From contig CALDHH010000065.1 in assembly GCA_937941575.1 (NCBI GenBank), positions 1 through 46,974 on the forward strand: DNA of 46,974 nt. The letters are read 5' to 3'. The notes beneath the pieces are model-generated. The model saw nothing but the letters and a program-made list of their open reading frames with translations, made no database searches and had not been told where the DNA came from. Shown here one piece after another: positions 1-46,974 of this stretch. A program made the position numbers and the translations under genes. The DNA is from an uncultured Alphaproteobacteria bacterium. GTDB taxonomy: Bacteria > Pseudomonadota > Alphaproteobacteria > Micavibrionales > CSBR16-224. How positions within the stretch are numbered: position 1 is the stretch's first letter; every line of letters starts with the position of its first letter.

Positions 1-1248
1 TTGGATCTGTTACTAGCTAATAAATCAATAACTCATGCTGATTTTACCTCAATCCATGACACTAATTCAGGGGGAAGCAAAAAACTTAACCAAGTATCTG
101 AAGGAGAAGGCCTTGATGATATTATGGATAAAATTTGCGAAGTAATCGAAAAGAATGACACATTAATTGACCTTAATTTAAGCAATGTTGATTTAATCTT
201 AGAAAAATACATGGGTGATATTATTGCAGTCATAAATGTTAATAAAACTCTGATGAGAATTAATTTGGAGAATTCTTATATAGAAGGAAGTGATTTACTT
301 TTATTCTTAAAATGGATTAAAAATAATACCCTTGCTTGTTTTGATATTGGTAAAAACCCTAAATACTTTAGTGATATTGATGTTAAAGAAATAAAGAAAG
401 AAATAGAAAAAACATGGAAAAGATGCACAAATCTTATAAATCTAGGTGAAGCTTTTGCATCCGAAAATGGTCTACCAAGTGATAAAAGCAAAGAATTCAA
501 TGATTATATCGACATGATTACAAATGATGAAATAATATTTTCTAAAACAGGTGTTGCCAATATCCAAAAGAAACTTCCGGCACTTATTGAACGTGTGGCA
601 TTATATAATAAAGACTTTAAACATGTCGTAGAAAGCATGTTGAGCATTGTAATGAGGAAGGTAAAGAAAAATACTGGCATAGATCTGATAGTTCCAGATT
701 ACTATAAAAAATACTCTGTTTTAGATGCCGAGAGACTTGACCCGAAAGCTGAAAAGAATACTGTTGCTAATGAATTAGCTAAAATCCCTAAGCACAAGCT
801 AAGTAAGATTAATTTTACGGATTTAGCAGAAAAAATAGATAAAGCCCCGAAGCCTATAAGCATATCTGAAATGTTTAAAAAAGTTTCAAAAAGAAAAAAA
901 TATCCAATTGCCTATCATTCTGGATTAACCAATCAATTAGATGAACTATTAGATTTTTTGGATAATAAAAACGCTATATTAACAAAAGAAGATCTACTTT
1001 ATAAGCCATCTAAAGATAACTTAACTTTACTGGATATGATCATAGATGCAGGAAAACTAGATAAAGTAATTACTGTAAAAAACTGGTTACATGACCCAGA
1101 AGGTTTAAATGAGATTGCTAAAATTATACCGGTTAGTAAACTATATCAACAAATGGGCTCTAAATTTATCTCTATGGCTGATACAAAAAAATCAATATCC
1201 GCCGCAAGGATAAAACAAGGTCGAAAACCAATAAAAATTATGTTTTAG
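1..1248 (+). CDS. Hypothetical protein, 5'-truncated, with RNI-like leucine-rich repeats in the visible N-terminal part
   Basis: The ORF is open from the window edge. Repeats NDTLIDLNLSNVDL, NKTLMRINLENSYI and NNTLACFDIGKN resemble the NxTLxxLxLxxN RNI-type LRR. Basic C-terminus RIKQGRKPIKIMF. Confidence 0.55.
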   Translation: MDLLLANKSITHADFTSIHDTNSGGSKKLNQVSEGEGLDDIMDKICEVIEKNDTLIDLNLSNVDLILEKYMGDIIAVINVNKTLMRINLENSYIEGSDLLLFLKWIKNNTLACFDIGKNPKYFSDIDVKEIKKEIEKTWKRCTNLINLGEAFASENGLPSDKSKEFNDYIDMITNDEIIFSKTGVANIQKKLPALIERVALYNKDFKHVVESMLSIVMRKVKKNTGIDLIVPDYYKKYSVLDAERLDPKAEKNTVANELAKIPKHKLSKINFTDLAEKIDKAPKPISISEMFKKVSKRKKYPIAYHSGLTNQLDELLDFLDNKNAILTKEDLLYKPSKDNLTLLDMIIDAGKLDKVITVKNWLHDPEGLNEIAKIIPVSKLYQQMGSKFISMADTKKSISAARIKQGRKPIKIMF

Positions 1249-1292
1249 GTTACTGCGCTATGAGATAGAAAGGAAAAATTAATCTAATATGA

Positions 1293-2057
1293 TTAATCCA
1301 TTCTATACGCCATTTCACACTGTTTTGTGTTTAGAGTTTCATTATAGCCATTTGGCATTGTTGCAGAAGTTCTTCCGCAGACAGCCCAGCTATTGCTAAC
1401 CGATTGCACATAGCCTGTTATGGATCCCCCATCATCAATTTTCCTATCTATCTTAGCTGCTACAGAGGGTGAAAAAACTGATCGCCCCGTAGCGCCAGCC
1501 CAAGTATGAGTTATAAGTGGGCTATTAGAAGTATGCAATACATGACCAACCGCGCTGGTAAGTGGGTCTTTTAAGTAGTGAATTATATGAAATCCACCAC
1601 CGTATTTAGATGTTGGATGTGTTTTTCCAAATTCAGGAGTTGTATTATTACTTGTATCAATTCCAGATATTAAATCTGCTAAGGCTAAATGTTTCCAAAA
1701 TTGAGCATTTTCTTCATCAAGACCACCAAAGGTTAGACCCCAGCCTAAACCGCTATAAGATGTTCCAATTGTTCCGCTATCATCACCGTTTACACAATTA
1801 TTTGCAGCCGTACATCCAGGTAATCGTCTTGTTGCGTTAGAGAAGTCGCCTGGTAAAGAAGAATTAACGTCCCTAAAAGTAGCAATTGCAGCTGTATATG
1901 ATTGAGTTTGCGCTATATGCCCTGAAATTCTTGCATTCTCAATCATGGCTTGGCCTTTTAATATACCACCGATTAGGAGACCAATAATAGTCATTACAAT
2001 TGCAAGTTCAACTAGAGTAAAACCTTTTTCATTCATTACATCTGTTCTATTAAGCAT
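1293..2057 (-). CDS. Prepilin-type N-terminal cleavage/methylation domain protein (type IV pilin/pseudopilin-like)
   Basis: KG|FTLVELAIVMTIIGLLIGGILKG class III signal peptide with Glu+5; Cys pairs; C-terminal IDRKIDDG. Start moved to ATG 2057, which follows a GAAAGGG SD-like sequence. Confidence 0.9.
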   Translation of the reverse strand: MLNRTDVMNEKGFTLVELAIVMTIIGLLIGGILKGQAMIENARISGHIAQTQSYTAAIATFRDVNSSLPGDFSNATRRLPGCTAANNCVNGDDSGTIGTSYSGLGWGLTFGGLDEENAQFWKHLALADLISGIDTSNNTTPEFGKTHPTSKYGGGFHIIHYLKDPLTSAVGHVLHTSNSPLITHTWAGATGRSVFSPSVAAKIDRKIDDGGSITGYVQSVSNSWAVCGRTSATMPNGYNETLNTKQCEMAYRMD

Positions 2058-2303
2058 ATTATTCCCTTTCAGGATTGTTTTTATCAACTAATATTAATTC
2101 AAATAAGTTAATTTTTATACAATCTATACTAGATATTATTACTTAAAAACAAATTTAAATTGTAAAAAATCAACAAAAATTCCATATAAAGGTAAAGATT
2201 GAAAGTTGATAACGAGTAACATAGAAATACTTTGCACTACTTAAACTTTCTATTTATACATCTAATAACCGAATAGTGGCTTCTCATATTTAAGGAAAAT
2301 AAA

Positions 2304-3491
2304 TTGCAAGAATTAAAAGACATACTTATCCAAGAAATTATAAATAATAGTAATTTTATAAAAGCTACATTCTCTGGAATTCGAAGAACATCTAATAATT
2401 CTTGGAATAAGATATTAATAGAGCCAGTTATTATAAAAGATAAAAATATGCTGCAGTTTAATTATTTTGATACAGTAAAATCAATAACCAAGAATGTTGA
2501 AATCGAGAAGTTCCAAACAGAGATAAATGATGTTATATCATGCCATTTTACAAGTATCTATCTAAGATCTAATAATTACGGTAAGCAAATACAAATCACT
2601 AAAAAGAACAAAGTTCTTGTAAAAACTCATAAGAACTTAGATGAAGTAATCGTAAACAAATCTCATGATAAAGAAAAGAATAGGATCACATCTAGTAAAG
2701 ATAATTATTTAGAAATGTTAGGAATAGCAAGTACTGATGGCAAAATAAAACCTAACATGCATTCCAAATATAAACAAATTGATGAATTTATTAAAATAAT
2801 CAGCAGATTGACAGATTGGAATGAATACAAAGATCAAGTTAATATAATAGATTGTGGAGTTGGGAATGGCTATCTTACGCTTGCGACTTATAATTACTTT
2901 AAAAACGCAATATCAAAAGACATTCACATGGAAGCCATTGATATTGATGCAGGTGCAATTGAGAGAAATAATTCTAAGATTAAAAAATTAGACTGGGAAG
3001 ATCTTCATTTTGAAACTAGTAATATAATAAGTTATGATCCTATAAAAAAACAAGATATAGATTTAACCATAGCCTTACATGCTTGTGATACTGCTACAGA
3101 TGAAGCCTTATGTCTGGCCATAGAAAACAAATCTAAATATATATTATCAGTTCCCTGCTGTCACCATGATATCCAATTTCAATTAAAAAATAACCCTTCC
3201 AATAACTCCATAATAAAATCTGAAAAACATGGGATATTAATCGAACGCCAAGGCGATATTATTGCTGATACGCTTCGCTATATGTTATTGGAGATATGTG
3301 GTTATAGCACCAATATAATTCAATATATCTCAAATGATCACACATCTAAAAACATCATGATTAGAGCAGAAAAGCATAATGACGCTGTTCCAGAAGAGAA
3401 AATAAATGAATATAAAGAATTCAAATCATTTTGGAGAGTAAAGCCAGAGCTTGAGAAATTACTAACTCAAAAAGATATAATCAAATTGTAA
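2304..3491 (+). CDS. Class I SAM-dependent methyltransferase (Methyltransf_32-like)
   Basis: Motif I IIDCGVGNGYLT; IALHACDTATDEAL; VPCCHH; HTSKNIMIRA. TTG start preceded by AAGGA. Confidence 0.85.
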   Translation: MQELKDILIQEIINNSNFIKATFSGIRRTSNNSWNKILIEPVIIKDKNMLQFNYFDTVKSITKNVEIEKFQTEINDVISCHFTSIYLRSNNYGKQIQITKKNKVLVKTHKNLDEVIVNKSHDKEKNRITSSKDNYLEMLGIASTDGKIKPNMHSKYKQIDEFIKIISRLTDWNEYKDQVNIIDCGVGNGYLTLATYNYFKNAISKDIHMEAIDIDAGAIERNNSKIKKLDWEDLHFETSNIISYDPIKKQDIDLTIALHACDTATDEALCLAIENKSKYILSVPCCHHDIQFQLKNNPSNNSIIKSEKHGILIERQGDIIADTLRYMLLEICGYSTNIIQYISNDHTSKNIMIRAEKHNDAVPEEKINEYKEFKSFWRVKPELEKLLTQKDIIKL

Positions 3492-3501
3492 GAAGATAGT
3501 G

Positions 3502-3957
3502 CTACCAACTGCCTATATTCTCCATGGAAGCCCAAGGCTCTTGCTTTTCTAAGCGCTCACCATTCTGTAGGATTTCAATAGATATATTATCTGGTGATTT
3601 AATGAAGGCCATATATCCATCACGTGGAGGCCTGTTAATTTCTATACCTTTATCCAGCAATTCTTGGCAAGTATCATATATATTTTCAACACGATAAGCC
3701 AAATGCCCAAAATTTCTTCCAGAATTATAATCTTCAACACTTCCATCCTCAGATGGCCAATTATAGGTTAATTCAAGTAATGGAGAATTAGTTTTTTTTG
3801 CTCCCTCTACGTCACCATTAGCTGCTAAAAATATCAAGGTAAATCGCCCTTGCCTGCTCTCTTTACGGCTAGTTTCAACCAGCCCCAGTTTATTACAAAA
3901 AAACTCTAGTGATTCATCTATATTACTTATACGAAGCATTGTGTGTAGATATTCCAT
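3502..3957 (-). CDS. gloA: Lactoylglutathione lyase (glyoxalase I, VOC family)
   Basis: YLHTMLRI, LELTYNW, GRNFGHLAYRV and INRPPRDGYMAFIKSPDNISIEILQ. Confidence 0.88.
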   Translation of the reverse strand: MEYLHTMLRISNIDESLEFFCNKLGLVETSRKESRQGRFTLIFLAANGDVEGAKKTNSPLLELTYNWPSEDGSVEDYNSGRNFGHLAYRVENIYDTCQELLDKGIEINRPPRDGYMAFIKSPDNISIEILQNGERLEKQEPWASMENIGSW

Positions 3958-4016
3958 TGTTAAATTTCCTCTTATATTCTTGTATTTATTAGTTTCTGTG
4001 TAAGTGTAAGACTATA

Positions 4017-5288
4017 TTAAGCCTGAGGCATAAATAAATCCATGTCTATAAAGTAAAAAGCTACACTACTACATAACATTACTAAAAAGAAGAATAAGCA
4101 ATAGCTGAATAATTTTACGCCACCGACCTTAAATATAATTCCTAGTTTAATTATCATGTTGACAGTCATGGCAATTAGGATTGATATAGAAGCAGTCGAT
4201 AATAAAATCTCACCTGAACTTGCAAGTTCTGATACCGTAAATGTTACAACTCTTAAACTTACAGCTCCACCTAATAGTGATGTTAGATATACGCCAGTAT
4301 CCCCAAATAATCGAGTTGCTAATGCAATGAAAACCAATCCTATTGATATTAATAAGGCAAAGCTAACTGTTTTTTTCAACGATATTGGATTATTTATCTT
4401 TACGGTAATTTCTTCTGTTTCAGTGCTATCTTTCTTAATTGCTCCTAAACCCATAGTACATAACAGTCCTATTATTGCTGGTATTGCTAAAAACATCACC
4501 AAATTACTTGCAACACTTGGCGCAATTATTATTAAAACTATTACTTGAATTAATAAAGAAGCCACCTCAGCCAAGATAATACCGCTAGTAATATTTATAA
4601 GCTGATTAGGTCGTTCATTATACTTACCGGCTAAATTAAACGTTGTTGCAGTGGCTGATATAAAACCACCGAAAAATCCAGTTGCAAGTAATCCCCATTT
4701 TAACCCCAATTGCTTCAATGCAATATAACTAGAGAATTCAACACCTGCTATAACCACGAAAAGCATCCAAATTCTAGTTGGATGTATTAACTCCCAAGGA
4801 TCAATAAACTCGTTGGGAAGTAAGGGCAGGATTACTATAGCGCTAATTAGAAAAGTTAATACAGCAGTCATCTCTTCTTTTGTAATACCGTTTTGTGCAA
4901 AAGAATGCAGCCGTTTTTTTAACGTTAAAAAACCAAATAATATAACAGCCAATATGATTGCAAGCTGGCTATGTGAGTAAGCTAAAAAACCCAATAAGAA
5001 TGTTAGCATTGCTGCAACAGCCGTGGTTGATCCGACTTGCCATGTAGATTTAGCTTTATTCCAATAGACATGGCTTATAAGTATTAGAATTCCTACAAAT
5101 AAGCTTATGATGATGATTAAGATATCATTTCCAAGAAAAGCAATAATTGCCCCAGTTAAGGCCAAGAGTGGAAAAGTGCGGGCGCCGGATATTGGTTTGC
5201 TATTCTTATTTTTGGCTCTCTCTCTTTCAAATCCAATCAAGAAACCGGCTAATATAGCTGTTAGAAATGGTATCATTTCATTAAACAT
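4017..5288 (-). CDS. MgtC/SapB family membrane protein with DUF4010 domain
   Basis: GFLIGFERE...GARTFPL, GSTT, ILPLLP...PW, GFFGGFISATATT; many TM segments. ATG 5288 preferred over TTG 5300. Confidence 0.85.
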   Translation of the reverse strand: MFNEMIPFLTAILAGFLIGFERERAKNKNSKPISGARTFPLLALTGAIIAFLGNDILIIIISLFVGILILISHVYWNKAKSTWQVGSTTAVAAMLTFLLGFLAYSHSQLAIILAVILFGFLTLKKRLHSFAQNGITKEEMTAVLTFLISAIVILPLLPNEFIDPWELIHPTRIWMLFVVIAGVEFSSYIALKQLGLKWGLLATGFFGGFISATATTFNLAGKYNERPNQLINITSGIILAEVASLLIQVIVLIIIAPSVASNLVMFLAIPAIIGLLCTMGLGAIKKDSTETEEITVKINNPISLKKTVSFALLISIGLVFIALATRLFGDTGVYLTSLLGGAVSLRVVTFTVSELASSGEILLSTASISILIAMTVNMIIKLGIIFKVGGVKLFSYCLFFFLVMLCSSVAFYFIDMDLFMPQA

Positions 5289-5311
5289 TGTAAATCTCAA
5301 TCTCTTTAATT

Positions 5312-5389
5312 TTATCTAGATAACTAATCTCATCCCCTTATAGATAATACAATATAAAAGAACTTCAATAGATAACTTTATCTAGATAA
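5312..5389. promoter_or_regulatory. Two copies of the perfect palindrome TTATCTAGATAA (candidate operator)
   Basis: Copies at 5312-5323 and 5378-5389, with TAGATAA half-sites at 5341-5347 and 5369-5375, directly upstream of the MgtC/DUF4010 gene. Confidence 0.5.
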
Positions 5390-5426
5390 TTATTCACTTA
5401 AAATCCAATAAGATATATCCACTTGC

Positions 5427-5455
5427 TTGACTTAATGAATATTCTCGGATAGTTT
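5427..5455 (+). promoter_or_regulatory. Sigma-70-type promoter for the leader transcript
   Basis: TTGACT (5427-5432), 17 nt spacer, TAGTTT (5450-5455). The predicted TSS falls at or near the ATG at 5461, implying a leaderless transcript. Confidence 0.55.
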
Positions 5456-5460
5456 TAATT

Positions 5461-5517
5461 ATGAATAAATTAGATCAAAATACAATCAAAACTACATGGC
5501 AGTGGCTTCTTAAATAG
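5461..5517 (+). CDS. Trp-containing leader peptide MNKLDQNTIKTTWQWLLK (trpL-like)
   Basis: 18-codon ORF with TGG-CAG-TGG near the 3' end, followed by alternative RNA stems. Absent from the supplied ORF track. Confidence 0.7.
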   Translation: MNKLDQNTIKTTWQWLLK

Positions 5518-5562
5518 ATTAGCGACAGCAATAACTTTACCAAAATATTATTAATTATACAG

Positions 5563-5595
5563 AATGTCGCAGAGAAGATTTGTGGCATTTTTTTT
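5563..5595 (+). terminator. Intrinsic terminator of a putative attenuator
   Basis: Stem AATGTCGCAGA (5563-5573) / TTTGTGGCATT (5579-5589) with G-U pairs, then a T run to 5595. GCGACA (5522-5527) is the exact reverse complement of TGTCGC (5565-5570) and could form the antiterminator. Confidence 0.72.
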
Positions 5596-5649
5596 ATTCT
5601 ATAATTCAAATTTCTTCTTTTATGCATTCTAACTTAAGAGGAATAGAAA

Positions 5650-6942
5650 ATGAACAAGGCTAAAATTAAAAAAACATATAAGCCGATGGGGCTAAAAATA
5701 GGAAGTGAAATTGAGCATCTGATAATAAATGATGATAATTCACCGCTTGATATAACAATTTGTGATAAATTTTCAGACATTTTAAATGCAAAGAAAATGG
5801 ATCATAGTAGAGAGATATATTCTGGAGTTTTTGAAACTAAAACAAAAGCTTATCGTCCAAGTCATCTAATGCAGATGTTTAATGAGAGAGCAAAACATTC
5901 CAAGTTAATCTATGAAACAGCAGAAGAATTAGGAGCGAAGACTTCAGAACTGCCTTTTGATCCTGATTTAACTCTTGATGAAGCAATGGAGTATAATATT
6001 AAACATCCAAGAGCTGATAACCTACTCTCTCATTTAAAATCCATTGGTGAAGACAAGATTATTGAGCATTGTGTCATGACTACAGGAATTCATGTCTCAA
6101 TCGGTTTTGATGATTTAGATGAAGCATTAGATATTATTAAGATATCTTCGATGTTAACTCCATTATTAACATTATTGATGGAGAATAACATTGGGCGTGA
6201 TCAAGGGGTAGTATTTAAAGGAAACCCAACCGCAAATAAGCGGCATTCACAAAAAGAGCGCACGGATATACAAGAATATTTCTATAGTTCAAATACAGGA
6301 GAGGAGCTTATTAATAACCATATCCAGCATATATTAAATACACCCGCAATGATGTATATGGATGGTAATGAAGAGGTACAAATATCTAAAAACCCCCATA
6401 ATACTTCTTTAAAAAAATTATCCAAAACCCAAGAAATAACCGAAGATAATTTCTTTCTAGTTGAGAAAATGCAATATAATGATGTTAAAATAGCTTCTTT
6501 AAAATGCAAAGATGATAATGTTATTGGGCATCGTGTTGAATTAAGAATGTCTGATAATGGTGTCCATCAACATGATAGTATGGTTTTAATTGCTTTAATG
6601 ATTGCAAGCAAAAAAGGCCGCATAATGATTAGAGAAGTTCTAAAAGATTTTGGCTATGAAAGCGGTAATCCAGAACTATATAATACCGTCTGTGCAGATC
6701 TAAGCAAAGCAATATCACATGATGGCAAGCATCTTTCTCAGATAATGAGTAATGGGGAAACATTCTCTTCTATGGCCAAAGAATTTGGTAATGGGTTACA
6801 AAGCTTTATTTCAGAAGACTACCCTGAATATTTAGAAAAAGCCCTACCGATACTTAAAATATGCAATACAGGTAGAAGTCAGGCATCTGACAATATTAGA
6901 AAGAAACCATTATCTCAATCTAGAAAGACTTCGCTAATGTAA
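5650..6942 (+). CDS. Divergent glutamate-cysteine ligase family 2 (GCS2)-like carboxylate-amine ligase
   Basis: KIGSEIEH (GxExE), EIYSGVFE, TTGIHVSIG, YNDVK and RVELRMSD (ExRxxD) in canonical order; GAGG SD upstream. Confidence 0.65.
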   Translation: MNKAKIKKTYKPMGLKIGSEIEHLIINDDNSPLDITICDKFSDILNAKKMDHSREIYSGVFETKTKAYRPSHLMQMFNERAKHSKLIYETAEELGAKTSELPFDPDLTLDEAMEYNIKHPRADNLLSHLKSIGEDKIIEHCVMTTGIHVSIGFDDLDEALDIIKISSMLTPLLTLLMENNIGRDQGVVFKGNPTANKRHSQKERTDIQEYFYSSNTGEELINNHIQHILNTPAMMYMDGNEEVQISKNPHNTSLKKLSKTQEITEDNFFLVEKMQYNDVKIASLKCKDDNVIGHRVELRMSDNGVHQHDSMVLIALMIASKKGRIMIREVLKDFGYESGNPELYNTVCADLSKAISHDGKHLSQIMSNGETFSSMAKEFGNGLQSFISEDYPEYLEKALPILKICNTGRSQASDNIRKKPLSQSRKTSLM

Positions 6943-7075
6943 AACTTTAATAAGCTTATAACGTCATCTCTCATATAATTAAATTAATATATTATTTAAT
7001 CTTTCCAAAATTTTAATAATTAAGAAAGTATCATAGCTTTAAGGTGAGATATAATGGATTAAAAGGTATAAAAGC

Positions 7076-7936
7076 ATGAAGATAATACATATAACAGATA
7101 TGCATTTTGGTCCATATCAATGGTTTGGTAATAATGATCTATTATTAGATAGGTTAAATTCATTTGATGCGGACCTCATTTTTAATACAGGGGATATGAC
7201 GACAGATTCATTAGAAGATGAATATCAGCAAGCTGGAGAATTCTTAAACAAACTTGAATGCAAAAATATTGTCTCCATTATGGGTAATCATGATAAATTT
7301 AGTAAACGTTCTGGTGATTTTTTTAGGAAATATATCTATGATGGAAAATTTATTGAGCCTAAAAATATTTCAAAACTGGAAAAACCCAATATTTATATAG
7401 ATAAGAATACTTCAACATTAGATAACTATCTTTATGATCTTAATTTTGTTAGAGAATTTGATATTAAGGGTGAGAAGATATTAGTATTGGGATTAGACAC
7501 ATGTGTTCTAAACTGTCATTATGGACTTATAGAAGAAGAAATTCTACATTCTCTGGCAGATATAATTAAATCTACTCAACATGACCGCATTTTCACACTG
7601 ACCCATCATTCCATATTATCTGGGGATGAGAATGCCTTGAGTAATTCAAAGCGAGTAACAGATTTTATATTAGAGCATAATATTGAAGCCAATTTCTGTG
7701 GCCATACTCATGAATTAGATATGGTAGAAGTGAGAGATATAATGCTTAATAAGACTTATCGGCAATTCATGTCTGGAACAATGTCTAGTCGAACAACTTC
7801 AACTAGCGCAACTTCGACAGAAGCAAATATGTATTGCACATATGAGAATCTTGGGACAAGCGATGAAAAGATAACGATTATCCGCATGCACCCAGATGGC
7901 GATGATATTAGATTTGAAGAAACCGTCATTACTTAA
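7076..7936 (+). CDS. Calcineurin-like metallophosphoesterase (Icc/CpdA-like)
   Basis: HITDMHFG, TGDMT, GNHD, THH and CGHTH motifs. Confidence 0.9.
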   Translation: MKIIHITDMHFGPYQWFGNNDLLLDRLNSFDADLIFNTGDMTTDSLEDEYQQAGEFLNKLECKNIVSIMGNHDKFSKRSGDFFRKYIYDGKFIEPKNISKLEKPNIYIDKNTSTLDNYLYDLNFVREFDIKGEKILVLGLDTCVLNCHYGLIEEEILHSLADIIKSTQHDRIFTLTHHSILSGDENALSNSKRVTDFILEHNIEANFCGHTHELDMVEVRDIMLNKTYRQFMSGTMSSRTTSTSATSTEANMYCTYENLGTSDEKITIIRMHPDGDDIRFEETVIT

Positions 7937-8115
7937 GGTTTTTGAAGATAATAATTAGGTAGAGGCAAGAGCTCAATAGCCAGTTTTAAGAGCCTCTCTT
8001 TACCATTATTACGTAGTTTTTCTTTCATAATCACTGAATTAGCTATATGTAACTTTCTTAGTAGCATTAGCGAATAAAACAATAGATGATAAAGATTAAA
8101 CCTAAGGTAGAGAAG

Positions 8116-9123
8116 ATGACCGATAAAACCGTAATTTTTAAGAAAAAAATATTAGCTTTTTTCGTAGTATTCATCTTCTCATCCATGATGGGAGCATTCG
8201 CAGGAGATATTCCAGATAGATGGAAAAGTGAATGGTCAGCTACAGATTTCTCAAAATCTAGTATAGAATTTTCAGAGGTAATGTCAGGTGGGCCACCAAA
8301 AGATGGAATTCCTGCAATTGATGATCCGAAATTTAAACCTGTCTCCGACATTAATGATATTGGCGATAAAGAGCCTGTTATTTCCATTGAGATAGATGGG
8401 AAGGCAAAAGCTTATCCTTTGCGGATATTAATGTGGCATGAAATTGCCAATGATGAATTAAGCGGAGTCCCAATAACAGTAACATATTGCCCATTATGCA
8501 ATTCCAGTGTCATTTTTGACCGTCGCATAAATAATAAAATTTTAGATTTCGGGGTATCAGGAAAGCTACGTCATTCAGATATGATCATGTATGATCGCCA
8601 AACTGAAAGCTGGTGGCAACAATTTCTGGGTGAAGGGGTTGTTGGTGAGATGACAGGTGTAAAATTAAAACGCCTTCCATCCCGTATTATACCCTTTGCT
8701 AAATTCAAAAAATCTCACCCGCAAGGGCAAGTTCTAATAGCTAATAATAAATCATCCCGCAATTACGGATCTAACCCTTATTTTAAATATGATAGTGCAG
8801 ATAAACCATTCTTGCTTCAGAAAGAATATAATGGCCCTATTCCATCACTTGCCTATGTTATTGCAATTGACAAAAAAGCTTGGCCTTTGGAAGATATACG
8901 TAAGCAGAAACGCATTGTGGATGGTGATATAATTATTGAATGGCAGACGGGGATGAATTCAGCACTTGACCAGCAACAGATTGATAAAGGACAAGATATT
9001 GGCTATGTAACAGTGCAAAGAAAACAGCCCGATGGATCTCTTATTAATATTGCTTATGATATGAGCTTTGCTTTTGCTTTCTCTATCTTTCAACCAGATG
9101 GCAAGATTATAATTCATGAATAA
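8116..9123 (+). CDS. DUF3179 domain-containing exported protein
   Basis: Signal peptide ending AFA; SGGPPKDGIPAIDDP, AYPLRILMWHEIAND, TYCPLCNS, FGVSGKL, MYDRQTESWWQQ. An alternative start exists at 8086. Confidence 0.85.
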   Translation: MTDKTVIFKKKILAFFVVFIFSSMMGAFAGDIPDRWKSEWSATDFSKSSIEFSEVMSGGPPKDGIPAIDDPKFKPVSDINDIGDKEPVISIEIDGKAKAYPLRILMWHEIANDELSGVPITVTYCPLCNSSVIFDRRINNKILDFGVSGKLRHSDMIMYDRQTESWWQQFLGEGVVGEMTGVKLKRLPSRIIPFAKFKKSHPQGQVLIANNKSSRNYGSNPYFKYDSADKPFLLQKEYNGPIPSLAYVIAIDKKAWPLEDIRKQKRIVDGDIIIEWQTGMNSALDQQQIDKGQDIGYVTVQRKQPDGSLINIAYDMSFAFAFSIFQPDGKIIIHE

Positions 9124-9135
9124 AGATTAGATAAT

Positions 9136-10671
9136 CTATATTATCTCTTTATTATCCATTCTTTTTAGAAATCTTTGACTATTATCTTTGATTGCCTCTA
9201 TCTTCTCTGCATCCATTCTTTCCAAGGATTTATATATTAAGGCAAGTCTATGATTTCCTCTTAACTTACCCTCATTTCTAATTAAAAAATCCCAATATAG
9301 GTAATTAAATGGACAAGCTTCTTGACCATTTTTCTTGGTAACTTTATAGCGGCATGACTTACAGTAATCTGACATTTTATTAATATATGCACCACTTGCT
9401 GCATATGGTTTAGAGCCTAAAAAACCACCATCGGCAAATAATATCATGCCTGTTACATTTGGTAATTCTACCCATTGATATGCATCGGCATAGACAATCA
9501 TAAACCATTCATTAACCTCATCTGGTGAGAGTCCTGATATCAGAGCAAAATTGCCCAAGACCATTAATCTTTGAATATGATGAGCATAAGAGTTTTCTTT
9601 TGTTTCTTTGACGCATTGTTTTAAACAATTCATCTGAGTTGCCCCACCCCAATATAAATCAGGTAAAGCCCTTGTTGCTTCTAAAAAATTATTCTGTTCA
9701 TATTCAGGCATTTTTAGCCAATAAATACCACGTATATATTCCCGCCATCCAATGATCTGCCTTATAAAACCTTCAACTGCATTTAATGGAGCTTTGCCAT
9801 TATTATAAGATTTCTCTGCCAATTTTATACATTCGAGCGGCTCTAATAATCCACAATTTATATAAAAACTAATATGGCTATGATACATCCAAGGCTCATT
9901 TTGAATCATAGCATCTTGGTAATCGCCAAATATCTCTAATCTTTCTGTTACAAATTTATTTAATGCATCTAATGCTTGTTCTCTAGTAACCGCAAAATAA
10001 AATGGAGCTAAATCACCAAAATGATTATCAAATCTTTTAGCAACCAATTCCATGACTTCGTTACTTATATCATCTGGTTCTGAAATATAAGTATCTGGGA
10101 TTACTAGGCCTTCTTTTGGTGGTTTACGGTTATTGCTATCATAATTCCATTTACCGCCCTCTGGCTTATCGCCATCCATTAGAATGTTATATTTCCTACG
10201 CATTTCACGGTAGAAATATTCCATCCGCAATTGCTTACGTCCATCCGTCCAATCTTTAAAATCTGCTTTTGTGCAAAGGAATCTCTCATCAAGCCTAATT
10301 TCTACTGGAATATTAAACCCATCTTGCCATGTTTCAATATCTGCCAAAACTCTATATTCAGATGGTTCAGTTACTATTATTTTATCTATATTCTTCAATT
10401 CAATAATTCTTTTAATCTCAGCTTTAAAAGATCCTTGATTATCTTCTGCATCTAACTTGCGGTAGACTACATTATACTTCTTTGCTTTTAACTCTTCATA
10501 AAAATGACGCATTGCAGAGAATATAAAAGCAATCTTCTTCTTATGATGCCTAACATATGTAGCCTCTTCCCAAACTTCACACATAAAAATTAAATCATTA
10601 TCTATATCCAAATCCGATAGGCTTGATATATTATGGCTTAGCTGGTCGCCAAGAATTAATCTTAAAATCAT
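9136..10671 (-). CDS. Cryptochrome/photolyase of the FeS-BCP class (bacterial (6-4) photolyase, Agrobacterium PhrB / Rhodobacter CryB-like)
   Basis: LILGDQL, HHKKKI, MEYFYREMRR, GFIRQIIGWREY, YAHHIQRLM, KPYAASGAYINKMSDYC. Fe-S cysteines in MNCL, CKSC and ACPF. Confidence 0.92.
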   Translation of the reverse strand: MILRLILGDQLSHNISSLSDLDIDNDLIFMCEVWEEATYVRHHKKKIAFIFSAMRHFYEELKAKKYNVVYRKLDAEDNQGSFKAEIKRIIELKNIDKIIVTEPSEYRVLADIETWQDGFNIPVEIRLDERFLCTKADFKDWTDGRKQLRMEYFYREMRRKYNILMDGDKPEGGKWNYDSNNRKPPKEGLVIPDTYISEPDDISNEVMELVAKRFDNHFGDLAPFYFAVTREQALDALNKFVTERLEIFGDYQDAMIQNEPWMYHSHISFYINCGLLEPLECIKLAEKSYNNGKAPLNAVEGFIRQIIGWREYIRGIYWLKMPEYEQNNFLEATRALPDLYWGGATQMNCLKQCVKETKENSYAHHIQRLMVLGNFALISGLSPDEVNEWFMIVYADAYQWVELPNVTGMILFADGGFLGSKPYAASGAYINKMSDYCKSCRYKVTKKNGQEACPFNYLYWDFLIRNEGKLRGNHRLALIYKSLERMDAEKIEAIKDNSQRFLKRMDNKEII

Positions 10672-10995
10672 GTTAAATTACTTTATTTAAAGGTTATAGA
10701 TATTTATAAGAAATAGACTAGTTTATTCTGCCTGTCTAAACTTATTTATCCAATAAAGCTTTGCGAATATTTTTCTTGCTAGCGCTTGAGCTAACATGTA
10801 ACCGATATCTTTGTTAAGTTAATTTTAAGAATGTTGTAATATTCAGTACAATCTATTTTTACCATATTCTACCTCCCTTCTTAATAAGTAAATAATTAGA
10901 TTTACAAAGAAAGTTACTTATCACTATAATGATCAAATAATTTTTAAATGGTTTTATCCATAGAAAACTCCTCATATTAAAAACAGGTTTAAGAA

Positions 10996-12213
10996 ATGTC
11001 CTTACTATCTCGTAGAGAATTTATAATTCTTATGGCCACATTGATGTCCCTAACCGCTTTATCTATTGATGCAGTTCTCCCAGCCTTTTCTTTTATAAGA
11101 GATGAGTTATCCATCCAATCTGAAAACCATGTCCAATTCGTTGTAAGCTTTCTTTTTGTTGGGTTAATGATCGGGCAATTAGTATTTGGTCCAGTAGCCG
11201 ATAGCTATGGCCGTAGGACAGGAATATTACTAGGGTTAATCATCTTCATAATAGGCAGTTTAATCAGTCTTTTAGCTAGTTCTTTTGCACTTATGCTATT
11301 TGGTCGCCTCTTACAAGGTTTTGGCTCTGCTGCTGCGCGCGTTATTTCCATCGCCATTATTCGTGATTTATATAGTGGTCGTGACATGGCGCAAATTATG
11401 TCTTTCATCATGACAGTATTTATATTTGTCCCAATGTTAGCCCCGGCAATCGGTGAGGCCATAATTACTATTTCTGACTGGAGAATGATTTTTGCCTTTT
11501 ATCTAAGTTATTCTATTCTATTAATTATATGGGTATATAGACGACTAGGTGAAACATTAGCCCCTGAAAAGAAACAAAAGCCGTCTGTTAAAAAGATTCT
11601 AGAAGATTTCTCATATGTTCTCAAAAACAAAATAACCATGGGCTATACTATTATCTCAGGTTTCATCTTTAGTAGCTTTCTTGGATATCTAACTTGCTCC
11701 CAACAGATCTTTCAAGAGTTTTTTAACACGGGGCAGATGTTCTCTGTCTATTTTGGTATTTCGGCTTTTTCAATTGGCTTGGCTTCACTAATTAATAGCC
11801 TCATTGTTAAGCGTTTTGGAATAAAACTAATTTGTACAATTGCATTAACAGGCGTGGTTTTAAGCTCTGCTTTATTCTTATGCATCTATGATCCAACATC
11901 CACTCAGAATTTTATTCCCTTCATGATTACAACATTTATTATCTTTTTCTGTTATGGCCTATTATTTGGAAATATGAATGCATTAGCAATGGAACCAATG
12001 GCAAATCAAGCAGGAACAGCATCGGCAGTAATTGGAAGCCTATCAACTGCAATTGCACTTATTATCGGGGGTGCTGTAATTGGTCAGTCTTTTAATATGA
12101 GCCTATGGCCATTAATGATGGGATTTCTATGCCTATCATTAATCTCACTAATATTGCATATATTTATACAAAGAAAAAAAGTACCTATTAGATTAAGCCC
12201 CTCAAATCCATAA
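10996..12213 (+). CDS. Bcr/CflA family multidrug efflux MFS transporter
   Basis: ALSIDAVLPA, motif A GPVADSYGRR, GRLLQG, IIRDLYSG, PMLAPAIG; about 12 TM segments. Confidence 0.9.
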   Translation: MSLLSRREFIILMATLMSLTALSIDAVLPAFSFIRDELSIQSENHVQFVVSFLFVGLMIGQLVFGPVADSYGRRTGILLGLIIFIIGSLISLLASSFALMLFGRLLQGFGSAAARVISIAIIRDLYSGRDMAQIMSFIMTVFIFVPMLAPAIGEAIITISDWRMIFAFYLSYSILLIIWVYRRLGETLAPEKKQKPSVKKILEDFSYVLKNKITMGYTIISGFIFSSFLGYLTCSQQIFQEFFNTGQMFSVYFGISAFSIGLASLINSLIVKRFGIKLICTIALTGVVLSSALFLCIYDPTSTQNFIPFMITTFIIFFCYGLLFGNMNALAMEPMANQAGTASAVIGSLSTAIALIIGGAVIGQSFNMSLWPLMMGFLCLSLISLILHIFIQRKKVPIRLSPSNP

Positions 12214-12303
12214 TGACATTCTTAACTTAATAAAAACTCTGTACAGAATTTTTGTTTTTAGCTAAGGTTATTTTGTAATAATAACAACTTATACTGGTGC
12301 ATA

Positions 12304-12729
12304 ATGGTTTATAGAATTGTATACATATCGAAAGCTACCCCAAGCCTTGATGATAAAGAATTAGATAAGATTTTAGCATCCTCCCGGAAAAACAACCCTA
12401 AACTAGATGTAACTGGATTAATGCTATTTTTTGAAGGTAGTTTCTTTCAAGTATTAGAAGGAGAGAAGTCTCAAGTTGAAAGCCTATATAGATATATAGA
12501 GTTAGATTCACGCCATATTACAGTTAAAAGATTACAAGAAGGCGAAGTTAGTGGGCGTTTATTCGGAGATTGGAGTATGGCTTACACCCCTATCTCTAAA
12601 CAAGATAAGCAAAAACTTATTGGTGATGGTGATTTTTTTAGTAAGTTCTCACCATCTAATAGTTTAGATGTAGACACCAAATCATTAACAACATTTATTG
12701 CGAAAATGGTTGAGAAAATGATACGCTAA
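12304..12729 (+). CDS. Stand-alone BLUF domain blue-light sensor
   Basis: IVYIS (Tyr), SRKNN, VTGLML, FFQVLEG (Gln), DSRH, RLFGDWSM (Trp/Met). Confidence 0.93.
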   Translation: MVYRIVYISKATPSLDDKELDKILASSRKNNPKLDVTGLMLFFEGSFFQVLEGEKSQVESLYRYIELDSRHITVKRLQEGEVSGRLFGDWSMAYTPISKQDKQKLIGDGDFFSKFSPSNSLDVDTKSLTTFIAKMVEKMIR

Positions 12730-12764
12730 AGCTAGCTTAATACAAGATTATTATTTAATACTAT

Positions 12765-13490
12765 TTATAATTTTATATTATAGCCATGAGATATTTCAGG
12801 CTGACATCCTTTAGCATTTAGATTTGTCTCTTTATCATTATCTTCCAAGAACCCAGATAAAATTGACTTATATAAGCTCACCTTATTTTGATTTCTATCC
12901 CCAATATCATAATCCCCCAGATTACCTTCTCTACAGTTTAGATAATAATCTGTAATTATTGTCGCTTGCTGTTCATGATTATAATCTGTTAGTTTTTTTC
13001 CTTCTTCTAAAACATAGCTATAGGCTGATGTTTCAGTAAATCTTGTTTGAAAACTATGCTTCATTGAACTTAACATTGATAAATCAATATTATTTTGATA
13101 CTGCCAAATATGGGCTATTTCATGTGTAAATATCTCTTTATAATAACTATTTGTAGCACTAAAATCTTCTATACCAATATATTTAGCATCCATTATCACC
13201 GTATTACCCATCGCCTGAGCCTCTGCACCACTAGTTAAGCGATAATATGAGGAAGCATTTTTGGATTTACTAATTCTAATTTTATCATAATCTAAACTAT
13301 CCTTAAATATGGATTTAAGCATCGATATTTCATTATCATTTAAAGCTCTTTTATCAATCAGCTCTGGTATAATATATTTCATAGAACTAAGACCAACAGA
13401 TACCAAGAAAGCAACCCGCAAAGATTTAGCCATCCAGTTTGCATCTCTGGATGTTAAAACATTAAATACTTTGCTTAGAGTTTTTTTCAA
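12765..13490 (-). CDS. Putative zinc metallopeptidase (HExxH; DUF4157-like) with N-terminal membrane anchor
   Basis: LNDNEISMLKSIFKDSLDYDKIRI, FTHEIAHIWQYQ and downstream NHEQQA. TTG start preceded by AGGAG. Confidence 0.7.
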   Translation of the reverse strand: MKKTLSKVFNVLTSRDANWMAKSLRVAFLVSVGLSSMKYIIPELIDKRALNDNEISMLKSIFKDSLDYDKIRISKSKNASSYYRLTSGAEAQAMGNTVIMDAKYIGIEDFSATNSYYKEIFTHEIAHIWQYQNNIDLSMLSSMKHSFQTRFTETSAYSYVLEEGKKLTDYNHEQQATIITDYYLNCREGNLGDYDIGDRNQNKVSLYKSILSGFLEDNDKETNLNAKGCQPEISHGYNIKL

Positions 13491-13556
13491 ATATCAATCT
13501 CCTAAAAAAACATAAAATAGCACAATATGTAAAAATAATCAACTATTATTTATGGA

Positions 13557-14942
13557 TCATATCTCTTTCTTAGTTTTTCTATAAAATGTTGATTTGGCCA
13601 TGCCTAATGATAATGCAGTTTGGGTTATATTATTATTGTGATTTAATAGGCTCAGCTTAATAACCTCTTCCTCTATCTGTTCCAATGTTTTTTGGTAGCC
13701 ATTTTCATTAAGAATAGAGATGTAATTCTTATTTTTCTCGACATCAATATTACTGATATTAACATTTGGTAACTCATAGAAGTCCTGAATATCTAAGATA
13801 TCATTATCAGATAGTACGATTGCTCTATGGATTGTATTTTCAATTTCACGGACATTACCTCCCCATTCCCATGTTTTCAGCATGTTAATGGCCTCATCTG
13901 AGATATCTTTTAGCTCTTGCCCTTCAATTACAGTAAATCTTTCAATGAAATGATAAATCAGCTCTGCTATATCTTGTCTTCTATCTCTAATTGGTGGGAT
14001 GTTAATTGGTAATACATTAAGTCTGAAATATAGATCATCCCTAAATCTACCTTCCATCACCTCGGTATCTAAATTTTTATTAGTAGCAGATATTATTCTT
14101 ATATTAACAGGAATTGAACTTTGACCACCAACTGATGTTATCTCTTTTTGCTGTAACACTCTTAATAACTTTACTTGAGTATCTAATGGTAACTCCCCCA
14201 CTTCATCAAGAAATATTGTGCCTCCTTCTGCTTCCCTGAATTTACCAATTGATTTGGCTATCGCACCAGTAAATGACCCTTTTTCATGGCCAAATAATAT
14301 ACTTTCCACTAAATTCTCTGGAATTGCGCCACAATTGACTGCAATAAATGGCTTACCAATTCGGTTACTTTCGCCGTGGATGGATTTTGCAAAAACCTCC
14401 TTACCAACACCGGTTTCTCCAGTTAGCAATACAGGTATATCCGCAGATGCAGCTTTCCTACCAACCCCAATTACCTTAGATAAGCCTCCTTCATGGCCTA
14501 TCATTTGTTTAAAGCTATATACTCCATCTTCCTGCTTTTTTAATCTATTAACTTCTTTTTCAAGTACACTTATTTTAAGAGCATTTTTGATTGAAACTTG
14601 TAGACGACCAGGTTCTGGTGGTTTATTTAAAAAATCACTAGCCCCCAATTGCATTGCTTGGACAACTACATTAATATCGGAACTACCCGTCAACATAATA
14701 ACTGGTAAATCAGGATATTGCTGTGACATGATCCCCAATACTTCCATACCGTCCATATCAGGCATATATATATCCAATATCACCAAACGAATTTCTTTAT
14801 TTTGATCTTGTTTTACAATATCTAAGCCAGTTTTTCCACCATCGGCTTCTACAATCTGATAACCAAGTTTATTCTCTAATAAACCCCTTATCATCTTTCT
14901 TTGCATTTTATCATCATCAATTAATAGAATTTTGATACTCAT
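13557..14942 (-). CDS. Sigma-54-dependent response regulator (REC-AAA+-HTH, NtrC family)
   Basis: REC (LLIDDD, ILDIYMPDMDG, FLNKP); GETGVGKE, NCGAIP, GSFTGA, FLDEVGE, FRDDLYFRLNV, WGGNVRE; Fis-type HTH. Start moved to ATG 14942, which follows GGAGG. Confidence 0.95.
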   Translation of the reverse strand: MSIKILLIDDDKMQRKMIRGLLENKLGYQIVEADGGKTGLDIVKQDQNKEIRLVILDIYMPDMDGMEVLGIMSQQYPDLPVIMLTGSSDINVVVQAMQLGASDFLNKPPEPGRLQVSIKNALKISVLEKEVNRLKKQEDGVYSFKQMIGHEGGLSKVIGVGRKAASADIPVLLTGETGVGKEVFAKSIHGESNRIGKPFIAVNCGAIPENLVESILFGHEKGSFTGAIAKSIGKFREAEGGTIFLDEVGELPLDTQVKLLRVLQQKEITSVGGQSSIPVNIRIISATNKNLDTEVMEGRFRDDLYFRLNVLPINIPPIRDRRQDIAELIYHFIERFTVIEGQELKDISDEAINMLKTWEWGGNVREIENTIHRAIVLSDNDILDIQDFYELPNVNISNIDVEKNKNYISILNENGYQKTLEQIEEEVIKLSLLNHNNNITQTALSLGMAKSTFYRKTKKEI

Positions 14943-15004
14943 ACATCCTCCAAACCTCGTGCATAAAGAATAGAAGACAAAGATTAACATTCCTAAAACA
15001 AACC

Positions 15005-15047
15005 GTATCAAAATGAGAAATCGACCATAATAATCTCATTTCGATAC
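15005..15047. promoter_or_regulatory. Inverted repeat, candidate enhancer (UAS) for the adjacent enhancer-binding protein
   Basis: GTATCAAAATGAGA (15005-15018), 15 nt, TCTCATTTCGATAC (15034-15047); 13 of 14 positions match. Centred about 100 nt upstream of the predicted sigma-54 TSS. Confidence 0.65.
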
Positions 15048-15100
15048 TATTTATGGATTACAACAAGCCTTAAACCTCTGAAAAGTATCATTTTCCATAT

Positions 15101-15116
15101 TGGCACGGTTATTGCT
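15101..15116 (+). promoter_or_regulatory. Sigma-54 (-24/-12) promoter
   Basis: TGGCAC-GGTTA-TTGCT matches the TGGCAC-N5-TTGCW consensus. Followed by a GGGAGG SD and ATG 15150. Confidence 0.88.
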
Positions 15117-15149
15117 AATGTTTATATAGCTATTACATAGGGAGGTATT

Positions 15150-16037
15150 ATGTTAGTTACATTAGAAAATGCAGAACAAGTGCTCATGGAGAAATCAGAA
15201 GAATGCCATAACATGGGTGGTGAATATAAATCTGTACATTTAGAAATGTCTAAACTAGAGCAACTATCAAATGGCTATGATTTAAATAATCTCTGTATTG
15301 CAATTAACAGCCTTATATTAGACAAAGATAGTAATGTGATAGTCTGCCAAGATAGCGATATATTTATCATTACAAAATTTATCAATCAAAACATGACGAA
15401 TAAATTAGAAGTAACTTTATCTGAATTAATGGATATCAGTAAGGATATTAGATTTGCAAAGCTTTACGAGATAAACCATGACTGGGATAGTTTGGTAGAA
15501 GTAATTAAAAGCAAATTGGCTCAAGCCGATGACACGGTTGCCGAGAAGAAACCAACCTTAAGTAGTGATGATATATTGCATCTTAATAATAAAATGAGAA
15601 TTTTAAATAAATCAGTTAGTAAGATATTGATTGAGCAATTAGAAACAAAAAGAAAAAATAGAAGCTCTATTGAAATATTATTAATTGAAGATGACCTATT
15701 TTCAACCACTCTTATTAAAAGAGCAATCCAAAAAGAATATAATGTATCAAGCGCGGAAGATGGTGAAAAAGGAATATTAAAATATTTTATAACCGCCGCA
15801 GATATAATGTTCTTGGATATTGAATTACCCGATATTAATGGGCATGAAATATTAGCCAAAATATTAAAACATGATCCAAATGCTTTTATTGTAATGCTAA
15901 GCGGGAATGGTAATAAAGAAAATATAATGAAAGCAATGAATAGCGGTGCTAAAGGGTTTATTGCCAAACCCTTTACCAAAGATAAACTTGACTTATACGT
16001 ACAGAAAGCCTTGAACCACTCAAAATTAAGGAGATAA
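15150..16037 (+). CDS. Response regulator: unknown N-terminal domain plus C-terminal receiver domain
   Basis: C-terminal ILLIEDD, MFLDIELPDING, VMLS, GFIAKPF. Confidence 0.85.
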   Translation: MLVTLENAEQVLMEKSEECHNMGGEYKSVHLEMSKLEQLSNGYDLNNLCIAINSLILDKDSNVIVCQDSDIFIITKFINQNMTNKLEVTLSELMDISKDIRFAKLYEINHDWDSLVEVIKSKLAQADDTVAEKKPTLSSDDILHLNNKMRILNKSVSKILIEQLETKRKNRSSIEILLIEDDLFSTTLIKRAIQKEYNVSSAEDGEKGILKYFITAADIMFLDIELPDINGHEILAKILKHDPNAFIVMLSGNGNKENIMKAMNSGAKGFIAKPFTKDKLDLYVQKALNHSKLRR

Positions 16038-16040
16038 TAA

Positions 16041-16880
16041 ATGGAATTTATAATCAGCGACATCGAAAAGAACTTATTTAATATAATTCAATCTATCAAA
16101 TCTGATCCAGCAAGCTGGGAAGATTGGAAATGTTTGCAGATAAAGATACCTGATCTATATAAAAACTCTGATAATATGGAGATAAGGCAGAATATAAAAG
16201 CTATAATTCATAGCCGTTTTTCAGAAAAAAAATGCAGTGTCTTCTTCCTAGGCTTAAAAGAAATATTTTTATTCTGTAAGCTACCAGAAGATCCCGATTT
16301 TACAGAGGTAACCAATAGTATTACTGACCTATTTAGTAAAAAAGATAAAAGCCTTATAGAGTTTAAAATAATAAATATTTCAGAAGAGCCTAATTTAATA
16401 GTGGATGAATATACTCTAGATGATTTTATGCTTTCACTGACATCAATCAGCTATGATGAAAGTTTTAAAAATAGCTTGGATCTAGTCGAAAATAACGAAA
16501 GGTCACATAATAAAGGATCAAATCCTAACCTAAAGAAAGTCCTGTTGGTTGAAGATGATGCATTATCTAGATGGATGGTTAGAAAATCTATTAAAGATGC
16601 TTGTGATCTAGTCACCGCACAGGATGCAAGACAAGCTATTTCTCTATACCAAAACTATAAACCAGATATGGTGATATTGGATATAAACTTACCTGATGGA
16701 TCAGGAAAAGAAGTTCTAAAAGATATGTTAGAGCAAGACCCAAAGGCTTATATAGTAATGTTTAGTAGCCAAGACACTGCATCAAATATCGCAGATACCA
16801 TGGATAAAGGAGCAAAAGGTTTTATTGCCAAACCATTTAAGAAAGAGCGATTATTTGAATATATAAATAATTGTGCTTAA
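16041..16880 (+). CDS. Response regulator: unknown N-terminal domain plus C-terminal receiver domain (paralog of the upstream gene)
   Basis: VLLVEDD, VILDINLPDGSG, VMFS, GAKGFIAKPF; same architecture as 15150-16037. Confidence 0.85.
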   Translation: MEFIISDIEKNLFNIIQSIKSDPASWEDWKCLQIKIPDLYKNSDNMEIRQNIKAIIHSRFSEKKCSVFFLGLKEIFLFCKLPEDPDFTEVTNSITDLFSKKDKSLIEFKIINISEEPNLIVDEYTLDDFMLSLTSISYDESFKNSLDLVENNERSHNKGSNPNLKKVLLVEDDALSRWMVRKSIKDACDLVTAQDARQAISLYQNYKPDMVILDINLPDGSGKEVLKDMLEQDPKAYIVMFSSQDTASNIADTMDKGAKGFIAKPFKKERLFEYINNCA

Positions 16881-16911
16881 GAAATAAATTTTTAATGAAA
16901 TCGGGTGAAAA

Positions 16912-18909
16912 ATGAGAATTAGTATCAAATACAAAATGATTATTGCTATGTTTTTCTGTACTGCAGTAATTATATTAGATTTAATATACATAGACCACTC
17001 ATTAAAAGAAGGTTTATCTTTCTTAAATAGTCAAAATAACTATATTCAAAGCATAGGAATAGATAGCAATCCACATTTAAACAAAATAAGCATAGATACC
17101 GAACATGCAATATTAAATGCCAATGATACTTTATCTTTAATTAATAAGATATTTTATATCGTTATAATCCTATTCATCATTACCATCTTATATTTGCTTA
17201 AAGCCATCATAATCCCACTTAGTACAGTTACTGAGAATCTTGTAAAAATATCACATGGTGATTTAGATGTAGATATCCCAGATAATATAAGAAATGATGA
17301 AATCGGTCAATTGGCTTTGGCATCTAAGATCTTTGTTGATAAGGCCCAGAAAGCCCTAAAACTTGATGAAGCCGAATTAGCAAATAAAGCAAAGTCAGAA
17401 TTTTTAGCTAACATGTCGCATGAATTAAGAACTCCAATGAATGGTATAATTGGTATGAGCAACATGATGAAAGAAACTAATCTTGATGATGAACAAGTAG
17501 AATTTACAAATGTTATCGATAACTCAGCCCGTAGCTTATTAGTTATCTTAAATGATATTTTAGATTTATCAAAAATAGAAGCTGGAGAATTAAGCATAGA
17601 GAATGACGTCTTTGACTTACATCTTTCTATATCAGAAGTATCAGAAGTATTTGTTCCATTAGCCAAAGAAAGAGAAATTGATTTAAACATAGAGGTTAAT
17701 AGCAACCTTCCTAAATTTGTCGAAGGAGATGTCGGGCGCTTTGAACAGATCCTAAGGAATCTATTGAGTAATTCTTTAAAATTTACTCATGAAGGTCACG
17801 TAACCATAAAAGCAGATTTTCTAGAAGATAATATTTCTATACAGGTGATTGATACAGGTATCGGTATACCAAAAGGTCAAATTGAACAAATATTTGGTAA
17901 ATTTAACCAAGCAGATAATGCCAGCACAAGGACATATGGTGGCACAGGATTAGGACTAGCAATTAGTCAAGAATTAAGCGAACTTATGGGAGGGAAGATA
18001 GGCGTTCATAGTGTAGAGAATGAAGGCTCTTGTTTCTGGTTTAAACTTCCCCTTGAGGTCAGAGATGATGTAAGCGAATTAGTGAATAAATTCGCCCCTC
18101 CCCTAATTGATTTAGAAGAAAAAGAAGTTGAGTTAAGATCTAAAAACGTAAAAATACTATTAGCAGAAGATCACCCAACCAATCAATTATTGATGAAACG
18201 ACTATTACAAAAGCTTGGTTTTAATGATGTTCTACTAGTCGAAAATGGTATCGATGCTCTAGAGCTATATAAAACCGGAGAATATGACCTAATCCTAATG
18301 GATTGCCAAATGCCCTTGATGGATGGTTATGAAGCCACTAGAGAGATTAGGATGATTGAGAAAGATTATGGCGGTCATATTCCTATCATAGCAATCACAG
18401 CCAATGCTATGCTTGGGGATAAAGAAAAATGTTTAAAACTTGGTATGGATGGATATGTTAGTAAGCCAGTAGATAAAGATAAATTGCATGCAGCAATTGT
18501 AAAGCAATTAAGAAAACCATCTAGCGGCACTAATCATATTGATACGCCTGATAGACCGATTGTGGTTTCAAATGCCGATGACCCCGTTGATTTAGAAAGA
18601 TTGGTTATATTCACCGATGGAGATTTAGAATTTGAGAAAGAATTATTTGCAATATTCTTCGAGCAATCTGAACTTAACCTAATAGCCTTACAAGATAGTA
18701 TTGACGATCCAAAGCAATGGAAGTCCCATGCTCATAAATTCAAAGGTTCTGCGGCAAATTTAGGTGCAATTGAGCTATCTGATTTATCTTACGAAGCAGA
18801 AAATGGATCAGAGCTAAGTTCCGAAGATAAAAGTTTTTTATTATTAGCTATGAATAAAAAATATCTTGAAGTAAAATCTTTCTTAGAAAAAAGAATAATA
18901 GAAGGATAA
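16912..18909 (+). CDS. Hybrid sensor histidine kinase (2 TM-HAMP-HisKA-HATPase-REC-Hpt)
   Basis: RNDEIGQL (HAMP), [59 protein letters not shown] (Hpt). Confidence 0.95.
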
Positions 18910-18913
18910 AAAA

Positions 18914-19282
18914 ATGGAAAAGACCTTATATGAAAGAATTGGCGGAGAAGATGCTGTTAAAGCAACTGTGACCAAACTATATGGTAAGCTTTTAACCGAT
19001 AATCTTCTAAGCGATTATTTCGATCCTGAGCGAGTGGATATTTTAAAAACAAGCCAGATTGCATTTATAACAATGGCCTTTGGCGGTCCCCATAATTACA
19101 CTGGTCAAGACTTAAGAAAAGCCCACGCCCCTTACGTTGCTCAAGGAATGTCAGACATACATTTCAATGCAGTAGCAGAACATCTACAAGAATCCATGGA
19201 AGAGCTGAATGTAGATAAAGACTTAATACAAGAAGCCTTGGCTATTGTTGAGACCACTAGAAATGATGTTTTAAGTAAGTAA
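18914..19282 (+). CDS. glbN: Group I truncated hemoglobin
   Basis: TLYERIGG, B-helix LYGKL, AFGGPHNYTGQDLRKAH (proximal His), HFNAVAEHL. Confidence 0.9.
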   Translation: MEKTLYERIGGEDAVKATVTKLYGKLLTDNLLSDYFDPERVDILKTSQIAFITMAFGGPHNYTGQDLRKAHAPYVAQGMSDIHFNAVAEHLQESMEELNVDKDLIQEALAIVETTRNDVLSK

Positions 19283-19310
19283 GGTCATATCAAAGCTTCT
19301 CCTTTAAATA

Positions 19311-20465
19311 TTAAATTTTAGGGTCTTTATTAGACAATTTTCTATTAGGCTTGTCCGAACTGTCATTGTTATCAGCGACTACAAAACTAGAAGATTTAAT
19401 GGAGGTATCCCGCATTTTCTCTGCATCAAAATAAGCGCTTGCTACCCCCCCAGAAGCATCCTTACTCAATCTATCTAGAGTTTCAAAACCAGAACTTCCA
19501 GGATTGCTTAATTCTTCATCTATTCTATTTTGAATATCTTCCATTTTTTCATCCATAGACAAATAATCTCTTATATTATCAACCGCCATACTAATGGGCA
19601 AAGCCACTATTGCTGCTACTGCAGTTACACCTAGTCCTCCGACAACAGTGTTTGATAAAACCTGTGTTGCCGGTTCACTGGCAACATTTGCTAAGGCTAT
19701 AAAACTAACTGCACTTACTCCTAATGACGCGGCTCCAGTTTTAAGAACTTTATCAAAAGCAGAGTTACTTTGGCTAAACTCCAGTCCTTCACCTTTATCA
19801 ACATCAAGGCTATCAAAAGCAGAATTCTTACTCATATTGATACTGGGGTCAGTTAAAATACTCTTTCTTTCTTCTAAAAGTGTAGTGATTTTTTCTACAG
19901 CTTGATCGTTATTCTCCGGAGCTGTAAAATCACTACTTATTTCCAAAGAGAATGAATTGCTAATCAACTCGTTCTGAGCATGCAGAACCTGAGCATGAAT
20001 TTGTGGCCCCAGCTGCTCTAGATGTTTGTCTTCCAATAATACCAGAACAGATAAATCATTTGCATCATTTACAGGTGAATTCATACCGTATTTATCATTA
20101 ATAGAGTTAATAAATTCTTCAATCTGTATTTCCTTTAGCTTATCAAAGCATGGCTCGACAGCTTCCATCACCTCCTCTTGCCTACTAGAAGAAGCAAACT
20201 TAGTAATGAAAGAGGATAGAGTTGTTGATAGAGCTCCCATTGTTACACTAAGAACAACGGAACTAACACTGGAAGTTGCAACAACACCTGCACCTAATGC
20301 AGCAAGAGGGGCTACCATAGCGGTAACTCCCAATGCCAATGCGGCAACACCAGCCCCAAAGGCAATATTAGATCCTTTATTTGATATTCCTTGTTCTTCA
20401 GCTTTTGTAACGCTAACTCCTGAGGTTAAATCAGGCAGTTCTATATTATTTATAGTATTGTCCAT
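19311..20465 (-). CDS. Hypothetical acidic protein with two long Gly/Ala/Val-rich hydrophobic hairpins
   Basis: 384-aa ORF with AAGGA SD; hydrophobic stretches at about aa 34-87 and aa 243-296; no recognisable catalytic motif. Confidence 0.7.
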   Translation of the reverse strand: MDNTINNIELPDLTSGVSVTKAEEQGISNKGSNIAFGAGVAALALGVTAMVAPLAALGAGVVATSSVSSVVLSVTMGALSTTLSSFITKFASSSRQEEVMEAVEPCFDKLKEIQIEEFINSINDKYGMNSPVNDANDLSVLVLLEDKHLEQLGPQIHAQVLHAQNELISNSFSLEISSDFTAPENNDQAVEKITTLLEERKSILTDPSINMSKNSAFDSLDVDKGEGLEFSQSNSAFDKVLKTGAASLGVSAVSFIALANVASEPATQVLSNTVVGGLGVTAVAAIVALPISMAVDNIRDYLSMDEKMEDIQNRIDEELSNPGSSGFETLDRLSKDASGGVASAYFDAEKMRDTSIKSSSFVVADNNDSSDKPNRKLSNKDPKI

Positions 20466-20493
20466 TTTAAAAATCCTTTTTTTGTATATTAAT

Positions 20494-20823
20494 TTATGTT
20501 TCTAGCTCCGTCTTTGCTCTCTTTACTGTCCTTGCTATGCTTTCTGTAATAACTTGCTCAAAACTCTCTAAACAATTATGGTTATCTTCCATATACTTGA
20601 CCACTTCTTCGCTAGGCTTATTACCCCATCCAGATTTAATTATCTCTCCGTATTCAGAAAGGTCTAAATCAACAAGGTCATTAGAAGAATATAGCTGATT
20701 AAATTTCTCCAACTTATCAGAAAAAACTCTTATATAGGCATAGAACTCTTTTTCTGATCTGTCTTTTCCTTGGACAAGCTTAATAAATTCAAACTCAATA
20801 CCTAATTTCTTATTGTCTTCCAT
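20494..20823 (-). CDS. Small hypothetical protein
   Basis: 109-aa ORF with AAGGT SD. DLSEYGEIIKSGWGNKPSEEV resembles small uncharacterised proteins I recall from alphaproteobacteria (not verified). Confidence 0.7.
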   Translation of the reverse strand: MEDNKKLGIEFEFIKLVQGKDRSEKEFYAYIRVFSDKLEKFNQLYSSNDLVDLDLSEYGEIIKSGWGNKPSEEVVKYMEDNHNCLESFEQVITESIARTVKRAKTELET

Positions 20824-20862
20824 CTTATTACCTTAAAGTATAATTTTTTATATAATGATACG

Positions 20863-20891
20863 ATTATACTATATGAGCATTAATCTGTCAA
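20863..20891 (-). promoter_or_regulatory. Perfect-consensus sigma-70 promoter
   Basis: Minus strand TTGACA (20891-20886), 17 nt spacer, TATAAT (20868-20863), upstream of ATG 20823. Confidence 0.8.
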
Positions 20892-20996
20892 TACTAATCC
20901 AATATACTCAAAGCTCTTATTCTCATTATAGGTTGTAAATATTGTAGTTTTTATTTATATTTCATTGGCGATTTAAAGATGCTGATGAGAGAATTA

Positions 20997-22100
20997 ATGA
21001 TGAGAAATGTTTATATAAATAGCTTTGGTTCTTTCTTGCCCAATGATCCTGTTAATAATGCTGATATGGAAGAATATCTTGGCTTTATTGGCGGTAAAAA
21101 ATCAAAATATAAACCTCTCGTCTTAAGGCAAAATAGGATAAAATATAGGCATTACGCATTGAATAAAGATGGAGAACAACAATATTCAAGCTCCGAAATG
21201 GCAGCGCTTGCAATTAAGCATGCAGTTAATAATTCTGAAATTATATTAAGTGATATATCTTATTTAGGATCCTCCTCAACCCTTGGAGATTGCTTGGTTC
21301 CGGGATTGGCATCACATATTCACGCAGAGCTAAATATTAAGCCAATTGAAATTGCCAATTTTCAAAGCGTCTGCGGTAGCTCAATCATGGCTCTTAAATC
21401 TGGCTATCTCCAGATTGGATCAGAAGAGCATGATTACGCTGCAATTAGCGGTTGTGAATTTGCCAGTAGATATTTTAGACCTGGCTTTTACGAAGATAGT
21501 AATGAATTTTTGGAAAATGGAGAAATTGATATAAACGCAGATTTCCTCCGTTTTACATTATCCGATGGTGCAGGAGCTTGCATTTTAGAGAGTAAACCAA
21601 ATACCCATTCCAGATCTTTAAAAATTAACTGGATTGATATTAAATCATATGCGGATCGTTTTGATACTTGCATGTCAGCTGGTGAGGGCTGGAGTAATCA
21701 GGCAAGCACAATGGATGCAGTTAAAAATGGTAGTTTAATTTTAAAACAAGATTTTAGCCTATTAAAAGAAATGATCCCAGTTTGGGTTTCACATTATCTT
21801 GACTTAATTGATCAGGATAAGATTAATGTCGATGAAATTAAATATTTTTGTAGCCATTACTCCGCTCATTCTTTAAAAGAAGAAGCAATAAATGTTTTAA
21901 AAACCACAGGTTCAATGATTACTGAAGATAAATGGTTTAGTAATCTATACAGCAAAGGCAATACAGGAACTGCATCAATTTTTATAATATTAGAAGAGCT
22001 TTATAATAGTAAAGAATTGAATATTGGTGATAAAATTCTATGTCATGTTCCAGAGAGTGGCAGATGTTTAAACGGATTAATGATGTTAGAGGTAGTATAG
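20997..22100 (+). CDS. KAS III-type beta-ketosynthase, StlD/DarB-like
   Basis: FLPNDPV..MEEYLG, RHYAL, SVCGSS (Cys), DFLRFTLSDGAGA, CSHYS (His), KGNTGTASI (Asn), VPESGR. Start is 20997 or 21000. Confidence 0.85.
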   Translation: MMRNVYINSFGSFLPNDPVNNADMEEYLGFIGGKKSKYKPLVLRQNRIKYRHYALNKDGEQQYSSSEMAALAIKHAVNNSEIILSDISYLGSSSTLGDCLVPGLASHIHAELNIKPIEIANFQSVCGSSIMALKSGYLQIGSEEHDYAAISGCEFASRYFRPGFYEDSNEFLENGEIDINADFLRFTLSDGAGACILESKPNTHSRSLKINWIDIKSYADRFDTCMSAGEGWSNQASTMDAVKNGSLILKQDFSLLKEMIPVWVSHYLDLIDQDKINVDEIKYFCSHYSAHSLKEEAINVLKTTGSMITEDKWFSNLYSKGNTGTASIFIILEELYNSKELNIGDKILCHVPESGRCLNGLMMLEVV

Positions 22101-22102
22101 AG

Positions 22103-22771
22103 ATGAATAATAGTAAAGAAGTAATGCGCAGCTTAATTAAAATATGGACAGATTTTGATACTAGCTTAAATAAAGTTCCAATTTTAGATAAATTAAACAG
22201 AAAAAAATTCAGAACTGATGATTATAAATTATTATTAATCAATCAACGTCAACAAGTTGTAGAAGGCTCCAGATGGATTGCCAGAGCAGCATCTAGTATT
22301 GATAGAAATTACCTAGAGCAAAGATCCATATTTATGAAACATGCCATCACAGAGCATAAAGATTATAAAATGCTTGAGAATAACTATGTTTCAATCGGTG
22401 GAGAGCTATCTGATATTCAAAATGCAGAGAAAAATATTGGCTCTGAAGCACTGCATGCATTCATGTATCAGAGAGCAAGTGAGACCAATCCATTTGATCT
22501 ATTAGGTGCAATGTTCATTATTGAAGGATTAGGAGAAAGAAAAGCAATTAAATGGGGTGAGGCCATAAAGAAACAGCTAGACCTGAGCGAGAAACAAGTT
22601 AGTTTTTTAATCTATCATGGTGAGAATGACGAAGATCATATGCGAGAATTTGAAGAAACCCTAAATTCAGGAATATTAGAAATTCCAGATATGGGAAAAA
22701 GAATAGTAAAAACAGCTAAAATAGTTGCAAGACTATATCAATTGCAATTAGAGGAAATCGGCAATGTCTAA
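22103..22771 (+). CDS. Heme-oxygenase-like diiron oxidase (iron-containing redox enzyme, PqqC/CADD-like fold)
   Basis: Appears all-helical; candidate metal ligands in QVVEGS, HAITEHKDY, FIIEGLG and YHGENDEDH (HxxxDxxH). ATG lies 2 nt after the ketosynthase stop. Confidence 0.8.
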   Translation: MNNSKEVMRSLIKIWTDFDTSLNKVPILDKLNRKKFRTDDYKLLLINQRQQVVEGSRWIARAASSIDRNYLEQRSIFMKHAITEHKDYKMLENNYVSIGGELSDIQNAEKNIGSEALHAFMYQRASETNPFDLLGAMFIIEGLGERKAIKWGEAIKKQLDLSEKQVSFLIYHGENDEDHMREFEETLNSGILEIPDMGKRIVKTAKIVARLYQLQLEEIGNV

Positions 22772-23666
22772 AAAAGCCGCCAAAGGTAAGAAATTTGTAG
22801 CAGCCCATAACCAAAATGATCCGGATCCATGGGAAGCATTATTACTTGATAAATCAACATTTATATCTATAGAAGCCAAAGCAGCTTTGATGAGAAATAA
22901 TGGAAGCAGATCTAGACAATATTTATTACCAATCGTTAGATTTCTCGCAAGATTATCTATTATACTAGTACAATTATTACGAATAATAATTCCTAATAAG
23001 ATGACTTCATCCAAGATATTGCACGGGCTTATCTGTTGGGGAGTTAAGAATTTTGTCAGCCCAGATGCTGCATATCTAATATTAAGGCATTTCAATATTG
23101 GTACTCAGATTTTAACATTTTTAAATAAAAACATTGCTGATGGAGAACTTCCATCTGTCCCTCTAAATCCTTGTAATATTTCAGATTTAGGTGGCAATAC
23201 TTTTGTTCAGCATGATTTGAATTTATATAATTTTATCATTTCATTGAATCATTACTTAGAAGAAAATAATAAAGATATCATCTCAATTCCTTTTGATAAA
23301 ATTGACTTTTCAATGATTAAAGACTTTGATGATCAGTTAGAAGAATTACCAAATAAATGGCATAATTTCATAGACCTTCAAACTGCCATTGAATTATACA
23401 CTCCATTATTTGGCCTATTTTTATCTGATAAAGATTTCTGGCGTGCAAGTAATTCATTACAGCTTGATGAAACAATGGCAATCTATGTCGCAAAACTATT
23501 AAAACAAGATTTTATATTATCAATAGTCAGCAATAAACACCCAATGGTACCATTAGCCACTTTAGAATCTGGCTTTAGATTAATGCTACACGGTGTAGAT
23601 GCTGAGAATCTTTATGGTTTCATTAAATATATCAGAGATAATGGGGATGATTTTAAGGCTTTGTAA
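22764..23666 (+). CDS. Conserved hypothetical protein (DUF6999-like)
   Basis: DPDPWEALLLD, SRSRQYLLP, LILRHFNIG, FVQHDLNLYNF, RASNSLQLDET, NKHP, RLMLHG..E. Overlaps the upstream gene by 8 nt. The DUF name is from recall. Confidence 0.65.
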   Translation: MSKKAAKGKKFVAAHNQNDPDPWEALLLDKSTFISIEAKAALMRNNGSRSRQYLLPIVRFLARLSIILVQLLRIIIPNKMTSSKILHGLICWGVKNFVSPDAAYLILRHFNIGTQILTFLNKNIADGELPSVPLNPCNISDLGGNTFVQHDLNLYNFIISLNHYLEENNKDIISIPFDKIDFSMIKDFDDQLEELPNKWHNFIDLQTAIELYTPLFGLFLSDKDFWRASNSLQLDETMAIYVAKLLKQDFILSIVSNKHPMVPLATLESGFRLMLHGVDAENLYGFIKYIRDNGDDFKAL

Positions 23667-23718
23667 AGGGTATGAAATAATCATTTATTATAAAATAATT
23701 ATTTATTACATCATCTTA

Positions 23719-24289
23719 TTACTCCAAACATTTAGGCATCTCATCAATCGTAAATAGCAAAGGCAGGTCTCGCTCATGATATGTCGTGTGGTATGGAACC
23801 CAACTTGATCCATTATCAGTACTCCATTCAGCACGAACATCTTCCCATTCGAGGTTGTTTTGAACTGTACGTATAAGCCTCCAGGAACTTTGAAAAGGAA
23901 GCATTTACATTAAAATCTGCTCCTGCTGTTGCAGAGAATTCCATATAATATGTTTTAACCAACTGAAAGAGTAACCTTTGTACTAAGATCATTATATTGC
24001 CAGACTCTAGACTGCTTATCCCTCTAATTATTCCACAATTACCTACATGATAGCAACAACTTCAGTTAATAGAGGGGCATCTAGTATTACCCAAACCATA
24101 GGCAACACATGTGCAATAGGGGAAACCTTGAACTCCTCTGTCACATCTGCTTTTTATATCAGCTGGATAGCTCATATATCTATTCCTCCAAGATACGGGA
24201 TCAATCCCAAACCTTATAGAGCGCTCTCTTGCCACAGGACCCTTACTGACCCACCACTGCTGGAGAAAAAAATTAATATAGACAAACAA
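23719..24289 (-). pseudogene. Probable fragmented gene for an extracellular protein
   Basis: Short same-strand fragments in different frames: Cys-rich RCDRGVQGFPYCTC, VKTYYMEFSATAGADFNVNASF, and Asp-box-like WSTDNGSSW. Composition looks coding and less AT-rich than the local intergenic DNA. Confidence 0.45.
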
Positions 24290-24359
24290 AAAATATATTT
24301 TTATACATAGATCATTACTATTTCATCATTTAATTAAAGTTAAATCATAAATTACAAAT

Positions 24360-25964
24360 TTAATTCTCAGATATTTTTGTCAAAAATCCAGCATAAGAAC
24401 CTGCCTTTGAGCTATCATATGCATTAAGGAGATCAAAATTATTTGATTGTGTTTGTCCACCTATAAACACATCTCCATTAGTTGCAACGGCAAGTGCTCT
24501 TGCTTGGTCATCACTGCTACCACCAATATAGCTGGAATATAGCACTTCTGAAAGATTAAGATCAAACTTAGCAATAAAACCGTCTGACCCACCACCCATA
24601 ACACCAAATGTTGTAACATCCGTAGGATTCAAATTACCTGATCTTGTTGTTCCTGTAACGTATATACCGTCTCCAGATAGAAACAGGCCTTCAATCTCAT
24701 CTCCGCCACTTCCACCAAAATAGGTTGAAGCTAATAATCTTCTTCCATCAGCCGAAATCTTCGCGATAAAGCCATCATTACTTCCTCCAGAACTTGGTTG
24801 AGCACTAGAAGAATTAGTTTGTAAGTTATTTCCAAATGTTCTACCTGAGATAATAAAATTACCTGCTGAATCAACTGCTAATTGATGAGTTTCCATGTCC
24901 TCATTTAAAGAACTACCAAAAAACGTAGCGGCTTTAACAGTCCTACCATTTGTTGCGCCATCTAATTTAATTACATAGGCATCAGTTCCACCTCTCACAG
25001 TAGGTTGGTAAGCACCGTTAGTTACTGGAAGGCCCCTACCTCCTGCAAACAGCCCTATATTTATATCTCCGCTACTATCCACAATAATAGATGGGTTCGA
25101 TCCATTAGGGGCACTTCCATCACCATCAATATAAGTACCATATAGTAACGAAGCTCCATTACCAGATAGCTGTGAATAGACTACATCAGCGGTGCCATTA
25201 AAGGTTGCGCCTGTGGTTACAGCTTGACCGGCTCTAAGCCTTACATTAGCTTGCGCAATATGAATTACACCACTTGAATCAACATCTATATCACGGATAA
25301 ATCCACCATCTCCACCACCAAAATAAGTTGCCCAATCTAGTCTTCCTGAGCTTCCGGAAAGCCTAGCAACAAAACCATCTTGATGTCCATATCCTGGATT
25401 CCTTGTTGCAGTAGTATCTCCTCCAAAATTTCTCTGATACACACCAGCTGTAGTACCGAACCCATCACCAGCACGACCAGCAACAAAAACATTACCACTA
25501 CCATCAACCTCTATAGCATAGGCACGATCATAGTTTCTACTGCCTAAGCGGGTAGACCATAACAAAACTCCATTTGGATCATATTTGCTAACAAACACAT
25601 CTGTATCGGGATAAGTTCCTCTACTAGAGCCACCACTATTTAATTTGTAATCATTTGCAGCTGGGATAATAGGGAATCCAGATGTAGCGGATGTACCACC
25701 AGTAACATATGAGTTCCCTTGCCCATCAACCGCAATATCTCTAACTTGCTCCCATTGGGTTGAGTTCCCATCTACAAAAGTAGAGAAGTCAAGGTTATAT
25801 TCTGTGACCTCTGGTAACTCTGGCGTGCTTGGCAAAGTTGCTATATTATTACAGGCCGAAGAAGGTACATTAGGAGGCGTAGTACTACAAAATGCAGTTT
25901 TACAACCGAGTAACATCATAATCATCACAAAAAATACTATTGTTTTGCTTCGTTTTGCGTGCAT
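24360..25964 (-). CDS. Secreted or lipoprotein beta-propeller protein with SBBP-type repeats
   Basis: Seven repeats resembling IAVDxxGNxYVTGxT...DxFVxKx...xTYxGG; N-terminal hydrophobic signal with LLGC lipobox-like motif. Confidence 0.85.
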   Translation of the reverse strand: MHAKRSKTIVFFVMIMMLLGCKTAFCSTTPPNVPSSACNNIATLPSTPELPEVTEYNLDFSTFVDGNSTQWEQVRDIAVDGQGNSYVTGGTSATSGFPIIPAANDYKLNSGGSSRGTYPDTDVFVSKYDPNGVLLWSTRLGSRNYDRAYAIEVDGSGNVFVAGRAGDGFGTTAGVYQRNFGGDTTATRNPGYGHQDGFVARLSGSSGRLDWATYFGGGDGGFIRDIDVDSSGVIHIAQANVRLRAGQAVTTGATFNGTADVVYSQLSGNGASLLYGTYIDGDGSAPNGSNPSIIVDSSGDINIGLFAGGRGLPVTNGAYQPTVRGGTDAYVIKLDGATNGRTVKAATFFGSSLNEDMETHQLAVDSAGNFIISGRTFGNNLQTNSSSAQPSSGGSNDGFIAKISADGRRLLASTYFGGSGGDEIEGLFLSGDGIYVTGTTRSGNLNPTDVTTFGVMGGGSDGFIAKFDLNLSEVLYSSYIGGSSDDQARALAVATNGDVFIGGQTQSNNFDLLNAYDSSKAGSYAGFLTKISEN

Positions 25965-26062
25965 ATTAGAACGTCTTTCGTAAATAAATTAAATAAATTA
26001 AATTATCTTATAATTATAAACTATTTTTTTAGTTTTGCCAAATTCAATTTAAAGTTACTGTA

Positions 26063-27577
26063 TCAAAATTCAAATTTCTTCCTATGTTTAGCCTCCTCTT
26101 GACTGGCATAGTCGCCACCAGTTTGTAAAATCTTTATAACATCTTTTAATCTTTCTTCTTGGGCATTATCTTTATACTCATCATAAGCAAAGATTAATGA
26201 ACCACCAAGTAAAGCCCAGCATAGAGTAGCAGATATATTTTTCACTCTATTATTAGCCTGCGCTAAAATACCACATTTTTCTTTAGCTTCATCTTTTTGC
26301 ATATCTGCACTATCTCTTTCCTTAAATAATCTATCAATCAGCTTATTGCTGTCACTAATTGCACGACTATACTCTTTCTCATATTCAGCCCTAAGTTCTA
26401 TTTTTAAGTTCTTAGATATCTCGAAAGTTGAATTCCTAATTGCAGTTTCTAACTCATCTACTAATTCTTTATAATGTCCACTATCTTTACTAGAAACCTT
26501 AGAGGCATTTTCACAAGCTCGTTCAAATGCTTCTTCTTTTGTAAGCCTCATTACTCCTGAATAATAACTAGCAAGGTTATCTACACTACCAATATTTTCG
26601 ACTATCTTTACAAGTTTTTTACTATGCTCTTCTAATGAAGATAATTGACCTTGTAACTCTTCTGCTCTTTTGGATGAAACAGCATTTTCACATTCTGCTG
26701 CCATGGATTTATCTAATTCTATTCTAGATTCTTCAAGCTGTTTAAATAATTGTTTTAATAATGTGCCATCTTTATCATCAATTCTATATTTTGATGCTTC
26801 TAAATATTTTGAGAATCCTATAACAGCCTCTTCTATTTCTGTAATTTGGGAAGAAAATCTACTGCTATGCTCATTAATAACACTATTCTGAGCTTTTAAT
26901 AATGCTTTATTTTCTTTGCTTTGCTCATATCTTTCAGTATTTGTGTCATAACCGATTACTTTTAAAACTTTATCAATTACTCTTTCTTTTAATTTCTTAC
27001 CTTTATTAGAATCGCTACCTAAAAACTTGCTATATTCTGTATTTAAAGCATCACTATATAAACTATCTGTAATTATCTGACTATTATTAGCAACCAAACT
27101 GGTCTTCTTTAAAAAATCTTCTATTAACTGCCTATGGCTATTCAAATTTTCAAAAAATTCTAATGAATCATCCATGTCAAGATTAGAGTATTGTTGGATT
27201 TTAACTATAGTTCTTAAACGTTCAACTTCTTCAACTAGCAACCCTTCTGCTTCTTTTAGATCTTCATTCGCCTGTAATAACTGTTCAACCTGTTCTTCAT
27301 CAATACCGCTATCAGAAGAGCTTGATATTTGTTCAAGCAAATAACTATAAGTAATAAAATTTTCTTTTCCTGTTAACTCTTCATAAGTCTTATTAATATC
27401 TTTTATTGTTCCATTAAGGCTTTTAAAAGCATTTATTCTTTCTTCAGGATTATCTGTATCTAGCATCCTAAATACTTTATCAAATTTACCTAAACGGTTT
27501 TCTAGGAATTTGTTAAGCTCTGCTCTACGTTCTTCGCTAAGCTCTGGAATATTAGAGTTTTCTTCTTGATCAGACAT
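26063..27577 (-). CDS. Hypothetical coiled-coil protein with a C-terminal transmembrane segment
   Basis: E/K/L-rich heptad-like sequence; TM ISATLCWALLGGSLIFAY; strong SD AAGGAGA; starts 23 nt after the vWA gene stop. Confidence 0.75.
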   Translation of the reverse strand: MSDQEENSNIPELSEERRAELNKFLENRLGKFDKVFRMLDTDNPEERINAFKSLNGTIKDINKTYEELTGKENFITYSYLLEQISSSSDSGIDEEQVEQLLQANEDLKEAEGLLVEEVERLRTIVKIQQYSNLDMDDSLEFFENLNSHRQLIEDFLKKTSLVANNSQIITDSLYSDALNTEYSKFLGSDSNKGKKLKERVIDKVLKVIGYDTNTERYEQSKENKALLKAQNSVINEHSSRFSSQITEIEEAVIGFSKYLEASKYRIDDKDGTLLKQLFKQLEESRIELDKSMAAECENAVSSKRAEELQGQLSSLEEHSKKLVKIVENIGSVDNLASYYSGVMRLTKEEAFERACENASKVSSKDSGHYKELVDELETAIRNSTFEISKNLKIELRAEYEKEYSRAISDSNKLIDRLFKERDSADMQKDEAKEKCGILAQANNRVKNISATLCWALLGGSLIFAYDEYKDNAQEERLKDVIKILQTGGDYASQEEAKHRKKFEF

Positions 27578-27600
27578 ATAAATATCTCCTTAATTAACCA

Positions 27601-28434
27601 CTATTTTGAAAGAGATACATTATTATTACGAGCATCTGTTAATTTTAACTGCTTCGTAATTGCTAATGCAGCTTTACTACTACTTGCAAGCTTTTTAAGT
27701 GCTTTATCACCACCACTAGTATAAGTAGCAACAGCAGTACATAGATCTTGTAGCTTCATATCTGAGCCAAAGCTTTCAAAAGCACCGCCAGTAATTTTGG
27801 CAAACATTTCATATATTTTTGCACCATTCGCTGCATCATCACCAGTTTTAGTATCTTCGTGGAATGCAAAAACCTTAATTCCTGCTGCTCTTAACTGATG
27901 AGCTGCTTGTAATACAACTCTTTCATTCTCTTCACAACAATCTCCAATCATAATTATATTTTTAGGCTTATGCCCTTTTGGATCATTTAAGATTTTTTGA
28001 ACAGATTCATATATTTGTGTATGCCCCATTTGGCAAGACACAGCTGACATTTTACCTATAATATCTTCCGGGTTATTACTCCAACCTAAATCAGAGACTT
28101 CCAAACCGCCAAAATACACAACCCGAGCAGATAAGGAATCGCCGGCATCATGGACTGTTGTAAACATGTCATTTTGAATTCTTGTAGCCTCATCCCAAGT
28201 CTTAGATCTACTAGCCGTTGCATCAATTATATATGCAAGATGGCCAATATCACCTTGTTCGTTTTGAGATTTTTTTAATATATCCATAGTTTTATTGTCA
28301 ATGGCAGACCCCGCAATTGAGCTTTCTAATCTTCTGCCTAAATCTGTTTTATTCTTACTGGCCGGAAGACTAAGGCCTTTATTATTACTATTATTCTTCT
28401 TACCACCAGTCGTGACTAGGTCCTTTATTGACAT
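27601..28434 (-). CDS. von Willebrand factor A (vWA) domain protein
   Basis: MIDAS-like YIIDATASR, GHTQI, IMIGDCCEE, FAKITGGAF; SD TAAGGAGA. Confidence 0.85.
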   Translation of the reverse strand: MSIKDLVTTGGKKNNSNNKGLSLPASKNKTDLGRRLESSIAGSAIDNKTMDILKKSQNEQGDIGHLAYIIDATASRSKTWDEATRIQNDMFTTVHDAGDSLSARVVYFGGLEVSDLGWSNNPEDIIGKMSAVSCQMGHTQIYESVQKILNDPKGHKPKNIIMIGDCCEENERVVLQAAHQLRAAGIKVFAFHEDTKTGDDAANGAKIYEMFAKITGGAFESFGSDMKLQDLCTAVATYTSGGDKALKKLASSSKAALAITKQLKLTDARNNNVSLSK

Positions 28435-28489
28435 TAATTATCTCCTTAAAAATACTATAAACTAAAAATAAAATATACATAATCACAAA

Positions 28490-28518
28490 ATTATACAGTT
28501 AAAATAATTTCTTGTCAA
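28490..28518 (-). promoter_or_regulatory. Perfect-consensus sigma-70 promoter
   Basis: Minus strand TTGACA (28518-28513), 17 nt spacer, TATAAT (28495-28490), upstream of ATG 28434. Confidence 0.8.
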
Positions 28519-28692
28519 GTTGAGTAGATTTAAAAACAGACGATCTTATTTACAAGTTATATTCCAACTAATTCAAATAGATATATGAATTTTATTAGTT
28601 TTTTATTTAAAAGGCTGGAAATATTATAGAAGATAACTATATTATAATGATAAGGTCTTGCTAGTCTGTTCATATTCTATAGAAGAAATCTC

Positions 28693-29808
28693 ATGTATAA
28701 AAAATTGTCTTTATTAATTACCTTCATTATGGTTTTGAACCTATATCAAACTCCTGCATTTGCGAGAGGTAAAGGGCCATCCGGACCAACGCAAGTAATA
28801 ATAGCGCCAGTTACATTAAAAGATTATTCTGATACTATTGAAGCGCTGGGCACGACAAAATCAAATGAAATGGTTGTCATTAAAACCGATACATCAGAGA
28901 AAATATTAGAAATTCATTTTGAAGATGGACAAGAAGTTAAACAAGGCGATTTATTAATCACACTAACTAAAGCCGAAGAGGATGCCGATTTAAGAGCAGC
29001 TGAGGCTAGTTTACTTGAAGCAGACTCAGCCTATCAACGAGCTAAAAAATTACAGAAAAACAATGCTTTATCGACCAAAGTATTACAAGAGAGATTAACA
29101 ATATTACAACAAAGAAAAGCTAATATTGAAACCATCAAAGCTAGATTAGATAAACATATAATAACTGCTCCATTTGATGGAGTTTTGGGATTAAGAGAAG
29201 TTAGTATTGGAACATTACTACAACCAAATGACCCGATCACAACAATTGATGATATTACTAAGATCAAAGTTGATTTTGATGTGCCATCAACTTATCTATC
29301 TAGCTTAACAAAAGGCGCTAGTTTTGCTGGTAAAGTAGAAGCATTTCCAAACCAAGAATTCAAAGGAAAAATCCAAGCAATTAATACAAGGATTGATCCA
29401 GTAACTAGAACTGTTAAAACTCGTGGTATTATTAATAATCCAAATAAAATCTTAAAACCCGGTTTATTGATGAGCATTGATATTATTAAAAACCAAAGGC
29501 AAGCCATTGTAATTCCAGAAGAAAGCTTAATTAAACGTTCTGATAAAAACTTTGTATTTATAACGGATAAAAAAGAAGGCAAGCTATTTGCCAAAGAGAT
29601 TGAAGTTACAATTGGTACAAGAAAACCCGGTGAGATTGAGATATTATCTGGATTAAATGCAGGTGATAATATTATTGTACATGGTATTGTTAAGATCAAA
29701 GATAATTCCGAGATTAAAATTAAAGCCATCGAAGATAAAGATATGAGCTTGCAAGAATTAATAAAACAGGAGCAAGATAATAAAAAAGATAAGGGTGATC
29801 AAGAATGA
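28693..29808 (+). CDS. RND efflux periplasmic adaptor (membrane fusion protein)
   Basis: FEDGQEVKQGDLLITL, ITAPFDGVLG, RIDPVTRT, LKPG, EILSGLNAGD. Confidence 0.93.
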   Translation: MYKKLSLLITFIMVLNLYQTPAFARGKGPSGPTQVIIAPVTLKDYSDTIEALGTTKSNEMVVIKTDTSEKILEIHFEDGQEVKQGDLLITLTKAEEDADLRAAEASLLEADSAYQRAKKLQKNNALSTKVLQERLTILQQRKANIETIKARLDKHIITAPFDGVLGLREVSIGTLLQPNDPITTIDDITKIKVDFDVPSTYLSSLTKGASFAGKVEAFPNQEFKGKIQAINTRIDPVTRTVKTRGIINNPNKILKPGLLMSIDIIKNQRQAIVIPEESLIKRSDKNFVFITDKKEGKLFAKEIEVTIGTRKPGEIEILSGLNAGDNIIVHGIVKIKDNSEIKIKAIEDKDMSLQELIKQEQDNKKDKGDQE

Positions 29809-32800
29809 TCCTATCTGATATATCAGTAACCAGACCAGTATTCGCATCAGTAATATCATTATTATTAATTGCATTCGGGCTAGTTTCATTTTCAAAATTA
29901 CCATTACGAGAATATCCTGATATTGATCCACCAGTTGTGTCAATCGATACATCTTATCAAGGCGCATCGGCTAATATTGTTGAAACTAGAATAACTGAAT
30001 TAATCGAAGATCGGATTTCTGGAGTTGAAGGAATAAGATTTATCTCATCCAGTTCCAAAGATGGGCGTTCAAGAATTAATATTGAATTTAATATTGATAG
30101 AGATATAGAAGCTGCAACTAATGATATCCGAGATCGAGTATCAGGTGTCATTGATAACTTGCCCGAAGAAGCTGAACCGCCCGATGTCCAAAAAGCGGAT
30201 TCAAGTGATGATGTCATATTATGGCTGAACCTGACCAGTACCAGAATGGATACTTTAGAATTAACTGATTTTGGTAAAAGATATATGCAAGATAGATTTT
30301 CTGTTCTGCCCGGTGTTGCCAGAGTTCGAATTGGTGGTGGTTTAGAATATTCAATGCGGATATGGCTTGATCGTAAAAAAATGGCGGCTAAGAATATTAC
30401 CGTTGCTGATGTTGAGAATGCTCTCCGTTCTGAAAATGTTGAACTGCCCGCAGGTAGCCTAGAATCCATTGAAACACAATTCACGGCAAGGATAGAGCGT
30501 GCTTATCAAAGCCCAGAAGACTTTAAAAGACTGGTTATTGCCCGATCTGATGATTACTTAATTAGGCTTGGGGATATTGCAAGGGTTGAAAAAGAGGCGA
30601 TTGAGAAAAGAACCTTCTTCCGTGGTAATACTGTACCCATGGTTGGAATTGGCATTATCAAACAATCAAAAGCAAACACCATCGCAGTTGCCAATGCGGC
30701 CATTGAACTTGCCGATAAAATTCGCCCGAATTTACCATCGGGAATGGAAATCATAAATTCATATAATTCAGCTGTATTCATCGAAAATGCGGTAAAGGAA
30801 GTTTATAAAACATTATTCATCGCAATGTTATTAGTCGTATTTGTAATTTATATATTCTTGGGTAATGTTCGGGCAATGTTAATCCCTGCGGTAACTGTTC
30901 CAATATCTCTAACTGCAACATTTATAATGTTATATATGTTTGATTTTTCGATAAATCTTTTAACTTTATTGGCTCTAGTTTTGGCAATTGGTTTAATTGT
31001 TGATGATGCGATTGTGGTCTTGGAGAATATCTCTCGTCGTATTGAAAATGGAGAACCGCCTTTAACTGCGGCTTTTAAAGGAACAAGACAAGTAAGCTTT
31101 GCCGTAATTGCAACCACCCTTGTTTTAATATCTGTATTTATCCCAATTACTTTCTTGGATGGTGATTTAGGTAGATTATTTACTGAATTCTCCATTACAA
31201 TTTCAGCTGCGGTTGTTTTCTCAAGCTTTGTTGCTTTAACCCTTTGCCCAATGATGGCATCAAAACTATTGAAGAAAAGCGAGAAAAAAGGCTTAAATAA
31301 TAAAATCAATAATCTATTTGAAAAGTTTAAGTTATTCTATGAATTCTTGCTTATCAAAGCCTTAAGAATGAAGATTATAGTCATTGCCTTATTTGCCCTG
31401 ATTGCATCATCCACAATCTTATTTGTAAATATCCTGCCATCTGAATATGCTCCAAAAGAAGATCGGGGTGCATTTTTCTTATTCGTAACTGGACCAGAAG
31501 GCGCATCATTTGAATATATCAAAGAATATATGGAAGAGATTGAACAAAGATTAATGCCATATGTGGAAAGCGGAGAGATCACCAGATCACTAGTCCGTGC
31601 CCCAAGAGGGTTTGGTAACATCGCTAGCTTTAATAATGGTATAGTGATCATCGTATTAAATGATTGGGCAAAAAGGCGACCAGCCAAACAAATAATGGGG
31701 GAGATTGCAGGTAAATTAAGTGATCTTCCTGGAGTGCGAGCATTCCCAGTAATGCGACAAGGTTTTGGGGGAGGTACATCTAAACCCATCCAATTTGTTC
31801 TCGGTGGTGGTACATATAAACAACTTGCTGAATGGAGAGATATTTTAATTGCAGAAGTAAATAAAGATAATCCTGGATTTACTGGAATTGATAGTGATTA
31901 TAAAGAAACAAAACCTCAGCTTCAAATTGTAATCAATAAAGAAAGAGCTGCTGATTTAGGCGTTGATATCCAGACAATAGGTAGAACTTTAGAGACCATG
32001 ATGGGATCAAGAAGGGTTACAACCTATATCGAAGATGGTGAAGAATATGATGTAATTATCGAAGGTGAACGGTCAAAGCAGAACACTCCGACTAATATGG
32101 AGAATATCTATGTTAGATCAAATACTACTAAAGAATTAATTCCACTTGGTAATTTAATTACCATTAAAGAATATGCAGATTCTGGCTCATTAAACCGATA
32201 TAATAGAACTAGATCAATTACTATTGAAGCTGGGTTAAAAGAAGGTTATGCCATTGGCGAAGCCTTAGAATATTTAAAAAACCTAACCAAAGAACATCTA
32301 CCCGATAGCGTAATAATTGATTACAAAGGTGAATCTTTGGATTATCAATCTAGTGGTTCTTCTTTGATATTTGTCTTTATTCTGGGTTTGATGGTTGTGT
32401 TCTTGGTTTTGGCGGCTCAGTTCGAAAGCTATATCCACCCTATCGTTATAATATTAACTGTACCTCTTGCAATATCTGGGGCTTTGGCTGGTTTATATTT
32501 TACTGATAATTCTTTAAATGTTTATACCCAGATCGGTTTAATCATGTTAATCGGGCTATCCGCTAAAAACGGTATATTAATTGTTGAATTTATTAATCAG
32601 TTACGTGATGAAGGCATGGAATTTTCAAAAGCATTAATTGAAGCATCGAAGATAAGATTAAGACCAATTATAATGACTGGTATTACAACAATTGCAGGAT
32701 CCATACCGCTGATATTATCAACGGGAGCAGGTTCAGAGACTAGGGTTGCAATTGGTTATGTTATATTATTTGGGGTTATGGCTTCCAGCATATTTACCCT

Positions 32801-32924
32801 GTTTATTGTACCAGTAGTCTATGATTTAATTGCAAAAAATACAGGTTCACCAAATGACGTGAAACGGGCATTAGAACTAGAAAATAGTCTAATTAAAAAA
32901 AGCAAAAGAAAGAAACCAGCATGA
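29805..32924 (+). CDS. RND efflux permease (AcrB/AcrD/AcrF family)
   Basis: RPVFA, LPLREYPDIDPPVV, AIGLIVDDAIVVLENI, GLSAKNGILIVEF, RLRPIIMT; ATGA overlap with the adaptor gene. Confidence 0.96.
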   Translation: MILSDISVTRPVFASVISLLLIAFGLVSFSKLPLREYPDIDPPVVSIDTSYQGASANIVETRITELIEDRISGVEGIRFISSSSKDGRSRINIEFNIDRDIEAATNDIRDRVSGVIDNLPEEAEPPDVQKADSSDDVILWLNLTSTRMDTLELTDFGKRYMQDRFSVLPGVARVRIGGGLEYSMRIWLDRKKMAAKNITVADVENALRSENVELPAGSLESIETQFTARIERAYQSPEDFKRLVIARSDDYLIRLGDIARVEKEAIEKRTFFRGNTVPMVGIGIIKQSKANTIAVANAAIELADKIRPNLPSGMEIINSYNSAVFIENAVKEVYKTLFIAMLLVVFVIYIFLGNVRAMLIPAVTVPISLTATFIMLYMFDFSINLLTLLALVLAIGLIVDDAIVVLENISRRIENGEPPLTAAFKGTRQVSFAVIATTLVLISVFIPITFLDGDLGRLFTEFSITISAAVVFSSFVALTLCPMMASKLLKKSEKKGLNNKINNLFEKFKLFYEFLLIKALRMKIIVIALFALIASSTILFVNILPSEYAPKEDRGAFFLFVTGPEGASFEYIKEYMEEIEQRLMPYVESGEITRSLVRAPRGFGNIASFNNGIVIIVLNDWAKRRPAKQIMGEIAGKLSDLPGVRAFPVMRQGFGGGTSKPIQFVLGGGTYKQLAEWRDILIAEVNKDNPGFTGIDSDYKETKPQLQIVINKERAADLGVDIQTIGRTLETMMGSRRVTTYIEDGEEYDVIIEGERSKQNTPTNMENIYVRSNTTKELIPLGNLITIKEYADSGSLNRYNRTRSITIEAGLKEGYAIGEALEYLKNLTKEHLPDSVIIDYKGESLDYQSSGSSLIFVFILGLMVVFLVLAAQFESYIHPIVIILTVPLAISGALAGLYFTDNSLNVYTQIGLIMLIGLSAKNGILIVEFINQLRDEGMEFSKALIEASKIRLRPIIMTGITTIAGSIPLILSTGAGSETRVAIGYVILFGVMASSIFTLFIVPVVYDLIAKNTGSPNDVKRALELENSLIKKSKRKKPA

Positions 32925-34306
32925 AGAAAACTGCAATTATAATATCTGCATTAATTTTATCTGGTTGTGCGGTTGGTCCTGATTATAAATCGCCTAGCAC
33001 TTCATTTGAAAATAAATGGTTTTCTTCCAAATCTAAACAAGTCTCCAATGCAGAAATTGATGTTACTTGGTGGAAGATATTTAATGATGATTTATTAAAT
33101 AAGTATATTGAACAATCTAAGCTAAATAACAAAGATGTTAAAACCGCCCTTATCAATATAAACAAATCCAGAAGCCTAAGCCAGATTTCGTTAAGCTCAA
33201 CCTTACCAGAGATTAATGCCGATGCAGGCTTCGATCGATCAAAATTTAGCAATAGTAATAGCAGTAATAACTCAGGAAATATCCGAAATCTATATGATGT
33301 AAATTTTGATGCCTCATGGGAATTAGATATATTTGGTGGAAATAGGCGCCATTTAGAGGCAGCCGATGCTAGAATTGGACAAGCGATTGCCTCATACGAT
33401 AACGTCATGTTATCCACCCTATCCGATGTTGCCCGAAATTATTATGAAGCTCGTGGCTATCAAAAACGAATAAAAATATTACAGAAAAATGTTAATCTTC
33501 TAAAACAAACCCATAGCCTATTAAAGAAAAGAGCCAAATTAGGTGAGGCTAGTGAATTTGATTTAGTTCGAGCATTCGGAGAATATCAAGCTACTCAAGC
33601 CAGAATACCAAATATCAGAGCCGAGCTAGATGCATCAATATTCAAGCTATCAATATTATTGGGATTACCACCAGAGGCATTATTAGTAGAGATGAATGAC
33701 TCCAAACCACTCCCAATAATTACCAATATAATTCCAATCGGAATGCGTGCAGATATCCTAAGAAGAAGACCAGATATTAAAATTGCTGAACGAAAATTAG
33801 CCGCATCAAGCGCCGATATTGGAGTTGAGATTGCTGAGTTATTTCCAAAATTCTTTATAACTGGGGATCTTGGATCGCAAGCTAAAAACTTTGCGGATCT
33901 ATTTACAAGCTCGGCTGGAGTTTGGTCATTGGGCAGTAACCTTACTTGGTCGATATTCAATAGTTTTAATACAAAAGCCAATATTAATATTGCCAAATCT
34001 GATAATAAAATTGCTCTGTTAGAATATGAGAAATCTATATTAGAAGCATTACGAGATGTTGAGACATCCTTAACCATGTATGGTAGAGAATATGAGACTA
34101 GAGATAGATTGAAAAAAAGCCTAAAAAGTCGTAAAAAAGCCGTTAACATTGCCAAGCAACTATTAGAAGCTGGTGAGACAGATTACCTAACTGTATTAGA
34201 TTCCCAGAGGGAATTTATCAATGGTGAAGAAAGCCTAGTTATCTCAGAGACCAATACCGTTATAAAATTAATTGCTTTATATGCTGCTCTTGGAGGTGGA
34301 TGGTAA
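32921..34306 (+). CDS. RND outer-membrane factor lipoprotein (NodT/OprM family)
   Basis: Lipobox LSGC-AVGPDY, WWKIFND, ASWELDIFG, RRPDI..AE, LYAALGGGW; ATGA overlap with the permease gene. Confidence 0.94.
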   Translation: MKKTAIIISALILSGCAVGPDYKSPSTSFENKWFSSKSKQVSNAEIDVTWWKIFNDDLLNKYIEQSKLNNKDVKTALININKSRSLSQISLSSTLPEINADAGFDRSKFSNSNSSNNSGNIRNLYDVNFDASWELDIFGGNRRHLEAADARIGQAIASYDNVMLSTLSDVARNYYEARGYQKRIKILQKNVNLLKQTHSLLKKRAKLGEASEFDLVRAFGEYQATQARIPNIRAELDASIFKLSILLGLPPEALLVEMNDSKPLPIITNIIPIGMRADILRRRPDIKIAERKLAASSADIGVEIAELFPKFFITGDLGSQAKNFADLFTSSAGVWSLGSNLTWSIFNSFNTKANINIAKSDNKIALLEYEKSILEALRDVETSLTMYGREYETRDRLKKSLKSRKKAVNIAKQLLEAGETDYLTVLDSQREFINGEESLVISETNTVIKLIALYAALGGGW

Positions 34307-34424
34307 TTTTTGTTATCTGCTTTATACAGAAGCCGTAATTTATCAAGCATATCTAAACAATTGATTATTAAGTATAAAAAACAAAGTATTTTACCTTTAA
34401 AAAAATATAGCATATCATAATCAG

Positions 34425-34487
34425 ATGATAAATTTTATTGCAAAATATATGATAGAAAGCTCTATCCGACGAAGCCCCTTAGTTTAA
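34425..34487 (+). CDS. Candidate leaderless uORF MINFIAKYMIESSIRRSPLV
   Basis: The ATG sits at the predicted TSS of TTTACC(34390-34395)-N17-TATCAT(34413-34418). Contains CGA-CGA and overlaps two hairpins. Confidence 0.35.
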   Translation: MINFIAKYMIESSIRRSPLV

Positions 34488-34574
34488 AAACTGGGCTTTA
34501 AATAATATTTTTTCTTTTAATGCTTAGTTATCAAAAAAAATTACTGACAACTTCTATTGCATAAAGAAAATAAA

Positions 34575-35318
34575 ATGAAAAATTCAAGCATAATAATAAA
34601 AACTGGTACATTAAGAACTTCTGATTCAGAATTTCTTATCCAAGAAATTGATGCCTCTTTTATCGATCAAATATTACAATTACAGCAAGATATCTATGAT
34701 AGCCTGCCAGAAGAAAATAAATCATTTATATTAGTAAAGCCAAAGTCTTTTTTCGAAAATCATTTTAAAAGTGATCAGAATAAGATGATTGGCATCTTTG
34801 TTGATAATAAGCTAATTGCTCAATCCATAATATTACAACCAACCATAGATAACCCAAGCACTGGCATGGTTGATATGGAGAATATTGATGATGTAGAAAG
34901 CCTATCTATTATCGAAGGCGTATTAGTTAATCCAGAATTTAGAGGTAACTCTTTGATGGAAGAAATGGTTACAATCTGGTTAGATATTGCAGAGAAAATG
35001 GGCAGAAAACATGCAATTGCAGAAGTTGTAACCGATAATCCATTTAGCTGGAATGTATTCTTAAAAAAGAACTTAAACATCCATTCAATCGGCATTGACC
35101 CAGATGATCAAACAAAGCTTTATAATATGCATGAAACAATTGATAATATTAGAGAAAAAGAATTAAAAGGCCCATTTAATTACCATGGCGCCAAACCAAA
35201 AAAATCTTGCCATGTCGAAGATTTTAAACAGCAAAGCCAATTAATGACTCAAGGTTACAAAGGTATCTCATATAGCAAACCAGACAGCCAAATGTTAATG
35301 GCAAGATTCAAGTATTAA
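34575..35318 (+). CDS. GNAT-family N-acetyltransferase
   Basis: Motif A VLVNPEFRGNSL and motif B AEVVTDNPFSWNVFLK. ATG 34575 preferred over TTG 34557. Confidence 0.75.
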   Translation: MKNSSIIIKTGTLRTSDSEFLIQEIDASFIDQILQLQQDIYDSLPEENKSFILVKPKSFFENHFKSDQNKMIGIFVDNKLIAQSIILQPTIDNPSTGMVDMENIDDVESLSIIEGVLVNPEFRGNSLMEEMVTIWLDIAEKMGRKHAIAEVVTDNPFSWNVFLKKNLNIHSIGIDPDDQTKLYNMHETIDNIREKELKGPFNYHGAKPKKSCHVEDFKQQSQLMTQGYKGISYSKPDSQMLMARFKY

Positions 35319-35360
35319 AATATATTTGCTTATCTAAGATAATTCTTGCAAAATACCCTC

Positions 35361-36497
35361 ATGTTAAAATATATATTTATAATTTTTACCCTAATGATGA
35401 CTGGGTGTAGCGAAGCTGAAATAAAAGAGAGCTTTTCTTCCCAGCATCATAATTTCAAGACTAATATCATTACAACTGGCTTAGAACACCCATGGTCATT
35501 GGCTTTCTTACCAGCTGGAGAGTATTTGGTAACTGAACGCCGTGGTAAATTATGGCGGATAGATGAAGATGGTCAAAAATTTGAAATTGCTCGAGTTCCA
35601 GAAGTTCAGCATGAGGGACAAGGTGGATTATTAGATGTAATATTAGATCCAAATTTTGAAGATAATAAAATCATCTATTTTTCTTATTCAGCAACCGCAA
35701 AAGATAACGAAGATATTGCAAGCACAGAAGTTGCAAAAGCAAAACTGAATTTAAAACAAAATAAATTAGACAATATTGAAGTAATATTCACCTCCCTACC
35801 GAAACTAGAAGGCGGTAATCATTGGGGAAGCAGGATTTTATTTGCACCGGATGGTTATTTATATATAACAATTGGCGAGAGATTTAATCACGCTAAACAA
35901 GCCCAAAATCCAAAAAACCATTTGGGCTCAGTAATTAGAATTAAACCAGATGGGAGCCCAGCTCCAGATAATCCATTTATAAATGATCAGGTTAACAAAT
36001 CTGAGATATTTAGCTTTGGGCATAGAAACCCACAAGGGATTGCTTGGAATTATATTACAGAGCAAGTCTGGCTGCATGAGCATGGACCAAAAGGTGGAGA
36101 TGAAATTAATATCTTAAAATCTGGTGCAAATTACGGCTGGCCTTTGGTCACATTCGGAATTAACTATTGGGGAACCAAGATATCTGATAAAACAACTGAT
36201 CCAGATATGGAAGATTCAATATTACAATGGACTCCATCTATTGCCCCAAGTGGTATGGCTTTTTATCAAGGTAATAAATTTCCAAAATGGCAAGGTGATT
36301 TATTCGTAGGTGCTCTTGCAGGCAAGCATCTTAGACGTTTAAAATTCGATGGAAGTAAAATTATTGAGCAAGAGAAATTATTATCAACAAATGAAGAGAG
36401 AATAAGAGATGTTAGGATAGGTCAAGATGGATTTATATATGTCTTAAGCGATGAAGATAATGGTAGATTATTCAGATTAGAGCCAATAAGACCTTAA
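35361..36497 (+). CDS. PQQ-dependent sugar dehydrogenase (glucose/sorbosone dehydrogenase, YliI-like), probable lipoprotein
   Basis: MMTGC lipobox, GLEHPWSLAFLP, GQGGLLDV, GHRNPQG, EHGPKGGDEIN, NYGWP, WTPSIAPSG, RIRDV. Confidence 0.93.
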   Translation: MLKYIFIIFTLMMTGCSEAEIKESFSSQHHNFKTNIITTGLEHPWSLAFLPAGEYLVTERRGKLWRIDEDGQKFEIARVPEVQHEGQGGLLDVILDPNFEDNKIIYFSYSATAKDNEDIASTEVAKAKLNLKQNKLDNIEVIFTSLPKLEGGNHWGSRILFAPDGYLYITIGERFNHAKQAQNPKNHLGSVIRIKPDGSPAPDNPFINDQVNKSEIFSFGHRNPQGIAWNYITEQVWLHEHGPKGGDEINILKSGANYGWPLVTFGINYWGTKISDKTTDPDMEDSILQWTPSIAPSGMAFYQGNKFPKWQGDLFVGALAGKHLRRLKFDGSKIIEQEKLLSTNEERIRDVRIGQDGFIYVLSDEDNGRLFRLEPIRP

Positions 36498-39400
36498 TTT
36501 TCCAACCATTTAGCCAGCATATTTTCAATATCTTTCATTTTAAAAGGCTTGTTCAAATAATCATCCATACCAATATTTAAACATTTCTCTTTATCACCTA
36601 TCATGGCATCAGCGGTTAGTGCAACAATAGTTGTTCTTGTTTTAGATTTGTTTTTATTCTCATGCTTTCTGATTAATTTTGTTGATTCAAAGCCATCCAT
36701 TACTGGCATTTGACAATCCATAAATATCAAATCATAGTGCTTCTCTTTAACCATATCCAACGCTTGCTTACCATTTAAAGCTGCATCTACATCACATTTA
36801 AAATTACTTAAGATTTTCTTGATCAATATTAAGTTTACCGTAATATCCTCAACTACTAATATCTTTGCATTATCAAATATTTTAAAAACCTCTTGCCCAT
36901 TACTTTGAACTTCTCTTCTGGTCAAGTTTGTCAGGATATGCCTTGTAACCAAAGACTTTCTATCATTTTTCAGCTTAACATCAGAAAACATAATTTCTAA
37001 TATACCTTTTAATTGCTTTGGAAAAATTGGCTTTCTAACTAAACCATCTACACCATTTCCCTTTAATTCTTTATCCGTTGCAATATTACCCGATGTTGAT
37101 AATAAAACTTTTGGTTTTTCTTTGAAATCAGCATCATTTTTAAATCTATCTAATATCTTAATTGCATCTATCTTAAGCTCTAAATTATTAGAAATAATAA
37201 CTAAATCATATGGCTTGTTATTTTTATATTGCTTTTTAATATCATTATATGCTTTTAGATAAGTTCCAAATATTTTTACTTTCATATTGTAGCTAGATAG
37301 ATATTTGTTGAAGATTTGCTGATGTATTTCTTGTCCTTCTATAACCGCAACCTTCAAGCCACCTAAATCATGATTATTTAATTGATGCATAGAATCTTTT
37401 TTATCACTAATCCCAAGTTCCAGAACAAAAGTAAATTTAGAACCACTATCAGTATCACTATCTACCGTAATATCTCCCCCCATAAGATTTGCCAATTGTT
37501 TAGATATTGCTAAACCAAGCCCAGTACCGCCATATTTTCTTGTTGTTGATTCCTCGGCTTGAGAGAACTTGTTAAATATATAAGCCTGTTTATCTCTCGG
37601 TATTCCAATACCTGTATCCATTATTTCAAAAGATATATTAAACTTATTATCTTTTATTTTATCCCCAGATACTCTTAATAGGACATAGCCTTCCGTAGTA
37701 AATTTTACGGCATTACTTAATAAATTTAACAATACTTGCCTTATATGAGCCAAATCACCGATTAAATATTCTGGAATGTCATCATCTAAATCTAGTAATA
37801 ATTCGATATTTTTTTCATGAGCTTGAACTGTTAAAATTTCCATTATCTCATTTATATTTTTAATAAATGGAAATTCAGCTTGTTCAATCTCTACCCTACC
37901 AGCTTCAATCTTTGAGAAATCTAAAATACTATTAATAATCTCTAATAGATTTTCTCCTGAATTCTTTATTGTGTTGGTCCAAAAGAATTGCTCCGAGCTT
38001 AACTTACTATTCATTAATAGCTCTGTCATACCAAGTACACCACTCATTGGAGTTCTAATCTCATGGCTCATATTGGCCAAGAAATCACTCTTCTGTGCGT
38101 TTGCAGCTTCTGCTTCTATTTTTGATTTTTCTAATTCTTTGGTGTATTTAGTAAGTTTATTATTTAACTTTTGTTCTCTTTTAAGATTTATCTGCTCTAT
38201 TCTTCTTTGTCTTAATAAAATTAAGAAATAAAGCGCAATCACCAATGTAATTCCAAGAACTGATAATAGAACCATATATTCTTTACTATGAGAAGGCTTA
38301 TAAAAACCTTTATTATAGCCATATCTTAATTCCCAGATTCTATTATTAAAATAGAATTTATCTGAATATAATGGAGTTTCAAAATTAGAGTTTTTAAATA
38401 TTATAATTTCATTCTCTTTATTAGTAATATCGTATATTTTGAGCTTAACACCCTCAAATTCAGATTTTTTTAATTCTTTATTTAAAAAATCCTTACTATT
38501 GAAATGTATAGATAAAATTCCGTCTAAAGATTCAATTCTATTATCTCGATCTATTTTTACTTTATTCTTGTAGATTGGAGAGAAAATGAAAATATTATCT
38601 TTATATAAATTGCTGCCCAATAAATTATTTAATGGGTCAGATACTACATTAGTGTTATTTTTCACTGCCTCCATAGCCTTATTATACATTTTTTTATTCG
38701 AAGCAATATTCAGACCAAGCATTGAATATCCTTCTATAAAAGAAAATGAGTATAATACAGGAATCAATGCCTCTATCTCTTTCCCATCTTTCATATTAAT
38801 TATTGAATATTCTGGAACTTCTTTTCTAACATTATCAATGAAATCTACCTTATCTTTACTATCTAATAATTTTAGATATTCTACAGAGAGTATATTATCA
38901 TGGTCTTTTAAAATATTTGATGCAAAGGTTTTAAACTCTTCTCTATCGACAAAACCTGAAGAACTATAAAATGCTTTAATAGAACGAAGAACACTTAACT
39001 CATAAGAGAAGTTCGATTTTATATTACTCGAGAATTTCTTAGCATCAATTTCAAATTTATTATGTGCCTGCTTAACTTCTGAATTAGAAACTGAATAATA
39101 AGATACATATGAAGAGAATAACCCAAACAAAGCTATTAGAAGAATTGGGAAATAGAATCTTACCTTATGCTCAATATTATTATTCTCTTTATAATCATTT
39201 AATGTAATATATATATTGGAGATTAGGATAAAGAAGCTAACAATTATAATAAAAAATGCTAATTCTGTATGATCTTGGTCGATATCATATCTACAATCCG
39301 CCCAAGGAATGAAAACAGCAGCTTCAATTCCAGTATAATGCATTCCACATATTGCAAGCCCCATTATCAATGCCGCAATTATTTTAAGGGTTAATTTATG

Positions 39401-39958
39401 TTTGATTTCATTTCTTGTAATATGGAACATTATAATTAATGCGGCAGCAGAAGCCGTGATCGCGATTATGATAGATAGTATAAATAAATCTAACCTATAG
39501 AATAAATTTGAATCCATTAGCATGGCTTCCATACCCATGTAATGCATAAGACATATACCCAAACCTAATAAAACAGCTGAATAGCAAATTTTTACTATGC
39601 TCAATTTATTCGAAGAAACTATTTTTAAAGCAAAATAAGCAACAGTAATTGCAACTAACATAGATAAAAATGTTATATAATAGTTATATTCGACAAGCAT
39701 TTTCATTTTATATGAAAGCATTCCAACAAAATGCATAGACCATATCCCTGCCCCCATAGAGCAAGCACCGCTTATATGAATGAATTTTTTATTAAGTTTT
39801 TTATCATCCTTTATCAAATGACTTGAAAATCCAAGAGCAGTATACGATGCTAAAACCGCAATTATATAAGAAAATAACACCAGTGTTATATTATATACAC
39901 CGGTCTCAGCATTAGCTGGTAACTGGCCTGTTATAAAGAATAATGTACTATCCATCAT
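36494..39958 (-). CDS. Hybrid histidine kinase (MHYT-CHASE-HisKA-HATPase-pseudoREC-REC)
   Basis: MHFVGM, MHYMGM and MHYTG repeats; CHASE-like FVDREEFKTF; [13 protein letters not shown]; GGTGLGL. The first REC lacks the phospho-Asp (DLVIISNN); the second is intact (IFMDCQMP). Confidence 0.93.
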   Translation of the reverse strand: MMDSTLFFITGQLPANAETGVYNITLVLFSYIIAVLASYTALGFSSHLIKDDKKLNKKFIHISGACSMGAGIWSMHFVGMLSYKMKMLVEYNYYITFLSMLVAITVAYFALKIVSSNKLSIVKICYSAVLLGLGICLMHYMGMEAMLMDSNLFYRLDLFILSIIIAITASAAALIIMFHITRNEIKHKLTLKIIAALIMGLAICGMHYTGIEAAVFIPWADCRYDIDQDHTELAFFIIIVSFFILISNIYITLNDYKENNNIEHKVRFYFPILLIALFGLFSSYVSYYSVSNSEVKQAHNKFEIDAKKFSSNIKSNFSYELSVLRSIKAFYSSSGFVDREEFKTFASNILKDHDNILSVEYLKLLDSKDKVDFIDNVRKEVPEYSIINMKDGKEIEALIPVLYSFSFIEGYSMLGLNIASNKKMYNKAMEAVKNNTNVVSDPLNNLLGSNLYKDNIFIFSPIYKNKVKIDRDNRIESLDGILSIHFNSKDFLNKELKKSEFEGVKLKIYDITNKENEIIIFKNSNFETPLYSDKFYFNNRIWELRYGYNKGFYKPSHSKEYMVLLSVLGITLVIALYFLILLRQRRIEQINLKREQKLNNKLTKYTKELEKSKIEAEAANAQKSDFLANMSHEIRTPMSGVLGMTELLMNSKLSSEQFFWTNTIKNSGENLLEIINSILDFSKIEAGRVEIEQAEFPFIKNINEIMEILTVQAHEKNIELLLDLDDDIPEYLIGDLAHIRQVLLNLLSNAVKFTTEGYVLLRVSGDKIKDNKFNISFEIMDTGIGIPRDKQAYIFNKFSQAEESTTRKYGGTGLGLAISKQLANLMGGDITVDSDTDSGSKFTFVLELGISDKKDSMHQLNNHDLGGLKVAVIEGQEIHQQIFNKYLSSYNMKVKIFGTYLKAYNDIKKQYKNNKPYDLVIISNNLELKIDAIKILDRFKNDADFKEKPKVLLSTSGNIATDKELKGNGVDGLVRKPIFPKQLKGILEIMFSDVKLKNDRKSLVTRHILTNLTRREVQSNGQEVFKIFDNAKILVVEDITVNLILIKKILSNFKCDVDAALNGKQALDMVKEKHYDLIFMDCQMPVMDGFESTKLIRKHENKNKSKTRTTIVALTADAMIGDKEKCLNIGMDDYLNKPFKMKDIENMLAKWLEN

Positions 39959-40072
39959 TTACCCAAAAAAATTATTATTAATATTAAAACGAATACAATT
40001 GCTGTTATATATTAAATTATATATAGTTTAATAATTATTAAGATTGTAAATAGAATTAAGGTAGAAAAATCA

Positions 40073-40396
40073 ATGGATCCAATAAACTTAGATAACTTAA
40101 GAGAAATGCTTAATAATGACAAAGAAGCAGAAGAAGCAATACTTAATGATTTTTTTAAACTATCTGAAGAATGTATTGATAAAATGGCAAGCAATCTAAC
40201 TGAAGATTATAATGAAGAGTTTTTTCAAAGCTCGCATGCCCTAAAAGGTATGGCATTAAATCTTGGGGCTGATAAATTAGGAAATATCTGCACCGACACT
40301 CAAAGCATGTGTATTGCTCCTATCAGCGAAAAAGAAGCATATTTAGACCAAATGAGATCTGAACTTGTCGTTGTAAGAGAATTTTTAAATAAATAG
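40073..40396 (+). CDS. Stand-alone Hpt phosphotransfer protein
   Basis: SHALKGMALNLGA; similar to the C-terminal Hpt of 16912-18909. Confidence 0.9.
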   Translation: MDPINLDNLREMLNNDKEAEEAILNDFFKLSEECIDKMASNLTEDYNEEFFQSSHALKGMALNLGADKLGNICTDTQSMCIAPISEKEAYLDQMRSELVVVREFLNK

Positions 40397-40400
40397 TCTC

Positions 40401-41660
40401 ATGAAGCAAGCTATATCCGAAAAATTTCTAACTGATTTTTATACTAAGACCATTACCAAAGGGTCTCTAGAAGTTATCTTTGCATCTGGATCGAGCAAAA
40501 TATTTGGTAATAATACTGGAGTAAAACTAAAATATAGATTTACAAGTAGAAAAGCTCAAATACAATTATTAATAGACCCGTTAATGAAAGCAGCTGAATT
40601 ATACGTTAATGGTGATGTAATACTAGAAAATGGCGATTTAAAAGACCTATTAATCTTATACCAAACAAATGCTATCCGTAGAAAATCGCCATTATGGATG
40701 AAGATTTATATTGCCCTGCGCTACGGCCCAAGAGTAATTAGAGCAATACTGCCTTGGGATAACGCTTCTAAAAATGCAGCCCATCATTATGACCTAAGTA
40801 CCAAAATGTATAAAATGTTCTTGGATGAAGATTTGCAATATACTTGCGCCTATTACGAGCATGAGAAACAATCTCTATATGATGCTCAAAGAGCAAAAAA
40901 ACGACATGTAATGGCAAAGTTGATGATAAAACCTAAACATGAGGTCTTAGAACTTGGTTGTGGTTGGGGTGGATTAGCCTTACAGATTGCTGAAATATCA
41001 GGAGCAAATGTAACTGCAGTTAATTTAAGTACTGAACAAATAAAAATAGCCCAAGAGAGAGCTATAAAAAGAGGCTTGGAAGATAAAACAGATTTCTTAA
41101 TCCAAGATTGTCGAGATAGCAAAGGTCAATATGATAGAATTGTCTCAATTGGGATGTTAGAGCATATCGGCAAAGGGAAATATAATCAGCTATTTAATAT
41201 TGGTAAGGAATGTTTAAAAAAAGATGGCGTTATGGTCGTCCATGCCATATGTCGAAATAAACCCGCAATATTCCAAAGCCCATGGAGTGATAAATACATA
41301 TTCCCAGGTGCCTATGTTCCAGCGTTATCCGAAGTATTACCCGCTATTGAGAAGGCTGGATTATTAGTAAAAGATATTGAAATATTAGCAAAGCATTATG
41401 GTCATACCTGTCGTGACTGGAGAGCAAATTTTAATGCCAGAAAAGATGATGTAATTGAATTATTAGATGAGAAGTTTTATAGGATGTGGGACCTATATCT
41501 AGCAGGTTCAGAAATATCATTTACCCATGCGAAATACGCAGTTTTCCAAATACAAATAGTAAAAAGGCATGACGCGTTACCAATTACACGTGACTACCTA
41601 GATACAGAGAAAGAAAGACTAAAAAGTTTAGAAAAAAAACTATTTAATCAAGATATATAA
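40401..41660 (+). CDS. cfa: Cyclopropane-fatty-acyl-phospholipid synthase family methyltransferase
   Basis: NAAHHYDL, YTCAYY, VLELGCGWGGL, YDRIVSIGMLEH, KYIFPG, RMWDLYL. Confidence 0.92.
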   Translation: MKQAISEKFLTDFYTKTITKGSLEVIFASGSSKIFGNNTGVKLKYRFTSRKAQIQLLIDPLMKAAELYVNGDVILENGDLKDLLILYQTNAIRRKSPLWMKIYIALRYGPRVIRAILPWDNASKNAAHHYDLSTKMYKMFLDEDLQYTCAYYEHEKQSLYDAQRAKKRHVMAKLMIKPKHEVLELGCGWGGLALQIAEISGANVTAVNLSTEQIKIAQERAIKRGLEDKTDFLIQDCRDSKGQYDRIVSIGMLEHIGKGKYNQLFNIGKECLKKDGVMVVHAICRNKPAIFQSPWSDKYIFPGAYVPALSEVLPAIEKAGLLVKDIEILAKHYGHTCRDWRANFNARKDDVIELLDEKFYRMWDLYLAGSEISFTHAKYAVFQIQIVKRHDALPITRDYLDTEKERLKSLEKKLFNQDI

Positions 41661-41763
41661 CTATCAATAATATTATTTATAATTAGAATGGTAATGAAAT
41701 ATATTATTAATAATTACCCTATATTATAACCTGTAATATATTCTAAATTCTATCGGAGAAGTA

Positions 41764-43242
41764 ATGAAATTACCAGATAATCATAGTGAAGAAGAAGAAA
41801 GCTTTTTCTATGCGGTTAAGGGAGCCAATGTCGGTCTTTGGGATTGGAAGCTTGATGCTGATACATTATATTGGTCTAATAGCTTTAAAGATATCATGGG
41901 TTTAAAATATGACGAAATTAAACCATCTTTGATTGAATTTGCAGATAGACTTCACCCAGATGATAATTCAGCTGTAACGGAAGCATTAGATAGATGTTTA
42001 AATCAAGGTAAAATATATGATATTGAATATAGATTAAAACATGCAAAAGGCCATTATATTTGGATCCATGCCAAAGGGACTTTATTTAAGGATGAACACG
42101 GAAAAAAAACCAGAATATCTGGAACCGTTGAAGATATCTCTGATAAGAAAAAAAGCCAAGATGAGCTTAAAGAATCACAAGAATTAATAAACTTAATAAA
42201 TGATAATATGCCTGATGCATTATTTGTAAAAGATGAAGATCTAAGAATTGTACGAGCCAACAAATTATTTATAAACATGTATCCCAAAGATAAGCAGAAT
42301 AAAGTGATTGGTTATACAACTTTGGAAGATTACAAAGAAGAAGATGTAATAGAATTTACTAAGCTAGATAGAATCGCTTTTGAATATGGCTCATCTGAGG
42401 CTCAGGAGAAGATTACTTTTCCAAATGGCGATGTTAAAACCTTATTTACCAAAAAAGTTCGTTTCGAAGATTCAAAAGGTGAAAAATTTATATTAGGGTT
42501 ATGTAGAGATATCACCAATATAAAAGATATTGAAAAAGAAAGAGAAGAATTAATCTCTAAACTAACTAATTCAAATGCCGAATTGGCCAATTTTGCTTTT
42601 ATATGCTCACATGATTTACAAGAACCTTTGAGAATGATTAGAAGTTTTTCTGGCAAGATCAAAGAGAAATTCGGTGATGTTATTGAGGCTGACCCAAATG
42701 GTAAAATCTATTTAAAATTTATAACAGATAGTGCTGAGAACGCTCAGAATTTAATAACTGATATCCTATCATATTCTGATATAAATAATGACTTAAAGCC
42801 AAAAGAAGATATCAATTTAGATAGCTTATTGATGACAATAAAAACAAATTTTGAAGAGCAAGATGATACAATATCAGTCGATTATGCTGAAATGCCAGTT
42901 ATTAAAGCTCATAAAACTCAAATATTTCAAATATTAAATAACATAATAGGCAATGGCGTTAAGTATCGAAGATCCGACCAACCATCCGAAATTAAAATAG
43001 AAGTAAAGAATCTTTATAAACATTGGCAATTTAAAATATCTGATAATGGTATTGGCATTGATAAAAAACATATTGACAAAATATTCAAGATATTTAAAAG
43101 ATTGCACCACAAAGATCAATATAAAGGAACGGGTATTGGTTTATCAATTTGTAAAAAAGCCGTTGAAAACCATAATGGTAAAATATGGGTTGAATCAAAA
43201 TTGGGCCAAGGGTCTGATTTTTATTTTACCATTGAAAAATAA
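41764..43242 (+). CDS. Cytoplasmic PAS-PAS sensor histidine kinase (Cph1-like transmitter)
   Basis: GLWDW..LHPDD..EYRL (PAS/PAC), a second PAS, FAFICSHDLQEPLR, DNGIGI, FKRLH, GTGIGLSIC. Confidence 0.93.
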   Translation: MKLPDNHSEEEESFFYAVKGANVGLWDWKLDADTLYWSNSFKDIMGLKYDEIKPSLIEFADRLHPDDNSAVTEALDRCLNQGKIYDIEYRLKHAKGHYIWIHAKGTLFKDEHGKKTRISGTVEDISDKKKSQDELKESQELINLINDNMPDALFVKDEDLRIVRANKLFINMYPKDKQNKVIGYTTLEDYKEEDVIEFTKLDRIAFEYGSSEAQEKITFPNGDVKTLFTKKVRFEDSKGEKFILGLCRDITNIKDIEKEREELISKLTNSNAELANFAFICSHDLQEPLRMIRSFSGKIKEKFGDVIEADPNGKIYLKFITDSAENAQNLITDILSYSDINNDLKPKEDINLDSLLMTIKTNFEEQDDTISVDYAEMPVIKAHKTQIFQILNNIIGNGVKYRRSDQPSEIKIEVKNLYKHWQFKISDNGIGIDKKHIDKIFKIFKRLHHKDQYKGTGIGLSICKKAVENHNGKIWVESKLGQGSDFYFTIEK

Positions 43243-43253
43243 AGGCAGATAGA

Positions 43254-43694
43254 ATGAGTAAAATTAAACTGGCAGAAATACTATTGATAGAAGATAATGA
43301 AGGCGATATAATATTAACAACAGAAGCATTCGAAGAAGCAAAGTTTAGAAATATCCTAAATGTCGTAAAAGATGGCGATACAGCCATCGATTATTTAATG
43401 AAGAGAAACGGTTACGAAAATTCAATAACCCCTGATATTATATTATTGGATCTAAATCTACCCGGCACAGATGGTAAAGAAGTATTAGAAACTATTAAAA
43501 ATAGTGATGGATTAAAAAGAATACCAACGGTAATTTTAACTAGCTCAAGTGCCGATAAAGATATTATTGATACCTATAATTTATACGCAAATTGCTATAT
43601 CACCAAACCAATAGATTCAGAGAAATTTTTAGATGTAATCAAGCAAATAAAGAACTTCTGGGTTGATATTGTCTGCCTACCAAATGATGCTTAA
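43254..43694 (+). CDS. Single-domain response regulator (Rcp1-like)
   Basis: ILLIEDNEGD, PDIILLDLNLP, ILTSS, ANCYITKP, FW. Confidence 0.93.
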   Translation: MSKIKLAEILLIEDNEGDIILTTEAFEEAKFRNILNVVKDGDTAIDYLMKRNGYENSITPDIILLDLNLPGTDGKEVLETIKNSDGLKRIPTVILTSSSADKDIIDTYNLYANCYITKPIDSEKFLDVIKQIKNFWVDIVCLPNDA

Positions 43695-43771
43695 TATTAA
43701 AAGATAGTCAGATATTATTGAACTGCCTTTTAATATTACTTTTAAACAAATGAAACGGTTCTAAAACTGCT

Positions 43772-45022
43772 ATGCTAAACGATATAAGAGAAATGTTTGC
43801 TGAATATGTTGGTTTAATTACTATCTGTTTTTTACTTATTTTCTTCTCAATTTTTGGGCAATCGGTCTTCTTTGGTATTTACCTGCCGATGATACAGGCT
43901 GAGCTTAACATGTCTAAAACTGATATTGGCCTTCTATATGCTATTGCAACAATTGCGAGTTCTATTGCAATTATATTTACAGGTAAAGGCTTGGATAAAT
44001 ACCCACTCCGTAATTTTGTGTCTTTTGTATTAATTGGTGTTGCTATTGGTTGTTTTGTCATGGCCAAAGCAAATTCAGCAATAACATTATTAATTGCTTT
44101 CTTCTTATTACGGCAATTTGGGCAAGGGTTAATGGTATTAAGCGCTAGCTCATCGATTAATCGTTACCTCCATAAAAACCGCGGCAAGGCTGTCGCTATT
44201 ACCAGTCTCGGTGGATCATTCCAATTAATGGCTTTTCCGTTATTAGCTTTAACAATTGATCAATATATTAATTGGCGGGATGCTTGGATTTATTATGGGT
44301 GTTTTTTATTATTTGTTTTAATGCCAGCATTCTGGTTATGTTTAAAAAACCATCAATTAAAAACCCATATAAAATGGCAAGATAGATTAGAAAAAGAAGA
44401 TGCCGATACAGAGAAAACTAGCCAGAATAACTGGAATAGGAAGCAAGTCTTAAAAGATTACCGGTTCTATTTCATCATTGCCATTGCAACAATTGCCCCT
44501 TTTACTGGTACAGCTTTCTTCTTCTATCAAAGGGAGCTGGCCTCTAGCCTATCTCTAACTCCAATTGAATTTGCTGGTTCATTTTCAATATTTACCATCA
44601 GCTCAATTATCGTCTCGTTAATCTCAGGCGCAATTATTGATAAATATGGTGAAAAAATTGCATTATTAATCTATCCAATGACCTATACAATTGGCTTATA
44701 TCTGCTAACCACGCCTAGCACCATATTTATAACCTATTCAGGAATGTTAGTTTTGGGTGCATCAACTGGAATAATGGCCACAATAGGCGGCCCAATTCTA
44801 GCAAAGCTATATGGTACCAAGAACCTAGCAGGCATCAAGTCTCTACTCTTCTCAAGCAATATCTTAGCCTCTGCCTTATCACCATTTATATTTGGCTTAT
44901 TAATAGATCAGGGTTATAATATCCTAACCATATTCTCTTGGGTTATATATTATACTGGATTTGTTTGGGTGTTAGCATTCCCAATTTGTAGCAATGCTAA
45001 GCAATTAGAAGCAAAGATATAA
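43772..45022 (+). CDS. MFS transporter
   Basis: About 12 TM segments; GKGLDKY and GAIIDKYG motif A variants; RGKA; KLYGTKNLAGI. Confidence 0.88.
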   Translation: MLNDIREMFAEYVGLITICFLLIFFSIFGQSVFFGIYLPMIQAELNMSKTDIGLLYAIATIASSIAIIFTGKGLDKYPLRNFVSFVLIGVAIGCFVMAKANSAITLLIAFFLLRQFGQGLMVLSASSSINRYLHKNRGKAVAITSLGGSFQLMAFPLLALTIDQYINWRDAWIYYGCFLLFVLMPAFWLCLKNHQLKTHIKWQDRLEKEDADTEKTSQNNWNRKQVLKDYRFYFIIAIATIAPFTGTAFFFYQRELASSLSLTPIEFAGSFSIFTISSIIVSLISGAIIDKYGEKIALLIYPMTYTIGLYLLTTPSTIFITYSGMLVLGASTGIMATIGGPILAKLYGTKNLAGIKSLLFSSNILASALSPFIFGLLIDQGYNILTIFSWVIYYTGFVWVLAFPICSNAKQLEAKI

Positions 45023-45029
45023 ATTATAA

Positions 45030-45863
45030 TTAAATACAATTCTTAGACTTAATTGACTGCCAATTATCTGATTTTTGTCTTAATCTTTCTAAAATAATAT
45101 TAAGAGTTATTTCTGAAAAAGGTAGAGATATATGCCCCTTATCCAGCACGATATTTTCAGATATATCATTAGATTTCTGGATTGCAACTTTCCAATTAAC
45201 TATCAGATCAGAATTTGATATTATTGCACTTGATGGAGTTAATAAGCTTTCTTTCAATGGGTTAGAAACTTTGTTCAAATTTGTATTATAACTATCATAT
45301 ATCCGCTTTACCCTATGATCTGGATTACCGTTTTGATCTTCCATACCAAATGGAGAGGATAGAGTTATTACATTTCTTATTTTATCTTGATGTTTTCTAG
45401 CAACTTCTCTGGCATATATTCCACCTAAACTATAGCCAACCAATGATATTTTTTTATTACCGTTATTACTGTAAATATCTATTATTTTAGCTTCCAGTAA
45501 TTTGGCTTTATTTTCTGTATCACCTGTATTAAAACCTGCATCCCAACCACTTGCCTTATATCCTGCATCTATGATTGCATCAGTTAGGTAAGACATATAT
45601 TTATCATTTGTGGCAAAACCAGGTATAATAATAACATCATGATCATCACCAATTACTTGGCTCTCTTGTTTGAATAATTCCAAATTATCTGCAATACATT
45701 CTAAATCTGGAGTATCTTCATGAGCAGCTATTTTTATAAGTTCTTTATCAGCTCTATCATTCAAATATATATTTCCACCAATACCAGATAATGCAATTGC
45801 AGCTAAGAAAGGCACTGCAAGGCTACGCCCCTTATTCGACTTTTTTTCTTTTTTATCAACCAT
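45030..45863 (-). CDS. Alpha/beta hydrolase (esterase/lipase) with N-terminal membrane anchor
   Basis: IIPGF oxyanion loop, VGYSLGG nucleophile elbow, ITLSSPF, DLIV (Asp), GH (His). Confidence 0.87.
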   Translation of the reverse strand: MVDKKEKKSNKGRSLAVPFLAAIALSGIGGNIYLNDRADKELIKIAAHEDTPDLECIADNLELFKQESQVIGDDHDVIIIPGFATNDKYMSYLTDAIIDAGYKASGWDAGFNTGDTENKAKLLEAKIIDIYSNNGNKKISLVGYSLGGIYAREVARKHQDKIRNVITLSSPFGMEDQNGNPDHRVKRIYDSYNTNLNKVSNPLKESLLTPSSAIISNSDLIVNWKVAIQKSNDISENIVLDKGHISLPFSEITLNIILERLRQKSDNWQSIKSKNCI

Positions 45864-46974
45864 TTAAACACCTACCCTGAAAAATTAATTTAATAGCATT
45901 TTTAGGTCTCGTGGTTACTCTGCTTACAGGTTCTGGCGTTTGGCCTTCTGGATTAATTAGCTGATATTTTTTTACAATATTAGCCAAGATAAGAACTCCT
46001 TCTTGATAAGCAAACCCCATTCCGACGCATAATCTTTGACCTTTACCAAAGGGCATATAAGAATCTTTAACCGATTGCTTTTGTGTTTCATCATCAAATC
46101 TATGTGGGCAAAAAGCATGGGGATTATCCCAATGATCCGAGCTTCTTTGAATCAACCAAGGTGATACTATCAAAGGAGTTCCTTTATTTAAAATTTTACT
46201 TCTTATTTTGGTGCCATCTTCTGATACTTCTCTTGGATAAAAACTTACAGGTGGGTAAAGCCTTAATGATTCCATAAATACATTTTTAACCATGCTTAGC
46301 TTCTTAACTGTCTCAAAAGTAATCTCACCATTAACTTCATGTTCTAAGATCTCTTTTAAAATTAAATCCTGTAAATCCGGACATTTTGCAATTAAATATA
46401 ATGTCCAAGTAAGGGATGTTGCCGATGTTTCATGCCCTGCTAAAAATATAATTGACATTTGATCCATTAAGTCTTGGTAAGTAAATCCATCCCCCGTATC
46501 GGGATGTTTTGCTTTTAACAAACTGTCCAAAATATCTTTATATTCTTTTGGATTATCTCCATAAAACTCATCATATCTCTTTTGAATTATTGGACCAAAA
46601 ACATCATGAATTTTCTTACAAGATTTCTTTATTTTTTTATCAAGGAAATAAGTAGGTAATTTAAACAACACATATACATTTTTTTTCTGAGCATAGGCTT
46701 GGAATTCATTAAAAGAATCAAGGACATTTTGGGCATCCTGTTTATTAAGCTCTGTCGATAAAATCGTTCTAAAAATAATATCTGCAGTTACGTGGGTCAT
46801 TAATGAGTCAATTTCAACTTGGTCTTTTAAGTCATTCTCTGCGATTGAATTCATTAAAACATCTACTGCACCATTCATTGTATCAAAGACACGTTTTAAA
46901 TTCGTATGAGTAAAAGATGGGTTAACCATTTTACGTTGGTTCTTCCAGATCTCTCCATTCGTGGTAAAAATACT
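45856..46974 (-). CDS. Cytochrome P450, 5' end beyond the window
   Basis: FLAGHETS (I helix), ESLR (ExxR), PHRF, PFGKGQRLCVG (heme Cys). The frame is open to the window edge (SIFTTNGEIWKNQRKM). Confidence 0.95.
   Translation of the reverse strand, partial: SIFTTNGEIWKNQRKMVNPSFTHTNLKRVFDTMNGAVDVLMNSIAENDLKDQVEIDSLMTHVTADIIFRTILSTELNKQDAQNVLDSFNEFQAYAQKKNVYVLFKLPTYFLDKKIKKSCKKIHDVFGPIIQKRYDEFYGDNPKEYKDILDSLLKAKHPDTGDGFTYQDLMDQMSIIFLAGHETSATSLTWTLYLIAKCPDLQDLILKEILEHEVNGEITFETVKKLSMVKNVFMESLRLYPPVSFYPREVSEDGTKIRSKILNKGTPLIVSPWLIQRSSDHWDNPHAFCPHRFDDETQKQSVKDSYMPFGKGQRLCVGMGFAYQEGVLILANIVKKYQLINPEGQTPEPVSRVTTRPKNAIKLIFQGRCLNG

Follow-up and report, generated by a model that had tools for sequence, protein, structure and literature searches.

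A probable trpL-type attenuator, predicted to be leaderless, precedes a glutamate-cysteine ligase-like gene in an apparent tryptophan auxotroph

A marine bacterium that appears, from its gene content, unable to make tryptophan (Trp) carries a Trp-codon leader in front of a gene for a carboxylate-amine ligase. We consider it likely that this element is a leaderless ribosomal attenuator of the trpL type, which Trp auxotrophs have put to a new use in sensing Trp starvation. Taken singly, each feature of the leader gives weak support in a genome with 32% G+C. The case for an attenuator is built on conservation. The decisive support is a second ortholog locus, found in a 'Micavibrio sp.' MAG (G020) of another family in the same order. 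The window, meaning the whole stretch of DNA that was analysed, has 46,974 nucleotides and belongs to genome G000. Table 1 gives the positions of its features.

Table 1. Features of the leader and of the ligase gene in the window
Feature	Position	Strand	Remarks
-35 box TTGACT	5427-5432	+	Identical hexamer at the G020 ortholog locus
Putative -10 box TAGTTT	5450-5455	+	Weak; 3 of 6 positions match
Putative leader peptide uORF, 18 codons, MNKLDQNTIKTTWQWLLK	5461-5517	+	Trp codons TGG at 5497-5499 and 5503-5505 (W-Q-W)
Region 1, GCAGTGGCT	5499-5507	+	Overlaps the Trp codons; partner of region 2 in the MFE structure
Region 2, AGCGACAGC	5521-5529	+	Begins 4 nt after the uORF stop; partner is region 1 or region 3
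Region 3 core, TGTCGC	5565-5570	+	Also 5' arm of the terminator
Intrinsic terminator, regions 3:4	5561-5595	+	13-pair stem, 5-nt loop, T8 tail at 5588-5595
Shine-Dalgarno of the ligase gene, AAGAGGAA	5636-5643	+	6 nt before the ATG at 5650
Carboxylate-amine ligase, 430 aa, Trp-free	5650-6942	+	GCS2 / plant-type GCL fold, by fold and family-profile match

Leader organization and predicted RNA folding

An earlier note on this DNA had proposed a promoter followed by a small ORF with a W-Q-W motif, and both sequences are present where it placed them. The two promoter boxes are 17 nt apart, and 5 nt separate TAGTTT from the ATG of the uORF. The promoter scan of the window does not list this pair, because TAGTTT agrees at only three of six positions. 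Upstream of the ATG, no purine-rich Shine-Dalgarno is seen in the sequence. From the position of the -10 box, we infer a leaderless or near-leaderless transcript. Like that of alphaproteobacterial trpL, it would probably have its 5' end on the leader ATG or directly beside it. The ORF closes with TAG (5515-5517). An in-frame leader ORF with Trp codons is seen at both loci, the window and G020, and its translation is predicted. Directly 3' of the terminator there is a TATAAT (5600-5605), which may be part of an independent promoter of the ligase gene.

Regions 1 and 2 pair at seven of nine positions. Within region 2, the segment GCGACA (5522-5527) matches the region 3 core by Watson-Crick pairs at every position. 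The terminator hairpin spans 5561-5591 and was found independently by a terminator scan. It folds with -13.5 kcal/mol (z -4.3), and none of 200 shuffles equalled it. The imperfect 1:2 pairing, the perfect 2:3 pairing and the T-tailed terminator described earlier are all in place. The fold of the whole leader consists of 1:2 together with 3:4 (z -2.4; 3 of 200 shuffles as good).

State-dependent folds were made with masked and truncated (co-transcriptional) RNA at both loci. In the window, 1:2 forms in silico when no ribosome is present. A ribosome placed on either Trp codon allows 2:3 to form (-6.0 to -7.3 kcal/mol) while region 4 is still untranscribed. One placed on the stop codon, with a mask reaching 13 nt beyond it, covers region 2; 2:3 does not form, and region 3 stays available for the terminator. 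The folds thus behave in silico like the classical 1:2 / 2:3 / 3:4 attenuation layout that the earlier note had claimed. The 2:3 helix of the window has only 6 bp and closes a loop of 37 nt. An equilibrium fold with region 1 masked was also tried. There, the terminator beats 2:3 in the window, and only the co-transcriptional (truncated) folds favour 2:3.

The Rfam search of the window returned no family at the gathering threshold. No RNA run was listed as containing the stretch. Contigs from four DNA runs, compared with the stretch at 80% likeness, gave short pieces only, none usefully covering the leader, and thus yielded no natural variants of it. One piece of 45 bases from these runs matches 5554-5598 with 9 differences and has unlike flanks.

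A second leader upstream of the ortholog

The comparison of leaders covers two independent loci, the window and G020. Loci L002, L021 and L022 are one sequence, the G020 locus, and the orthologs P0002, P0003, P0005 and P0006 lie outside the comparison. The G020 protein is 46% identical to the ligase of the window. A Trp-codon uORF upstream of orthologs had been proposed as a check, and it is present in the one ortholog with readable DNA, which is G020.

The G020 leader reads TTGACT-N17-TTAAAT-N7-ATG, and no Shine-Dalgarno precedes the ATG. The distance from TTGACT to the ATG is 30 nt, against 28 nt in the window. The uORF has 16 codons (MNNTVIQICSFWWWRF), with W-W-W near the C-terminus. Its stop lies 3 nt before AGCGGCA, which is close to the spacing of region 2 in the window. 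This segment has two alternative partners, the Trp-codon region and TGCCGCT, which forms the 5' arm of a hairpin further downstream (z -2.8; 1 of 200 shuffles as good). The folds respond in the same way: 2:3 forms when a ribosome occupies the Trp codons (-12.5 kcal/mol) but not when it occupies the stop, and 1:2 forms without a ribosome. Between the two leaders there is no alignable stem sequence, so the architecture seems to be kept rather than the sequence. The leader peptides have only M-N at the start and a Trp cluster in common.

Among 18 loci of more distant homologs (L003-L020), no comparable uORF was found. Their identities are 22-31% where tblastn matched, and L013 gave no match. Long small ORFs with W codons are present in L003 and L012, but they seem to be fortuitous. 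A permissive Rfam scan returned Bacteroid-trp in the G020 leader at chance level (20.3 bits, E 7.6) and nothing in the window.

A canonical U tract adjoining the G020 hairpin was not found, and the hairpin does not qualify as a canonical intrinsic terminator. Intrinsic termination is therefore doubtful at this locus. Moreover, a pyrimidine tract in G020 can pair with the Shine-Dalgarno of the ligase (-14.3 kcal/mol, z -1.6). Both observations would suit another route, either Rho-dependent or translational control, or a TnaC-like sensing of free Trp with the ligase induced at high Trp. The hallmarks of TnaC are a Trp and an Asp at a fixed distance and a Pro codon that precedes the stop. These are absent here, where the peptides end in ...WQWLLK (window) and ...WWWRF (G020). 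The terminator of the window, for its part, is a canonical intrinsic one, and its 5' arm can pair instead with the segment after the stop. Likewise, the window fold in which the pyrimidine tract 3' of the terminator sequesters the Shine-Dalgarno of the ligase is no better than shuffles (z 0.1; 107 of 200 as good). We give such an opposite or different route only a slim chance.

The likeness to trpL brings in another explanation, which we regard as very unlikely. The transcript of about 5461-5595 might be an sRNA and/or encode an 18-aa peptide acting like rnTrpL and peTrpL, and its adjacency to the ligase would then be secondary. In S. meliloti, the trpL attenuator RNA (rnTrpL) and the peptide (peTrpL) act in trans, according to the available parts of PMC6614838 and PMC7298713. 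The strong terminator of the window should likewise yield a discrete RNA of about 135 nt. Nevertheless, the peptides share little and the RNAs share no sequence, which argues against a conserved trans target, and the element lies directly upstream of the same rare gene in both genomes. A trans role is compatible with attenuation in cis and could be added to it.

Expectation by chance

The attenuator reading was also weighed against chance. The hairpin could be a genuine terminator in a 5' UTR, or could mark where an sRNA ends, and answer another signal (a protein, an sRNA or a ligand), and the W ORF beside it could be untranslated. AT-rich DNA yields small ORFs and weak pairings cheaply. In the genome, small ATG ORFs that encode W-W or W-x-W number 299, and terminator-like sites number 399. 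Such an ORF and such a site occur within 120 nt of each other six times genome-wide, when 3.7 cases are expected. A similarly placed antiterminator pairing appears in 430 of 2000 spacer shuffles of the window (21%), and in 186 of 2000 for G020. The weak -10 box and the lack of a Shine-Dalgarno point in the same direction.

However, the composite recurs at G020 from a different sequence, with TTGACT at a similar distance from an ATG that also has no Shine-Dalgarno. At both loci, W-rich codons lie in frame towards the C-terminus, and 3-4 nt separate the stop from the switch segment. The lack of an Rfam family match and the nature of the controlled protein, which is Trp-free in five of six orthologs, also count against chance. 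We judge this explanation unlikely. From the genome-wide counts, simple arithmetic gives about 0.008 expected cases of a W-W uORF at most about 100 nt upstream of a 5'-UTR terminator between divergent genes. Among the 22 terminator-like sites listed in 5' positions, the site of the window is the only one with such a W uORF.

Systematic genome scans for a further Trp leader gave no second convincing case. Six W-W uORFs were closely inspected as candidates, and five of them lie in coding sequence or have no terminator.

Nature and distribution of the ligase

By its modelled structure, the ligase belongs to the glutamate-cysteine ligase (GCL) fold, as a divergent member. The AlphaFold2 model has a mean pLDDT of 95.3. 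In Foldseek, the best matches, over the full length of the fold, are plant GCL 2gwc (TM 0.77-0.79, E 2.5e-13), at 13% sequence identity, and then YbdK (1r8g), with a query-normalised TM of 0.59-0.60. The family profile searched against the PDB finds plant GCL at 3.3e-15. Five Glu and Arg residues are invariant across the family alignment (E55, E62, R121, R295 and E297). The protein is most likely an ATP-dependent enzyme that forms gamma-glutamyl products.

The earlier description as a GCS2-like ligase holds at the level of superfamily and fold, by AlphaFold2, Foldseek and profile. It does not hold for the Pfam family, since GCS2 (PF04107) scores 16.9 bits (E 0.0042), below the cut-off of 21 bits. 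In the family, 11 of 38 aligned homologs match GCS2 at E <=0.01. TIGR01436, the equivalog for plant-type GCL, is not among the NCBIfam matches of the ligase even at E <=10. An atlas search with the ligase found GCS2-like neighbours only.

Trp is absent from five of the six orthologs (406-437 aa) and occurs once in the sixth. P0007, at 32% identity, is Trp-free as well. An alignment column that holds W in 22 of 38 family members has Y in all six. Trp-free ORFs are not rare in the host (46 of 550 ORFs of at least 350 aa).

The gene is very rare. It was found in 2 of 320 genomes in an order-wide search and in 1 of 401 genomes of a class sample, this one being G000 itself. For further ortholog DNA, one of two metagenome scans found no locus. 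The other, and a scan of GTDB representatives, returned one locus each, and in both cases it was the sequence of the 'Micavibrio sp.' MAG (G020/L002).

G000 has a second GCS2 protein, C168, which is a plant-type GCL (TIGR01436 459.9 bits, against a cut-off of 463.15) with 8 Trp. Over 114 aa, it shares about 21% identity with the ligase. We did not adopt the possible reading of a Trp-sparing isozyme of GCL, because of this low identity over a short segment. In G020, the ligase gene lies tail-to-tail with a gene for a ChaC-like gamma-glutamylcyclotransferase. The distant homolog L003 adjoins a glutathione synthetase gene.

Search for tryptophan biosynthesis genes

In G000 (94% complete), the trpA, IGPS and trpE families were not found. 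The same is true for trpA and trpE in G020 (97% complete). trpA is present in 26 of the 41 genomes searched (G000 and 40 relatives). The window has no trp biosynthesis gene, in agreement with the earlier note. The note had also asked whether trpE elsewhere in the genome has its own attenuator or is absent, and the search of G000 points to absence. The host appears, from these searches, to be a Trp auxotroph. Since trpA, IGPS and trpE are undetected genome-wide, we think it improbable that the element is a relic left by a recent rearrangement.

We also looked at relatives for a local ancestor of such a relic and saw none. In three relatives (L024-L026), trpE abuts the upstream gene without a leader. 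L027 and L028 encode chorismate-binding enzymes other than TrpE. The genome contains a permuted tmRNA, which fits Alphaproteobacteria.

Proposed mechanism and implications

The proposed switch would work as follows. When charged tRNA-Trp is plentiful, the ribosome would reach the TAG and cover region 2. Region 3 would then pair with region 4, and RNA polymerase would terminate at the T8 tract. When charged tRNA-Trp is scarce, the ribosome would stall at the TGG at 5497 or 5503 and leave region 2 free. This region would pair with the emerging TGTCGC, no terminator would form, and transcription would read through into the ligase gene. If there is no translation, 1:2 would form and transcription would terminate. 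In this way, the switch would act as a sensor of Trp supply, and the enzyme of the starvation response could be made without Trp. The start site, termination and read-through, the direction of the response to Trp and the substrates of the enzyme are what we infer here.

A broader reading is tentative, and we hold it as rather doubtful. In it, marine alphaproteobacteria that are auxotrophic for Trp would carry the leader and ligase as a portable Trp-hunger module. The trpL switch would have been exapted to sense external Trp, and the Trp-free gamma-glutamyl ligase would feed a scavenging or sparing route of the gamma-glutamyl or glutathione type. The ChaC-like neighbour in G020 and the glutathione synthetase neighbour of L003 fit the idea of such a module.

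In textbooks, ribosomal attenuators provide feedback control of amino-acid synthesis. In the present case, the putative attenuator layout is conserved across two bacterial families, in genomes without detected Trp synthesis genes. If the proposed function is true, trpL-type switches can outlive the trp pathway or move independently of it. Their role would be to sense how well dependent bacteria (predatory, symbiotic or cross-feeding) are supplied with nutrients. An uncharacterised branch of the glutamate-cysteine ligase superfamily would also gain a physiological handle, its induction by Trp hunger, and the element would be a compact natural Trp-responsive part. The literature search, which covered open-access full text and bioRxiv, turned up no report of a Trp leader before a glutamate-cysteine-ligase-like gene.

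Comparison with known systems

The trpL of Alphaproteobacteria lies upstream of trpE(G) in S. meliloti, A. tumefaciens as well as B. japonicum. Like the window uORF, its ORF is short (14-19 codons) and has a C-terminal Trp cluster, according to the available parts of PMC7298713. The earlier note was correct in calling the Sinorhizobium trpL leaderless, since the accessible text of PMC6614838 places the transcription start of alphaproteobacterial trpL at the leader ATG. On the basis of these same texts, the two elements also share the lack of a Shine-Dalgarno and three alternative stem-loops ending in a terminator; in the window, the start at the ATG is predicted. They differ in the Trp codons, which are consecutive in the trpL described there and form W-Q-W in the window. 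They also differ in their targets. Alphaproteobacterial trpL controls anthranilate synthase, whereas the window element precedes a GCL-fold ligase in a host where trp genes were not found.

With E. coli trpL (Rfam Trp_leader) and the Bacteroidetes leader (Rfam Bacteroid-trp), the window shares the 1:2 / 2:3 / 3:4 logic. The stop codon is also placed so that the terminating ribosome would cover region 2. In contrast, these two leaders are led by a Shine-Dalgarno, while that of the window is predicted to be leaderless and has another target gene. It has no covariance-model match to the Rfam Trp leader families at gathering score.

The YtgCR mechanism of Chlamydia reportedly involves a long ORF and Rho. 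Chlamydia trachomatis is a Trp auxotroph and senses Trp through Trp codons (WWW) via YtgCR, as given in the available parts of PMC7755916. Thus, sensing takes place in an organism unable to make Trp de novo, as is apparent for the host of the window. Salmonella mgtCBR has a leader-peptide attenuator on non-biosynthetic genes, as far as the accessible text of PMC3641672 describes it. In mgtCBR, in YtgCR and, as proposed, in the window, amino-acid codons sense supply and control genes outside the synthesis of the amino acid in question. mgtCBR senses a different amino acid, and the window element would be a compact trpL-type switch with a ligase as its target. The usual targets of trpL-type attenuators are the synthesis genes of the sensed amino acid; in the window, the gene in this position encodes a GCL-fold ligase.

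Structure of the leader

The ligase ORF of the window is preceded by a leader composed of a small upstream ORF (uORF) and a terminator. An earlier note claimed a complete Trp-type attenuator at this place, and the observation was borne out. All its coordinates were correct when the window was read again, and a terminator scan recovered the T-tailed hairpin independently. With -13.5 kcal/mol (z -4.3), this hairpin is far stabler than its shuffles (0/200 equal). The minimum-energy fold of the leader consists of pairing 1:2 plus 3:4 of the attenuator regions. TTGACT-N17-TAGTTT was absent from the calls of the promoter scan on the window, and no Shine-Dalgarno precedes the uORF ATG.

Features of the leader, its flanking genes and the leader of the related locus
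Feature	Position	Strand	Remark
MgtC/DUF4010 gene	4017-5300	minus	left flank of leader gap
Intergenic gap holding leader	between 5300 and 5650		349 nt; divergent flanking genes
-35-like TTGACT	5427-5432	plus	17 nt 5' of TAGTTT
-10-like TAGTTT	5450-5455	plus	5 nt 5' of ATG 5461
uORF	5461-5517	plus	ATG start 5461; product MNKLDQNTIKTTWQWLLK
Region 1	5499-5507	plus
Region 2	5521-5529	plus
Terminator hairpin	5561-5591	plus
Region 3 core TGTCGC	5565-5570	plus
T8 tract	5588-5595	plus
430-aa ORF (ligase)	5650-6942	plus	right flank of leader gap
Metallophos gene	7076-7936		3' of ligase
DUF3179 gene	8086-9123		3' of ligase
Leader in relative's genome (G020)			upstream of ortholog; 5' to 3': TTGACT, 17 nt, TTAAAT, 7 nt, ATG, 16-codon uORF MNNTVIQICSFWWWRF

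Directly 3' of the T tract lies a perfect TATAAT (5600-5605) with no good -35, possibly a weak independent promoter of the ligase. Between the MgtC-like gene and the leader, the divergent promoter region holds the 12-bp palindrome TTATCTAGATAA twice without mismatch (5312-5323 and 5378-5389, 66 bp apart), with half-site-like ATAGATAA copies between them. Allowing one mismatch, the window matches the palindrome 3 times, where 0.66 would be expected. Judged from its sequence, the pair looks like a putative operator for a dimeric regulator. It could add control of transcription initiation to the leader or the mgtC-like gene.

The genome holding the window (G000; 1.96 Mb, 196 contigs, 94% complete, G+C ~32%) includes it as contig C65. 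A permuted two-piece tmRNA (C55:10319-10677, minus strand, tag ANDNNVAANGGFQESDLRLVA) fits an alphaproteobacterial host. Likewise, the closest named ligase homolog comes from a MAG that its source names 'Micavibrio sp.', which also fits. The stretch is present in public runs labelled marine or seawater metagenomes. Elsewhere in the window, a photolyase-related DPRP protein (9136-10671, minus strand), a nearby 141-aa BLUF blue-light sensor (12304-12729, plus strand) and a sigma-54 response-regulator activator (13557-15011) form a possible light-response neighbourhood.

Alternative folds of the leader

We folded the alternative structures as nascent RNA up to region 3, masking the stretch covered by the ribosome, and obtained the three classical attenuator states. 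Pairing 1:2 forms without a ribosome. A ribosome that has either Trp codon in its A site gives 2:3 (-6.0 to -7.3 kcal/mol). A ribosome at the stop masks region 2, and region 3 is unpaired; the covered region 2 would thus leave region 3 free and the terminator able to form. The equilibrium fold of the full leader favours the terminator in every ribosome state, so the switch would need to be kinetic. Kinetic switching is accepted for known attenuators.

At both loci, a pyrimidine tract 3' of the leader hairpin is able to base-pair with the Shine-Dalgarno of the ligase. This pairing has -14.3 kcal/mol (z -1.6) in G020 (L021 2920-2995) and is no better than shuffles in the window (5596-5665).

A second locus

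The ligase gene is rare. A search of 5.8 billion clusters gave only five close homologs (43-51% identity), and 1.84 billion representatives gave 53 matches at E <=0.001, three of them <1e-30. Whole-genome searches found the gene in 2/320 genomes of the order and in 1/401 of the class sample, the latter being G000 itself. The other carrier, G020, belongs to a different family of the same order. Its locus was recovered three times (L002, L021, L022) and counted as one; the ortholog has 46% identity.

A Trp-codon uORF, sought upstream of orthologs as the earlier note proposed, is present in G020. Its stop lies 3 nt 5' of AGCGGCA, which pairs with the Trp-codon region in a strong 1:2 hairpin, or alternatively with TGCCGCT, which serves as 5' arm of another hairpin (z -2.8). 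Masked folds gave the same three states as in the window, with 2:3 at -12.5 kcal/mol. Apart from the TGG codons and the initial ATGAATAA, the two leaders are unalignable, so their stems differ in sequence and share the geometry. There is a real discrepancy between the loci: in G020, the hairpin has UGGUGAUGUUAUGAU at its 3' side instead of a U tract, which makes it only a putative, non-canonical terminator. A comparable uORF was absent from all 18 loci with more distant homologs (L003-L020; tblastn identity, where there was a match, 22-31%). Two of these have long W-containing small ORFs, which look like chance.

Taken separately, the single leader features are weak evidence. The uORF might lie by chance next to a terminator with another signal: in G000, small ATG ORFs that encode W-W or W-x-W number 299 and terminator-like sites 399, the two lie <=120 nt apart 6 times against 3.7 expected, and shuffling the spacer gave an equally placed pairing in 430/2000 trials. 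However, the G020 leader repeats the geometry from a different sequence. The unusual part is that a strong terminator occupies a 5' UTR flanked by divergent genes. For a terminator so placed, a W-W uORF ending no more than ~100 nt upstream is expected ~0.008 times (arithmetic from genome-wide counts); among the 22 terminator-like sites listed by the scan in 5' positions, only this leader has such a uORF. The masked folds and the shared geometry support the trpL-type reading, and we consider it probable that the window leader functions as a ribosomal attenuator that senses Trp. The smaller remaining probability is shared by the chance uORF, a small RNA or peptide acting mainly in trans, and a non-classical mechanism.

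The ligase downstream of the leader

The name GCS2-like stood only in part. The Pfam GCS2 model gives 16.9 bits, under its 21-bit cut-off, and the NCBIfam carboxylate-amine ligase model E 6.8e-4, so sequence profiles support the assignment marginally. A 38-homolog profile matches plant glutamate-cysteine ligase (GCL) structures at 3e-15. The AlphaFold2 model (mean pLDDT 95.3) superposes best on plant GCL 2gwc (TM 0.77-0.79), with YbdK next. E55, E62, R121, R295 and E297 are invariant in the homolog alignment, which would be compatible with an active ligase that depends on metal and ATP.

G000 also encodes glutathione synthetase and a separate plant-type GCL (C168:33096-33989; L023 1096-2595, minus strand; TIGR01436 459.9 bits). 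The housekeeping GCL of G000 is thus a different enzyme from the putatively attenuated ligase. A search of G020 gave no other GCS2 match. In this genome, a ChaC-like gene (gamma-glutamylcyclotransferase family; L022 4169-4738, minus strand) overlaps the ligase 3' end, tail-to-tail; in L003, a more distant locus, the homolog (30% identity) and a glutathione synthetase gene are convergent and overlap by 4 nt. These neighbours hint at gamma-glutamyl chemistry. The ligase may share a transcript with the Metallophos and DUF3179 genes, to judge from their arrangement: no plus-strand terminator-like site occurs from the ligase stop to the DUF3179 gene end (6943-9123). This neighbourhood is not common to the G020 locus.

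Links to tryptophan

Five of the six ligase orthologs (406-437 residues) have no Trp and the sixth has one, and an alignment column with W in 22/38 family members is Y in 6/6 orthologs. The plant-type GCL of G000, in contrast, has 8 Trp (counted in the printed sequence). Trp-free proteins are not rare in G000 (46/550 ORFs of >=350 aa), so this feature is supportive and not decisive.

Family searches did not find Trp_syntA, IGPS or Chorismate_bind in G000 (94% complete), nor Trp_syntA or Chorismate_bind in G020 (97% complete). Each search gave matches in 14/14 control genomes, and Trp_syntA is present in 26/41 genomes (G000 and 40 relatives). Within the limits of draft genomes, both carriers look like Trp auxotrophs. 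A trpE with its own attenuator elsewhere in the genome, considered in the earlier note, was thus not found in the G000 draft. In three relatives, trpE adjoins an upstream gene and has no leader, so the element does not look like a remnant left in place by a trpE attenuator.

Comparison with known systems

Open-access papers and bioRxiv yielded no case of a glutamate-cysteine-ligase-like gene preceded by a Trp leader. The closest known system is the alphaproteobacterial trpL attenuator. Its transcript starts at the trpL ATG in three species (passages of PMC6614838), and its peptides, 14-19 aa long, carry WW or WWW close to the C-terminal end (passages of PMC7298713). The window element matches this format, with a transcript predicted to start at the uORF ATG. 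Unlike trpL, it precedes a gene that is not a trp gene, and trp genes were undetectable in both carrier genomes. Precedents in which codons sense an amino acid for non-biosynthetic genes are the leader of Salmonella mgtCBR (PMC3641672) and the WWW motif of Chlamydia YtgR (PMC7755916).

Follow-up and report, generated by a model that had tools for sequence, protein, structure and literature searches.

Dialkylresorcinols and cyclohexanediones (CHDs) are known as bacterial signals, antibiotics, and components of membranes or pigments. To our knowledge, all characterized routes to these compounds pair a DarB/StlD ketosynthase (KS) with a DarA/StlC aromatase, as in the DarAB(C)/StlCDE systems for dialkylresorcinols and stilbenes in Pseudomonas, Chitinophaga, Photorhabdus, and Eikenella. 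Two heme-oxygenase-like diiron oxidases (HDOs) are also relevant here. UndA of Pseudomonas, an oxidative decarboxylase of fatty acids, is a stand-alone enzyme with free C10-C14 acids as substrates. CADD of Chlamydia (CT610) is a self-sacrificing pABA synthase that has no KS partner. As described in the available portion of a 2019 review, DarB makes carboxy-CHDs, and decarboxylation goes along with aromatization by DarA/StlC (PMC6836626). The same portion describes cyanobacterial "DarA-less" DarB homologues, which resemble the KS studied here in lacking an aromatase, but it names no HDO or DUF6999 partners for them.

The window analyzed in this work is the whole 46,974-nucleotide contig CALDHH010000065.1 of an uncultured alphaproteobacterium. 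Positions 20997-23666 of its forward strand consist of three translationally coupled genes:

20997..22100, + strand: KS ORF, 367 aa (another possible ATG at 20979)
22103..22771, + strand: HDO ORF, 222 aa
22764..23666, + strand: DUF6999 ORF, 300 aa

The first-pass annotation had proposed tight coupling, and inspection of the sequence bears this out. The KS stop codon (TAG, 22098-22100) is separated by a 2-nt gap from the HDO start (ATG, 22103), with GAGG 10 nt upstream. The DUF6999 start (ATG, 22764) overlaps the end of the HDO gene (TAA, 22769-22771) by 8 nt, with AGAGGA upstream. Also in agreement with that annotation, no darA, acyl carrier protein (ACP), or acyl ligase gene lies beside the trio in the window. 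Neither DarG nor DarH adjoins it. A sigma-70 scan gave 18 promoter-like sites against 21.1 expected from shuffled sequences (no excess), and a terminator scan found none. Among the sequencing runs listed as matches, none was of RNA, and the one good DNA match, labeled marine metagenome, may be the source itself. Two-component and globin genes lie upstream of the trio, and SBBP, coiled-coil, and vWA-like genes lie downstream. These neighbors are not kept beside trios elsewhere and were not counted as parts of the cassette, of which the window would hold only the minimal core.

Like the DarAB(C)/StlCDE systems, the trio appears to be a small cassette that acts on acyl thioesters of primary metabolism, and its condensation reaction would be expected to precede an oxidation. 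Its KS belongs to the same superfamily branch and keeps the Cys-His-Asn triad. In contrast, this KS falls below the family cutoff and into a separate clade, no DarA/StlC aromatase was found beside it or elsewhere in the genome, and the invariable partners of the KS are an HDO (often fused to it) and a DUF6999 protein, the latter unrelated to DarA. We estimate a probability of about 0.5 that the trio is a single biosynthetic cassette representing a DarA-independent variant of the CHD/dialkylresorcinol route. Its product is probably an oxidized lipid or a lipid-derived signal.

Linkage and fusion of the three genes

A neighborhood survey for co-occurrence or fusion, suggested with the first-pass annotation, was positive on both counts. 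Gene order and strand (KS-HDO-DUF6999) were kept at 11/11 distinct genome places with enough flanking sequence. Of the 40 metagenome loci whose upstream DNA extended for 2300 nt or more, 39 carried the trio, with DUF6999 downstream of KS-HDO. A Pseudoalteromonas plasmid has the trio in the same order and again with an 8-nt overlap, although DUF6999 identity there is down to 27%. Because the same order recurs across Alpha-, Beta-, and Gammaproteobacteria, the linkage is nonrandom, and it goes far beyond chance.

In five genome loci (L004 and L024 to L027, from Comamonas, Methylotenera, and others), KS and HDO are fused into one protein of 626 to 658 aa. Such fusion proteins, in which the KS precedes a C-terminal HDO domain, also occur in Comamonas, Delftia, Variovorax, and Corticibacter and account for 21/39 metagenome trios. 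Gene fusion thereby shows the KS and HDO, as predicted proteins, to be physically and functionally coupled. One ORF (P0391) covers part of the KS together with HDO and DUF6999, and a fragment (P0272) covers HDO and DUF6999; each is a single sequence and weak evidence of wider fusion. A further candidate for a triple fusion, P0392 (905 aa), was rejected, as it has out-of-frame stretches between its homologous parts and looks like frameshifted read-through.

Ketosynthase, diiron oxidase, and proposed chemistry

The window KS scored below the cutoffs of both NCBIfam models considered (NF005293 for the StlD/DarB family, 340.8 bits, cutoff 450; NF053539, 302.8 bits, cutoff 550) and is therefore not a member of the StlD/DarB family by curated NF005293 score. 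Even so, its closest solved protein is StlD (5gk0), matched over the full length at an E value of 9e-68; a FabH ranks second, at 1e-4. C126 aligns with the active-site Cys of StlD. The triad C126/H287/N322, described as intact in the first-pass annotation, is invariant in 25/25 trio KSs and, in a second alignment, in 30/30 trio KSs and 9/9 DarB sequences. The window protein is accordingly a thiolase-fold KS with a StlD-aligned Cys-His-Asn triad. R185, S289, and G324 are common to DarB and the trio KSs and absent from FabH. E154 was considered as a DarB/StlD-specific base and dropped, because the FabH of the same genome also carries Glu at this position and the residue does not discriminate.

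Several lines of evidence separate the trio KSs from true DarB. Among 401 genomes of the phylum, KS-family scores were bimodal, with nine at 537 to 608 bits and six at 302 to 344 bits. The six genomes with a KS below the StlD/DarB cutoff are exactly the six with DUF6999. None of the nine true DarB genomes has DUF6999, while 8/9 have a DarA-like neighbor of ∼305 aa, recognized as DarA by position, size, and conservation alone, with no named model matched. NCBIfam NF053538, tried as a DarA model, proved to represent another family and matched nowhere. Relative to true DarB, R158 (invariant), F160, A241, and G245 are specific to the trio KSs. In a tree, 30 trio KSs fell on one side of a branch with 9 DarB sequences apart, a split with moderate support (SH-aLRT 82) from a quick search with a long outgroup branch. 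On this sequence evidence, the trio KSs form a clade of their own, sister to DarB/StlD. In the samples searched, no trio-clade KS was found beside DarA, and no DarA-like gene adjoined any annotated trio locus. The window KS likewise has no DarA/StlC aromatase as a partner; a profile built from the DarA-like neighbors retrieved no homologue from its genome (94% complete). DarG and DarH occur in true dar loci.

The HDO scored above the cutoff of Pfam PF14518 (Haem_oxygenas_2; 35.1 bits, cutoff 28.9), and its confidently predicted structure (pLDDT 94.4) has the seven-helix heme-oxygenase-like fold. Foldseek retrieved 3dde of Shewanella (TM 0.84) and Chlamydia CADD (TM 0.82 to 0.83) as the best structural matches and UndA at TM 0.71 to 0.74, which places the fold nearer CADD than UndA. 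The sole sequence match was 3dde (profile E value, 1.9e-13), a structural-genomics protein without characterized function. Among characterized HDOs, UndA and CADD included, none matched at the sequence level, CADD not even at an E value of ≤10. The E/H/HxxxDxxH pattern reported from the window sequence alone recurs throughout the set: E54, H80, E84, D87, E141, H172, D176, and H179 are invariant in 11/11 sequences, including five fused domains, with H172/D176/H179 forming the HxxxDxxH motif. By analogy with the MboA ligands E86/H89/E143/H172/D176/H181 given in the available text of PMC13185094, the putative metal ligands are H80, H172, and H179 together with E84, E141, and D176 (and also E54 and D87). 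The protein thus has a conserved set of the 3-His/3-carboxylate type also kept in UndA, the ligand role being assigned by analogy. UndA couples desaturation to CO2 loss (PMC13185094, available text). A carboxylic acid lipid is a plausible substrate for the window HDO as well. Unlike UndA, the HDOs of the trios have a KS as partner, through gene coupling or fusion.

In the proposed route, the KS, by homology to StlD/DarB, would join two fatty-acid-derived acyl thioesters from primary metabolism (for example, a beta-ketoacyl and a 2-enoyl thioester) in a head-to-head condensation, most likely giving a beta-keto acid of the carboxy-CHD type. The HDO would accept this labile carboxylic acid straight from the KS and oxidize it with O2 at its diiron site. 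The reaction that we favor is an UndA-type oxidative decarboxylation/desaturation, which would convert a carboxy-CHD to an aromatic resorcinol in a single reaction, so that the HDO would take the place of the DarA/StlC aromatase. The intermediate is described in the available part of PMC13748660 as decarboxylating spontaneously, which would explain why the enzyme that follows is fused to the KS.

Lipid-related genes recur beside the cassette. FA_desaturase genes lie inside it at three loci (L065, L117, and L082) and upstream at L111, with another at L027; FA_hydroxylase genes lie upstream at L004, L027, and L066. P450 genes adjoin it at L022, L044, and L057, as do LplT/Aas-like genes at L018, L053, and L094. 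These recurrent neighbors fit a fatty-acid-derived product, consistent with the origin from fatty-acid precursors suggested by the first-pass annotation. The membrane desaturase, fatty-acid hydroxylase, P450, and LplT/Aas-like acyltransferase/ligase may tailor or feed the pathway in a lineage-specific manner.

The condensation may also be of another kind. With its score below the family cutoff and its own clade marked by four specific residues, the trio KS may produce no CHD at all. The same cassette could instead use an OleA-, pyrone synthase-, or beta-keto-acid-type head-to-head condensation, with the HDO decarboxylating or desaturating the linear product in an UndA-like manner. The outcome would then be no resorcinol but a lipid of the ketone, alkene, or enone type. 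The position of R158, F160, and G245 in the active-site region is in keeping with such a change, as are the similarity of the HDO fold to the UndA type and the desaturase and hydroxylase neighbors, which suit long linear chains. In addition, the DarA-less DarB homologues are suspected, in the available portion of the 2019 review, of not making carboxy-CHDs (PMC6836626). We nevertheless consider a linear product rather unlikely, as no other solved protein comes near StlD in similarity and the three DarB residues absent from FabH are kept in the trio KS.

The DUF6999 protein

The label "DUF6999-like" given to the third protein at first was too weak: it is a full member of Pfam PF22523 (358.3 bits, cutoff 27), aligned over profile positions 1 to 271 of 275. 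The four His-containing motifs then listed (LRHF, QHD, NKHP, and LHG..E) are all present in the window sequence. When 21 divergent members are compared, invariance is limited to R108, H109, P136, H150, D204, D235, H276, and E281; H259 of NKHP is not universal, because it is missing from this set. Seven of the eight are polar or charged (three His, three carboxylates, and one Arg), lie on five predicted helices, and persist down to 22% identity. The protein has a lone hydrophobic stretch at residues ∼50 to 78 (Kyte-Doolittle 2.0 over 19 aa); among the 21 sequences listed, 19 have such a stretch at the same position.

The predicted structure is an all-helical bundle (pLDDT 87.4, pTM 0.87) for which no fold relative was found in the PDB. 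In a comparison with HD-domain and ferritin-like dimetal proteins, the best Foldseek matches were ferritins (E value, 0.19; TM 0.13); VIA gave a best Z of 4.5 and no chain at a Z of ≥5. A search of the ESM Atlas with one homologue (P0022) returned no usable match, and no Pfam family besides DUF6999 matched any of the 21 members at an E value of ≤10. The idea that DUF6999 is an analogue of DarA by homology was rejected after an hhalign comparison with the ∼305-aa neighbors of true darB (probability, 0.5%; E value, 0.12).

Judged by its invariant residues and its confidently modeled novel fold, DUF6999 looks enzyme-like. It may be a membrane-associated helical-bundle enzyme in which the invariant three His and three Asp/Glu (with Arg) form a putative metal site. 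We suggest that it would catalyze one more indispensable step, acting on the ring or chain, for example by hydroxylating it or by releasing or transferring it into the membrane. Alternatively, DUF6999 could be a noncatalytic but obligatory accessory of KS-HDO, serving as an anchor or scaffold, as a product acceptor or exporter, or as a loader, reducer, or stabilizer of the diiron cofactor, which in HDOs is notoriously unstable. The conserved hydrophobic helix, the lack of detectable enzyme relatives, the translational coupling to the HDO gene, and the single ORFs spanning HDO and DUF6999 would all suit such a role, for which MboB, the dedicated partner of the HDO MboA, provides a precedent (PMC13185094, available text). 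MboB, however, is a reductase with flavin and Fe2S2 cofactors, and a Cys motif that could hold a cluster is absent from DUF6999. Invariance of the kind seen in DUF6999 is also expected of an active or metal site more than of a scaffold, and we regard a purely accessory function as unlikely.

Extending the enzymatic reading of DUF6999, we tentatively entertain a more far-reaching possibility, which we hold to be less than probable. DUF6999 could be the founder of a new class of dinuclear-metal enzymes built as membrane-associated helical bundles, and it could work only in complex with a KS-HDO megaenzyme. The assembly would constitute a compact two-oxygenase machine that turns ordinary fatty-acyl thioesters into an unseen class of oxidized cyclic lipids or signals; its hosts would include Caulobacter, Comamonas, and Micavibrio-like predators, among others.

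Proposed order of reactions and distribution of the cassette

The proposed route places the HDO after the KS. Were it to act before or apart from the KS, it could supply an unusual starter or substrate or, in a CADD-like self-sacrificing reaction, an aromatic acid for subsequent use by the KS. The HDO fold is as near CADD as anything characterized, but the C-terminal position of the HDO domain in the fusions and the lack of a CADD sequence match make this order very unlikely. It is highly improbable that the KS is a FabH paralogue of housekeeping fatty-acid synthesis with unrelated neighbors: public annotations label the fused protein "beta-ketoacyl-ACP synthase III," but the genome encodes a true FabH at another place (fabH model score, 441 bits, against 59.7 bits for the window KS), the KS is strictly linked to HDO and DUF6999, and the spread of DUF6999 is patchy (7/41 relatives and 6/401 phylum genomes).

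The first-pass annotation regarded the pathway as uncharacterized, and no matching characterized pathway emerged from the literature searched. That search found no paper naming DUF6999 and none on the KS-HDO-DUF6999 trio. Under the preferred reading, the cassette would be a second and widespread solution in which a KS is coupled, often covalently, to an HDO and to a family without known function or fold relative. HDO enzymology would gain a lipid-type substrate class, with the natural KS-HDO fusion as a convenient subject for biochemistry, and DUF6999 would gain a testable role. The cassette also points to a new metabolite in tractable organisms: Caulobacter vibrioides has matches for DUF6999 and the KS, and Comamonas testosteroni has a KS-HDO fusion protein.

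Isolated or degraded copies also occur. One locus (L056) carries an orphan DUF6999 gene without KS or HDO, and another (L005) carries a lone broken copy. A possible link to the cyanobacterial DarA-less DarB homologues is a plasmid of Nostoc flagelliforme, on which a decayed KS-HDO-DUF6999 trio lies beside a P450 gene.

Gene layout and conservation of the trio

The three genes of the cassette are arranged on one strand as follows.

20997-22100 (+): open reading frame of the StlD/DarB-like ketosynthase (KS), whose frame could alternatively start from an open ATG further upstream at 20979
22103-22771 (+): open reading frame of the heme-oxygenase-like diiron oxidase (HDO)
22764-23666 (+): open reading frame of the DUF6999 protein

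The KS gene ends in TAG (22098-22100), with the HDO ATG two bases later and GAGG ten bases before that ATG. The DUF6999 gene starts with an ATG at 22764, eight bases before the HDO gene ends in TAA (22769-22771), and this start is preceded by AGAGGA. The 2-nt gap and 8-nt overlap given in the first-pass annotation are thus exact (22100/22103 and 22764/22771). Open reading frames and family scans of the window flanks bear out its statement that no darA, ACP, or acyl ligase gene adjoins the trio. Upstream are 109-aa and 384-aa proteins on the opposite strand, neither with a Pfam match; downstream, only ∼690 nt of broken frames precede an SBBP beta-propeller gene on the opposite strand. This gap between the DUF6999 stop codon and the SBBP-repeat gene (23700-24330, -) holds pieces of a degraded open reading frame in three frames, one with an Asp-box-like STDNGSSW motif, and is probably a pseudogene remnant. 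The G+C content of the trio region (32-34%) resembles that of its surroundings. The assembly to which the window belongs (as contig C65) is 1.96 Mb long and 94% complete, and by cassette gene the closest public relatives are MAGs labelled Micavibrio and Rhodospirillales.

DUF6999 is rare, occurring in 7 of 41 related genomes and, above the cut-off, in 6 of 401 genomes sampled evenly across the phylum (a seventh match, at 21.5 bits, fell below it). Caulobacter vibrioides was the one carrier in a set of 14 control genomes. Approximately 17 kb around every genome hit was fetched and searched by tblastn with the three window proteins. At all 11 distinct places with enough flank (L004, L018, and L020-L028; L002 and L020 are one place), KS, HDO, and DUF6999 occur in that order on one strand. 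Adjacent parts of the trio are visible at two loci truncated by contig ends (L019 and L003), while L005 contains a lone, frame-broken DUF6999 with KS and HDO absent within 6 kb. From a metagenome scan with 452 relatives, the 80 best were retained. Among these, 40 loci extended at least 2,300 nt upstream of DUF6999, and in 39 the order KS-HDO-DUF6999 was kept on a single strand; the remaining locus, L056, has an orphan DUF6999, to all appearance intact, without KS or HDO within 7 kb. A distant trio (L127) on a megaplasmid of Pseudoalteromonas sp. THAF3, with a DUF6999 protein 27% identical to that of the window, retains the same 8-nt overlap; its only annotations are "beta-ketoacyl-ACP synthase III" for KS, "iron-containing redox enzyme family protein" for HDO, and "hypothetical protein" for DUF6999. 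Taken together, the proposed survey of gene neighbourhoods was positive in genomes, metagenomes, and the Pseudoalteromonas plasmid, and the trio forms a single unit in both inheritance and arrangement. A decayed trio on Nostoc flagelliforme plasmid pNFSY08 (L128, 4825-7453), with a split HDO, half a DUF6999, and an adjoining P450, has no annotated feature in the public record. In L127, the trio is flanked by genes for hypothetical proteins of 185 aa (4648-5205) and 634 aa (7852-9756) in the same orientation, separated from it by 1 and 26 nt, which may be extra cassette members in that lineage.

The survey was also intended to look for fusions. KS and HDO form a single open reading frame of 626 to 658 aa with both Pfam domains in a Methylotenera MAG (L004) and in L024-L027. 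In the metagenome trios, where a fusion was called from the absence of a stop between KS and HDO HSPs in the same frame, 21 of 39 were fused and 18 had separate genes. With the L027 fusion as query, a protein search retrieved at least 120 KS-HDO fusion proteins; named carriers among the matches listed were Comamonas (testosteroni, thiooxydans, terrigena, and others), Delftia, Variovorax, and Corticibacter, and the listed proteins all bear generic public names. The evidence that KS-HDO fusion is abundant is solid. Because the genes are inherited as a unit and the first two are frequently a single polypeptide, KS and HDO act in the same pathway, very probably in succession. A search for longer DUF6999 proteins returned two. 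P0391 (698 aa) joins the C-terminal part of KS to a complete HDO and a complete DUF6999; P0392 (905 aa) was rejected as a triple fusion, as out-of-frame filler between its homologous parts suggests a frameshift artefact. A fragment, P0272, links HDO with DUF6999. Being single sequences, P0391 and P0272 are weak evidence for HDO-DUF6999 fusion.

A ketosynthase beside the DarB/StlD family

Family scans identified KS as a thiolase-fold ketosynthase scoring 340.8 bits against NF005293, "StlD/DarB family beta-ketosynthase" (cut-off, 450), and 302.8 bits against the DarB model (cut-off, 550), with FabH models reaching only about 60 to 70 bits. The nearest solved protein is Photorhabdus StlD (5gk0; E 9e-68, full length), followed by FabH (1e-4), and the StlD active-site cysteine aligns with C126. 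The Cys-His-Asn triad, previously described as intact, is invariant (C126/H287/N322). Across the 401 genomes, StlD/DarB model scores were bimodal (nine at 537 to 608 bits and six at 302 to 344 bits), and the six low-scoring genomes are exactly those that carry DUF6999. In a quick maximum-likelihood tree of 40 KS sequences, rooted on the genome's own FabH by a very long outgroup branch, a branch of length 0.55 with only moderate support (SH-aLRT 82) separated 30 trio KS from 9 DarB sequences; the 18 separate-gene KS formed one clade (support, 100) amid fused forms. At each of four positions, 29 or all 30 of the trio KS carry a residue (R158, F160, A241, and G245) that never occurs there in DarB. 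We therefore place KS, on sequence grounds, in a sister clade of DarB/StlD, outside the family proper.

At eight of nine true darB loci, some of which also carry DarG and DarH, a conserved neighbour of ∼305 aa (alignment A2) was found, which we identify as DarA solely by where it lies and how long it is. One A2 sequence gave a weak flavodoxin-like signal. An A2 profile search of the window's genome gave no match. DUF6999 was ruled out as a DarA relative by comparison with A2 (hhalign probability, 0.5%). In the samples searched, DarA-type and HDO/DUF6999-type cassettes are mutually exclusive partners of the two KS clades. The first step of the cassette resembles that of the DarAB/StlCD systems. 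Its KS falls short of the curated score for the StlD/DarB family, and the DarA partnership is absent.

HDO and DUF6999 as candidate metalloenzymes

HDO matched Haem_oxygenas_2 (PF14518) at 35.1 bits (cut-off, 28.9). In an alignment of 11 sequences, including five fused C-terminal domains at 29 to 34% identity, E54, H80, E84, D87, E141, H172, D176, and H179 were invariant. The HxxxDxxH motif noted earlier is therefore conserved, within a set of three histidines and at least three carboxylates. The KS catalytic residues and the putative HDO ligands are intact. PMC13185094 gives three His and three Glu/Asp as canonical ligands of MboA and "most other HDOs." The confident AlphaFold model (pLDDT, 94.4; pTM, 0.90) superposes on uncharacterised Shewanella 3DDE (TM, 0.84), Chlamydia CADD (0.82 to 0.83), and UndA (0.71 to 0.74), and less well on TenA proteins and heme oxygenases. 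At the sequence level, 3DDE was the only PDB match, even by profile (E 1.9e-13), and sequence and profile searches with HDO matched no characterised HDO.

The third protein, first described as DUF6999-like, is a full-length DUF6999 (PF22523, 358.3 bits). It belongs to a small, self-contained family. By word-indexed search, 3,219 proteins matched at E ≤ 0.001; of the 120 listed, those with names are entered as "hypothetical protein" or "DUF6999 family protein." When 1.84 billion representatives were searched with a full profile, 417 clusters (50% identity) matched, many of them fragments. None of 21 divergent members matched another Pfam family at E ≤ 10, and the window protein had no match in NCBIfam or PDB sequence searches. 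Its model is confident (pLDDT, 87.4; pTM, 0.87) and all-helical, with 14 helical elements, including seven long helices. Foldseek retrieved no PDB chain at E ≤ 0.001 (best, ferritins; E 0.19, TM 0.13). Exhaustive structural alignment against 48,161 representative chains gave none at Z ≥ 5; the best, at Z 4.5, were GPCR bundles, a score that the tool itself rates as noise for helical proteins. The cassette includes a protein family of unknown function without a detectable fold relative.

R108, H109, P136, H150, D204, D235, H276, and E281 are invariant in the 21 divergent members, down to 22% identity, and at least 90% of them share D151, R51, P56, P77, N123, and S231. The seven invariants that are polar or charged, a conserved constellation, are spread over five different predicted helices. 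With its three histidines and three carboxylates, the invariant set has the make-up of a dinuclear metal site and may form one. Because one hydrophobic 19-residue stretch (Kyte-Doolittle, 1.4 to 2.7) recurs at residues ∼40 to 80 in 19 of the 21 sequences listed, membrane association is suggested.

Accessory genes, proposed pathway, and surroundings

The window contains the bare core only; elsewhere, accessory neighbours vary yet recur.

Accessory genes near the trio in other loci
Membrane fatty-acid desaturase (PF00487): between HDO and DUF6999 in L065, L117, and L082
Desaturase: upstream in L111; also in Comamonas L027
Fatty-acid hydroxylase (PF04116): directly upstream in L004, L027, and L066
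P450: directly downstream in L022 and L044; divergent upstream in L057
LplT/Aas-type MFS-acyltransferase(-AMP-binding): directly downstream in L053 (7852-11265) and L094 (3739-5625)
LplT/Aas-type functions as separate genes: upstream in L018 (13501-16784)
EamA transporter: downstream in L018
Alpha/beta hydrolase: near L004 and L050

An 818- to 880-nt gap separates HDO from DUF6999 in eight loci, of which the three with the desaturase are those annotated. The window's genome has no FA_desaturase and one FA_hydroxylase, on a contig other than that of the trio. The recurrent accessory genes point to a hydrophobic, fatty-acid-derived product. Some cassettes have recruited an acyl-activating function, as the Aas-like neighbours show, and LplT/Aas adjacency in three unrelated arrangements hints that lysophospholipid/acyl-ACP metabolism feeds or receives the product. 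In the Comamonas-type L027 (8953-13345), the trio lies beside the cytochrome-oxidase biogenesis genes SCO1, heme O synthase, SURF1, and COX3, and in L127 a heme O synthase gene (14743-14819) lies about 7 kb away; this proximity may be coincidence.

According to the literature, DarB/StlD join a beta-ketoacyl and an alpha,beta-unsaturated acyl thioester into a carboxy-cyclohexanedione, whose aromatisation by DarA/StlC is accompanied by decarboxylation (PMC6836626); the cyclohexanedione acid also loses CO2 spontaneously (PMC13748660). UndA and BesC couple desaturation to CO2 or NH3 loss (PMC13185094). We propose that KS would form a beta-keto-acid by condensation, that the fused or coupled HDO would take this product before it decays and oxidise it, and that DUF6999 would then carry out a further obligatory step at the membrane. 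We give this overall scheme a probability of about 0.5. A narrower version, in which a carboxy-cyclohexanedione would undergo UndA-type beta-hydrogen abstraction with decarboxylation and so become the resorcinol tautomer in one go, is less likely than not; it would explain the absence of DarA.

A different condensation chemistry, leading to linear ketones or alkenes, seems rather unlikely. The 2019 review states, in the part seen, that some cyanobacterial DarB homologues without DarA may not make carboxy-cyclohexanediones and have unknown end products, and names no HDO or DUF6999 partner there (PMC6836626). Within the reach of our literature search, which took in few subscription journals, we found no paper mentioning DUF6999 or tying a KAS III/DarB-type KS to a heme-oxygenase-like enzyme. 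DUF6999 as a non-catalytic HDO partner or membrane anchor, a reading whose KS and HDO steps overlap the main scheme, we consider unlikely; the recurrent hydrophobic stretch speaks for it and the conserved polar residues against it. It is quite improbable that HDO acts upstream, in the manner of CADD. A housekeeping FabH role for KS is very improbable, as a genuine FabH (441 bits) is encoded elsewhere in the genome and the trio KS scores 59.7 bits on the same model.

Upstream of the trio, a run of signalling genes (15150-19282, +) includes two proteins with C-terminal receiver domains and a hybrid histidine kinase (HAMP, HisKA, HATPase, receiver, and Hpt domains), 5 nt past whose stop codon a truncated bacterial globin gene starts. 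These genes could be an O2/NO-linked phosphorelay; this context is not kept beside the trio in other loci. A stand-alone BLUF blue-light sensor (12304-12729, +) lies near a sigma-54-dependent response regulator (13557-15011, -). Proteins of 384, 504, and 277 aa (19311-20465, 26063-27577, and 27601-28434, all -) had no Pfam match at E ≤ 0.001, and the 504-aa protein is rich in charged, coiled-coil-like sequence.
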